Assembly: GCA_010093995.1 (NCBI GenBank)
Contig: ML992504.1
Location: 1,849,394 to 1,908,174, forward strand
Source of the DNA: Elsinoe ampelina
Lineage: Eukaryota
Direction of reading: 5' to 3'
Length of the DNA: 58,781 nt
Part shown: piece after piece, positions 1-58,781 of the stretch
Layout: each line of letters starts with the position of its first letter
How positions within the stretch are numbered: position 1 is the stretch's first letter
Translations under genes and position numbers: made by a program
The notes under the pieces: generated by a model
What the model was told of the DNA's origin: nothing
The model's input: the letters and a program-made list of their open reading frames with translations, nothing else
Databases searched by the model: none

Positions 1-297
1 GACAAATCCGAGGCCTGTCCATTTTGCGGCTAGGAGAGTTTGTTCTCGTACGTATTGCTTATTCTCTGTACTGAGCACACGTGCAACCTGTCTTTGAACA
101 AGGGAACGGGGTAGGTGAGCACCAGGTTGCGCTAGGAAAGGTAATTGTGGTCGAGGCGCATTCGTTCTTGTCAAGAGGAGAAGTGGGTGGTTAGACGTGA
201 ACAGGCGCGGTCTGGAGACGGCGCTGGATGGTCGGGCGCGCCATGACGGACGCAGCAGTGAAGCCGTCCGAGATGCAGTCAGTATGCTGCGCTGCAT
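1..297 (-). CDS. 5' part of a gene running off the window; N-terminus resembles a mitochondrial targeting peptide
   Basis: ATG at 297-295 opens a 99-codon frame with no stop to base 1: MQRSILTASRTASLLRPSWRARPSSAVSRPRLFTSNHPLL...VLSTENKQYVREQTLLAAKWTGLGFV. The N-terminus is Arg/Ser/Leu-rich and lacks acidic residues. It is absent from the ORF track, probably because its stop lies outside the window. Confidence 0.6.
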   Translation of the reverse strand, partial: MQRSILTASRTASLLRPSWRARPSSAVSRPRLFTSNHPLLLLTRTNAPRPQLPFLAQPGAHLPRSLVQRQVARVLSTENKQYVREQTLLAAKWTGLGFV

Positions 298-783
298 TGA
301 GGTCTTGTCATGACATGTTGTCTTGTACTGATGTGTAGGGAAGTTGAGGAAGGAGCTCCACTGTCTGGGCTTGAATTTGCTCTCGGCCTCGGCACGTTGC
401 CGTCGAAAACGTGTCACGCCTTTGCAAGAGATCAAGACAATTCCAGAACCTCAGAATGACCCATTTTGCGCATTGGTGATAGTATTGCAGTGCAGGTCAT
501 AACTACCAGGGTCACTATCCCAGACCACGTCACTCAGCAGCTAAGAATTAGTGTGCGAACACTTTACCCCGAATATACCGGTAACTAGTCTTTGGGGACT
601 TGGTGATGTTTCTCGCTTCTACAAAATCAACGGGCCATCAGGTCTCATCTTCGCCCAGATATCAACGTAGTCACTGGGCAACGGCGAAAGGATACAGATA
701 TATTTCATGTATTCAAACGTGCCACTTTGTAGAATTTCTGGTTCCTCAGCTCACAGCTGAGAAAGAACATTCAATACTTCATC

Positions 784-1130
784 ATGAAGCTCTCTATCGC
801 CACCCTATCATTGGCGACATTGGTGCCAGCCGCATTGGTCACGCGCAACACCAATTACACGACAGGCAATGTGGCCGACGATGTTACAGCCAACAGATGT
901 GGCGCTCTCACAGTGTTGTTTGCTCGTGGCACAACAGAGCCAGGAACACTCGGCATCATGGTCGGACCTCGACTATTTGCGGAGCTTAGGAATGACACGA
1001 ATGGCGATGTTGATCCGGCTACCAGGGAAGGCAATATCAATCGAGGTCAGGATGGCGGGCCAGAGATGGCTCGTTTGGCTCAGCTGGCAGTGCAGAATTG
1101 CCCAGAGACAAAGATCGCGCTTGTAGGGTA
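784..1130 (+). pseudogene. Cutinase (CE5) gene, fragment 1 of 3 (signal peptide to ...KIALVG)
   Basis: Signal peptide MKLSIATLSLATLVPAA followed by cutinase motifs C..LTVLFARGTTEPG..G..VGP and CPETKIALVG. The apparent stop TAA is the TA of the Tyr codon of GYSQG joined to the first base of the transposon TIR. Confidence 0.93.
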
Positions 1131-1171
1131 ACGTCTGCCCCGGGGATCTGGCCATCCCCTAGAACTGGCCA
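1131..1171. repeat. Left TIR of transposon A (partner 3842-3882)
   Basis: acgtctgccccggggatctggccatcccctagaactggcca versus the reverse complement of 3842-3882, atatctaccctagggatctagctatcctctagaactagcta: 10 differences, all C>T or G>A. Confidence 0.92.
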
Positions 1172-3882
1172 CTTTAGGGTTAACCCTATCTGCAGCCAAT
1201 CGGAGAGCGTGATTTTGCCCCGAGACTAGTCCAAAATAGTGTTCTCGGATTTCTATCTTCTTCTAAGCTTTATTACACCTGACAACTACCTTTTCTAATA
1301 GTTCTAGCTATCTTAATTAAATGTAAAAAGTAGCTTAAAGAGGCTATATATGAATATTATTATTAGAAAGGTAAGATATTGAAAAAAGAGCTTAAATAGC
1401 GCTTTCCTCTTGTTACTAGACAAACTCTTACTTATTATTTAAGAGAATTATATAAGTTATATATAATAAGCTATTCTTATTAGTAGTACCTTATACTAGC
1501 ATAAGAGAATGCTCTAATTAAGTTTATTTACTTTCTATCCTTTAATAGCTTTAATCTAAACAATTACTAGCTTAATTAGTACACTAGTTACTTACTTAAA
1601 TTCTTAACTATCTAACTAGTATATATACTCTCTACCTCTATTAGTAAGTACTAGTATATCTACTTTAAAGAGCGCTATCTAGAGATCGATCTCTAGTGTC
1701 GTTCGGCTATAGATAGTAATAGATTAGAAGAGCTTAGTAACACTAAAAAGGTAAAGGCTTAGTTTAAGTTAGTAGTATACGCCTTTAAAGTCTTTAATAT
1801 TAAGCCTTATAACACTTATAATATAGACAAGATTAGCTATATACTTAGTTAATTACTTTATAAGTAGATCTAGATTATAAGTAATAATAAGTATAAGTTC
1901 TATTTATATTAATCTAGTAACTATAAGTAGGCTATAGCTATTAAGACTCTAAGTATTATTAGCTATATAGTACTACTAATGTTTATCTTAAAGAGTTAAA
2001 CTATTTAAGATAGCTAGTTTAATAACTTAATTAATTTACTAGAGAATTTAATATATACTAATACTATAATTAACACCTCTTTAACTAGCTAGATAAACGA
2101 CAAGATTACTATTAAGTAGTTAAGGAATTACTTTATCTCCTTTACGTAGTCTCTTAATAAGTAAGAGAGAAAGGTAAAAGAGAAGAATCTTAATTAAAAC
2201 TAGTATTTACTTCTCTTTAATAGTTATTACTTATACCTTATACTAGAGTTTATCTAATTAGCTTAGAAGTACTATATTACTCTATTAAAGCTTCTAGTAT
2301 ATACCTTATACTTCCTCTAGCCTTTTAACGTTACTATATTTACTAGTTTAAAGTATAAATATCAAGGTAAAGTTTACTAGATTATATATAAGAGAGTTTA
2401 ATAGATTAGTAAGTACTACTTTATTAAAGCTTATATTAATTGCTATAATGCAGTCTTTAGTAGTAATAGCTAGATAAGGGCCTTTAAAGTTACTAGTATA
2501 TAGCTAAACAATCTAGCACTAGTTCTCTATCGAATTTAGCGCTATTTACTCTTTTAATTAACTTCTTAATTAATCTCTTAATCTACCTCTTAATTAACCT
2601 CTTAATTTACCTCTTAACCTCTAGATTTAGAGGCGAATTTAGCCTCTTAATTAAGTACTTAATCCTTATAAAATTTAACTCTAAATTTATAGTTAAATTT
2701 ATAGTTAAATTTTATAGAGATTTTAACCTTCTTCTTTATAGCTTCTATCTCTCTTCCGGCTACTCCTTTAAGGCACTCTAACTCCTTATTAAGCAATAGT
2801 ATGCTAATTAAATCGGCTAAGTAGTTTAACTAGAGACTTAAGTAACTCCTCGATAATTAGTAGTATACTAAGTGTAGTTTAGCTAGCTATTAATAAGCTT
2901 CTTAATCTCTTTTTAAAGCTATAAAAGTAATAGAGAAGAAGGTAAATATTACTAAGAAGGAGGTAAAGCTCTTAAAGAGAAAGTTACTTAGCATTAATAA
3001 GCGTACTAAGAAGAAGAATAAGCGTCGGTATAATAGTACTAGTTATCTATCTAGTAGTGCTTTAATTAGTATTAAAAGAGTAATAGAGTAGAGAAATACT
3101 AATAAGAAGATAGAGGAGACTTACTATGTTAAGAATACTACTTATAAGTATAGAGTTAACTTTAGTAAGTAGATTTAAGCCTTAAAGAAGTCTACTAAGC
3201 GCCTCTTAGCTAAGTATCTAGAGCGCCTCTACCTTTTATAACTTAAAGAGAATTATAAGTAATCTAAGCTAGACTATAATACTACTAAGAAGAGTTACTT
3301 TAAGTTATAAGAGCGCTATAATAGATTAAAGAGTAAGAGTAAGAGACTATTAATACTAGAGCGTAATAGCCTTAAGATAGATAAGGCTAATACTACTATA
3401 TAGATCGACAAGCTACTACTAGAGATACTACTAGAGTTACTACTAGAGGTAAAGGAAAAGAAAGAGAAGAAGAAGAAGAAGTACTAAGCTATTACTAATA
3501 TTCTTTATAATACTTAATTTTAGTAAATTGTTATAAATCTAACACCTTAAGAGGTTAGAGATAGCTAGAGTACTTAGTATATAGTACTATATAACTAAAG
3601 GACATAAGGAAGTAATTTTATACTATATAATAGGTTATTTAGCACTTTCTAAGGTCTTAATTATAAGCTAAAAATACTAACTCTAAGCCTTAGCCTTATT
3701 TACCTCTATACTAGCAACAATAATTTAGTTAAGTTAATTCTTACTAAAAGCTATAAGGTATACTAAGATATATATCTTTTACTAATTCTAGTAGGTCGGC
3801 GTATCTTTAGCTATATCTTACTACTTTCCGGAACTAAGGGATAGCTAGTTCTAGAGGATAGCTAGATCCCTAGGGTAGATAT
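1131..3882 (+). mobile_element. pogo/Fot1-like Tc1-mariner DNA transposon A, RIP-inactivated, 2752 bp
   Basis: 41-bp TIRs (1131-1171 and 3842-3882) and TA duplication at 1129-1130/3883-3884. DDE_1-type relic motifs: NTYN(M)D(E) near 1811, LLLF(DGHHSH) near 2208, (H)FL(Q)PF(D)V near 2308. Confidence 0.9.
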
Positions 3883-3933
3883 TATTTATAAGGTGCTATA
3901 GTTATTCGAAACGCTATATTAGTTAGCGGCATA
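3883..3933 (+). pseudogene. Cutinase fragment 2 of 3: RIP-mutated catalytic-serine segment between two transposons
   Basis: Reads TAT TTA TAA GGT GCT ATA GTT ATT CGA AAC GCT ATA TTA GTT AGC GGC ATA. Reverting C>T/G>A gives Y-S-Q-G-A-M-V-V-R-N-A-...-G-I/V, in frame with both neighbouring fragments. Confidence 0.88.
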
Positions 3934-4007
3934 ATATATAAGATAGAGATTTATATACTACTCTCCTTTATACGCTAAGATAGGCTAGCTTACTAATTTA
4001 ACTCGAT

Positions 4008-4471
4008 TATTACGAACTAGTAGAACAAGCTAGAGTATAGAGACGTTAGGACTAATTAAACTACTAAGGTTATTACGTAACTTAGCTTAACGTTTACTTA
4101 GTTCTCTATCTTCTCTAGTAGCTCTACCCTAGAAGCTATAGAGTATATAGGTTACTAGCGGACATATACTTTATATTTCTCCCGACTCTCGCTATAGAGT
4201 ATATAGAGTATATAAAGTACATAAGAGAGAATATATATATATAGAAGTAGTTCTTACCTTATATAAGTACTATAGTTAACCTCGTCTAGATAGTAAACAC
4301 TAGTATTACTAAGGCTAGCCTTTATAATACTATCTAATTATACTTTATTATCTATAAGATATACCTTCTCTAACTCTTACCTTAGTGCTATACTACTATA
4401 GAAGTAGAACTACCTCGTTCTTAGCTTAGCTTAGACTACTAATATAGGCTATGTTTAGACGGTTTATAACA
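4008..4471 (+). repeat. Gypsy 5' LTR
   Basis: Direct repeat of 10567-11030 with T(G>A)TT...AACA termini; the differences seen are transitions. Confidence 0.95.
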
Positions 4472-6566
4472 TTTTAACTACCCTTACTATAGTATAGCAC
4501 GCTATAAGGTTAATAAGTAACTTTCGCTCTAAGTTACTATTAGTATCTTTAATCGCTAGTAAGCTAGAAAAGCTTACTATTAATAACATATCTACTACTA
4601 GTTTAACCTCGGGCGAATATAGAAGGTCTCTTAGTATAGGAGAAGGATAGAGTAAGCCTAAGTTAGAAGTAGAACTCTTCTACGGGGACTACGCTTACTT
4701 AAGGCACTTTCTTATTTAACTTAAAGCCTTCTTCGCTCTAGAGAGAGATAAGTACGCTAACAACGTAGTAAAGGTTCTCTATACTAGGATATACCTAAAA
4801 GGCACTATCTTTAGGTAGTTTAAGCCTTATATAAGTAGCTACCTAGATAGACACCTAAGCCTAGATATAAAGGCTATCTTTAAGAGCTTTAGTATCTTCT
4901 AGGCGAAGATTAAGTAAGTCTTTAACGTATCTAATAAGGAATATATCGCTACGATAAAGTTCCAACAACTATAACAACGTAGGTCTATAGCCTAGTACTA
5001 TTCCTAGTTCTAATAACTCGTAATGTACCTAGACTAGGATAATAGTACTAAACATTTAGTATTCTACTAAGGACTAAGCGACTTAGTTAAAGACTAAATA
5101 ATACTCGAGCTGCCTAATAGCCTCTAAGAACTAGTAGATACTATAATTACTATTAATAACTAACTTTATAAACGATATATAGAACGTTATAGAGAATATA
5201 AGGTAAATACTAGATATACGCGTTTCTCTCGAAACTATAGAGACCCTATAGAACTTAACGCTATACGTAAAGGTTGCCTCTTATAGGTATAAGGCCGAAG
5301 TTATAGAGGAAAGTTCCTTAGTAGAAAAGAGAGAGAGAAGTATAGATAAGACAATCTATGTTTTAAGTATAAAAGACCTAGGTATTAGGCTAGGGACTAC
5401 TAATAAGAGACACTAGCTAATAATTTACATATAATAGTTACTAGGCTAGTAGAGAAAAAGGCTAACACTATTATAGAAGACCTAACGACCTTTAGTATAG
5501 GTAAGGAAATATAGAAGAAGTCTATAATAACTTAAGAGACAATAGAATTCTCTCTAGATGTTATACTTAATATCTCTATAACTAATAGTAAACAACAAAG
5601 CTAATACGTAATACTATTATAAATAGTATATTATAATAACTCTTATTATATTTACTTGTTAGATAAGTAAGAATCTAGTTAGTTTCTATATAAGCTATCT
5701 AAGCGTAGGTAACTAACGAAATAGCTAGACTAGAAACTTAACCTAGAAAGGCTCTCTATAATTATTAGTAACATTAACTAACCTTAGAAGGTAGTTAGTA
5801 ACAATTACTAATATACGATTATTAAGACGAAGTATTAGGACGCAAGTACTATATAATAATATAGTAGCCTTACCTTTAGCTCTTATAGCGAACTATAAGG
5901 AAAGGTATATTATATATTACTCTAGAAATGTATAAATCTAAATTACGAATAGTACTATACTATTTACTTACACGATGTACTTAGAGAAGAGGCTATTAGT
6001 CTTAAATACACTATAGACTTCTTAGTAATCGAAATAGGTAGTACTATTCCTTATAGCTAAGTATAGAAATATACTTAGTATAGCCTTACTAACTATAACT
6101 ATACTAGGGATAGTAGTGACGAAGAGAAATATAACAAAGAATATACTAAATAACTACAATATAATAATATAGATAAAGACTTATCTAATAACAAAGACAA
6201 TAATATACTACTACTAAGTAGACGACTTAAGGCATACCTTATAGAGATATAGAGAAACTATATAATAATATATATCTACTACTAGAATAGAGTATAACAA
6301 GACGAATCTACTTAACTCGTATTTGTCTTTAACGTAAATACCTAGCTCTATCTAGAGAGAATAGTTATACTAATATAGGTATATAATACTACTCGGTGTA
6401 ATTAGTAGAGAATTATTAAACTTTATAGTTACTAAGGGACTTAGGCGCTAGAAGTTTACCTCGCTATATTAAATAATAATAAGACATAACTTGCCTAATA
6501 GATATAGTACTAATAGTAGATATATATAGGAAGGAATTAGCTATTTATCTAAGGAGCTACAATGAC

Positions 6567-6576
6567 AAAAAACTAG
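6567..6576 (+). promoter_or_regulatory. Putative -1 ribosomal frameshift slippery site (AAAAAAC) plus stop codon at the gag/pol junction
   Basis: AAAAAAC TAG about 120 bp upstream of the protease motif; matches the X XXY YYZ slippery consensus. RIP could have created some of the A residues. Confidence 0.55.
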
Positions 6577-9500
6577 CTAGTTATCGCCTAAGGAGGCAAG
6601 ATAATAACACTAGCTAAAGCCTTAATATAATAAAGATCTATATATTAAATTACTTTATCCTAGAAGTCTAGATATAAGGAAATAAAGTAAGAGTAATTAT
6701 AGATTTAGAAGCTAACTATAGCTACGTCTCTATAATAGTTACTAAATAGCTTAAACCTTATTAATATTAGAAGGAGTTACCTTACCTACTTACTATAGTA
6801 GATAGAACCTCTATAGGGAAGGATAGAAAAGTTACTTAGGAACTATAAAACGTTATAATTAAAATTAAGACATATATAGAAAAACGATTAATTAATATAG
6901 TTAATATGTAGTATAATATAGTACTTAGTATAGACTAGCTTTAATAACACAATCTAGACGTAGACTAGATTAAAGAAACACTTAAATTCTCTAAGTACAA
7001 TTATAAGACGTAGGGAGTATAATTAGCTCTATAGATACTAACTATAAGAATAGTATAGGTATAACTAATAGTTAGAGCTATCGCTAGCGTAAGTAATTAA
7101 GTACTTCCGCCGGAATATAAAGACTTCGAGAACTTATTTAAAGAAAGAGAAAGTATTATAGCCTTACTCTAATATAAACTATAGAATTATAAAATACCTT
7201 TTAAAGAGAGTAAATCCCCGACACACTATTAAGGTCTTATACTACTATCGAAATAAGAGAAGGACGTTCTTAAGAACTATATTAATAAGCACTTACTTAA
7301 AGGATTTATATAACTATTAAAATTACCTATTATACATAGAGTACTTTTCGTACCTAAGAAGAATAGAATATTATAAATATATATTAATTACTAGAAACTT
7401 AATATACTTACCTAGAAGAATTACTATCCTCTACCTAGGATTAACAAACTCTAAGACTAACTACTTAGAGCTAAATAGTTCACTGTAATTAATATTAGAG
7501 ACGCTTATTATTAAGTATAAATAAAGGAGAGTAAGGAGTAGAAAACAGCTTTTAGGACACAATAGAGTCTATATAAATACCTCGTTATACCCTTTAGGTT
7601 AACTAACACTCCCATAACCTTCTAAGAGTTAATTAATAACACTCTATAAGAATACCTTAACAACTTTGTCTTAGTATATCTAGATAATATTATTATCTTC
7701 TTAAAGATGTATAATAAACATATAGGACATATTTATAAAGTACTATAGAAACTAAAAGAGAAAGACCTACTAGTAAAACTCTCTAAGTGTAAGTTCTATA
7801 AGCATAAGATATAATTTCTAGGCTATGTTATATCTACTAATAGTATTAGACCCGATCTAAAGAAGATTAAGTTAGTAAATAACTAGCCGGAACCTATAAT
7901 AGTTAAGGAGGTTTAAGCGCTACTAGAGTTTTTTAACTACTACTATAAGTTTATTAAGGGGTTCTCTAAGGTAGCTACGCTAATATCTAACTTTATAAAA
8001 AAGAAAACTAGCTTTATCTTTAACGAAAAATATAGGTAGGCCTTTAAGGAGCTAAAGCTTAGACTTATAATAGTACTTATCCTAGTACTCTTTAACCTAG
8101 ACTAATAAGCACTACTAGAAATAGATACCTTAGACTTTATAATAGAAGTATATCTAGCGTAGAAAGACATATAGGGACGACGCTACCTAATTATATACTA
8201 CTTACGAAAAATAACTAGGCCTAAACTTAACTACGATATATATAACAAAGAATTACTTATAATTATAAAAGCATTCCGCGAATAGCGTATATACCTAGAA
8301 GGAATAACCTTACCTATATAAGTCTACACCGACTATAAGAACCTATTATATTAGATAATAACTAAGGCTCTTAATAGACGATAGGTTTAATAGTTAGAAA
8401 CACTTATAAGCTATAACTTTTAGATCTACTATATTAAGGAATTAGAGAATAGTAGAGTAGACGCTCTTAGCTAATAACTAGACTACTTAAAGAATATAAC
8501 AATAATAGAGGCCTCTATACTAAAGTAGTAAGACGGCGCTTTAGTCTATAAGCACCCGAAGGTAAAGTAATTATATAGCCTTACCTAGGAGCTTATATAA
8601 GAATAGAAAAAAGAAGTTATTTAAATATACTATAATAACTTAACTACGGGACATAGTAGGATTAATAAGACTATTAAACTTATTACATAAAACTACCTAT
8701 AGAAAGAACTCTAAAATAATATTAAGATATATATTACTATATATAATACATGCTATAAGTCTAAGCACTTACGACATAAGCTATATAGCCTACTATAACT
8801 CTTACTACTACTAGATAAACTATAGTAATTAGTTATAATAGACTTTATAGGACCTTTACTACTATTAGAAGAACCTCTTATAGATGTAAAGTATAATAGT
8901 ATTCTAGTCCTAGTAGATAGATTTACGAAGTATTACTACTTTATACTATATAAGATAATAGCAACTACCGAGGATATAGCCTTTACCTTTCTTTAAATAA
9001 TTATTTTATAACACGGAGTACTATAAGACCTAATAACTAATAGAGATAAGCTATTTACGTTATAATTCTAGTAATTATTTATAGACCTACTAGGAGTTAA
9101 ATATAAGCTATTAATCTTCTTTTACCTATAAACGAATAAATAAACTAAATAGGCAAATTAAGTACTAGAGTAGTACCTATAATACTACCTAAACTATAAG
9201 TAAGACTTATAGGTAACACTATTACTACTTACGGAGCTTGCTATTAATAATAGAAAGTCCGTAAATAGAGTTTTACTATTCTATGTAAACTATAGAATAT
9301 ACTCGAATCTATACTACGACATACTTAAAATTAAGCTAGTATCTAAGGATGCTAATATACTAGTTACTAACATTAAGAAACTATATAACTAGCTATACTA
9401 TAATATAGCATTTATATTATAAAGAATAGTAGAATTTACTAACTAGACGAGAATTGCGAGACTAATTCTATAGAAGAGAGAGAAAGTTTATCTCCTTAGT

Positions 9501-9949
9501 AAAAATATTAAAACAAAATAACTAAGTAAGAAACTTAACTACACTAAACTAGGACTCTTTAAGATCCTAGAAAAGAAAAACAAGAACGTATATAAACTAG
9601 AACTACCGAGATATATAAGGATCTATTTAGTTTTTTATATATTACTACTAGAGAAAGCACTATAGAACGCTATACTCGGACCTATCGAACTAGACGAAGA
9701 AACATAAGAGCTATAGTATAAGATTAAAAGGATTTTATATTATAAACTTATAAAAGAAAAATGCTACTATTTTATTTACTAGAAGGGACATTAGTATAGT
9801 AAAGTAATATAGGAACTAGAGGAATACCTTACCTCGTAAGTAATTCTAAATTACTAAATTAAAAACCTATTCTAAGTAAACTAACTAGGTAGGCCCGACG
9901 CTACTACTACTAAACAAAAACAAGAATGCTCTAGGAAGACTACTTAGCT

Positions 9950-10492
9950 AATAGAAGTACCTTAATCGTTACTAAATAGAGAACTCTAATTAGAGTTAAG
10001 CATAAATAATTACTAGTTCTATAGTAGGATAGGATCTACTAATAATAGTATTTCTTTCTACTCTAAGACTTAAATATAAGTCTCCTCTAGAGAGATTACT
10101 TTCTCTACCTTATCCTTTAACTTTTATATCTCTTCACATAGGCGAAGCTTATCACCTATAGCTCTCTAATAAGCCTCTTTTACCTTTTTATAAGCTTCTT
10201 TAGCTTCCTTTCTAGTAGCCTTAGCTATAACTAATTCCTTTCGTAAATAAATATACTTAGACTAGAGACGCTACTATTCTAATTTTGTTACTTAAATATT
10301 ATAACTAGAGTAGTTACTTATAATATACTAGCTATAGATACTTAACCGAATATAGACCTTATAGTCTAGCCCCTTCGATTTATAATAAGAATAAGCCTAT
10401 AGCATATTAGTTCTAAATAGTTTAATAAACTCTAAAAGATTCTTTCGTATAGATATACTAGATTTACTATGCCTTTAATAACTAGAAGGCAT
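9950..10492 (-). pseudogene. Antisense accessory ORF relic in the Gypsy 3' region: Zn(II)2Cys6-spaced Cys cluster plus coiled coil
   Basis: ATG at 10492. Six TAT codons (TGT after reverting G>A) fall in Cx2Cx6Cx8Cx2Cx7C spacing, followed by LRKELVIAKATRKEAKEAYKKVKEA...KLRLCEEI.KLKDKVEKVISLEE. Stops are only TAA/TAG. The 3' end is approximate. Confidence 0.7.
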
Positions 10493-10566
10493 ATTTAGTA
10501 TATAGCGCGTAAAGATAGAGAAGAATACTTACTTGTTAGGATAACTTAATTAAAGAAGAAGAGTAA

Positions 10567-11030
10567 TGTTATAAACTAGTAAGATAAGCTAGAGCATAGA
10601 GATGTTAGAACTAATTAAACTACTAAGGTTATTACGTAACCTAGCTCGATATTTACTCGGTTCTTTATCTTCTCTAGTAGCTCTACCCTAGAAGCTATAG
10701 AGTATATAGGTTACTAGTAGACATATACTCTATATTTCTCCCGACTCTCGCTATAGAGTATATAGAGTATATAAAGTACGTAAGAGAGAATATATATATA
10801 TAGAAGTAGTTCTTACCTTATATAAGTACTATAGTTAACCTTGTCTAGATAGTAAATACTAGTATTACTAAGGCTAGCCTTTATAATACTATCTAATTGT
10901 ACTTTATTATCTATAAGACATATCTTCTCTAACTCTTACCTTAGTGCTATACTACTATAGAAGTAGAACTACCTCGTTTTTAGCTTAGCTTAGACTACTA
11001 ACATAGGCTATATTTAGACAGTTCGTAACA
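10567..11030 (+). repeat. Gypsy 3' LTR
   Basis: TGTT...AACA, preceded by the purine-rich tract aaagaagaagagtaa and followed by TSD TCGAT. Confidence 0.95.
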
Positions 11031-11807
11031 TCGATATAGACATAGGCTACGTTATACTAAGAAGTAATACTAATTAGAGATCTAGAAACTTCGCCGATAT
11101 CTAGCCTAAATAGATAATCGAGATATCTCTAACTTTGCTTAATAGCTATAGAACCTCTTACCTATTCTACTTTACTATACTCCTCTCTAGAATAACTACT
11201 TTATATTATAAAGAAGTAATTTAAGCTATAATTAATAAATATTATACTAGTAAAAAGCCTTTAACCTTTATAGAACTTACCTAGTGTTATCTAGGTATTA
11301 ATCGAATAACTCTCTCTTAATATATCTAGAGTAAGTATACTATAGTATTAGAAGCTACTATACTATAATAACGACTTACCCCTATATAAGAGTAAGCTCT
11401 AGTAAGCTATATTAAGTATCTAATTAATAGTAGTTATCTACTAACCTATACTATAATTAGTAAACTTACTAATTAAATTCTCTAGCATAACTAGAAGTAT
11501 AACTCCTCTACCCCTTATTAGTTATAGCCTTAGCCTATCGGTTAGAAGTAGCCTTATAAGTTCCTTAAGCGCTATTTAGAACTCTTCCTTAAGTACACTT
11601 AAGCTCTCGATAGTAAAAGAGTAAATAAGAACTAAGATCTAGCTTTAATTAAGTCGTAGTTTAACATCCTAGAAGCGACGATTAACTAGTATAATATTAA
11701 TAGTTATAACATATATAACATAGATAAGACTAGATATATAATAGGCTAAACTAGCCTAGCTTAGTTAGTTATTAAGAGAGACTTAAAGGCACTAATATAC
11801 TACTAAC

Positions 11808-12010
11808 TATTAAGTAGAAGGCACATTTAGAGGTGGAATATTATATAGAACTAATTATACACTAATTAGGTAATAGACGAGTTAGTTAATTAAAAGAAGT
11901 CTATCTACTAGAAGAAAGAACAGCTATAAATCCCTAGGCCTTAGCATTATATAACTTAAAGTTATATAACTTTATAGCCTAATTATCTAGAGAGAGCTAT
12001 ATTCTTAACA
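11808..12010 (-). repeat. Nested Copia 3' LTR
   Basis: 203-bp direct repeat of 24785-24987. Confidence 0.93.
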
Positions 12011-15000
12011 CTCCTGCTTAGCTCCTATAGATAAGCTATTAGGTTAATAATAAGCTAAGTTGCTTTATAAACCTTATAAAGATCTAACCTTATAATAGCT
12101 TAGTTAACCTATTAGCTACTATATCTACTCTCCTTATAAACTTTACTTAAATCCTCTAGTCCCTCTATAGCCTCCTAACGTAGTAGTAAGTAACATTAAT
12201 ATACTTTACCCTTTTATAAGTATATAGCTCTTTTATAAGTAAAAGAGCTACTTAGTTATTACTATTAATCCTAGTAGTAAAGAGTAATCTTATTATTACT
12301 TTCTAAGATTCCTTTATAATTAGTCTCTATAGTAATTGCCTAACTATCTTATAATAGCCTATGTCTTTTAGTAACTAAGATAGGAACTATAATCTCTTTA
12401 TATAAGAGTATATTACTATATATTTAGCCTCTATAGTAGAGGTTAAAATAGACTTCTACTTTCTACTTATTTAGCTAATAGAACTACCTACAAGTATAAA
12501 GATATATCTAAGAATAGAGACCCTATCTAACTTGTCTAAGGCATAGTCTAAATTAGAGTATTCCTTAAGAGTCTTATTTCTATTCCTTCTAAATATAATA
12601 CTAAGATCTTTAGTTAATCTAATGTATCTTAATATCTTCTTTATTTTAATAGTATAACTATCTATTAGATCTGCTATAAACTAACTTAGCCTTCCTAAGG
12701 CAAAGGTAGTATCTAGCCTTATTAGGGTACTAAGGTATATCTAGCTTCTAATAGTATATAAGTACTTAGTTTTACTAAACCTTATATTATCTTCCTAAGC
12801 TCTTTAAGGGAGCTTATTATCTATTAGCTACTTTATTAGAGTGACCTTATTAGAGGTTATATTAAGCCTCTATAGCATATTATCTATATAGTAGGTTTAA
12901 TTAAGTCTTAAGGTGCTTTATTATCTATCCCTTATAACTTTAACCCTAAGAACTTTATTAACCTTACTAAGATCTTTAATCTTAAAGATCTTACTAAGTT
13001 CTTACTTAAACTACTAAATATTCTTCTTGCTTTATACTATAAATAGTATATTATTAACATAAACTAAGAGAATAATCTTCTTATTATAGTATATAAGAAG
13101 ATAGAGATCTACTTCACTCTAAGTAAAGCCTAGCTTTAGGAGCTTAGAGATATAATACTAGTTCTAGTCTCTAGTAGCTTACTTAAGTCTATATAAGCTC
13201 CTTAGAATCTAGAAGGCAAATCTAGGACTAACCTTTAGTCTAGGTAGTAGCCTTATATAGATCCTTTTATAAAGAAAAGACTTTATAAAGGCGTTATTAA
13301 TATCTACCTAGTAATACTTAAGGTTATATATATAAATAATAGCAAAGAATAGCCTAAGTGTATCTACTCTAACTATTAGTATAAATATGTCTTTATAGTT
13401 AATACTATACTTCTATAAGAAGCCTCTAGTAACTAGTCTAGCCTTAAACTTTTTAATAGAGCTATCTATATTATACTTAACATTAAAGACCTATTTAGAT
13501 GTTACTAAGTTAGATCTCTTTAGAGAAATAACCTCTTTCTATATATTGTTTAAGTATAGAGTATTAAGCTCTATATTAATTACTTTCTGCTATTTGCTTC
13601 CCTATACTAGATTAGTAATAGCCTTATAGTAGTCCCTTAGGATTAGGACATGTTACTTAATAGAGGCTATTATAGTAATCTTATTAACCTTATTTTACTA
13701 ATTAATATACTTAGTAATAAAAGCTCTATAGTACTTAGCTTTAGAGCCTTTATTATTAGAGTTATTATCTCTTAATCTCTTAAGTAATTAACTTATATAG
13801 TTAGTTAGTAAAGATTAAACTATTAGCTCTTTTCTATATTAGAAATCTATAAGGTTAATAGAGTTAACTCTTAGGATCTTAATATATAAGAAGATTCTTC
13901 CTATAGGTACTTTATTCTAAATAGGCTAATTTAGTTAGTCTATCCTAGATCTAACCTTAGTCTAAATCTAAGTTAGTCTACTAACTAGTCTTCTAACTAG
14001 TGCTTAATTACTTATAGTATTAATCCTAATACTAAGATTAATATTACTACCTTTCTTAAACTTAAAGAATTTAATACTTAGTAATATAATTACTACCTTC
14101 CTATTAGGTATCTATATCTTGTATATTCTATTAGATCTATCTATATAGCTAAGAAATACTTCTACTCTCTCTCTATCTATAAGCTTATCTTTTCTTCTAT
14201 ATATAGAAAGGGACTTTAGGTTTATATAGGTATATACCTTATAGCTCTAGACCCTAATATAATTAACTAATAGCTTAATACCTATATAGGCCTTAATAGG
14301 TATAACTTGCTTATTATTAATTATAGGTCTAGTTACTGTCCTGTTTCTTAGATATGTATCTACCTAAACTACTTTAGGCTAGAACTTATTTAGCATCTTT
14401 AAGTCCTTAAGTATTACTCTTATACTATTCTCTAAGGTTTAGATACCTTTCTCTACTAGTCTATTCTAAATTAAATTATATAGCTTAGTAGTTATGTAAT
14501 AGATGCCTTCTTAGTACTTCTACTACTTTAGGATCTTATTAAGTTTACTAGTATTATCTAATCTAGTAACCTTAACCTTAGTATTACTCTCCTTCTTAAC
14601 CCTTAGCTTCTACTTAATAAGCCTTTATAGAGCTTCATCTCTTATCTTAAGTAGTATAATCTATATTATTCTTAAGTAGCTATCTATAAGCTTAAGAAAG
14701 TATCTAAATCCTTCCCTACTTACTTTAATAGAACTATAGATATCTATATAGATAAGCTAAAGAACTTTAAGTCTTCTTTATAAGGTTTTACCTCTTCTAT
14801 TTCTTATCTTTATAAGGGAATAGACCTTATATAGAATAGACAGATTATAGTTTAGGTTAATAGGTTTCTTAAGAGTTATAACTTTATAAAGATCCCTAAG
14901 CTTCTTAATTCTAAGGTAAGTAAATCTCCTATACTAGAGCTAATACTCTATCTTAGAGTTATTAGGTCCTAAGTTAATAAGATTCTCTTATTACTTATCC

Positions 15001-15060
15001 TAGGTTAGATATATATACTTAGTCTATAATATAATTATAAACTAGATAGTAAGAAATGCT

Positions 15061-18000
15061 TAGTGTAACTATTAGGGTAGGGTTAGGGCAGCCGAAGGCT
15101 AACCTTAGTACTAGTATAGAGCTATTCTTAGTAAGTCGGCACCTAGTACTAAACTAAATAGCACTAGCTCTATACCCTACTATATTAGTACTAGTACTAG
15201 TACTACGCCGAGCTATACTAGTACTAGTACTACACTATAGTTAAGTAAGAATAGTACTATACTATAATAGCGCTATACTATACTACGATAGTACTATACT
15301 AAATTAGTACCGGAGTTAAATCTTAGTATTATACTACGTTATAGTACTACGCCTTAGTTAGGCTTTAAGGCGACTATAGTTACTATACTATACTTTAGTA
15401 TTATAATAAGTCTATAGAAAGGAAATTTAATAGTCTAGTCTATATAAAAATACACCTGCCTATTTCTTATAGTCTATTCTTATAGTATTATAGAGAAGAG
15501 GTCTTACTAATTAGAGAAAGTAAGTAAGTAGTACTTGTTATAATATTTTCTAGTAAGCTAAGAGTCTTTCTATATAATAGTATAATACTTAGTATAGATA
15601 GCGTTAAGATTATAATCTACTATAGTTATTAGTATAAGGTATTATATATTTTAAATACATAGTTAATATACCTTTAAAATATTCTACTAGTATTACCTTA
15701 CTTACTTCCTAAAGACACTTAATAGTATCTAGCGTAAAGCGTAAATCTCTACTTATAAGTGTTAACTTAATATCTTACGTAATGTCGTAAACAACGTAGA
15801 AGAAGAGAAGCTTATATATAAGAAGTTTAGTTATCTTCTAGTAGCGATAAATCTCTCGAAGGGTAATAGCTATACTATATTAGATATAAGACTATAAGAA
15901 TTTACTATAAGAAACTAACTGCCTAGCTTAAACCTATAGCTCTTTACCTAGCAAATTTGTCTAGTTAATACTAGTCTAAATTTTATTATATAACTACCTA
16001 TAGTAGGCTTTTTAGTAGCGGTTTTCTTAGCGTCTTACTTCTTTAGCTTTACTCTTTTTAGAGGTGTTACTTACTTCTTATAAGCTATAGCTATATAAAT
16101 TTATTAAATTAATTATTAAAATTTGTTTATAAAGGTAGAGAAGAGTAAGGCAAAAATACTAAGAGTAAGATATTAAGCCTTATTAAGGAATTTATAATAG
16201 TATATAGAATATAAATTTTGTATTATTATTCTCTACTATAATAACTTTATATTAACAATATTAACAACTTTATATTAGTATAATAATAGGATTAATACCT
16301 ATTATTACTTGTATTTCTAGCTACTCTATTTACTATATGTATAAGGAATACTAAATTCTTTTCTTTTTATCTTCTCCTTATAAAACTTATATCTTATATC
16401 TTGCTCCCTATTATACTTAATATTCTACCTTCTCTTATAAATTACTACTAATTCTCGATCTATAATATCTACTAATTCTATAGATTAGTAAACCTTTAGT
16501 AAAGAGAAAGAAATAACTAATACTTTAGTAATTAAGACTAAAGAAATAACTAAGGAAGAGAAAGTAATTCTTACTATAATAGGAGTAATTCTTATAGATA
16601 CTTCTTATAGTTAAATACTAACTAGACTATAGAGTTTTAATTCCGAGGCTAATAAGATTAAATACTAGATTAAAAATTGCTCTTAGAATACTAGAACTCC
16701 TTACTATAGCTACTCTCTTAGAAATCTATAGTAGAAAGCATAGCTTAGTAATACCTAGTAAGCTATTTAGTAAAGAGATTACGCTATATAAGCTAGTATA
16801 GAGGAGAAAGCCCTTACTACTACTAGTAATACTAATTACTCTATAAAACATATATTTAAGGTAAAACTTAAGAACTCTAAGGAATTCTAAGTAATATTTA
16901 ATAAGGAGAAAGAAGCTACCTTTAATATAGTATATAAGAAGATAGCGGAGACTTACTATTATACCTAGTAGAGTAGTATATTTCTTATAGTATATTCTTA
17001 CGGTATATCTACTAATTCTATATAGAGGAATAGTTAGAGAATAAGTTTATATCTATCTACTAAAAATAGAGTAGTATTTATAAAGCTAATACTCTTCTTT
17101 GCTATAAGTAACTCTTTACTAATTATATAAAGAAGATGCTCTATAATAAGATAAATATATTTCTAAATTATTAAGTAAAACATCTTCTCGGCACTAGTAG
17201 AATTCTTAAGAAATAGACCTATAAGATCTACCGCAATAGTATTAACTTACTATATAATACTAGCAACTATAATAATAGTAACTAAGCTAAGTTTAAGAAG
17301 TTTATTAAGAATATAATACCTACTAAACTCTAAGTAGTTTAGGTAGATAATTAGATATATATTATTTCTTATAGTTGTTTCTTATAGTTATATACTAATC
17401 TATTAAAGTAAATACGAACCTACTCTCGAATTAGAATTTAAGTACAAGAATAATAATATTTTACTTAAATCTAATAATTACTACGTTAAGTATAGTAATA
17501 ATAAGGTTAAAGAAGAAGTCGAGAACGACTCTAAGATTAAGAACCTTCTTAATAAGAAACCTAATAAGTATAAGACTAAGGAAGTAGCTAAAATATACCG
17601 TAAGGTAGTTACTACTAGAGACTTTAACAATTCTAATAAAGAGAATTAGAATAAAGATAATAATAAGGCAATAGATAAAAGTAATAATAATAAGGAGAGT
17701 AAGGGTAAGGACAATATAGATAAGAATAAATAGATTAACCTTAAGTTAGGAAAATTAAACTATAGTTTTAGTAGCTTTCTAGTTCTATACTATTAAAAAT
17801 TTTTTAATCTATAAATTAAGAGTAGCTAATAGATTCTTATAGAGTATTCTTATAGTCTTCTACTCCTTGTTATATAGCTAGTAATATTCTATATCTCTAC
17901 TCTTAAAATGTTAGTATTTAATAAAGACTTAGTTAATTCTTAACTATAAATACTCTTAGAAGTTATTATACTACTACTATCTCTCCTCTACGAGCTTAAA

Positions 18001-21000
18001 GAGTTCTATATTAATTGCTAGAATAATCTATTCTCTACTTAATTCTATAAAACTATTAAAATTGTTAGCTGTCTACTCTACTAACTAGATATACTACTCG
18101 AAGAATAGCTAGCTATATAAGCCTAAAAAACATAGTAGCCTATAATATTAATAGGTAGTAAATTAAGAGTTAGCGGAATACGAAACTTACTAAACTAGAA
18201 TTCTATAACTCGCTATAGAGTTATTTAGGCTAACTTTAATAAAGGTACTAAGCTTGCTAATAGAACACCTCTCGTATATTGTCTCTACTATAGTAGAGCT
18301 TTATAACACCTAATAATAAACTTGATTAGTAATAAATACCTAATAAAACATCTCGGATGCTAAAGCTACTAAAATATAAAATCTTCTAGCTATAAATAAT
18401 TAGTAGCTTAGATAGCTCTAATATAATTAAATACGAACGCTACTAGTACTATATTCTATATACTATAATTCTCTCTAGAACAATTTAAAAAAGAGCTTAT
18501 TAAGGTCCTTATTAATTATAATTAGTTATTCTAAATAGTCGATAATTCCTCCTTTCTCTAATTTATATATTTCCTCTAGCTATATACTAATATTCTAGGT
18601 TAGACACGGGCCTTAAAGCTATTAAAAGAGCACTATAAGGACATTTAGTCTAATCTTCTTACTAATCTTAGTAGTTAGATAAAAGTTTTAATTACGCTAG
18701 ATAGCTAGTCTACGAATAACTATCTAAGTTTTATAGCTATAAAGGTATACTATATTAATAACAACTAGTAAGTATATAAGTGCCTACTAGATTTTATACT
18801 AATTAGTAAACAGTATACTAGAGTTATGCTTAGCATAGAACTACTAAAGGTTCTAAATGAAAAAAAGATTAACATATACCTTCTTACTATTATAGTAGAT
18901 AATATAAGTAACAATAACACTCTATAATCTAAAGTATAATAAGATCTTAAGAAGAAAAGTATATACTAGTCCTCTATTAAGAATATAATTCTATATCTAG
19001 CCTATGTAATTAATTTTATTATATAAGATATTATTTAAGCCCTATAGCTAGAAACTACTAAGGACGATAAGAAAGCTAATAAGCTTAAGAAGTAGTATCT
19101 CTATAACATCTAAATAACTCTATTAGTTTCGAATTCCCTCTATAAAGTAAGTTATATTTCTTATAGTTCTTTCTTATAGTTTTTTAACTAATTTTAAAGC
19201 TCTATATAATTTGTATTATAATTAACTAATCCCCTTAACGCTACTAACACTTTAAATCTCTTTAAGTATATCTACCTCCTCGTAAACGACTCTTAGTCGT
19301 TTAGGACGTTTATATCTATTAGAACTTAATATATAATATATATAAGCGAGCTATTAAACTTTAACTAATTATTAATAAATAGCTTAACGTAGAGATTATA
19401 ATTATATATAAGCCTTAAACTAATAAAGCGCTAGCTAATTAAGATATAGCATCTATTAATTATATAGATATAAAACACCTTTACCTTAGCTATACTAAAT
19501 AGGCATATCTAAAGATTATTATCTAAATACTAGAGAATTTTAAGGATGTAACTAACTAGCTAAGTTAGTCTTATACGCTATTAGTACAATATATATAGCT
19601 TATATATAATACTCTTTTTGACTTTCTTAACGTAGTTAAGTCTACTTAGGAAGAGAATAATAACTTAGACTAGCTATTAGTTATATAAAATATAGTAAAA
19701 GCTAGTTACACTAAGCTTTCTAAGTATTATAAGTAAATAAGTAAAGGTTAAGGTTTCCTGTTTAATTATAGCATAATCTTAAATCTAACTTAGAAACTTA
19801 GTATATATAAGTATACTTCGTAGGAACTACATTTTAAATTACTTTACTATAAATAGTTCCTTAACTATCTTAATTACTATAATAATAACTACTCTTCTTA
19901 AACTACTCTCCTGCCTCCTCTACTAGCCTTATCTATTACTTACTAGTTTAAGAAGCCTTCCTTATTAAACATAGAGAGTAGCTTTACACCTCTAGTATTT
20001 AGCTAAGATAATACACTTTTATAAGAGTAGAGCAATATTTATATAACAAGGATAGAAGAGAAGAATTATCTTAGAACTTTACCTATATAAGAAATATTAG
20101 AATTTAATATTCTTTCTTAGTAGAAAGAAAATAAGTACTTATTCCTACAACTAGCTCGTGTTACTTATAATATTCTTATAATACTAATCGCCGGCGTAGG
20201 TGTTAAATATGTTTTTAATATAGCGAAGAATATTATTAGTAATTAAAGACATAGACTACTTCTATAGATAATTTAACAAATTATAGTCTCTAAGCTAGTA
20301 GAAAACAATCTTTAAAACATCTAATCGGCTAAGATAGACAATTTTACTACTACTAATAATAATACTAATAGCGGAATAGATAGTATAAGTAACAACTTTA
20401 GAGATATTACTACTTATAGTTTAAGCGATAAAGAGGTTAACAAGGAAGAAGAGTATAATAAGGACAAAGATCTACTATATAACATTACTAAGGTTAGAGG
20501 CTAGTATTCTAAGCGTATCTAGTTAATAGCCTCTAAGCAATAACGCTCTTATAGTATCTATGCTAATACTTACTCTAAAGCACTTCTACGTATACCTTCT
20601 CTATTACTATATATAATTCTACCTACTAATACTAATAGTCTTCCTTTGTTAGCTACACTAAGGAAGCTTATTCCCTTACCCGCTAGTATCTTTAATATAA
20701 CTATATTTATATCTATGTTAGTTATACTAGATTCGCTTATAAAAACGTTAATAAGGAAATTATATAGATCGACTATAATATAAAGGCTAAAGCTATAACT
20801 AATCTCTACGCTACTCTTCTTATTATTAACCTTAATAACTATCCCTACTATAGTACCTACGACCTTAGCTAACTTATTACTAACGCTACTCTCTACGCTA
20901 TTACTAATATCTACCTTATTATACTCTCGACTTCCTTACTAGGTTTAAGCCCGATAATAGTTAAGTTACTTTCTAGAATAATACTAATAGTAAAGAGAAT

Positions 21001-22906
21001 AATAAGGGAGGTACTTCTACTACTAGTACTAATAGTGCTACTTAGGGTAGTAATATAACTACTAGTGTAGCTAGAGGTAATATAAATACTCTTACTTTAA
21101 GAGCTTATATATGCCGTTGTTATAGTTAATTTTAGCTACTTACGAGAAGAGGTAATATAATTAAGTCTTTATAAAGTATAAGTCTATATTATTAATAACT
21201 ATCTAAAGCTATTAGCCTATTAACGCTTTAACTACGCTACCTTAATTAGATTAGTTATTAGAAGAAATACTATTATTACTATCGTTAATATAATCTAACT
21301 CCTTCTACTTATATTTAATATTATAGCGTATAGTAAAGAGTAAGAGTAGATCTACTCTTCTGTCGAGAATAAGACAATTAATAGTACGCTATATGTTAAT
21401 TAGGTTAAAGATGTTATTAGTCTATAAGATATTATACTAATATTTGTTAGATTATAGAGAAAGATTAGATTAGAAACACCTATAAAGTTATAAGGGGTAT
21501 TATAAGTATAGTAGGCTTTATAGTAAAGTACCGAATCTCTATAGTTATTATAGATATATTTAGCCTAGATTTCGTAGTTGTTATTAAAGTTAAAATATAT
21601 AAGAGTTATATAGTAGATATAGGCTTTACACTAACGTAGGTATAAGAGCCTAGCGTAGTTACTAGGAGTTATCTTATAAGGCTAAAAGGGAATTAGATCT
21701 ACTAGGTCGGAGTAGAGTTAAGCGTAAGAAGGAGGCATTATAGAAAGTAGTATTAAACGATAAGAAAGAGAAGTTTAAGAGGAAGAAGAAGAAATAGTAA
21801 CTAAAAGGTATATATATCTAGCGTTACCTATTATAAGAACGACAATATAGATAATAGCTATTGTCTATTATAAAAAAACAATAATACTAACAATAGCTAT
21901 TATTAAATAATAGCTATTATTATACTAAGGGATATAAGTAGATTATTAGCTAAGTTACTTCTTTCTCTCCTTAGAAACATTTAAATAACTATCTAGTATA
22001 CCTTTACGTCGCTATAGTATAACTTATACTAATAGTTGCTAGAATTTAAGTAAATCTACTACTATGTCTACTACTTACCTCTCTATTATTCGTTAGGCTA
22101 ATATTACTTACTATAAATTTATTAATAACCTTTAGATAGAGATTAAGGCCCTAGATAGCCTTATACTTACTATTAACTAGTAATCTAATAGTATTAAGGC
22201 AATTCGTAACTATACTATAAGTTAGTAGAAAGGCTAAACTACCTAGAACTAATTATTCTAGTCTTAGACTCTACCCGATAGCTTTAGTACTTCGGTTTAC
22301 TAGTTAAGAGTTATAATTTATATAAGGGTAAACTTACTAAGGATAGAATGTCCTCTAGATAAAGTAGATAATAAGATAATAAAGTATTAGTTCTAGGTAG
22401 TATATAGCTTACTAGCTAAGTATATAAAATAGACTTATAGGGGTTATATAGATAATGTTAATTAGGTTAATCTTCTATAAATTACTATTAGGTCGTAATT
22501 ATATATAAGGGTTAATAATTAATAACTTTTGCTTCTCTCTAGTATCCTTTATCTACTATAACTTTAAGTGTTTAGAGTAGAAAAGTAATAAGAGTTATAG
22601 GACATAGTAGTTACTATAAGAATTTACTATAAGAATAGTAACCCTAGTATAGTGCTAGTAAAGGTACACTAAGGACTTAATAGCACTACACTACTTATCT
22701 ACCGACCTAACCTAGTACTATACTACGTCTAGAATATACATAACTCGACCTATACCTAGTACTAGTATAGTACTATTATAGCTATAGTACGGAGCTAGTA
22801 CTAGTACTACTAAGCCCTTAGTAGTACTACGCCGGCTAGAAGCTAACCTAAACCCTAGTATAGTACTAAACCTAAAGGGGCTAACCCTACTCTAATAGTT
22901 ACACTA
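15061..22906 (+). mobile_element. hAT-family DNA transposon, 7846 bp, RIP-inactivated
   Basis: TIRs tagtgtaactattagggtagggttag / ctaaccctactctaatagttacacta, imperfect 8-bp TSD gaaatgct/taaatact, and subterminal arrays of tagtacta-like palindromes at both ends. Transposase relics: BED-finger-like region near 18270-18370, ITLD(GW)S at 18691, (C)LA(H)VIN near 18991, and C-terminal dimerisation motif ILS(WW)KEN..LF(P)QLAR.....L.I(P)IAGVGV(E).VF near 20110-20220. Confidence 0.88.
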
Positions 22907-24784
22907 TAAATACTAAATTCTAATTAGCTAGATCTAGAATTAAGCTAGGCTTAGATCTAGAATATAGCTTTTAATTAGCTAATTACTTAAAGAGGAATTA
23001 GATAATATATAACCCCTCTCGAATTCTAGCTTTAAGTAATAGTTGCTTTTACTAATTAAGGATAAGAAAAGAATTTAAATTAAGAACTCTAGAAACCTCT
23101 AAATCTAAGTATAGCTTATAATAGAAGACTAAATTTACACTAAGATTAGGTATATAAAGAGCCTATACCTTTATCTTATCTCTCTTCTTAGTCTTAATAA
23201 CTATAGTTTCTATTAACTATAACTAAAAGTGACCCCTCCTAACCTAGATCTATTAAGTGCGAATCTTACTTAATAGGCCTCTAAAGAGAGTTAGCTTGTC
23301 TATTATATAGTTAGATACTCTAGAGTTAAGCATCTACTAATAGTGTAGAAGCTTACCTTAAACCTCTAATATAGAACCTATAGTCTTAAGCTCTTTATTA
23401 CTAGAAAGGACTTCTAGTAGTAGAGATAGAGATATTAATAGTAGACCTTCTTTAGTAGCTAGATAGGCTTTACCTTTCCTCTTTAACTTAGCTACTTTAA
23501 GAGAGTCTATTCTCTTAGTAAGCTACCTTATAAGTCTAATTAGTTTCTAACGTTTAGGTAACTATCTCCTTATAGAGCTACTTCTTTTAGTAACTCTATA
23601 GAATAGCTAGATATACTTCTTAGCTTATTAGAGATAAAGACACCTAGAAATAGTATATCTAGGTTCCTTATATAGGATATATATATAGCTTAAGCTTCTA
23701 CTAGTTCCTTATTATAGTCTGCCTCTTATAAATATTACTATATCTAGCTTCTTTCTCTAATCCTCTTTCTCTCTTAAAATGCTTAGAATAGTTTTAATAT
23801 CTAGCCTAGGCTAGATATTAATACTATCTCTAATAGATTACTAAGATTCTAGGAGAGTACTAAGGAGTTACTATAGCTTAGTAATAGGGAGTTCTATCTA
23901 CCTAGCTTTAGGTATAATATAGATAATCCTTCTTACTAGCTAAGTTAGATATACTTAAGCTTCTATAATAGAGGTCTTCTCTAATATAGTATAGTTAGAG
24001 AACTCCTTTATAAGCTACCTACCTATAGATATAAGCCTCTTAGTGTATTTAGCCTTAAGTATATTCTATACCTACCTTACTCTTGTCTTGCCTTAGATAA
24101 GAAGGTTATTCTTATAGTTAATATAAAGCTTAATCTAGTATAGACAAAGGGCATTAGCCTTTCTAGTCTATAGTAAATACTAGGACTAAGCAATTAGTAT
24201 AGAGGTAGTTAAGAAGGATAGTATATTTAATAAAGAAGCTATTAATAATAATAGTAAATTAAAATTAGCTATGTTATTATTAAGGATATAGGTAACTTCT
24301 TTTATCTTAAGTTATAATTTTATTATACTAAACTAGTGCTTATAGTTTTTATAGCTAAGTTCGGCTATAGGCTTTCTAATTAATAATATATCTATAGTGG
24401 AGAATAAAAATTAAATAAATAAATAAAGGTCAAGTTCTAGAGGTTAATAACCTTTAAGTTAATATAGTTAATAAGGCTAGCTTAGCCTTAGAAGGAACAA
24501 TTAATAAAAACAAAGTTGTTTAGTTATTTATAGCTAATAAATAGTAGCTATTATACAATTATAGAAATAAATCTATAGTAGACATCTTAATTATATTCTA
24601 CTTAATGTACTAAGTAACTAGTCTTTTACGCTTTATACTACCTCTACTAATCTGTCTAAGATTAAGATAATAGAGAGGAAACGGAGGAGAATACTAATAG
24701 AATCTAGCCTAATTTTAATAACGTAGATACTTAACTACGATATATATAATCCTATACTTGTGCTATAGCTCCGAGCTTATAACC

Positions 24785-24987
24785 TATTAAGTAGAAGACA
24801 TATTTAGGAGTAGAATATTATATAGAACTAATCGTATACTAATTAGGTAATAGACGAGTTAGTTAATTAAAAGAAGTCTATCTACTAGAAGAAAGAATAG
24901 CTATAAATCCCTAGGCCTTAGTATTATATAACTTAAGGTTATATAACTTTATAGCCTAATTATCTAAAGAGAGCTATATTCTTAACA
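24785..24987 (-). repeat. Nested Copia 5' LTR
   Basis: 203-bp direct repeat of 11808-12010, adjacent to a PBS-like motif. Confidence 0.93.
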
Positions 24988-26173
24988 CTAACTAGGGAAT
25001 AGAATATAGGCTACAACTATTAAGACTCTAAGTGCTAGTAGCTATTAAATACCCCTCTATATTATTCTTAAAGGTAGTAATATTAATATTAATTAAAGCT
25101 ACTAGCTTACTTAACTATTACTATAAGATAGTATATAAAATAGTAAGATAGTAGTATTATAAAATAGCTAGTTAGATAAGAATTATACTATTAAGTAGTT
25201 ATATCTTTTTTGTAAGTATATAAGACCTTACTATCTAAATTTAATAAAGGAGGTAAAAGAGAAGAATCTCTAGCACTATAAAAGGCTACTTATTATAGAT
25301 AGCTATAGTATATACGAATTACTTCTCTTTTTATTACTTACTTAGAGTAAAGGCCTTATCCTTCTTATTCTCTCTATATACTTAATATACCTTCTTTAGC
25401 CTCTTAATATCTTAATCTTTATAGCTCTAAAGGCTAGCTATCGATATAAAATCTAAGCTAAAGTATACTAAGTAGTTAATAAAATTATATATGTTAATTT
25501 TATTAAGGCCTATTTAAATATTTATAATATTACTTTTAATTATAACGCTTAACTTAACGCTTTTAAAGCTGCCGGAATTTAGCTTTATAATTTATACTAA
25601 GTGCTTAATTAACTTAATAGTCTTATAGCCTTATTCTTTTAAGTCTCCTTAGATAGCTCTCTACTAGACGTTACTCCTTTTACTCTTAATATTACGCCTT
25701 AAACTTAGTATTATTTCGACTATTAGCTTAGCTACTTATAGTACCTTAGCGACCTTATAGTAGAAGTAATAGTAGAGAAGTTATAAAAGAAGTATAGTAT
25801 TACTACTAACACTAATATACTTCTTTATAAGAGAGTAGCTAAGTTAGAGAAAGAGGTAAGAACTAAAAAGGTATAGCTTAAGAATTATATAAAGGCTAAC
25901 ACGTAAGTACTTAATATTAAAGACTTAATTAAAAAGTATAAATAGTAATAGCTACTTAAATAGCTTAAGGAGGAGGCTTATATTACTTATACTTAGCGCT
26001 AGTAAGCTTAAAAGCACTAATAATAGTATAACACTATAAGTCGCTCTTTAGCTATAAAGACTTATAAACTTAAATAGTATAATTTACCTATAAGTAATTA
26101 AGGTAGTAATACCTTAACGCTATATTCTAGTATAATAATTATAAGAAGAGAATTAAGCCTTTAAAAGCCTTAT

Positions 26174-26221
26174 CTAACTTATAATTTAACTTATAATCTA
26201 ACTTATAATCTAACTTATAAT
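26174..26221. repeat. 12-bp tandem repeat (ctaacttataat x4) inside transposon B
   Basis: Read directly from the sequence; one copy begins with t instead of c. Confidence 0.85.
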
Positions 26222-26550
26222 CTACTACTTAATCGAGTAGTTAAAGGCTAGCTAAAACGAGAAAGTATATAAATTCTTACTTCTTAGTAAACTTTTTATA
26301 CTAATCTTTACTTTCTTTATTATACTAACCTTCTTTATTACTAATACTACTAGCCTTTATAACGCCTCTCTAGCCTTACTAGTCTCTAATATTCTTCTTC
26401 TCCTTTCTAGTACTACCTTTTATACTATTACTACTCTCTCTACTACTCTCTCTAGCCTTACTAACTTCTCCTCTATTAATTTTATAACTCTTACCTTAAT
26501 TATAAAGAGCTTAGAGACTACTATAGGAAGTAGTTAGCTAGAGTACTTAG

Positions 26551-26603
26551 AGCACTTAGCTTTTAAGTACTTAGCCTTTAAGTACTTAGCCTTTAAGCAC
26601 TTA
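26551..26603. repeat. 15-bp tandem repeat (agtacttagccttta x about 3.5) inside transposon B
   Basis: Read directly; on the minus strand the unit reads as in-frame KAK(C/Y)L. Confidence 0.8.
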
Positions 26604-26880
26604 AAGCACTTAGCTTCTAGAAGTGCTAGATAGTTAAGAGTTATAAACAACGCCTTTATATAATAGCTAGTGGTAGATTAAGCCTATTATACCTTTTTTA
26701 AGCCTTAATTTTTAAGCCCTTAAGAGTAAGCCTATTATATCTTTTTTTAGCTTTATGTTTTAAAGCATTAAGAAGAGAGTGTATAAGGGCTTTTAGCCCG
26801 CCAAGATGTGTTTAGCCCCGCCAAAAAGACGCCTTTTCGCATACGCTAACGGGCGGCTGCCCTATCTCTATCTGGAAGGT

Positions 26881-26920
26881 GTGCAAAGGGGGGCGGTGTG
26901 CAAACCCCCATCTCGCACGT
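26881..26920. repeat. Right TIR of transposon B (partner 3934-3973)
   Basis: Reverse complement acgtgcgagatgggggtttgcacaccgcccccctttgcac versus 3934-3973 atatataagatagagatttatatactactctcctttatac: 17 of 40 positions differ, all C>T or G>A. Confidence 0.88.
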
Positions 26921-27365
26921 TACCTAGTGAGAACGTGGCTGCAATAGTCCAGTTCGGAGACCCTCGTAAGTGCTGTTGCAGTGACGTAATGGTTGTACAT
27001 TCTGACAGTACCTACCAGAACGTAACCTTTCGATTGGGACTGTACCATCGGAGAAGATACTATCCTTTTGTCGCGCAGGGGACGATGTCTGTGAGCTAGG
27101 GACATACTCGATCAAGGCTCCACATCTGCAATACGGAGAGGATGCTGTTTCAGCAGCAGAATTTCTAATCAGGACTGCTGGACGGGGGAACGGGACTTCT
27201 TCTGCGACTCCGCCGTCCAGTTCGACGTCTGCTTCGACAAATGGACCAAGCAGTGCCAGTGCAGCACCCCGGAGCACAAATGCCTCCGTGCGGTTGACCA
27301 TCGATACCAGCTTGTGCCTGTATGTGCTTGGCTTGGCCATCCTATCGGTCCCTTTCCTATCCTAG
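26921..27365 (+). pseudogene. Cutinase fragment 3 of 3 (catalytic Asp/His region plus Ser/Thr-rich, GPI-like tail); intron 26966-27018
   Basis: PSENVAAIVQFGDP, then intron (GTAAGT..CTGAC..CAG), then QRNLSIGTVPSEKILSFCRAGDDVCELGTYSIKAPHLQYGEDAVSAAEFLIRTAG...SLCLYVLGLAILSVPFLS-TAG. Contains the FGDP, CxxxDxVC and HxxY cutinase motifs. Confidence 0.92.
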
Positions 27366-28796
27366 GCGCTACGCTGAACTCAAAGCTGGTACCAGCATCA
27401 GGGGAACGATAGTACCTGCCAGTGTGCTTGCTTTGACTGCAGCAGTCAATGCAGGACACGGTCACAACATTGAGAAGCCTCCCTCTATTGATGGGTACAG
27501 CGCACCCCGATGGATAAGATAATCGGGAAAGAGCGCGCTGAGTCTGAAGTCTTTGCACTCAGATCCTCTGTTGGACTCATTCGGAAAGGCAAGACCTGGT
27601 AGTGATGTGGGCCTCGCTTCTCACCTGTTCCATGAGCAGGCTCGCAGACTTATCTCGCGTCGACAACAACAATGCCAAGAAGCTCTTCAGAGTCATTACA
27701 TGCCCTATATTGGTCGGACGCATGGTTCATCCGAGGACGTACTTTGACAGTAGCATACCACGCTTGGTAGATGCTGGTGATTAATGAAGACCAGATAGAC
27801 GGAGCACTGCGGAAGCTTTCAGGACGACCACGGATAGTCAGAGGAATAAGCACAATGGAGCGCTTCAAACCCATGTCAACAAGTTCTCATTGTAAGTCAC
27901 ATGAAGTATCACAGCCTCGAAAGTGCAAACAACAAGTATTGTGCGATGGTCGAGACCACCACCGGCCATGACTACCAGAAAGCAGATTGACATCATGACT
28001 CAGTCGGCAGTTTCCAGGGTTCAGCATCGGATGAACTCGACCACTGTCAAACAGCACGATTTCAATTTTCGGGGAGAGGACGGAGGCTTTTGTCTTCCGC
28101 GATTTGAATTCGATGCAGGGTTCGAGGTGTAAGGTGTTTGCGGCTGCCCGGAGATTAGCCCTATTGGGGAAAGCATGACGTACGATGATCGGATCGGACC
28201 AATCTGCGTGGGCCAAAATTGAAAAAAGGGGCCCCTGCGCTGCATCCAACGAAGAATTACAGTCCCTGACATCAAATTCCACGATCTTGGGATCACCACG
28301 ACTTGAGATCTGAAATCGGCATGTGATTTTGTTTGTGTTGGGACCGGGGCAGGCCTCCTGCTGCGTGTTTCTAGAGCTGTGAAATGCATCGTCGAAAGAG
28401 CAGCATGCGTGACGATTATGATACTGGAAAGACAGGACTTCCTGGTGGTGTCTCCTGTCATGAACAAGTAATCGAAACAATAATTTCTGACCCCAAATTA
28501 TATTATGATGCTTGCAACTAAAATAAAGTTAGGGGAAGCACTTTTGTCTTGGCGAGATCTTGTGATGATCTGCCATGACGTCTCGTCGATCTCGTTGAAT
28601 ATCTCATCTCGTCAATCACGGACTTGATGAATGTTCCGACCACGTGAATGCACGGCATGTGGGTATCCTGCCATCTCACCTATATTTGCATCCCGCCCAC
28701 CATCCCTTGCTTAATTCATCAACAGTCCACACAGGTTTACCTCTATTTGGCCCTCCACTACATCAATCTGGATCTCTAACCTGGACGATCTTCAAG

Positions 28797-30554
28797 ATGG
28801 TGGCCGATCTCATCAGAGACAGCTTCTTTGGCCATGCCGTCCGCCTGGCTACTGGTCAGAAAGCTTTCACCTACCCAGAAGAACGCGACCCAGCCATCGC
28901 GGGGAGGTACTACCACTATGAAAAGTCGACAAACATGGCCCGATATGGCCAGATCTCGCCACCAGAAGATACCCCGAAGAAGGACATCGAGAAGAGTGAT
29001 TCAACCTCACCGACGCCCCGCCCAAGCAATGCCCAACTCTACGGTCGCGAAGATCGTGGTAGTGTCAGCTCTTCCGCCACAGAGGCTATCCCGCAGGTAT
29101 CCAACATAGCAGGTACACCCGTCGACTCTGAGAAGGGACGCGATGTCACTGTCATTGATTGGGATGGACCAAACGATCCAGAAAACCCTCGCAACTGGTC
29201 AACACCAAAGAAATTCTTTGTTACATTCGAGATCTGTTTACTCACCACCGGTGTCTACATTGGCTCCGCTATCTACACACCAGGTCTCTATGGAGTTATG
29301 GAGCAGTTCCGAGTCAGCCAACTTGTGGCCCTCCTTGGTCTCTGCCTCTTCGTCGCTGGTTACGGTCTCGGTCCCATGGTCTTTGCGCCAATGTCGGAGA
29401 TCCCACAGATTGGTCGCATGCCCATCTACATCATCACCTTGATCGTCTTCGTCGTCTTCCAGTTGGGTGTCATCTATGCCAGAAACATCGGCATGCTTCT
29501 CGCCTTCCGCTTCCTTACTGGTCTGTTCGGATCGCCCGTTCTTGCGACTGGTGGTGCGACCCTCGCCGATATCTACCCACCAAAGAAGCAAGCTTATGCT
29601 TTGTCTGTCTGGGGCATGTCTGCTGTCGCTGGTCCCACTCTTGGTCCTACCGTCGCTAGTTTCGCCGTCGTTGCCAAGGGGTGGACCTGGTCCATCTGGC
29701 CGCTGATGTGGCTGTCTGGATTCGCCCTTCTCGTCCTCATCTTCTTCCTACCAGAGACGTCTTCCGCCAACATCCTCTACCGAAAAACCCGCCGCATCGC
29801 GAAGATCACTGGCAACGATAAGCTCACCTGTGCACCAATGCTCATGGGTGAGTCCATGACCGGCAAGGACATCGTCATGATGGTCCTGGTTCGACCGATC
29901 ACGCTCAACTTCCAGGAGCCCATGGTGTTCCTGCTCAACCTGTACATTGCCCTCATCTACGGTCTTTTGTACATCTGGTTTGAGTCGTTCCCGATCACTT
30001 TCCTCCAGGTCTACCGCTTCCCTGAAGGCACCTTTGGTCTTACCTACCTCGGTATCCTTGGTGGTGCTCTAGTCACTATCGGTCCTTTCTTCGCCTATCT
30101 GCGCTTCGTCCAAGAGAAGCAATTCGACGAAAATGGAAACATCCAGCCTGAGAAGCGTCTTATCCCAGCCATGTTCGGCTCCTTCGCCATTCCCATTTGC
30201 CTGTTCTGGTTCGGTTGGTCCGCTGGCCGCACCCACTGGATCGTCCCCATCATTGGATCCGGCTGGTTCTCTCTCGGCGCGTTCTGCCTTTTCAACTCTA
30301 TTCTCAGCTATCTCGGCGACGCATACCCAGACTATGTTGCATCCGTCTACGCCGGGAACGACTTGTTCCGTTCTGCGTTTGGCGCTGGCTTCCCACTGTT
30401 TGCTACCGCAATGTACAACAAGCTCGGCATTGACTGGGCAAGCAGCACCTTGGGATTCATCTCCATCGCCTTCATCCCTATACCATTCGTCCTGTACAAG
30501 TACGGTCGCACCCTGCGTGTGAACCACAGCAAGTTTGCTCGCAAGGATATCTAG
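28797..30554 (+). CDS. MFS drug:H+ antiporter, DHA1 family (Flr1/Caf5-like), 585 aa, no introns
   Basis: First ATG at 28797 (MVADLIRDS; the ORF track starts at an upstream GTG). Motifs DWDGPNDPENPRNWS, APMSEIPQIGR, RFLTGLFGSP, LPETS and PEKRL, with multiple hydrophobic helices. Confidence 0.93.
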   Translation: MVADLIRDSFFGHAVRLATGQKAFTYPEERDPAIAGRYYHYEKSTNMARYGQISPPEDTPKKDIEKSDSTSPTPRPSNAQLYGREDRGSVSSSATEAIPQVSNIAGTPVDSEKGRDVTVIDWDGPNDPENPRNWSTPKKFFVTFEICLLTTGVYIGSAIYTPGLYGVMEQFRVSQLVALLGLCLFVAGYGLGPMVFAPMSEIPQIGRMPIYIITLIVFVVFQLGVIYARNIGMLLAFRFLTGLFGSPVLATGGATLADIYPPKKQAYALSVWGMSAVAGPTLGPTVASFAVVAKGWTWSIWPLMWLSGFALLVLIFFLPETSSANILYRKTRRIAKITGNDKLTCAPMLMGESMTGKDIVMMVLVRPITLNFQEPMVFLLNLYIALIYGLLYIWFESFPITFLQVYRFPEGTFGLTYLGILGGALVTIGPFFAYLRFVQEKQFDENGNIQPEKRLIPAMFGSFAIPICLFWFGWSAGRTHWIVPIIGSGWFSLGAFCLFNSILSYLGDAYPDYVASVYAGNDLFRSAFGAGFPLFATAMYNKLGIDWASSTLGFISIAFIPIPFVLYKYGRTLRVNHSKFARKDI

Positions 30555-30761
30555 ATTGTCAGCATTCAGTCTTGGTCTCATCAGCGCGGCGTTTCACATA
30601 CATGCAAGGAAATCATAAAAGAAACAAGCACAGCAAGGAGCATGGTTAGATCAACGGTTCTCACGATACCACGTTTTGCGTTTCCCAGTGATTGATAGAC
30701 TGTACTATACTCAATTTTAATGACTCTTATCTCAAACCTCTTTCCCTGCTCCTCCTCCCTC

Positions 30762-31723
30762 CTAGTACGTCGCAGGCATAACACTTAGTCTCCCCCCATC
30801 CAAAACCTGCACATTCCCATTCAAATAACTCCCCGCCTTGCCCACAGTATAAAGCACCGTCCCCGCCATATCCTCAAACGCCCCCGGCACGCCCGCCGGC
30901 ACCTTATCCACAGGAAACTCCACCGCCCCTCCCGCCGTCATCTCACTCGGGAACCGTCCCGGCGCGATGGTGTTGCTCCGTATCCCCCACCCGGCGAGGA
31001 AATGCGCCATCGCTTTGCCCAGCAGCACCGCGCCGGCTTTACTCGCCGTGTACGCCAGTCCGGCCGTGACTTCGCGGTTGAAAGCCGAGATGCTGGCTAC
31101 GGTTATGATCTGGCTGGTGCGCAGGTCGGAGGGGTCGATGCCTTCTGGGATGGTTTCGCGTTTGTGGTGGGTTTGTTTGGTGGAGGGCCAGCCTTTGCGG
31201 ATGTTGCCTTGGTGGAGCAAGGGGAGGAAGGAGGCTGAGACGGTGATTACCGCCGTGGTGTTGATGGCGTAGGTCTGGGGCCAGGCGGCGGGTTGGGAGA
31301 GCATCATTTCTGAGAGTTGGGTGATGGAGGTGGCGTTGTAGAGGTCCGTGTGCGTGGGACCGGTGATGCCGGCGTTGTTGATGAGGACGTCGATGTAGGG
31401 GGTGGCTTTTGAGATGGTGGACACCGCGGAGGAAAGGGAGTCGGCGGAGGTCACGTCGCATTGGATGGGTTGGATGGAAGGGCCGAAGGAGTCCCGGGCG
31501 GCTTCGAGGGGTGGTAGGCGTCGACCGAGGAGGAAGATCTTGGAGGCACCATTGCGGGCGAGGGCAGAGGCGAAGGCGAGACCAATTCCTGGGAATATCT
31601 TAGTCAATGGTAGAGAGAAAGTTGTTGGGAGTATGAGATACCGCTTCCGCCACCGGTGATGACTATGACTAGCCCCTGGGCGGAGAAGAGGTCAGACGGA
31701 TTCGAGGAGTTGTTCACTTCCAT
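30762..31723 (-). CDS. Short-chain dehydrogenase/reductase; exons 31723-31642 and 31588-30762
   Basis: Splicing intron 31589-31641 (GTATCT..CAG) restores the Rossmann motif VIVITGGGSGIG; NNAG and catalytic YTASK are present. Confidence 0.92.
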
Positions 31724-32022
31724 GTTTGATGCTACAGTCACGAAGAGTATTCAAGGGATATGAAGTTGAGACGGAAGATTTAGCAGAGACTGTCGACCAT
31801 GTCACGGCACCTATTTGCCGTCCCCATGTCGTGACGTGGTAGTAATCATTCTTCCAGATGTGGAAGGTGGGGTTGCACGAGGAACGACAGCGACATCGGC
31901 CAGTGAGGGGCAAGAAGCATTCTTCACAGTTTGCGATATTAATGGGATTGCCGTGTCTCATTTTTGGATCTCAACACTATGATTGTTTTCTCCTCAACTG
32001 ATTATCTATCTTTTCTATCACT

Positions 32023-33630
32023 CTACTCCAAAGGGAAGAAAGTGCCGTTCTGGCAAGCAAATCCAAGCTCAGGGTTGAGAGACTCAGTAGCATTAAAGCA
32101 GATGACTGAGGCTGGCTCACTCTTCTGCGGCCATATCTCGATACCTGTAAACTTGAAGTCGGAGCATGATGAATTGGTGTTGCACTCCACAATGATCGCT
32201 TGAGTGCCGTCGAGCTGCGGTAGACCAGCGTTGTACCAGCAGGGTTCGGTCACGCAGCTGCCATCTCCTGGGTTGTAACTGTTGATACTACCAGAGATAT
32301 TGACAAAGTTGAAGTTCTCCATAATGACGCTGGAATTGTTAGGTCGTCCAGTGACCTGGCCTGGGAAGAGCTGTGTTTGGTTGGAACCTTGATTGACATA
32401 AGTCTGGGTGACCAGGATCGGCTGGGTAACGTTCTCGAGCCTGATATTGGACCAAGTGATATTCTTTGCAATTCCTTTGCCTCCAATCCACGACTTGAAG
32501 CGAGCCCCATACAGAATGTTGGAGGCTACGTTGTCGTCGAACAGAATGTTCGTCACATTGGCCGCAACCGCCTGATTCTGGCCCAGAGATCCGATACTCA
32601 TTCCGTGACTCTGATAGCCCACGAAGTTCCTGCGAAAGGTGACATTGTGGGAGGGTGACTGGACTGCGATGGCATCGTCGCCATTGCTGATATGAGAGTC
32701 TTGAATGATGATATTTGTGCCCGTTACACCGAAGCCGTCGGTGTTGAACGGGAACCCTCCGTTCGAAGTGGCTTCGATCCGAGCATTACTAACAGTGATA
32801 TTGTCTCCAATAAGCTGCGTGTTCCATGCAATTGGCTTCCAAGATTTGTAGTAATTCATGACCGAGTTGGTAGTGTTAAATCGGAGCAGGTGCGGCCGTG
32901 CGATGGCTCCTGTACCGTTGACCGGGTTCGTGTCCCACCACTGTTGGCCGTATGAATTGATCCAGCCTGTAGTAACATTCGATGTGCCCACGTAGTCGAT
33001 GGATGGGCCCGCGAACCAGAACCAGTAAAGAGTGCCAGCTTGTTGATTGCCGCCTGAAGCGTTGACAATCTCCCTGATAGTGTTAGCATCGTTAAACCAA
33101 CAAACAGTCACGTGTGTCCATGATTCCCCCATGATCGAATGTCCTGCGTGCATCTCCCGGCGAAAGTGAGTCTACCCAGGCCGCCACGCTTGCTCATGAC
33201 CACAACAGCTGAACATCCTCGGAACCACCATTCTTTGGAGCCATCGTCCCACCAGTATGCCGCTGTTGTCTCAGGATATTGCACGTCGTGGAGGTCGTTG
33301 ACTCTCGATCATTGACAAATGTATGAGATGGTGGACTTACTGGACCGCAGTGATGTTGGTCGGCAGATGCAGATTTCCGAGCATTGAGATCTCCACATTA
33401 GACAGATTTGTGGCTTTGATCGGAGTAAGGACATTGTAGTCAACTCCAAGCCCGAATTCCACGACACCATTCACTCCACACTTTGCAAATGCCTTTTGGA
33501 TAGCGGGCGAGTCGTCAAGGGTGCCGTTCGACCTTGCATACTGAGATGGCACCTTGCATCTTTTCGTCCGTCCATGTGCTGCTGCTAGAGTTGCTAAAGA
33601 TAGTAGAGCAAGGTTGTAAAGAGAACGCAT
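32023..33630 (-). CDS. Secreted glycoside hydrolase family 28 (exo-polygalacturonase / exo-rhamnogalacturonase-like); exons 33630-33341 and 33073-32023
   Basis: Signal peptide MRSLYNLALLSLATLAAA, DDSPAIQKAF..C, and GH28 motifs NTDG, GDD, SHG, RFK. Intron 33074-33340 (GTAAGT..GCTAAC..CAG) keeps the frame. Confidence 0.92.
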
Positions 33631-34241
33631 CTTGCATCGAGTGGTCAAGTTTTCTACTCAAGATACAGGCCGTCGAGAAGACAAGAGAAAGACGAGAAAC
33701 CGACTTCTGTTTCTTTACATATGGTCATCCCAGCTCAAGCACGGCATCAGAGCCGATGGAGAAATATCAGTAGTGCATATGGCGTGGCATCCATAATTTT
33801 TCCGTGTGGTCAAGGCCATGCCGTACTGTGCGTCACACTCTTCCTTCAAGATGTATGTAGGATCGCAAAGGGAGTGCCGCATGCGAGTACAGACCGTGTG
33901 CAGAACGTACAGCTTCATATCGAGGTGGACTGTCTTGTTCGTGAGAGCATTTGTTCCTTCGAGGACGAGGTGGCGGCCTTGGAAAATGCTTGAGAGCGCG
34001 CCTGGGCACTGATATGACACAGAATGGTTCCTGAGAGAACCCTGTAGGTCTTTTTGTTGGGTTTGTCCCGTAGTTTTTTGGTCGGAGGAAGGTGAGGAGA
34101 AAACGGGGAAATTGGGTGCGGGGAAGAAGCTGATCGGCGTCATCCGGCTTGGCGATGCACGGACGACGACGAGCGTGACCTTCTCTGTTCAGGCATCCCG
34201 AGCCACACCGCAAGGCAATAGTGCATCCTTCTCATGATCTC

Positions 34242-34909
34242 ATGGCCGGCACGCCTGCAGAGATCATGGACCAGCCGCAGACAATGCAGAGTGATAGTTT
34301 TGATATCGAGGCGGCCAAGCAAGACCTACAGGCACTGTGGATCAAGTATCTGGGTTTCTTGGATCAGTACTCGAAAGCACAGCAGGAGATTGGGACATAT
34401 CACTCATCTGTGTGTGCTTGCATTGAAATACAGGAAAGACGAGTCTGACAGGATGGTAGGGAACGTTTTCTCTAGCAGAGGCGAACTTCAAGAACACTAC
34501 AAGGACTAGATATGGCCAGGACTACTACGATGAAAGGATGCAAGCTGCCACAAGATATTCAGTGGCTGACACGACTTCCAAGACCCTCAGACTGGAGAGG
34601 CGAGAATCTTCACAGATCAATGTCACAGCATCAAAGGTGAACGGCAATGTCACTTCAGAGGCTACCAACGCTAAGAACCATGAGGAATCTGCTCAGGATC
34701 TCAACGGAGAATCTGCACCAGATCCCATCAAATGGTTCGGAATCCTGGTGCCGCCTCAGCTTCGGAGTTGTCAGAAAAGCTTCTTGGACATGGCCACGGG
34801 ACCAATTATAGACGCCATCAATGCTTCGAGGTCTCTGCGAGAGGTCGAGACCAACATCCGCAAGACACGTAAGGATATCCGGAAAGCTGAACGAGCAACC
34901 GCATCTTGA
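34242..34909 (+). CDS. VMA22: V-ATPase assembly factor Vma22/CCDC115 family; intron 34410-34459
   Basis: Spliced product ...YLGFLDQY...GTFSLAEANF...RYGQDYYDERMQA...DPIKWFGILVPPQLR carries the recognisable CCDC115/Vma22 motifs. The start codon is uncertain among nearby in-frame ATGs. Confidence 0.82.
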
Positions 34910-36584
34910 CTTTGTGCGGCAAAGTGGCGCTCTCGGTATACAGCGGCAACTCTCGGTGCCTTGAAGTTGACAGGACAGCCGCACAAGCAGCCACCTGCGA
35001 GGCCAAGAACCGCCACATGACCCTGCATATTCCACCTACGAGGCCTCCACATACTATCACACGCCCTATTGTGGCAAACAGCCTCGTTGAAGCATATCAG
35101 ACAAAGCGTCGTATTGCTTTTGAGTAGCAGATGTAGATTTCCCGGTCGCAACGAGTCCGTCATCCCTCTCCACCGAGAGCGACTGGATCTGGTTGTGGAT
35201 CTATCTATCATCTTGATCAGCCCTATGCACGCCATGGCGATGATGCTAAATGGCGAGCCAGGTATTGCCCGAGGAGGACTATGGTAGTACTCGACCCAGA
35301 TTGAGAAGAGGCGAGATGACAGCACGTCGATTGAAGCATGTCGTTCAATGTGCCGTAATGAATGCATTAGGCAAGGCTCGTGTTGCCTTGTAGAACCGCC
35401 TTGAACCGAAATATGCAAAGCCATCTGTGCGGATACAAGACTATTGTATGCGCGTTCATTACTCGGAACTCCGATAAGGTCGATCATCAGGTACTTGTCA
35501 GTCACTAACAGACACATGCATTTGCGTGAAGCACTAGGATAAAGCGGCTCCAGTATGAATATTATCATTCGTGGTTGACCGCAAATCCTCCATGAGATCA
35601 GCGGAGCGAACCCAAACACAGCAGCAAATGCTTGGCGCCAAGACATGTAAATTGCGACGTCCGCCGCTAATCTGGCTTTGCTCAACAAAGGGTCCAATTC
35701 TCTATCCTCTCCCGACTCGTGCCCTTGATTTCCCACGCGACGCTTCCGAGGCTTCTTTCCTCTGTGAGGGCTCATTTAGCATTGCTTGTCGGGTGCCCAG
35801 ATTCCTGCGGACTACCAGAGCCGATCGACACCGCGGCAGATCCGAGCCAGATCCACTCGATAATTTCCCGCCCGGTTGCGCTCTTCTTTATCAGCTTGGG
35901 TCTCGTGTTCAGGCGACCGCCTAGCTCTGTTTATCATTGGACTTGCGTGATGTTGTGCAATTGATTCACAGAATAGGCTTCTGCTGTAGTCTTGCCATAC
36001 TAGGGCTATCTGATCAGCTCCTTCAGTCAACAACCGAAGACTCCGACAAGATCTTCATGATCCTTCCAGCACTCATGTCAATCCATGCATTTCGTCAGAC
36101 ATGACTGGTCAACCGACCAGGTCTAAGGTTCTCTTTCTGGACTTCCAAGAATCTCCCCGCATAAAGGCGAAGAACAAGAGTGGTCGTGCATGTCTTGTCA
36201 AGGCTCAAGCCACCGTCTATCAAAGCACACGGACCGCAGCTGTCCTATCTAGGAAGGAGCTCCATATAGGTCCCTCAAGCACCATCCAATTTTCGCCTGT
36301 CTACCCGACTTCGAGACTTTTTTGCCTCCATCTACTCATATCGCACCATCATCTTCATTGGTTCTGCTAAAGTCAGAATCGTTCTGTGGAAATTCTCCCG
36401 CTTCTTGCCAAGTATACCAAGACACTCTAGTATCCTACAGGCAGGTTGCACTTCTGATATACTACTCTTTTCGGGCAGGTATCGTGACGCTCTTTGCCGC
36501 AGTCATGTGTGTTAAAAGGTCTCTTGTGCCACGGGTGATGTGTGTGGTCAGTGGTTTCGTGCGCCATCAATTTTGAATCTCACC

Positions 36585-38541
36585 ATGGCCGTCCTTTCCA
36601 AGATCATCGCAATCGCTGCTGCAGTCAGCTCCGTTGCTGCACACCCCAAGCCCCAGGTCGAGGGTCGTCCTGGACGAATCTCTCGTCCCATCGATGACTT
36701 CCAGCCCCAGGGTTTCGCAGTGTACACCGACAACAATAAAGCCCCCACAAGTGCTCCTCCAAGTCGCTACAATGGCGACTTCGAGGCTGCCGCCGTCGCA
36801 TTCATTGCGAGGCAGTTTCCTGGAATCACCCTCCGCAAGGCCGATGCTTCATACCAGAGCTCGAACGGTATCGGCCATGTCTACTTCCGCCAGCAGATCA
36901 ACGATGTGGACCTCGACAACGCTGACGTGAACGTCAATGTGAGTTCAGACCACGGAACATCTAGTCACGACCTTCGACTGACATCTGCAGATTGCCCGCG
37001 ATGGCACAGTTTTCTCCTTCGGCTCATCAGTCTACACTGGTGAGGTCCCAAGCGAGGCCCCGAACGTCGACTCCCTCATCCGACCCGGCCAGGCTCTCGA
37101 GCGCGTCCGCTCCACATTCGACCTTCCAGGTGGCCTGTCAAACGTTCCTCTCAACCCAGATGGCGCTGGTCGCTTCAAGGCTGGTGAGCCTGCGGGTCTC
37201 GAACAGCCCTCCAAGATTGAGCTAGTGTACTACCGCCCCACCCCTGACACTGTTGTCCCGGCGTGGCGTGTGGAGACTGACACCGGTGATGCTTGGTTGA
37301 CTTCGTACATCCAGGCCGATGGTGATGTCGACAACATCCTGTCTGTTTCCGACTACACCTCCCACTCGACCTTCAGTGTCTTCCCATGGCCCGCAGTTGG
37401 TCCTCTCGACAGCAATATCACCACTGTTGCTAACCCAGAGAATGTGCTATTCTCCCCCTTCGGCTGGTTCACCCAGAACGGCACCGACTACACCGACACA
37501 CGCGGCAACAACGCCCTCGCCCAGCTCAACCGTGACGGCACAGCCGACATTGAGAACGAGGGCCGCCCCCAGGGAGGCGTCAACCGCGCCTTCTTCTTCC
37601 CCATCGACCTCGCCCGCCAAGATCCCCTCGACTACCAAGACTTCTCCACCGCGCAACTCTTCTACACCGCCAACATTGTGCACGAAGTCTTCTACTCTCT
37701 CGGATTCACCGAGCTTGCTGGTAACTTCCAGGAAAACAACTTTGGCCGCGGCGGTAGCGGCGGAGATGCCGTCATCCTCAACTCTCAGGATGGCTCCGGT
37801 CTCAACAACGCCAACTTCGCCACCCCACCCGATGGAGCCCGCGGCCGCATGAGGATGTACATCTGGGACTACACCACACCTCGCCGCGACTCGTCCCTCG
37901 ACGCTGGTGTCGTTATTCACGAGTTCGGGCACGGACTTTCCAACCGCTTGACTGGCGGCCGCAGGAACGGTCGTTGCTTGACCATCTTTGAGAGCCGTGG
38001 CATGGGTGAGGGCTGGTCAGACTTCTACGCCACTGCTCTCCGTGTCAAGGGTAGTGATACCCGCGAGGTCGATTACCCTATTGGCGAGTACGTCTATGGC
38101 AACCCAAGGGGCATCCGAGCATACCCTTACTCGACCTCGCTCGAGACCAACCCATTGACCTTCACCAACATCAACGAATTGACTGCTGTCCACGCCGTCG
38201 GACACATCTGGAATTCTGCCTTGTACGAGGTCATGTGGAACTTGATCGACGCCCGCGGTAACAGTGATGAACTCTACCCAGTCTACGACGACCAAGGTGT
38301 CCCCACTGACGGCAGGTGGCTGATGCTCAAGCTCGTGACCGACGGCCTCAAGCTCCAGCCCTGCAACCCGTCACTGCTCCAGGCCCGCAACGGAATCGTC
38401 GATGCTGAAGTCGCCCTCACCAAGGGTCGCTACAGCTGTGAGGTATGGCGAGGGTTTGCGAAGAGAGGGTTCGGGTTTGGCGCGAGCGGCAATCACCCAA
38501 ATTTGCGCGAGAGCTTCCAGTTGCCTCCCAATTGCCAATAG
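36585..38541 (+). CDS. Fungalysin (M36) extracellular metalloprotease; intron 36939-36990
   Basis: Signal peptide MAVLSKIIAIAAAVSSVAA, propeptide HVYFRQ..N..D.DNAD.NVN, NNANFATPPDG, zinc motif HEFGH and GMGEGWSD. Confidence 0.95.
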
Positions 38542-40563
38542 ATGGGTATAGGAGAGATGTCATGAAGTCACGGCTGCTTACGGGGGAGGTGGCGATATAA
38601 AATGTGTAATTTCTTGTAGATACAAAGGGGACGAGGAGAATAGATGTACAGTGAATGAGAGAGTTGATCAGAAGACCTAGAAATGACTTACTCGAATGTT
38701 TCGTGGTTGTTGTGAGATGTGATGTGAAGTTGAAGGTGGTGGAGTGGCGACTTCGTGGACGAAGCTTTCCCACATCGCAACTCTCCCAATCACCACAACA
38801 TCCTATGATACGACCTTCCCTTTCATATTAGAACACTCCGGGAGTGTTCAAATCGTCGCTCGGATCGTCGTTCAATGTTTTGTGCCGTCCGACCAAGCAG
38901 AGGCGGCATTCTTCGAAGCTGCAGTCCAGGCCATGCCCGTTACGCATCCTGGATATTGGCTCCATCCGTTAACGACCGGTCTCAATACTCCACCACTAGG
39001 ACGCTCCCAGTCGTACAGGCCACTCGATCGAGTCCGAAGCTTCATGCATGGAGCACGCATCGCGGCCGCCAGTATCGCCTTGGCCATGGCTTGCGACCAG
39101 GAACTCTGACCGTCCACAAACTGTCGAGTTCATACCTCTTTCGCCTATCTCTGCTCAGTGTGTCACTACACTTGTCTGGCGACGGGCGGAGCCTGGCATT
39201 GCCCTTCAAAGCATCAAGTACTGATGCTTGACACAAGGACGTCGGCGAAACCAGCAGCCTGACATTTTCGGGCGATCAGGAAGTTCCAGCATGCGGTTTC
39301 CAAGGCGAATCAAAGTGACCAATTCGCTGCGAGTTGGACACTTTAGCTGTACGTCGTCGGATCGCTGGCAGGCTAATCCCAGCCGTGTTCTAAGCCGCCG
39401 CAGCGTCAGTATGGTCTGTCATCAGAGGCCGCTGACAAATGCAGCTCCGGGAGAGGGATTGGACATGGCTAACAGTACTTATACTTATGAGCGTCAATGA
39501 TCAGGCGACCCCCCAGATATCAAAGACCCGTTGATCAAGTCCTATCTCGTCTCTGCCACATCGTCGACCTCGAATGACAGGTCATCGCCTTTCGCGCTCC
39601 AGTCCAACAATGTCCAGGACTACCGGCCCGGCTGCAATCGACAGAATAATGTCGCTGAGCCTGGGTCTCACGTTCACTCAGGCCTAGGGGAGAATGCAAT
39701 CGCAAAAAAGCATCAACAAGAGACATCACGGTTGACATATGTTGCGGATGAAGGCAAAGAAGATGCGGAAGCTCAGCACCAAGCATAGAAAAGGATCAGG
39801 GGATGAGTCTACCAGACAACAGCATCGCGGGGTTTAACCGAATTGTAAGAAACGATCTGGGGCCTCCAGGTTTTCTGGCGAATCAAAGCACGCGCAATGT
39901 GCCGCGAAAGACAAAACGATATCCCGCAGGACGCCTCTTCGTCTGGGGAAGGGTTTGGAAGAGACGACCCAAGATCCGGAGCACGCGGAAGTGTCTACGG
40001 CATTTGCTCACGTGTATCAGTGAGTCGCAGCCACCAGCAAAGTCAACCTCCGCGTCTTGCTTGGATGGAAGCCTTTTGGCCAAAACTGCAACACCGTCCT
40101 TGGCTTCTGTACCGGTCGAGGGACAGGCGAAGCGCTGCTATCAGCACGGGGAAGGCGAAGGTGTTCAATATGTGGTGTGAAGCTGTACAGACGCGTGTCG
40201 ATCCTGTCATGAACGAGTACTCACCATAGCGACGGGTCGGACGACTTGCAGAAACCACGATGAGTTCGCAGATTCGTGATGTCGCGGAACAGCAGGATGG
40301 GAGCTTGGAGCTTGGCATGCGCCGCCCCATCGCCCTATTGGATGGCTAGGAAGAGAAGCTCGCTTCGTCCCAAGACCTTCTTGGGTCTCTCCCTCCTCTT
40401 AAACGGTCCCGCTTTCTCTATATATCTAACCAGGTCGTCTCGATACGAGATTCCAGGTTGCTGGTTGAGTCGTCTCTGTAACTTCTGTGGTCGTCTAGAC
40501 GGAGGATACCCGCCAGAAATCGACACAAACACACCTTGCCGGGAACAACACCGCATTGGCAAC

Positions 40564-42291
40564 ATGACGTCTATCGACAATCACGAAAAGGTCAACGTGA
40601 AGCAGAACGAAACAGCACACGACGCTGCGGAAAAAGGTCGTGCTGCTACCGATCAGTAGGCACAGTGCGACATGAGCGCTTCATAGACTAACCTGGTTGC
40701 AGATATGGACGCTCGTTGATCGAGTTCGACAAGAAAGCAGAAGCTCGCCTTCGATTGAAGATCGATCTTTACATTGTTCCTACCGTCGCCCTTCTATACT
40801 TATTCTGCTTCATCGACCGCGCCAATATCGGTCAGTGATTCTTCTGGGCGTTGCTCCTTCTGGTGTGTCCAAGACTGATAAATTACTAGGCAATGCTCGT
40901 CTCGCCGGTCTTGAGCGAGACCTTGGGATGCGTGGCAATGACTACAATGCCCTTCTGAGCTACTTCTACGTCTCGTATATCCTATTCGAGATCCCGTCCA
41001 ACATGGCTTGCAAGTGGATAGGACCCGTCAGTAACCTTCCATTCACCACTGCACCGATACTAGGCTGACACAGACGAACAGGGCAAGTTTATACCTCTGC
41101 TCACATTGTTGTTCGGCATCGTGTCTATCTGCACGGCGTTCGTCAACAATCTGGCTCAGGCAGCAGGAGTGAGATTTCTCCTCGGCATCTTCGAGGCAGG
41201 GTAAGCCGAATTCTCGCCATGCACAAGGAACTATCAGCTGACTGGGCTCTGGTAGTATGCTTCCAGGTATCGCCTACTACATGTCTCGCTGGTACCGCCG
41301 TAGTGAGCTGGCTTTCCGCCTGTCATTGTACATTGTAATGGCGCCGCTAGCTGGAGCATTCGGTGGCCTTCTCGCCTCTGCTATCCTCACAATCGATTCA
41401 GTTGGTAGTGTCCGCTCCTGGCGCATGATCTTCTTGATCGAAGGCCTCATCACCGTCGGTCTCGCCTTCATCTCCTTCTTCACCGTCACGGACCGTCCCG
41501 AGACTGCCCGATGGCTCACACAAGAAGAGAAGGATCTGGCCATTGCCCGCGTCAAGTCCGAGCGCGTTGGAACTACCGAAGTGCTCGACAAGATCGACAC
41601 CAAGAAGACCATCATGGGCCTTATTTCGCCAGTTTCTATCGCCGTCTCCTTCATCTTCCTCCTCGACAATATCACCGTCCAAGGTCTAGCTTTCTTCGCT
41701 CCTACCATTGTTCGGACCATCTACCCCCGGTATACCGTGGTGCGCCAACAGCTGTATACCGTACCGCCTTACATCGTGGGAGCATTCTTCACCGTCCTCT
41801 TCCCTTTCCTCAGCTGGCGCTTCGACCGTCGCACCATCTTTTTCATCGTGGGAGCGCCAATGATGATGACAGGGTACATCATGTTCCTCGCCTCGACAGA
41901 CAGTCAAGTCCGCTACGGCGCGACCTTCATCATCGCGTCGGGAGCCTTTGCCTTTGGCGCCTTGACCAATGCTCAAGTCTCCGCCAACGTAGTGTCCGAT
42001 ACGGCTCGTTCGTCTGCCATCGGTCTCAACGTCATGTTGGGCAACATCGGAGGTCTGATCGCCACTTGGTCGTTCCTCTCCACCGATGGACCGAACTTTC
42101 CGATTGGGAACGGCTTGAATCTGGCTACGAGCAGCACCATCTTGATCTGTAGTATCTTGCTGCTTTTCTGGATGACGAGGGATAACAAGAAGAGGGAGGC
42201 AAAGGACATTGATGCTGAGTTGGATGGGTTGACTCAGAAGCAGATCCAGGATCTGGATTGGAAGAATCCCGCGTTTAGGTGGAGGCCTTAG
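40564..42291 (+). CDS. MFS transporter, anion:cation symporter / allantoate-nicotinate permease type; introns 40656-40702, 40831-40889, 41027-41081, 41201-41255
   Basis: Spliced product contains KIDLYIVP, FIDRANIGNARLAGL, FEIPSN, RFLLGIFEAG, YYMSRWYRRSELAFR and WRMIFLIEG; all four introns are GT..AG with branch-site-like motifs. Confidence 0.92.
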
Positions 42292-42481
42292 ATGGGTGGG
42301 AAAGGTAGCTGCTATGCTACGAACGCTTGGTAGGTTGCAGGAACAGATAGTCTGTGTAATGTTATACCCGATTTAGTCACTTGATCAGTGGTCACGTTGA
42401 TCTCAAATGTCAGAATTTTCGATGTACGTCGAGTCATGTTCTCATGTCTATATAATCTATATTCCGTACACATTCTCCTGC

Positions 42482-44143
42482 CTACATGGGAGTCGCCAAT
42501 GGCGTATCCTCCTCCACGAACCTCTCCAAGTCGCCAATATCAGCAACATCGAACCCATCGAACCCCTCCTCAACCACCCATCTCTGCACAGGCTTCTGCA
42601 GCACTTCGCACGCCCTCCCTACGACGAGTAGACCTGGCGGCCGACTCCCCTCCTCCTCTATCGCAGCACAGACATACTCCAACGTTGTCCTCACTACCCT
42701 CTGATCTGGACAGCTTGCTCTTTCCACTACAGCGCAGGGTGTAGTGAGGGGCCAATCCTTTCCGTTCTTCACGAGACTATCGACCAGGTCACCCAGCCGG
42801 TGCAGAGCCATGAGAAAGACGCAAGTCTGATTTGGAAGGTAAGATGGTGGATCGGGAGCTGCTCCCTTCCTGCCCGTGCCGGTGCAGACGAGGACTTGGT
42901 CGCTCACACCTCTGTGGGTGACGGGGATCTTGGCGAACATGGGCGCTGACAGAGCTGAGGTGATGCCTGGCAAGACAGTGACTTTGAATCCATGCTTGGT
43001 GAAGAAGTCGTACTCTTCCGCACCACGTCCGTATAGGTATGGGTCTCCTTGCTTTAATCGGAGCACTGTTTGTCCTTCTCTTGCAGCGGCCAAACCGAGC
43101 TGGAGGAACTCCTCTTGCGCGGCGTCGGCGTTGCCTGGGAACTTGCGGGCGATGCGGACGGGGGTACGGCGGGGGATTAGGTCGAGCACGCCGGCGGGGA
43201 CGAGCTTGTCTGCGAGGATGAGGGATGCGGAGTTTATGGCTATCAGAGTAAGGTTCGTGAGGAGATCAGGATGGCCGGGTCCGGAGCCTGCAAGGATGAT
43301 ACGGCCGGTCCGAGAGCGCGAATCCAGCTCGGCAGGCGACAGGATGACAGACTCGGTCGTGGGAGCCAAGGACCGTGTTTCCGACTTGTATGAAGCAAGT
43401 ATCGAAGCAACGTCGTTGTCCGTGATGCTCGCAAGTCTCTTCAAGGGCCAGTACTCACATATTTGAGCCAGCCAGCGCATCCGTCGATTCCGAGCCGCCT
43501 CAATGTCGGACGGGGTAACGAGGCGATTGAATGACGACGACTGTCCAGAGACTTCATCCTCCTCCTCAAGATCAGAAGTCAAGCCCAGAGCGTGATCTTC
43601 CTCCCAAATTCGTCTTCGAAGTATACCAAGTCTCTCCACAGCTGGTCCTAGATCTGGAGGCAGGGTCGACGCGATCTCTCGCCGTATACGCGAGGCCATC
43701 TTACAGCCCTTACCCGAGGTCGTGACGCCAATCTGAACGGGTCCATTTGTGTGTGATGACAGAAGCGTAAAGGTGCAGAGATTTGGGGCGTCTGCAACGT
43801 TGATGGGTATCCTGAGGCGTCGACAGAGGGAGGATATGTGTGTGCTCAGCGCTGACTTGCCGCCAGACGTGACGAAGACGGCGTCCACGACATGATCCAC
43901 CTCTTCTCTGCCGAGTGTGGTGAGGTCCGAGTCGCTGAAAGGACGCTTTATCCACTCAACCTTTCCTTCATCCACGCTCTTTGCCAGTCCATAATGCAAG
44001 CTCGCGTCCGCCGCGGCGATGAGCTTGGGGACGGCTCCTACATCTAGCGATTTGTTGCATCTGGCTCCAGCGAGAGGATTCGACCCGATGATCAAATGTA
44101 CGTGATGTTGGGAGTCGACTGCTGTGAGCAATGAAGGCGGCAT
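42482..44143 (-). CDS. MET1: Uroporphyrinogen-III C-methyltransferase / siroheme synthase (Met1-like), 553 aa
   Basis: N-terminal CysG-like domain (INVADAPNLCTF, GKGC) and tetrapyrrole methylase motifs LAGSGPGHPDLLT, ADKLV, RLKQGDPYLYGRG.EE, PGITSA and IPVTHRG. Confidence 0.93.
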   Translation of the reverse strand: MPPSLLTAVDSQHHVHLIIGSNPLAGARCNKSLDVGAVPKLIAAADASLHYGLAKSVDEGKVEWIKRPFSDSDLTTLGREEVDHVVDAVFVTSGGKSALSTHISSLCRRLRIPINVADAPNLCTFTLLSSHTNGPVQIGVTTSGKGCKMASRIRREIASTLPPDLGPAVERLGILRRRIWEEDHALGLTSDLEEEDEVSGQSSSFNRLVTPSDIEAARNRRMRWLAQICEYWPLKRLASITDNDVASILASYKSETRSLAPTTESVILSPAELDSRSRTGRIILAGSGPGHPDLLTNLTLIAINSASLILADKLVPAGVLDLIPRRTPVRIARKFPGNADAAQEEFLQLGLAAAREGQTVLRLKQGDPYLYGRGAEEYDFFTKHGFKVTVLPGITSALSAPMFAKIPVTHRGVSDQVLVCTGTGRKGAAPDPPSYLPNQTCVFLMALHRLGDLVDSLVKNGKDWPLTTPCAVVERASCPDQRVVRTTLEYVCAAIEEEGSRPPGLLVVGRACEVLQKPVQRWVVEEGFDGFDVADIGDLERFVEEDTPLATPM

Positions 44144-44524
44144 GATTGTTGTTGGGAAGGCGAAGTCGGCGTTGGAGGGGCAGGGTGGGGGTTGTAAGAG
44201 AGAGAGAGCGGTTTGCTGGTGATGCGAATGGGAACTCGTAGCTACTAGTCAGTCTCAGCAATGCACGAGCCGTTTTGAGCCTCTCAAAGTGTAGATAGGC
44301 GGGTCGAGGCAATTATGTAGCAGCTTGTCATTTGCTGATAAGCCATTGGATGCCATGGGAAATGTTTTTTGGCCATCGGAGATCCGCAGCGATTTGCTCC
44401 GACACCGCGGAGATGCTCTCGGCTATGTATATGGTGGCATTCTTTAATGCCGCTTTTTGCTTTTTGTCTCAAGGACAGAACCACTCAGCTTGGACTGGCA
44501 GAGAAAAGAAAGTCATGTTGACTG

Positions 44525-45478
44525 TCATGGTATTTCTTCCTCGTGCCCCATTACGACGTCTAGAGCTTTTCGACTCAACGCCACGGTGTGTTCCAGCGCG
44601 GACAGCTTCGCGAGGGCAGCCATCAAGCTGGGATCTTGTGTTTCAATCTTGAGCTTTTCCCTGACCTTGACCAATTGGTTGCGATACGTAAAGACCTCGT
44701 CTGCCTCATCGTGTCTAGGCGCTGGGGGTGCTCCTAGAGCTTGCGCCAGACGATCTCTGATACTCAGCCCCGAGTATGTCTGTGAATAGGTGGAATTTGG
44801 TGTAGACGCTCCAGTGCTGCTGCCTTCTGGTGCTGGCTCAAGTGTGCGTACGGTAAACACTAAGCCGGCATCTGCAATAGCAAAGTGTAACGACACTGGG
44901 CCTGGCAGAGGAGGGTCGAATATCTGCTTCGCTAGTGGTGCCTCATGCCATGTCTTGACCGTGTCCGTCCCTCCTTTTAATTCGTCCCTCGCTTCCTGGA
45001 CATTCTCATGCAGCAGCCGTAGTTGACTTGATATGTACCCGGCATTGTTGGCATCACCAGTCCATCTTGTGGCGTCGACAACGTCGAGAGAATAGTTCAA
45101 TAAAGTGCGCGCGGATATGAGCTGATCCACGACCAAGGCGGGAGCTGTAGGAGAGGAGGATATGGCTAGGCGATAGCTGGGCTGACCGCTAACCCGAGGG
45201 AGGGAGGACATGCGCAGGTGAATGTCGCCTTTTGTGATGCGTGCGCCATTGAGTGTGACAAAGCCTTTGAGGCTTTCGGATCGCTGAGATGATAGCACGA
45301 GTGTCGAACCAGAGTCGCGTGGCGCGAGAAGGGCTGAGCATTCTTCGAGGCCGGCTTTGATCGATTGGAGTGTTTCTTGTAGAGCGGACAGCAGCCATTC
45401 GAGCTCGCGCGTAAGGCACGATTGTCGTTCCTTCTCGAGCTGATCCGCAGGTGCAGGCGGCCATATAGCTGTCGACAT
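44525..45478 (-). CDS. RAV2: RAVE complex subunit 2 / Rogdi family, 317 aa
   Basis: RELEWLL..LQETL.SIKAGLEEC..LL.P...STLVLSS.RSE.LKGFVT..G..I.KGD and C-terminal VREKLKIETQDPSLMAALAKL.ALEH are typical of fungal Rav2/Rogdi proteins (recognised from memory). Confidence 0.85.
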   Translation of the reverse strand: MSTAIWPPAPADQLEKERQSCLTRELEWLLSALQETLQSIKAGLEECSALLAPRDSGSTLVLSSQRSESLKGFVTLNGARITKGDIHLRMSSLPRVSGQPSYRLAISSSPTAPALVVDQLISARTLLNYSLDVVDATRWTGDANNAGYISSQLRLLHENVQEARDELKGGTDTVKTWHEAPLAKQIFDPPLPGPVSLHFAIADAGLVFTVRTLEPAPEGSSTGASTPNSTYSQTYSGLSIRDRLAQALGAPPAPRHDEADEVFTYRNQLVKVREKLKIETQDPSLMAALAKLSALEHTVALSRKALDVVMGHEEEIP

Positions 45479-46961
45479 GGTGGGGCCGGAATCAGTACGC
45501 TTGAGGTTGAAGTGGAGGATGGATGCTTGGTGCTGCGGTTCTTGACGACGGAAGCTCGGATCGAATCCGGCCCATTCGGCCTCGTTGCTACACTCGTGAA
45601 GGGTCCATTTCGCGTCTATATCCCGTAATGCTCCCTAAACGTACGACTACAACATGAGCAAGGTCAGCTTGGATGAGGCATAACTTGCTATTAGTCAATC
45701 CCTCGTGCAGTGGATATCCGACACATTGCAGATTTCGTCAACATAAGGGTGGGAAACAAGTCAGGACGCGCGCGAGTGCGATGTCACCAATTTGAGAATG
45801 GTAGACTACTTCACAAAGCTCAATCAACATGAGATTGGCAGATTTGCGTCCTACATGATCTATCTGTACTACAGTGAAGAGGATTCTGCATTCGACAATG
45901 GCCCACGGTCATCATTCACTCGATTCTGTAAGTTACCGGTAGAAGATCAATGCCGCCCACATGCTGCGCATTTCTCGATAAGACGACTATTTTAGCAGCA
46001 CGGTTGCTGGCTCGAGACACAAGAACCCATCACGCGGTTGAGCAGAGTACTGTGAGCTTCCTGCGATATAAAGTGATGGTCTGATCCGCGAGGTAGATAG
46101 GTCGATAAAGTAAGGTGCCTCACAGTGCTGTGTTGTGGCCAAGCGCAGAGAAACTATCCCCTCGGATTCGTCTTGTCAGTCCGGCAATGGCCTATGGAAA
46201 CAAACAACGCGTTGGAATTCCAGGCGCGTGAAAGCCGCTACTACAGTACAGTAACTACACGCTTTCTTTACCACAATTAGGCTATGCGACGACCGCTGAC
46301 AGCCAAGACACTCATCAGCGCGAAGGACCTTGGCGCCGGACCCCCTGTCAGCCGCATCGAAAACGTTCCATATTGTCAACCCGGACGCCCTCACCTCTGA
46401 GGCAACAACCTAGGCCCGACTGCTAGCTAGCGGCTGGAAGTCATCTCAATATGGCTGTGTGGCATTACCCCGAAAATCTAAAGCTACAACTTCGACCCAG
46501 CTCAGGCGTAATGTGTACCGGGAGATTTGCTTCAAAGTCATCGCACTGGTGCCCTCGTGTATTGTGCCATCCTGACCAGTATTCAGGATGTGCTTTTCAT
46601 TTACTTCGTATGCAAAGGTCATCGTTCCATTTGGCATTATTGCCCCATCTGGACGCGCCCGACCGCGCTAATATGAGCACACGCAACAGTATGTTGACTG
46701 CTGAAGTGCTCTGCGCGTGTGGAGTGAAGAGGGAGGTTCCCCTTGTTCCACCGATACGGCACAGCACAACGTCGCACACTCATCCCCTACGGTGCAGATT
46801 GCGATACCCGATGCGCTGATGGCTTGCCGCGGACGGCATGCGAATACATAAAGAGGGGATTGCCTCCTCTTCGCAGCCTCATCACAATCACAAACAACAG
46901 TTCTGCAACCCTTCTCTCAAGTCCGTCTTTACCCGAAACGACGTACCATATCACACTCACG

Positions 46962-47765
46962 ATGCGAACTCTTTTCGCCGCGGCTCTTCTCACTTCCGCT
47001 ATCACAAGCGTGATCGGACAGGATCACCCTTACTCATGCGGCGAAGCGGGCATGACTACTTGCGCAGCCGGTGGCATGCAGACGAAACGACTACTTACAA
47101 CGACCTATGGTCCACTCACCGCCAGTGGTATATCAATCACACCCGTCTACAGCGTCAAGTGGTGGGAGACTTTCGACAATGCATGCTCTGCCTTCTTGGG
47201 TGGGACTAGGTACACGGGTTCAAACTGCACCAACCTCATCATCAAAGATGTCACATGGAGGGCTACTACGGGGGTGTACACCAACCAGAATACGGTCGTC
47301 AATGTCTTCCATGTCCTCGATGAGGCTCTTTGGCAGTATTTTGAGGTCAATCGCGGCCAAGGACCAAGCAACGCCCGTACCGAGAACCAAGGTTACTGGA
47401 TCAATGGGGAATCTTGTGGCCCTTGGAGAGGCTCGTTCCTCACTGGCTCCGAAAGGATGGGCTTCAACAACGGCCGCGGAGGCTTTAGGGCAGTTTGTAA
47501 GAACGCCCGTGGAGCTGATAATCTCAGCCAAAGCAACTTCAATGGTCTGATCGGACAGATCACTGACCTCATGCGGAGGGATGTTGCATCTTCAGCTCGC
47601 TTCGCCATCTATCGGAAAGACAAATCTGTCATCGCTCGGTGCCGTATTGCGCTGGGCGACAGTTGGAACGACACCTGCCCTGACCCCATTTACGGCAGCG
47701 ACAGCCCTTACGAGCCTACAGGTTCGGACACCACCTGCAACCCGTGCCAATACAACTCACCCTAA
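46962..47765 (+). CDS. Secreted Cys-rich protein of unknown function (267 aa, 10 Cys), candidate effector
   Basis: ATG at 46962, signal peptide MRTLFAAALLTSAITSVIG, dibasic KR (possible Kex2 site) after MQT, intronless ORF, TATA-like TACATAAA near 46845. No family recognised. Confidence 0.8.
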   Translation: MRTLFAAALLTSAITSVIGQDHPYSCGEAGMTTCAAGGMQTKRLLTTTYGPLTASGISITPVYSVKWWETFDNACSAFLGGTRYTGSNCTNLIIKDVTWRATTGVYTNQNTVVNVFHVLDEALWQYFEVNRGQGPSNARTENQGYWINGESCGPWRGSFLTGSERMGFNNGRGGFRAVCKNARGADNLSQSNFNGLIGQITDLMRRDVASSARFAIYRKDKSVIARCRIALGDSWNDTCPDPIYGSDSPYEPTGSDTTCNPCQYNSP

Positions 47766-47969
47766 GTTTGGAATGCGCGAGTGGCAAGACAAAGCACCAT
47801 GGCAAGGATGTATCTCTGGGTATCCTTGTGCGTAGGGAGGCTGCGTGTTTCTAGCAAGATTGGTTGTTGTGATAAATTCCAGTTGCCGCCCGAATGTAAT
47901 TCAGGTCTCCTTCAAAAATGAAAGTCCTTCTGCAGTGCCTTCTTGACAAGATGGTTTGCCTGTATGCAA

Positions 47970-48121
47970 GCGAGAGATGAGCATTCTTCGAGGCCAGCTT
48001 TAATCGATTGGAGTGTTTCTTGCAGAGCAGAGAGCAGCTGTTCGAGCTGCCGTGTGAGGCATGATTGTTGTTCCGGCTCGAGCTGGTTCGCAGGTAAAAG
48101 TGGCCAGATAGCTGTTGACAT
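47970..48121 (-). pseudogene. Truncated, diverged duplicate of the first about 50 codons of RAV2
   Basis: MSTAIWPLLPANQLEPEQQSCLTRQLEQLLSALQETLQSIKAGLEECSSLA aligns with RAV2 MSTAIWPPAPADQLEKERQSCLTRELEWLLSALQETLQSIKAGLEECSALL; similarity then stops abruptly. Confidence 0.9.
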
Positions 48122-48934
48122 TGGCGCGAGCTGGATTGAATTGTTGCGCACGTCGCGACAGTCAAGACAGCTGCACTATGGTAGGGAGAAATGAGTCATG
48201 TGTCGACGACTGTCGAATGATTATTTCGATTCGTGCAGCACACAAGTATCATTACTTATCATATGCCGGAATAGTCACAAATCACCAGAAGCATGAGCTC
48301 AAGCATTCACTCCTGCTCCAATCAGACAACCTTTATCGGGAGTCAGTACTTGTGAACGTTGAACCCCCAAGATACCTAGCTCTCAACTTCTGAGCTGTGG
48401 CCTGCACTTCGTCGGTCACGGCGATGAGACATCTGGACACATCCACGTGATGGTCACGCTCAAAGTCGGAGCGATACACTTTGCAAAGACCACAATCCTG
48501 TCGGGCTGCTCAGAAATAAACGGTATACAAGCGCCATCGGTGCAGCCACACTAACCAAGTCGAGGCGCACCACGTCCCAGCAATTGACATGGGCGAGCCA
48601 CGCGTGACGCATGCCGGATGACGATCAATTGAGGCTTTGTGGCAGCACTCTTTGGGATGGGTCAAACCTTGAAGATGTCGGGGTTCAGAGATTGTTTGTG
48701 TGGTTGCGAGGTAGTTGCTGCTCAGAGCTCTGTGCATTTGTGAACATTGACGAAGGTGTTACTGCCGAGTCTCACGAGTCTCCTGTCCGCCTTTAGCAAG
48801 GCTTTGTGGGCTACTACCATGCAATATGCAAGTACAATCAACCACAACTCGACGGCCCATGTGAATCTAGCTCACATCCAGTCGCTTGATGCCGACGGTT
48901 CGGCGTTGACCCGGCTGCGGGACGACGTCATTCC

Positions 48935-49074
48935 TGTTGTACTTGGCAAATCGGATCGAGAGACGTGTGTTTCATTCAGAGAGTTACAATAACCGATTAT
49001 CTACTGTGCGTGTGCTGACTCATCAGTACCAGTCCTTCAGTACCAGAGAAGCTGTACCAGCTTAAGTTACAACA
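48935..49074 (-). repeat. Copia 3' LTR
   Basis: TGTTG...CAACA; differs from 55603-55742 at one position. Confidence 0.97.
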
Positions 49075-49395
49075 CTCCCCCTCTGGTATAGATTGTTGAA
49101 GCTGAAGAACTGGCCTGTCACATGTGACTAAGGTGATTAGGTCATTACCTCATCTTATATGCTTGCTTGTGATTGTTAGCTTAAGCTAATCATTGGTGTT
49201 GATTCACCTCTAAATGCTTGTAAAAGGTCAGTAGCAATAGAAGCCTTTAATAATAGCTAGGCATCCATTGTTTATGTAAATAGTCTAGCTTATAAATCTC
49301 TATCAAAGAAGATATAAATAACTAGCTAGCCTCCTTATAATTTCTCTTTCCTTTATTACACTTATAGTAATAGCCTCCTCTTTTACACCAATTTA

Positions 49396-50538
49396 ATAGC
49401 TTCTAATACATTAGTTAACTTCTTTAACTATGCTTAACTCCCTTGTATAAGTTCTACTAGGGATAGAGTTGTCCTAACTAAGGCTTAGATTGTTATTGTC
49501 CTTGATATAATAAAGAGAGTTATTAAGTTACGTAGCCTTATAATCTCTATAAATAGCATTATTAGTGTCTCCTTCTTTCTCCGCTCTTTAAAGAAGTCTA
49601 GAGCGCTTAAGAGACTCTCTAGTCTAGCTTAGACTCTACATGTTAAGGCTTTTACTAATAGAGACAGAGCTTATAATATAGTAGTTGCTATTAACATAAC
49701 TAAGGCTAATAAGCTTATTAATATTAGTACTAAGACTTCTACTAACAAGTACTACTTACTAGCTATCTTAATACATTATATAAGGGGTAGAACTATCTAT
49801 TTAAACCTAACCTACTACAATGTTAAGATTGCTAACGGCACTTACATCTTAAAGACTTTTAAGACTTATGTAATGTTCTAGCAGATTTATAGAGGTGCCT
49901 ACACTAACTGTATATACCCTAACAAGCGTAACAAGTGCAACTTCTAGTCCTAAACTTCTAAGGATATCTTCTTCTAGAGCTAGGGTCTCTCCCTAAAGAA
50001 GACTACTTAGCCTTTAACTCCTACTAGTCTATCTACTCTAACTAGTCCCTTAGGTAGTTTATCTTATAGTTGTCGCTCTTCTACTACTAGCTTTGCTTCC
50101 GGAGTGACTAGAAAGATTTCTATAGACCTAATTAGAGACACTAATGTCCTAAGGCTAAGGTAGGCTAAGGACAAATACTTTATTCCTACCCTAGCTCTAG
50201 CTAGATTTAAGCTATAGAATCCTAGCACTTAGGCTAGATTTGTAGCTAAGTTTAGGGACTATGCCGACAATTGTAACTTAATCTAGAGGAAGCTAATAAG
50301 GGGTAACAATATAGTTAGGCTATAGATATATAGGTAGGGCTTAGAGCTTAAGGAATAGGAGAGGATCCTAAGGAGCATATCTAATATAAGCTTGTCTCTA
50401 ACTCCTAAAGGGACTCTACTAACTACTAAGTCTAGTAGTAACAAGGGAAAGGGGAAGAAGAGGAGTAGTTCTAAGTCTAACTCTAAGGGCTCTCTATAGA
50501 AGAAGAAGTAGACTTACTTAATAGGCTATAGTAGGTGA
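49396..50538 (+). pseudogene. Antisense accessory ORF relic (about 380 codons) in the Copia 3' region, with DUF3716-like Cys motif and basic C-terminus
   Basis: One frame from ATA (ATG reverted) at 49396 to TGA at 50536-50538, interrupted only by TAG/TAA. It contains TF(E)T(C)VMF.QIY(G)GA(C)TNCIYPNKRNKCNF near 49855-49944 and KGKGKKR...KKK near the end. Confidence 0.72.
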
Positions 50539-53500
50539 ATTAAAGGCGGCCTTAGTGGCTTAGGATAGTAGATAGTAAAGGTGTTATAGTAGAGAATAGT
50601 GGATTAAGCTTAGGCTTAAGCAGCTAGTAATATAGTAGAGATAGCTATTTCCTTTCTCTCTTTTTAATAGTAAAGCAGTAAATACTACTTATAAGCTTTT
50701 AACAAATAAGATAGCTTAATAAGTGTAATAGTATAGTATTATACTTTAAATAACAATACAAATGAAATCTAAACGAGTGTATAGTGCTAAAGAGCACTAA
50801 CTAACTAGCCTTATAATTAGTAAAGGATCTTGTTAGGAGACTTAGGCTTAGTAAGTGCATTAGCCAATTACTTAGTTGTGTTAATATACTCTAGCTTAAT
50901 AGTACTAAGCTTATGTTGCTCCCTATAGTAGTGGTTCCTTAGATTAACATGCTTTAATCTTCTTAAGTTAGTATAATCTTTAGCTAGCTTAATAGCTAAC
51001 TTGTTATTAATAAAGATCTTAACTAGGCTAAGGTTAATATTAGTAAGGGGCCTAAGTTTAGTGACTAAATTTCTGAGCTAATTAACTTCTCTATAGGTCT
51101 TAGTTAATGTAAGATACTTAGCTTCTATACTTAATAACACTATAACCTTCTAGAGTCTTAACTTCTAGATAATAGGTGTACTAAGCATATAGATAATAGT
51201 CCTAGTAGTTAATCTTAAGGTCTTATTATTACTAGCAAAGTCAGAGTCTAAGTAGGCCTAAATAGTATTACTAAGGGAGCTATTAGTCCTCTTAAAGGTA
51301 AGGCTATAATTGATAGTCCTATTAACATATCTCTAGATCTGCCTACCTGTAATAACATAAGCTACTAAAGGATTTTATAGGAATCTAGCTAAGTAATTAG
51401 TAGCATAGCTAATATCTAGCCTTGTATTGTTAGCTAGATACTATAGCTTACTAATAATTATATTGAACTTTTAATAGTTATTAGCATTAACCTAGCCATA
51501 ATTTAGTCTATAGATCTTGTTAATAGGATGCTTAACTATTCTTACATAGAGAAGGTTATAACCTTTAAGCTTCTCCCTAGTATAGTATAATTGCTTAATC
51601 TTAATTATATCCTTAGTTCTATAGAGTTAAACACTAAGGAAGAGGTTAGAGTTTATAACCTTCATAGGGAATTTAGTATAAAGATCTTAAACTAGCTTAT
51701 TAGCATGTTTCTACTAAGTGGCAATAATTCTAAAGTTATCTACATATACTAACACAATATAGAACTTGCTAATAAAGAGACATATATCACTCTCTAACCT
51801 AGTAAAGCTAAGTAACTTAAGAGCTTTAATAATAGCCTTATACTAGAGAGCTACTACTTGCTTTAGGCTATAGAGTCCCTTTATAAGGATAATAAGCTTA
51901 TTAGCTAAGTCTTTAATTAGGACTCCCTTAGGGCAGCAGATGTAGTTCTTAAGATTAATATCTAGCCTAAGGAATGTAGTAATTATATTAGCTATTATAA
52001 TTACCTAGTTGTAATAGAGGGCATATATAAGAATAACTCTTCTAGTTTCTACTCTTAGTGTTAGAGTAAAGGTCTTAACAAAGTTAATGCTAGCTCTTTA
52101 TATAAAGCCTCTAGCTGTCTATCTAGTCTTAAACTTGTCAATAGAGCTATCTAGTAGCCTCTTAGTCTTAAATACCTATTTTCCAGTTATTGGTCTATAT
52201 CTAGCTAGGGCTTAGGATCTCTTAATAATCTTAAAGGTTCTAGTCTCTATTAATAAGTTAAACTTAGCCTTTATTGCAGCTTTCTAATGTTTGGCCTTAG
52301 GGCTTAAAAGAGCTTCTTTTACAGTTTAAGGGTCTAGCCTAAAGGTATTAGAGGATCTACCTCTAGTAATAGTAGTAGCATTCCTAATTACCCTACTAGA
52401 ATTAAGTGTTCTATAGTCTATCTAACGATATAATCTTAGTAATCTTCTAACTAATCTTACTAATAATAGTAGAGGTGATGTTAATCTTCTTCTTTTTCTA
52501 GTAATAGGAGTTATATAGAATAGTGTTATAAGTATATTAACATCCTCTATAGTTGTTAGTATAAGTAGTTAGTTAGCTATGTGTTTAGGTAGGTCATATA
52601 TTAAGTAAGACTCTCCTAGTACTTCTAGTAGAAGTGTAGTAAGATCTTCTATAATATGATCTTTAGTAGGAGGCTCTAATTAAGGCTCTCTCTAATTATT
52701 AGAGGGCTTAGATTAAGGCTCCTCCTGTTCTTAGATAGGATAAGGTAATTAGAGTAGAGTTTAAGCTTTAACTTAGGGGTTATTACTTCCTAAGGAAGGG
52801 TCTTTAGCCTAAGTGTTATAGAGGTCTTGTTAAAATTAATAATCTAAGGTTTCTAGATTCTTATAACTAAATTGTGTATTGTTTTGTCTAATAAATGTCT
52901 ACTCCCCCTAAAGCTATAAAGCCTTAGGTCTAGCAGTCTATAGATTCTTTGTCTATAGGATATATAGTTGTTTAAGAGGCATATAAGACTAATCTAGATA
53001 TGTAAGGTCTTTATTAAATATAACATAAGGAGTAGTAAAGAACCTGTTCTTCTATTTGCCCTTAGTTTAATACTAGTATAGTTGCTATATTAGATAGTTA
53101 GTAGTGGAATTTCTTTGTATTCTAATATACTATCTAAGCTAAGCTCTTACTTAGAACTTGTGTAATCTTAGGACATTATAATTATAGATATATACTCTAC
53201 ATCTAAAGCGTCTAATGTGTAATACTAAGATAGAATTAGTAGTGATCTTTAGGTCTTTATTAAGGACCTAGAGTAGTATCTTCTTAGTTTTAGTGTAAGT
53301 AGTTCTATTAATAACATAGATAGTAAATTCAATAACTAGATTCCAGAATTCTAGGGGAATCCTATAGTCAATAAAGATGCATCTTGTCCTTATAATAACA
53401 ACCTTATTAGTTAATTCTGCTCTACTATTCTAGTAGTAGGTATATAGTAATAAGATATTCTATCTCTAAGTATAATGCTAGATCTATACTCTAAGCTTAA

Positions 53501-55602
53501 GGCTAGAGAATTTACTACCTCTATTAGATATCTAGATAAAGAACACCTTATTATAGGTATTCTTGTTGTATATATAAGTATACTTAATGAACTTAATTAC
53601 TTTATCCTTAGTTATAAGGGGACTAAAGCTCTTAAAGTTACTCTTTCTATAGGTTATAAAGATATTATACCTGTGGCCTTAGTATAACTATAGTTTAATT
53701 AGCCTAACTAGGTTAATATAAAGCTTATCTAGTAAGCAAGCTAGTAGTGTTCTTAGTTCTCTTAACATAACTTGTTATACCTTTAAAACCGAGCATAGAA
53801 TATAGTGCCTAAGTTTAGATAATAAGAACTTTTCTATTCTAGTAGTAAGGTTCTTTATATATGTTATTACTACACTTCTAGGGTGACTAAGCCTTTAGTG
53901 CCATCTCTTAGATGTCACTTTAGTAGTTCTAGCCATAGCTAGATTTGCTATAATAAAGCTTAGGTCCCTTTTAAGAGTAGAAGACTTATATATGTATATG
54001 TTATTATTACTCTTATAAACCTTAAAGTCTTAAAGCTACTTAACATCTCTATCTACTTTAAGAGTTTCTACTTCTTTATTGTCTTTATTAAGGAGTTAAA
54101 GCCTAATAGCTTTAATGCTATTCTTCTTTAAGACTTTGCTATTAGAGATAAGATTATAGAGAGATAAAGGAGAATAGATGTAATTAATAAGAGTAATTAT
54201 AGTCTTCTTACTAGCCTTGTTTAATAGGGTTAGAACTACAGTTCTAACCTCTATATTAATAAGGCTTTAGGTTCTAAGTGCCTAATTAAGTTTAAGGCTC
54301 TTCTTTATAGTGTAGATATCTATAAACTATAACTTATTATTAATAAAGTGTCTTAATGCTCCGGAGTCCTAGATAACATTAGATCTCTTTATCTTGCTAT
54401 TTAATAAGGACGTAATAATAGTAGCTTAGCTATTGCTATAGATAAAGTCTTTATTATTATGTTTATTAGATTCTCTCCCCTTAGGTTAAGTATTATCCTC
54501 TACTACTAAGTAGCCTTTTGCTTTAGATAACTTCCCTTTAGTCTTACCTTTAGAGTTATTCTTAGTCTTGTTATTGCCTTTAGCCTTCTTATCTCTCTTG
54601 CTACTCTATTCTTTAGAGGCCTTTTTAGGATACTACTTATAGTAGTTAGCATTTAAATAGGCATAGTAAGTGCATTAGGTGTATTAGTCTTTAATGTAAC
54701 CTATAGCTCTAAATGCTATATTGTTTCTTCTATTAAGGGGTAGTCTTTCTCTCCTTAGAGAGGCTATTATTACCTCAAGTAGTGTGTTAGGATTAAGTAT
54801 AGATCTCTAATTCCTAAGCTATTTAGCCCTCTTAGTGCCTATTACAAAGAGTGTTATAATATAGAAATTAGGGAGGCTATAAAAGTGTGCTACTTAGCTG
54901 ATAGTAAGAGTCTTTTACTTAGCTATAATGTTATATTAGTGAATACACTTCTAGAAGTCTTTATAGTACCTTAGAGTGTCGTTGTTAAAGGGAAGCACTA
55001 CTTAATAGAGCTTTCTAATAGATTAGTAGAGTTCATACACTACTATTAACTTAAATGTGGCCTTAATAGTTATAATAAGGTCCTTTATAGTCTTTAGAGT
55101 AGTTCTATAATAAGGTCTAACTAACTTATAAAGCCTAGACATAATAACACTATATACTATTCTATCTAACTTTTGCTATTCCTTAATCTTAACTTTATAT
55201 ATAGCGCTTGTCTTACCACCTTTAAACTCGATTAGATTAGGCTTTAGCTTCTTGTTTACCTAGTTAAGGTTATTAAACATATAACTAATAACATCTTTCT
55301 TAATAAGGGTAACCTCTAGAGTTAATCTCTAGGCATTGTAGTTACTTTCTCTCTTAAGTATTTAGGTTTTATAGACTTTGCTTAAGCCTTCTAAAGACAT
55401 AGTAATTAGCTAGAAGGCGATAGATAGTCGCTTTTAATTAGTTTGTTAAGCCGTTTAATGAAGGATAAATGCAGGCTACTGCAGGTGTTTGTCCTAATGC
55501 AGCTAGTCCAGAATTTAGTGTGGGTTGATAATCCTTTTTGATAATAACACGCTTAATTTGCTACAGATTCGAGTGCTTTAAAGAAGCGCCGGGCTTATAA
55601 CC

Positions 55603-55742
55603 TGTTATACTTGGCAAATCGGATCGAGAGACGTGTGTTTCATTCAGAGAGTTACAATAACCGATTATCTACTGTGCGTGTGCTGACTCATCAGTACCAG
55701 TCCTTCAGTACCAGAGAAGCTGTACCAGCTTAAGTTACAACA
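55603..55742 (-). repeat. Copia 5' LTR
   Basis: TGTTA...CAACA; 139/140 identical to 48935-49074 by eye. Confidence 0.97.
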
Positions 55743-55955
55743 ATTCCTCGCGGGAAATCTCGAGGAATTTGCTTGCGTCTTGCGTCACAGGTTGCGTCGC
55801 CCAAAAGCAGGAAAATCCACAGCAGCAGCTCTGCCTTGATATACGCCCTCCACCAGCTCTCAATTCCTGCGTTTCCGATGCATCGTTAGGCCTCTGTCCT
55901 GTAATCTCACATACCCTTCCTAGCTCGTTTCAAAAAGAGACCACAGCCGTCCACA

Positions 55956-56810
55956 ATGGGTGCTGCACGTAAGTTATTCACTCCTGACATCCCTACCCTA
56001 CATCACCCCTAACCTGACATACAGGACCACTTTTCGGCTTCCTCGGCCTTGCCCTGCTCGCTGCTGGCGTCGTCCTCCAGTTCTTCGTCATCCTCTCCGG
56101 CACATCTACTGGCACTCCCACCGATCTCTCATACTTCCTCCAGGTATCTACCGACGGCGTATCAGGAGCGCGGAATCCATCAAGATGGACATATTGGGGC
56201 ATTTGCGGCGCTGATGGATCCCGCAACGTCGACTGTGGTGCTCTCGTCCCCGCTCATCCCTTCGATCCTCCTCGCAACTTTGGCACCGACAGCGGGCTTC
56301 CAGAAGGCTTCATCGGCACTCGCAAGTTCTTCCTCCTGTCCCGCTTTGCCTGGGTCTTCTACCTCATGGCGTTGGTCTTTGCTGCCTTTGCTCTCTTGAC
56401 TGGCGTCCTTGCGCTATGCACTCGTCTCGGTGCCTACATCTCTGGCTTCAATGCCATGGTTGCTCTTTTCTTCCAGACTTTGGCTGCCGCTCTCATGACG
56501 TATGTAGACATTGCAGTTGATGCTAGGACCATGATATTGACCTTTCACCAGTGCTTGGTCTGTTGAAGGCCGTAACATCTTCCGCGCCAACAACCAGGAA
56601 GCCAGCCTTGGTCGCTATGCCTATGGCTTTACGTGGGGCGCTGTTGCCGCCTTCATGCTCTCTACTGTCCTATTCTGCATTGGCGGATCTGTTGGCGGAC
56701 GCGACAGCTCGTCCCACAGCAGCCGCTTTGGCCGTAAGCGCAGCACCCGCTCCCGTGGCAGTTTCATCGATTCTGAATCCCAGCGCAGGGTCAAGGCGGA
56801 CTACGCATAA
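55956..56810 (+). CDS. SUR7: Sur7/PalI family eisosome tetraspan membrane protein; introns 55969-56024 and 56500-56551
   Basis: Spliced product MGAARPLFGFLGLALLAAGVVLQFFVILSG...RWTYWGICG......DCG...PAHPFDPPRNFGT...FFLLSRFAWVFY...RKRSTRSRGSFIDSESQRRVKADYA-stop. Confidence 0.92.
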
Positions 56811-57245
56811 AGAGTATGTCCACGATTCAGCATGAGCGAACCCTCAGCGTCACTCCGCCTTATCATCACTCGACACCTAGCCCGATAATCTTTGCAAGTC
56901 GACCCAGTGCGATAGTCTTTCGATCAAGCGATGGCGTTCTTTTCACGAGCCTGAAGGATGTCTGATACGATTACCTCTCACGATGTACCATATTGCGTGT
57001 AATCCTAGGTATAATTTCAACATGTTATTACTGAAGAGTGCAAGGCTATCTGTATGTCTTCAACAATGATGCTGAACATCTCCTTGGCAAGGCTCACAAC
57101 ATGATGAGCCTATCGTTAAATGCAGAGATCATCAAAGACATGGATCCTCAGACCAGCTGCCACGCTGCTCCCTTGCTCCTTCGGCCACTCCGCTAAATCT
57201 GGTCCATTTGCGGGGAAGTGCATGATCGACCGGCAGCCAAGATCT

Positions 57246-58781
57246 TATTATAACTAGCAAATCGGATCGAGAGACGTGTGTTTTATTCAGAGAGTTACAA
57301 TGACCGATTTATCTACTATGCATACGCTAACTTATTAGTACTAGTTCTTTAGTACTAGAGAAGCTATACTAGCCTTCTATTATAATACTCCCTCTCTAGT
57401 ATAGATTATTAAAGCTAGAGAACTATTCTATTATATATAAGTAAAGTAATTAGCTTATTACTTTATCTCTTTATAATTACTTATAATTATTAGTATTAGC
57501 TAATTATTAGTAAGAATTTACTATTAGTTTAGCTTATAATTACTAGTAATAATAGTAACTATTAATAATAGCTAGGCAGCTATTGTTTATATAAATAGAC
57601 TAGCTTATAAGTCTTAATTAAAGAGATATAAGTATCTAACTAGCCTCTTTATAATTTCTCCTTTCTTTATTATACTTATAGTAGTAGCCTTTTCTTTTAT
57701 ATAATACTTTTACCTTCTTACTATACTATATTAATAATACTTATAATATAAGTACTATAGTATAGTAATAGCTAGGTATTAGTAGTATTACTACTAGTAC
57801 TAGTACTCTAAGTAGTCTACTAGGTAGTAGAGATAGTAGTAAGAAGAGAAATCCTCTATTAAAGTTACCTAGTACTTCTAATATTAATTATAATACTACT
57901 ATAAGACTAATTACTTATCTTAATACTCTTAGTAAGTAGCTATAAAGCATTAATAGCATAAGCTAACATTAATAGCCTAATTAACTTAGACTTTAACTTA
58001 ATAGTTAGCCAACATAATCTAGAATACTCTCCTTAGGCTTAGAATAATTAGTTATTATAACTATACTAACTTATATCCTATCTAGAGATCTATAGTAGTT
58101 TAGGCCTTTAGTACCTATAGTATATATCTAGTAGTTACTAATTCTATTCTAGTTAAGAATCTAACTAAGTAAGTTAACCTTACTAGATCTACTAACTACT
58201 CTACTACTTTAATAGCTTCTAGTACTACTAGTAGAGTAGTCTACTATAGTACTAATTACTATACTAAGTATTAGAGATCTAACCCTAGTAATAATTAGAG
58301 TAAGAGTAAGAGTAGTAAGTTTAGTAAGTATATTACTTTATTTAGTTAGCTTAATAAGGCTTATACTTATAGTAACTAATATACTAGATGTTCCTTAGCT
58401 AACTATACTTTAACTCTAAGACCTATTAGCTCTCCTAAACCTATAAAGACCCTAAGTAGCTTAAGGGTTATTACCTAGCCTATTCTATATAGCCTAATAT
58501 ACTTACTAATTAAGCTTCTAAGGTCTATCTCTTTTAGTAGTACTTTACCTTAGAGGTTCTTACTAAGGGCCTATATACTAGAGGTATTATTAGGTATAGT
58601 TAATACCTTAATAACTTATACTAACTCTTACTACTTTATAGTAGTCCCTATAAACTTTATAGATTCTACTAACTTAACTACTACTAAGGTTTATAACTTA
58701 GCTACTATAGTAATAAACTATATAGTAGAGCTTATAAGAATTATAGCTACTAGCTACTCTAGTTAGCTTTCTCCTATTTAT
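57246..58781 (-). mobile_element. Second, related Copia element (3' LTR about 57246-57387 plus 3' internal region), runs off the window
   Basis: LTR homologous to 48935-49074 (shared gcaaatcggatcgagagacgtgtg...cagagagttacaat), followed by a PPT-like ctccctctc and about 300 bp matching 49075-49385 in RIP-mutated form. Confidence 0.9.

Follow-up and report, generated by a model that had tools for sequence, protein, structure and literature searches.

A RIP-inactivated chromovirus of Elsinoe ampelina carries the relic of an antisense accessory gene whose intact product is predicted to be a dimeric zinc-cluster protein

Does the DNA between the chromodomain and the 3′ LTR of a fungal gypsy element hold a gene of its own, read on the opposite strand, and what kind of protein would such a gene encode? 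The question is raised by 58,781 nucleotides of the Elsinoe ampelina genome (contig ML992504.1, positions 1,849,394 to 1,908,174; the whole of this stretch is called the window below), in which a prediction made from the letters alone had placed the remains of a small, dimeric DNA-binding protein with a GAL4-type cysteine cluster and a coiled coil. RIP, or repeat-induced point mutation, leaves transitions of the C>T/G>A type, and much of the argument depends on reading backwards through them. The account that we regard as probable is that the window holds a RIPed chromovirus bearing the pseudogene of a conserved antisense accessory gene, the intact product of which is predicted to be a dimeric zinc-cluster regulator, likely a GAL4-like activator of the LTR, made from an antisense transcript of the 3′ LTR.

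The GC content of the window reveals two AT-rich blocks, at ~1000-27000 and ~49000-55500 (GC ~0.24-0.35), amid gene-rich DNA with a GC of ~0.5-0.6, and this block pattern is that of a fungal genome struck by RIP. Positions 4008-11030 hold a complete, heavily RIPed Ty3/gypsy chromovirus, inserted between the two copies of a target-site duplication. The features of the insertion are the following, with positions counted in the window.

4003..4007, no strand: target-site duplication TCGAT, left copy, read directly; the same five bases stand at 11031-11035
4008..4471, plus strand: 5′ LTR of 464 nt, with termini TATTACGAAC...TTTATAACA, which are a RIPed TGTTAC...GTAACA
4837..9836, plus strand: RIP-degraded gag-pol of a Ty3/gypsy chromovirus, from Pfam domains with X at stops and from tblastn
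9926..10492, minus strand: RIP-inactivated antisense accessory gene (aORF), from the reading frame, phmmer and the family HMM; its 3′ end is uncertain, ~9926-9950
10393..10301, minus strand: codons 34-64 of the aORF, a six-Cys cluster of Zn2Cys6-like type, followed by a coiled-coil region and then an acidic tail
10530..10550, plus strand: what is left of a small, conserved hairpin (loop GGA) lying between the ATG of the aORF and the polypurine tract, from an alignment of 12 relatives
10552..10566, plus strand: polypurine tract AAAGAAGAAGAGTAA, abutting the 3′ LTR, read directly
10567..11030, plus strand: 3′ LTR of 464 nt, beginning TGTTAT..., from the repeat match and direct reading
11031..11035, no strand: target-site duplication TCGAT, right copy, read directly

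The coding region of the element can still be recognised on the plus strand when stops are written as X. Pfam finds Retrotrans_gag weakly (E 2.5e-4), together with RVT_1 (1.6e-17), RT_RNaseH (5.3e-13), Integrase_H2C2 (4e-4) and SH3_Tf2-1 (6.5e-8), and in tblastn residues 60-1151 of the pol of an intact relative (L001) align to 6561-9836, reaching into the chromodomain. The two LTRs are 93.7% identical over 458 nt (blastn, 5′ LTR against 10574-11031, with an ungapped core of 300 nt), and blastn finds no second copy of the element's 3′ region within the window. The polypurine tract of the relatives is of the GGGGAGGATAG type and lies at the same place. Across the window and the 12 relatives, the 4-bp stem of the small hairpin is paired in 78.8% of cells compared with 60.2% in shuffles, and it contains 12 double-change cells compared with 3.7; 0 of 500 shuffles equal the stem pairing. 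RNAalifold, run on the region next to the polypurine tract in the same relatives and the window, predicts zero pairs.

Read from the ATG at 10492-10490 to 9950, the minus-strand frame comprises 181 codons interrupted by 16 stops (6 TAA, 10 TAG and 0 TGA), as the original prediction had it, and TAT codons at 34, 37, 44, 53, 56 and 64 give the 2-6-8-2-7 spacing that it had pointed out. The stretch rich in E, K, R and A that it had described beyond this cluster is recovered as an E/K/A-rich segment at residues ~85-140. The ATG does lie close to the 3′ LTR, at a measured 74 nt and not at the 75 bp first given. These single-copy features, the kind of stop, the stop density and the Tyr pattern alike, are within what chance produces in RIPed DNA. 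TGA accounts for only 24 of the 5981 stops (0.4%) in 1000-27000, which means that a restriction to TAA and TAG is true of any frame there; stops make up 8.8% of the antisense frame, 7.9-14.4% of other frames, 8.4% of the real pol frame and 7.9% of one antisense frame of pol. The six spaced TAT codons are six of ten Tyr codons within residues 34-64, and the pattern Yx2Yx6Yx5-12Yx2Yx6-8Y has 7 starts among the 51,996 six-frame codons of 1000-27000. The observation is judged to be real because intact relatives match it, the single-copy statistics being uninformative.

With stops masked as X, the frame retrieves 7 matches by phmmer from 1.84 billion representatives; in the best of them (E 4.8e-12), query residues 10-148 are colinear with residues 15-153 of a 199-aa protein. 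A word-indexed protein search with the same masked frame returned 131 candidates, 0 of them at E <= 1, and Pfam recognises no family in the X-masked minus-strand frames. The phmmer matches are 150-211 aa long and have the sequence ...MPRACSNCRRLGVECKVHVRSGICGKC...CDVRVTQEEWSRL... with a long charged stretch after it, and the relative P0003, reading ...ACSNCRRLGVECKVHVRSGICGKC...CDVRVTQEEWSRL, is close to a residue-for-residue match of the ancestral peptide that had been reconstructed from the window. A profile search yields 44 family members, 0 of which have a precomputed Pfam domain, and one of which, from Lithohypha guttulata, bears the UniRef name 'Zn(2)-C6 fungal-type domain-con...'. In the family alignment (A3, 42 proteins), Cys 1-3 never vary, and Cys 4-6, along with a His and a Gly, are kept in at least 90% of the 42; the family spacing is C-x2-C-x6-C-x8-C-x2-C-x7/8-C, with P0048 lacking the second half of the motif. 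Each of the six chosen tyrosines of the window aligns with a conserved family Cys, as expected if the TAT codons derive from cysteine codons. Tyr, His or Arg at these positions, which had been named as evidence to the contrary, is not what the family consensus shows: it has Cys at all six. The extra tyrosine Tyr47 (TAT) falls in a conserved column that is His in 98% of the family.

The family HMM, searched against the six-frame window, has one significant match, at 10040-10474 on the minus strand (E 2e-18, HMM positions 11-154), and the homology of the aORF extends a few codons past 9950, to ~9926. Weak HMM matches at 45012-45083, 39092-39169 and 32199-32264 were dismissed as noise; they have no Zn_clus match in Pfam. 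Codons were compared over the 63 columns with >= 70% conservation: the window carries the consensus residue in 30 of them, a codon within reach by C>T/G>A changes alone in 27, which makes 57 in all, and neither in the other 6. When the codons of the window's own ORF are permuted, the mean count is 11.6 and the highest 23, and none of 5000 trials attains 57. With 57 of 63 columns identical or RIP-reachable, the frame is a RIP-killed pseudogene of a real gene. All six Cys codons have become TAT and 16 sense codons have become TAA or TAG, all of them by RIP-type transitions. Stop 169, a TAG, replaces a family Trp, and elsewhere Gly, Ala, Asp and Glu of the family appear as Ser/Arg, Val, Asn and Lys. 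On this comparison, the window frame is the dead pseudogene of a conserved family of proteins of ~150-220 aa.

The genomic setting of intact family members was obtained from a scan of metagenome contigs, which gave 22 loci with the family gene. The six-Cys motif is kept in 19 of the 22, and in 16 (13 distinct after removing identical loci) an ORF of 152-207 aa that begins with 'MP...' or 'MS...' is open, in line with the expectation that intact relatives would conserve the ORF. Directly downstream and on the opposite strand, 19 of the 22 loci have the C-terminal end of a chromoviral pol, tail to tail with the aORF, so that the position claimed for the gene, antisense between the chromodomain and the 3′ LTR, is the one found in intact chromoviruses. 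Of 12 neighbouring ORFs, Pfam assigns 11 to pol (RT-RNaseH-integrase-SH3-chromo, whole or only the C-terminal part); the remaining one, which lies upstream in L022, was rejected as pol, being an unrelated LRR protein by Pfam. In L019 only 92 bases remain downstream, too few for a judgement. L012 and L013, identical in sequence, have a gag fragment and not pol at 636 nt downstream, and may represent an element with an internal deletion that spared the aORF. Eight short contigs (L005, L008, L011, L014, L015, L016, L018 and L019) were considered as transcripts and rejected, poly(A) ends being absent.

The aORF is bounded closely on both sides. In 11 of 14 loci the 3′ ends of the aORF and pol frames overlap by 4-185 nt, so that part of any antisense transcript would be complementary to the genomic RNA. 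At its other end, the ATG is 44-113 nt from the inner end of the LTR in 15 of 16 full-length loci, this inner end reading ...GTAACA, followed by the complement of the polypurine tract. The aORF thus fills the entire space between pol and the polypurine tract, and the nearness of the ATG to the LTR leaves, by geometry, only the antisense-read 3′ LTR or the short spacer as the probable seat of its promoter. It is important to point out that this is not a one-off transduction, given that the aORF is present in elements that share only 43-74% identity in the pol protein and in most copies of the source organism. The aORF is a conserved antisense accessory gene of ascomycete chromoviruses.

Signs of selection on the protein come from the same relatives. 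Intact aORF proteins are 35-71% identical, and the maintenance of open frames at this level of divergence argues for protein-coding constraint. The comparison of substitution rates among intact relatives, which the original prediction had suggested as a check, points the same way: pN is lower than pS in 116 of 116 pairs, with a median pN/pS of 0.54 and a maximum of 0.74, a rough measure only, because synonymous sites are saturated and a single pair has dS < 1.5. Divergence of the aORF is uncorrelated with that of pol (Spearman 0.01 for a small sample of 28 non-independent pairs from 8 loci); L006 and L008 are 67% identical in the aORF and 45% in pol, and L003 and L007 are 45% identical in the aORF and 74% in pol. 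These figures hint at an exchange of 3′ modules between lineages.

Contigs from two DNA runs of the source organism provide a view of further copies. Over 9600-10700, contig pieces number 2956 in one DNA run (X1) and 2027 in the other (X2), covering 30 of 30 bins, and the differences from the window in X1 (A>G 44, T>C 48, C>T 30 and G>A 28) add up to 150 transitions against 3 transversions. Thousands of pieces over all aORF bins, differing almost only by transitions, indicate that the aORF belongs to a repeated, RIPed family and is not a private insert. Among the best-supported 40 of 164 variant rows, none falls on 10392, 10383, 10362, 10335, 10326 or 10302, the middle bases of the six Cys codons, which neither confirms nor contradicts a G there; these 40 rows include 10386 T>C (codon 36, TAT->TGT), at a position that is variable in the family, and 10382 A>G (codon 37, TAT->TAC), at a third base.

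In a run from another organism (organism B, X3), contig pieces cover the pol-end bins only, plus a trace at 10155-10228. A presumed RNA run (X4) gave no pieces over this region, which counts neither for nor against expression.

What the intact gene would encode can be approached through structure prediction. AlphaFold2, supplied with the 42-sequence alignment, gives a model with a mean pLDDT of 83.5, in which a helix at 23-37 precedes two short helices at 46-51 and 65-70, each starting at a CxxC pair, and a single helix of ~95 residues (82-176, pLDDT 96-99); the model thus agrees with the small protein that had been predicted, in which a six-Cys cluster leads into a long helix. Past the second Cys the consensus, CRRxGRxC, is basic. 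A low-confidence tail contains a conserved ...LALSP.TWSA.DG.PDDFW... motif, acidic and aromatic, which we read as resembling an activation domain. The predicted intact product is accordingly a protein of ~190 aa with a short basic N-terminal helix, the six-Cys cluster, the ~95-residue helix and a disordered acidic-aromatic tail.

The assignment of the cluster to the GAL4 type, as originally proposed, holds in one respect and fails in another. The family spacing Cx2Cx6Cx8Cx2Cx7-8C satisfies the consensus Cx2Cx6Cx5-12Cx2Cx6-8C exactly; the score against Pfam Zn_clus (PF00172), by contrast, stays below the 21-bit cut-off, with 24 of 42 members matching at E <= 10 (best E 0.0071), more than match any other Pfam family, bit scores of 12.1 for P0007 and 9.7 for P0003, and no member at the gathering cut-off. 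DUF3716 matches 10 of the 42 members, with a best E of 8.4e-5. In Foldseek searches against 350,542 PDB chains, Zn2Cys6 domains (Hap1, Leu3, Pho7, Put3, Gal4, Ppr1, Cep3, Lac9 and AlcR, over the full and domain models) fill nearly all leading ranks, at weak scores (best E 0.39, probability <= 0.47), and a separate 72-residue domain model (pLDDT 82.1) has the same kind of leaders. Profile searches against PDB sequences give non-significant matches to LAC9 (E 0.27-0.34) and LEU3 (E 0.14-1.1) with all six Cys in register, and LEU3 also has the family's His between the third and fourth Cys. The ESM Atlas holds only Ascomycota 'hypothetical protein' clusters without Pfam families, and no fused longer forms, of 476-2000 aa, were found, which is weak evidence. 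We call the domain Zn2Cys6-like because the spacing agrees, the fold is consistent if weakly so, and the Pfam cut-off is not reached; what the models and profiles suggest is a membership of the GAL4 family that is only partly borne out.

A homodimer, also part of the prediction, is supported by complex modelling. With four zinc ions included, which the calibration set lacked, and without the family alignment, the modelled pair reaches an ipSAE of 0.46 (0.45-0.47 between runs) against 0.01 for the best control; among proteins of solved structure, 21 of 30 pairs attain this mark and 0 of 23 single chains do. Between runs, at least 81% of contacts agree, and the partner pLDDT is at least 74. The contacts are antiparallel and centred on residue 116 (95 with 137, 116 with 116), and such an antiparallel rod would place the two clusters ~14 nm apart. 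GAL4-type factors, by contrast, have parallel zippers, and that of Gal4 is short and parallel. The models thus support a homodimer of the aORF product, the polarity of which is uncertain.

How else could this stretch of DNA be explained? A chance pattern in AT-rich, RIPed DNA, with nothing between pol and the LTR except a long 3′ untranslated spacer, would agree with the seven Tyr patterns in the block, with TGA at 0.4% of stops and with a stop density that is ordinary; it is, however, already refuted by colinear and near full-length matches in both phmmer (E 4.8e-12) and the HMM search (E 2e-18), by 57 of 63 columns explained against a permutation maximum of 23, and by a position and orientation that are those of intact elements, and we assign it practically no weight. 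A role of the antisense transcript, with an incidental ORF, is also conceivable: the RNA would pair with genomic RNA and feed or damp RNA silencing, a possibility that the available part of PMC7264820 raises for antisense ORFs of plant elements, and the overlap of the aORF with the end of pol in 11 of 14 loci would supply the complementarity. A mere transcribed spacer would nevertheless not be expected to preserve, in 16 of 22 loci, an open frame of 152-207 codons at 35-71% protein identity, nor to hold columns of Cys, His, Gly and Trp invariant with pN < pS in 116 pairs, which makes this explanation quite improbable.

A more serious alternative accepts a real antisense gene and takes its Cys cluster to be a zinc or disulfide knot for RNA or protein, the product being a structural or chaperone-like factor (for RNA, cDNA or the particle) or a copy-number inhibitor and not a transcription factor. 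Helices that start at CxxC pairs are a trait of Zn2Cys6 domains, and in the model a helix begins at each such pair, whereas hairpins of the knuckle type are not predicted. The spacing, moreover, is exactly that of the binuclear-cluster consensus, the Foldseek leaders are nearly all Zn2Cys6 for two independent models, and the basic residues after the second Cys also speak against a knot. We therefore hold a knot to be unlikely, if less so than a transcript without a protein, and continue with the RIPed chromovirus that once encoded a dimeric zinc-cluster regulator.

On this preferred reading, we infer zinc binding, DNA binding and antisense transcription from the LTR. The protein would bind two zinc ions per chain and would contact DNA as a homodimer; it may regulate transcription on behalf of the element that encodes it, most likely by activating the element's own LTR as a minimal GAL4-like factor, and the antisense transcript would begin in or just inside the 3′ LTR, as for HBZ. 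The aORF shares with the GAL4-type factors (Gal4, Leu3, Hap1, Put3, Ppr1, Lac9 and Pho7) the six-Cys spacing and, as predicted, the CxxC helices and a helical dimer element after the cluster. It differs from them in its sub-threshold Pfam score and in a ~95-residue helix that is modelled as antiparallel; it also lacks a fungal middle-homology domain and is encoded by a transposon and not by a host gene.

HBZ of HTLV-1 is an antisense-encoded, dimeric bZIP factor driven by the 3′ LTR. It resembles the proposed aORF product in being a minus-strand accessory regulator encoded beside the 3′ LTR of a retroelement, with a coiled-coil dimer and a DNA-binding-type domain, both predicted for the aORF; in contrast to it, HBZ is an unrelated protein with another DNA-binding fold and belongs to an animal retrovirus. 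The HTLV 3′ LTR contains an antisense promoter, according to the available part of PMC7264820. Transcription from the LTR has been shown for HBZ, and we infer it for the aORF.

The gene brtn was reportedly first described by Zhao et al. in 2011, in Virology 417:248. It belongs to Boty-like Ty3/gypsy elements of Botrytis cinerea and, as far as the accessible accounts go, resembles the aORF as an extra antisense gene of a fungal chromovirus between pol and the 3′ LTR. Antisense ORFs at this place are a described class (aORF-3R), which includes brtn of the fungal element Boty, in the available parts of PMC7264820 and PMC8365987; brtn is mentioned in the accessible portions of PMC8365987, PMC7264820, PMC4227169 and PMC5987419, and the passages on brtn in these four accounts make no mention of a zinc cluster. 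The original prediction was thus right that the gene is not part of the standard gag-pol layout, but antisense ORFs between pol and the 3′ LTR were already a described class, as the available parts of PMC7264820 and PMC8365987 make clear. The aORF has the layout of that class, running on the opposite strand from 10492 to ~9926 between the end of pol at 9836 and the LTR at 10567. Within the same group of papers (PMC8365987, PMC7264820, PMC4227169 and PMC5987419), the passages available report a Monilinia transcript that matches both 'truncated Pol' and BRTN, and such a transcript, as described there, fits the tail-to-tail layout found here. The likeness seen between brtn and the aORF family is one of position and orientation. 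The word 'brtn' is absent from the supplement text of PMC8365987. P0043 (161 aa, NCBI-sourced, from a 1338-nt record) may, as a guess, be BRTN.

Plant elements provide another parallel. The antisense ORFs of Grande (gene23), RIRE2, Retand and PvRetro13 lie between pol and the 3′ LTR in most copies of their families, and some encode nuclear proteins of obscure role, as stated in the available part of PMC7264820. They share with the fungal aORF its position, its orientation and its presence in most copies of a family, as far as that text extends (PMC7264820), and differ from it in belonging to non-chromovirus lineages without a recognised DNA-binding cluster; no sequence relation to the fungal gene was seen. 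The open-access full text searched contains no paper in which a Zn2Cys6 protein is tied to an antisense ORF of an LTR retrotransposon and, besides brtn, nothing relevant on antisense ORFs in fungal LTR retrotransposons. Position and orientation have a published precedent, and the protein appears to be uncharacterised.

For the window itself the outcome is modest: its copy is an ordinary dead pseudogene in a RIPed repeat block. The wider interest lies in the family. Its members are annotated as 'hypothetical protein' without a Pfam domain, RIPed copies have been predicted as 'proteins' with Tyr in place of Cys (P0006 and P0008), and genes of this kind might be counted by mistake among the transcription factors of the host. 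Most LTR retrotransposons are held to depend on host factors for their transcription, accessory regulators being seen as a speciality of retroviruses. A bolder proposal, possible but to our minds rather doubtful in its full extent, is that ascomycete chromoviruses carry a minimal GAL4-like factor of their own, made up of a zinc cluster, a dimerising rod and an acidic activating tail, encoded antisense and driven by the 3′ LTR, that would bind sites in the LTR or the host to switch on or steer the element or to shield it from silencing, a counterpart in fungi of retroviral transactivators like HBZ and Tas. If this were true, the swapping of the aORF between pol lineages would amount to the exchange of a mobile regulatory module, and if BRTN were in addition a different protein, the gene family would be an undescribed one. 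The hallmarks of a dimeric Zn2Cys6-type protein, recurring at a fixed place and in a fixed orientation across divergent fungal chromoviruses, make the aORF product a candidate for a transposon-encoded DNA-binding regulator, and turn into a testable question whether fungal transposons possess a DNA-binding regulator of their own and what its target would be.

The antisense accessory gene (aORF), whose start lies on the element-internal side of the polypurine tract, is preceded by a small conserved structure in its relatives on metagenome contigs and in the window.

L001–L018, directly upstream of each aORF, and window 10530–10550: small conserved hairpin in the spacer that separates the aORF start from the polypurine tract

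In these loci and the window the hairpin has a stem of 4–7 bp and an A/G-GGA loop, of which the GGA is invariant. Both sides of the stem vary between loci, and 78.8% of the cells are paired versus 60.2% in shuffles, a level that was reached by 0/500 shuffles. One possibility is a cis element in the genomic RNA close to the polypurine tract, another that the hairpin belongs to the aORF promoter or leader; TATAA-like words occur in several of the spacers upstream of the gene.

Two metagenome loci carry perfect repeats at their contig ends, leaving unit lengths of 7284 bp (L006) and 6789 bp (L010).

L006:1–127 and 7285–7411: terminal contig repeat, 100% identity
L010:1–123 and 6790–6912: terminal contig repeat, 100% identity

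Either the assembly collapsed circularly across the LTR, or these sequences originate in circular forms. Another locus combines an accessory gene with a gag-like fragment.

L013:9977–11607 (sequence identical to L012): intact aORF of 175 aa and a gag-like fragment, on opposite strands

The gag-like fragment lies 636 nt downstream of the aORF and matches DUF4939 and Retrotrans_gag, each below its own cut-off, and a search for pol near the aORF found none within 10 kb. The aORF region is flanked by AT-richer stretches of the 115-kb contig. L013 may be an element with an internal deletion that has retained its accessory gene. Two family members from the public protein library, P0006 and P0008, have Tyr at the family's Cys positions (e.g. 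...RIYRVYVRSGRYGYY...) and appear to be gene calls made on RIPed copies, like that in the window.

The window itself holds further repeats.

11807–12012 and 24784–24989: second direct-repeat pair, 206 nt, 94% identity, 12,977 bp apart
57741–57805, opposite strand: 80.6% identity over 67 nt to the element's pol region 5349–5413

The direct repeats, which start right after the gypsy element, may be the LTRs of another RIPed element, larger or nested; an aORF-family copy is absent from their region. The stretch at 57741–57805, within a small AT-rich block close to the window's end, is by sequence resemblance a further degraded gypsy relic.

Protein identities of aORF and pol are uncorrelated (Spearman 0.01; 28 pairs from 8 loci among L001–L017). 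L006 and L008 share 67% identity in aORF versus 45% in pol, and L003 and L007 45% versus 74%. Because the two identities do not track each other, sequence comparison suggests that the 3′ module has been swapped between chromovirus lineages by recombination.

Follow-up and report, generated by a model that had tools for sequence, protein, structure and literature searches.

The window analyzed here, a stretch of 58,781 nucleotides of Elsinoe ampelina DNA, is built of GC-rich gene blocks (about 50–57% GC) that alternate with AT-rich blocks (24–35% GC), the latter lying at 1–27 kb, 49–56 kb, and 57–58.8 kb. A host gene at 42482–44248 encodes a protein with 90% and 89% identity to proteins of Elsinoe fawcettii and E. 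australis, respectively. A complete Ty1/Copia element is found on the minus strand, and it represents one full insertion with both LTRs, the target-site duplication, and the polypurine tract present. The features of this element and of a partial second copy (copy B) are listed in Table 1. The subject of this analysis is the region between the pol stop and the 3' LTR of the element, where a plus-strand gene runs opposite to gag-pol. This antisense gene is dead in the window copy.

Table 1. Features of the Copia element and of partial copy B, with positions numbered from the first letter of the window
Feature	Position	Strand	Evidence
Target-site duplication ATTCC, left	48930–48934		Sequence read; identical 5 bases at 55743–55747
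3' LTR of the Copia element, TGTTG...CAACA	48935–49075 (48933–49074 in the repeat comparison)	minus	99.3% identity over 142 nt to 55601–55742
Polypurine tract, abutting the 3' LTR	49076–49087	minus	Purine run read; role inferred from position
LTR-proximal non-coding stretch	49088–49390		Common to partial copy B (57386–57699), 78–85% identity; no coding signal
RIP-inactivated antisense additional ORF	49396–50538	plus	Stop statistics, purine/pyrimidine codon score, sister-copy contigs
DUF3716-like Cys cluster, FKTYVMFxQIYRGAYTNCIYPNKRNKCNF	49855–49944	plus	Sub-threshold PF12511 match; controls negative
Basic Lys/Ser-rich tail, NKGKGKKRSSSKSNSKGSLxKKK	50437–50511	plus	Translation; NLS-like by composition only
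278-nt spacer between two convergent stop codons	50539–50816		Without coding signal; 5 listed indel sites at 50660–50691 among sister copies
gag-pol frame (P0004), RIP-degraded, start approximate	50817–55421	minus	RVT_2; collinear with intact P0005 and P0006
5' LTR of the Copia element	55601–55742	minus	Repeat comparison with the 3' LTR
Target-site duplication ATTCC, right	55743–55747		Sequence read
Partial second copy B, LTR + ~310 nt, with unrelated sequence from there to the window end	57243–57699	minus	Repeat comparison

One minus-strand frame (P0004) spans the whole interior of the element when stops are read as X. RVT_2 (PF07727) was the sole Pfam match of this stop-masked pol frame at E ≤ 0.01 (E 1.3e-22, 81 bits, with a cut-off of 31.6 bits). 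Among 5.8 billion proteins, those closest to it are P0005 (1459 aa, 39% identity) and P0006 (1496 aa, 35% identity), two intact Copia polyproteins that both carry PF13976, PF00665, PF07727, PF22936, and PF25597. The three proteins are collinear, and all of them terminate at a ...LTKPKSPN motif followed by 3–4 residues. The HHCC and D,D,E regions of P0004 align with those of P0005 and P0006, with the integrase upstream of RT in one polyprotein. Membership in the GalEa clade was considered and ruled out by the YVDD-type RT motif and the lack of the conserved hairpin site; the GalEa hairpin site and the FunCo1 site, as quoted in PMC5445492, are both missing from the sequence after the 5' LTR.

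The pol stop of the window copy is located at 50817–50819. The gap between this stop and the polypurine tract is 1,729 nt long (49088–50816), in agreement with the initial annotation, which had placed about 1.7 kb between the end of RNase H and the 3' LTR. That annotation had also contrasted this distance with the second Copia element of the window, for which it gave less than 100 bp. The contrast is real, as an ADxxTK-like motif of the second element (LTRs at 11807–12012 and 24784–24989) lies at 12099–12116, less than 100 nt from the LTR. Repeat-induced point mutation (RIP) has marked the AT-rich blocks of the window. The element under study carries its signature, namely an excess of TpA, a depletion of CpA/TpG, and differences between copies that are nearly all transitions. 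The TpA/ApT ratio is 2.41 in the antisense ORF and 1.87 in pol, compared to 0.56 in the host gene.

The plus-strand frame in the gap consists of 381 codons, with 18 internal stops (16 TAG and 2 TAA) and a terminal TGA, or 19 stops in all. The initial annotation had described one continuous frame with only TAG and TAA stops; the internal stops are indeed of these two types, but the frame is continuous only if all 18 are read through. Its stop density of 5.0% is similar to the 5.9% (95 of 1599 codons) found in the equally RIP-mutated pol frame, whereas the remaining five frames of the same region contain 26–68 stops each. Dinucleotide-preserving shuffles of the region gave a mean of 41.5 stops per frame (sd 5.8), and the lowest of the six frames had 19 stops or fewer in none of 1000 shuffles. 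No ATG survives at the start of the frame. It includes 5 Cys and 19 Tyr codons, and its translation contains ...GAYTNCIYPNKRNKCNF... and, toward the end, KGKGKKR...KKK, with a middle part rich in Ser, Thr, and Pro; every text feature noted from the letters at the outset, including the two intact Cys codons, was recovered.

A codon score in the purine/pyrimidine alphabet offers a view of the region that is independent of its decay; RIP causes transitions only and therefore cannot change this score. The plus frame ranked top, with a score of 35.8 when the table was trained on pol and 30.2 when it was trained on host genes. Second was the boundary-aligned antisense frame, with scores of 17.6 and 25.8, respectively. 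In a control with seven chunks of pol, the correct codon phase was found in all seven and the correct strand in four. The score therefore settles the phase and not the strand, for which the stop counts and the Pfam match described below were used. The minus frame with the fewest stops (26) is in a different phase from the boundary-aligned minus frame, which has 34, and the plus frame alone is favored by both stop counts and codon score. Sliding windows located the coding signal from ~49390 to 50515, with none in 49088–49390 or 50539–50816.

Sister copies of the element were obtained from two DNA runs (X1 and X2) of one sample, the contigs of which were placed at 80% likeness. Contigs that differ from the window copy by 4–7% cover the extra region, and one of them bridges 49076–49445. 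At 358 of the 361 variable places in X1 the difference is a transition; 249 are A>G or T>C (A/T in the window copy, G/C in the sister), and 109 are G>A or C>T. Among the differences listed, none is an indel inside the ORF, as against five indel sites in the 278-nt spacer. Sixteen of the listed differences fall inside the ORF, 14 of them in a CpA/TpG context. At one of these, stop 256 (TAG) is CAG in the sister copy, and none of the 16 creates a stop there. This is the expected look of a gene ruined by RIP. The initial annotation had made its case depend on the frame being preserved in less-mutated copies, and among the differences listed it is better preserved in the sister.

The same 16 differences bear on the proposal that several Tyr codons stand at former Cys positions. 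Three Tyr codons of the window copy (49813–15, 49816–18, and 49867–69) are Cys codons in the sister, one of them the Cys of 'F..CV'; for the Tyr of 'GAY', no difference is listed. In the opposite direction, the intact Cys of '..NC..' is Tyr in the sister. Two putative RNA runs were also compared with the element. One gave nothing and the other gave four tiny contigs of low depth (49248–49385, 55536–55579), none in the ORF, and these data are uninformative either way. Because the stop statistics, the RIP-proof codon-phase score, and the sister copies that restore a stop to CAG all agree, the evidence supports the conclusion that the plus-strand region once encoded a protein opposite to gag-pol. 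Together with the coverage of the region in sister copies, it also supports the assignment of this region to the element, and the claim of an extra opposite-strand ORF carried by the retrotransposon stands.

The identity of the encoded protein is less firmly established. The initial annotation had likened a Cys pattern, F..CV.......GAC.NC.Y......C, to that of fungal DUF3716 proteins. In a search of 24,736 Pfam families, PF12511 (DUF3716) was the only family matched by the four nested fragments around the Cys cluster, and all four matched it, with E-values of 0.011 (34 aa, 16.1 bits), 0.024 (47 aa), 0.038 (56 aa), and 0.13 (106 aa). The scores of 12.7–16.1 bits lie under the Pfam gathering cut-off of 22 bits, and the frame is for this reason not assigned to the family. 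The match spans only profile positions 24–58 of 59, leaving the first 23 unmatched; two Cys of the cluster are intact in the window copy. With the whole 381-residue frame as query, Pfam gave nothing even at E ≤ 10. A second domain was looked for with 16 tiles that covered the remainder of the ORF and the stretch upstream, and none was found, with one chance-level match (Alpha-amylase_C_2, E 0.45).

Controls were used to judge the weight of this match. PF12511 was absent from 150 random 47-residue fragments of the RIP-mutated DNA of the window, which gave two spurious matches at E 0.041–0.044 besides true transposon matches (RVT_1, SH3_Tf2-1, and Integrase_H2C2). An E-value near 0.01–0.04 to some family can arise by chance with fragments of this length. 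Ten fragments from the other five frames at the site of the Cys cluster matched neither PF12511 nor any other family. Moreover, the match is not an independent prediction, as DUF3716 had been picked from the same letters in the initial annotation. When the Tyr codons were masked as X, the PF12511 match was lost in all four fragments; X is itself penalized at conserved columns, so we read the masking as uninformative, although it lends no support to the Cys-to-Tyr idea.

Searches for protein relatives were negative. A HMMER search of 1.84 billion representative proteins returned no relative of the frame at E ≤ 0.001, and a word-indexed search with residues 100–200 gave four candidates, none at E ≤ 10. 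A hAT-transposase-like identity of an 81-residue open stretch (ESM Atlas 0.86–0.91, 122–145 shared features) was rejected, being within the chance range and without Pfam backing. The DUF3716 likeness proposed at the outset thus survives in part: it is the only family found, in all four fragments and with negative controls, but it is below threshold, covers half of the profile, and has no counterpart in the whole-frame and HMMER searches. We consider the Cys cluster probably related to DUF3716.

Whether the ORF is a fixture of the element or a passenger in it has to be weighed with more care. A host gene of the DUF3716 type, or a piece of another mobile element with such a gene, may have been captured by or inserted into the 3' untranslated region of one Copia lineage and copied with it a few times before RIP, without a role in the element. 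We regard this as unlikely, but it has real points in its favor. Copy B matches the element through the LTR and a further 310 nt (78–85% identity), and the likeness stops at about 49390/57700, the very point at which the coding signal starts. Beyond 57700, copy B does not resemble the ORF, not even when both are reduced to purines and pyrimidines (score 42, compared to a null of 35 with sd 4 and a homologous control of 229), and it has no coding signal. Thus, sequences with this LTR do not all carry the ORF; either some relatives with the same LTR lack it, or copy B is interrupted at this point, and the window ends shortly after.

The depth of the sister contigs can be read in both directions. 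Summed contig depth, which is not copy number, is about 650–870 over the ORF, far under the values of about 4000–9000 reached in the 3' flank and at the end of RNase H, as a passenger would predict. However, it equals the depth over gag, protease, and integrase (about 700–900), and visible full-length elements therefore appear to include the ORF, again with the caution that depth is not copy number. The coding signal also neatly fills the space between the shared 3' stretch and the spacer before the pol stop, which counts against a passenger. Neither terminal inverted repeats nor duplications flank the ORF; this speaks against a passenger, and on the same grounds a nested class II insertion was rejected as the source of the ORF.

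Distant relatives of the element were surveyed for the same arrangement. A metagenome scan with P0005 and P0006 yielded 80 loci, all of them distant Copia elements with 24–39% identity. Among 60 of these loci, 47 matched through the pol C-terminus with at least 400 nt beyond it, and they contained 160 downstream ORFs of at least 90 residues. All of these except the ten shortest on the plus strand were scanned, and DUF3716 was found in none of the 150 ORFs from the 47 distant loci, a result that is in keeping with a passenger. A tblastn search of the frame against all metagenome loci gave nothing below E 2.5. In the contigs that encode P0005 (5,581 nt) and P0006 (6,717 nt), 1.2 and 2.2 kb of DNA, respectively, lie outside pol. 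A passenger also has precedents, since DUF3716 genes are described in a DNA transposon (PMC8232023) and transduced genes are described as occurring in one or a few copies (PMC7264820).

Two further readings deny that the plus strand was coding at all. In the first, the region is a non-coding spacer, in which a composition skewed by RIP produced both the low-stop frame and the Cys pattern by accident. The 18 internal stops, the lack of a significant database relative, and the sub-threshold Pfam match would all be natural for such a spacer, but a spacer would hardly hold a frame with a stop density like that of the true pol frame, fewer stops than any of the shuffles produced, and a bounded signal on whose phase the RIP-invariant codon score agrees. 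In addition, a sister copy reads CAG at one of the stops, and PF12511 appeared in none of 160 control fragments. We therefore consider the non-coding reading very improbable. Minus-strand coding, in which pol would be extended at its C-terminus or followed by a third ORF in sense orientation, is likewise very improbable: the frame that continues pol has only 26 stops in 380 codons with an open run of 76 codons, and the codon score cannot separate the plus frame from the boundary-aligned antisense (three of seven pol chunks were mis-stranded), but both intact relatives end pol at the ...LTKPKSPN motif, the 26-stop frame is not favored by the score while the favored minus frame has 34 stops, Pfam is empty for every minus frame at the Cys-cluster region, and the spacer after pol has no coding signal.

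The reading that we prefer, and hold to be moderately probable as a whole, is that of a complete but RIP-destroyed Copia element with an antisense additional ORF (aORF-3R), the product of which was DUF3716-like and had a nuclear accessory role. In addition to gag-pol, the element would have carried an oppositely oriented gene, about 380 codons long, between its pol stop and 3' LTR. Before RIP, the product of this gene may have combined a cluster of Cys residues that is closest to the second half of DUF3716 with a Ser/Thr/Pro-rich linker and a basic tail. For the antisense gene, the candidate 5' UTR or promoter region is the stretch at 49088–49390. The gene would have had a promoter of its own, located either within the 300 nt nearest the LTR or in the 3' LTR itself, and its transcription would have been convergent with gag-pol. 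Judging from its cluster and tail, the protein may have bound metal and entered the nucleus, where it would have been a nucleic-acid-binding accessory protein acting in trans on the element. The benefit to the element could have been control of transcription or a choice of the chromatin into which it integrates.

The locus can tentatively be described as an antisense accessory gene of the known pol-to-3'-LTR kind, here in a Copia element, with a DUF3716-type domain. If the DUF3716 link is true, an antisense retrotransposon gene gains a named and widespread fungal domain. DUF3716 has one reported tie to the binding of telomeric DNA and is also present in a class II transposon (PMC10776026, PMC8232023). 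The link would then provide a testable idea of what the accessory protein does, as well as a possible origin for a large uncharacterized family of fungal genes. A bolder extension is that fungal mobile elements of both classes, such as this Copia and REP9, have repeatedly adopted DUF3716 as a DNA-binding accessory module, that many 'host' DUF3716 genes of Pezizomycotina are transposon-borne or transposon-derived, and that the protein steers integration or expression to particular chromatin, e.g., telomere-like or AT-rich; we offer this as speculation and think it quite unlikely to hold. With a dead copy and a sub-threshold domain match, the present case is of value as a lead rather than as a locus.

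The plant elements Grande, RIRE2, Retand, and PvRetro13 are Ty3/Gypsy elements. The literature describes an established class of antisense aORFs located between pol and the 3' LTR, with unknown function and, in some cases, nuclear products (PMC7264820, PMC8365987, PMC4227169). Maize Grande gene23, rice RIRE2, Silene Retand, and Phaseolus PvRetro13 are given as examples, along with fungal Boty brtn, and the same account notes no clear database similarity for any of the aORF proteins (PMC7264820). The plant aORF-3R genes are like the ORF of the window in position and orientation, some of their products are nuclear or have a domain of the DNA-binding type, and Grande has its own promoter upstream of the aORF (PMC7264820). 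They differ from it in their plant hosts and in the lack of clear database similarity in that account (PMC7264820), whereas the ORF of the window is weakly like a named fungal domain.

Within the fungi, brtn is the antisense additional gene of Boty-like Ty3/Gypsy elements in Botrytis cinerea and Sclerotinia (Zhao et al. 2011, Virology 417:248, as cited in PMC7264820, PMC8365987, and PMC4227169). Like the element of the window, Boty is a fungal LTR retrotransposon with an antisense extra gene between pol and the 3' LTR (PMC7264820). Boty is a Gypsy element and the element of the window a Copia, and the likeness concerns the position and orientation of the extra gene. A literature search found no fungal Copia with an antisense ORF, although the supplements of PMC5445492 and PMC8365987, which contain element structures, might list some; a search for DUF3716 found no paper on retrotransposons.

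The PF12511 family includes F. graminearum PSC58, which is said to be orthologous to the telomeric-sequence-binding protein NCU05718 of N. crassa (PMC10776026). Members of this family resemble the window product in having the Cys-cluster segment (positions 24–58) in a fungal protein with low-complexity and basic regions; unlike them, the window copy is damaged by RIP, scores below the gathering cut-off, and leaves the first 23 positions unmatched. A further parallel is REP9, a 7.9-kb DNA transposon of the IS3EU type in Zymoseptoria tritici with two DUF3716 genes, REP9-1 and REP9-2 (PMC8232023). REP9 belongs to class II; it has terminal inverted repeats, 6-bp duplications, and full DUF3716 matches (PMC8232023), in contrast to the sub-threshold match in the window. 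It is nevertheless, like the element described here, a mobile element of a Dothideomycete in which accessory genes of the DUF3716 type lie beside an enzyme of the integrase type, and its copies in sister species are RIP pseudogenes, as in the element of the window (PMC8232023).

RIP marks are unevenly distributed within the studied Copia element, and are far weaker in the LTRs and the adjoining 300 nt (49088-49395) than in the interior. The LTRs are 99% identical to each other, with a GC content of 44% (3' LTR, 48935-49075). The index (CpA+TpG)/(ApC+GpT) is 0.88 in this LTR and 1.31 at 49088-49395, versus 0.38-0.44 in the interior. Short repeats tend to escape RIP, and the weak marking of the LTRs and the adjoining 300 nt would fit such an escape.

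Copy B, a partial second copy of the same family, has these outer parts in common with the studied element. Beyond its LTR and 310 nt, 1.08 kb of unrelated RIP-type DNA reaches the end of the window, and a search of this DNA for a coding signal found none. One contig, of low depth and from a run presumed to be RNA, extends beyond 49385 with copy B-like letters.

The summed depth of contigs placed on the element at 80% likeness, which is not a copy number, is uneven. At 50602-52345, 52782-53435, and 49076-49511 it is 3 to 40 times that of the antisense ORF and the gag-IN parts, which suggests related or chimeric elements that have only some segments in common.

Other repeats and flanking DNA in the window
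Feature	Position	Strand	Description
Ty3/Gypsy-type element	4010-10868	+	LTRs of 300 nt, 93% identical
Second Copia	11807-24989	-	206-nt LTRs, 13 kb between them
Copy B and flank	57243-58781	- (copy B, 57243-57699)	LTR and 310 nt, then unrelated DNA

RIP-damaged fragments of the Ty3/Gypsy-type element still match RVT_1, Integrase_H2C2, and SH3_Tf2-1 in Pfam. Because its LTRs stand so far apart, the second Copia probably contains nested insertions; less than 100 nt separate its pol end from its 3' LTR. Immediately left of the studied Copia's insertion site lies a 144-nt duplicate without RIP degradation (47978-48121), which is 84% identical to 45335-45478, in the 5' part of a 369-codon ORF (44525-45634).

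A metagenome contig that holds a distant Copia carries an open antisense frame of 373 codons (L066:5951-7069, minus strand) 790 nt downstream of pol. A Pfam search gave no match for this frame, which may represent a further antisense extra ORF. In a predicted protein of 2132 residues (P0036), Copia gag-pol domains occur together with a Zn2Cys6 fungal transcription-factor domain (PF00172); this is due either to fusion or to an artefact of gene calling.
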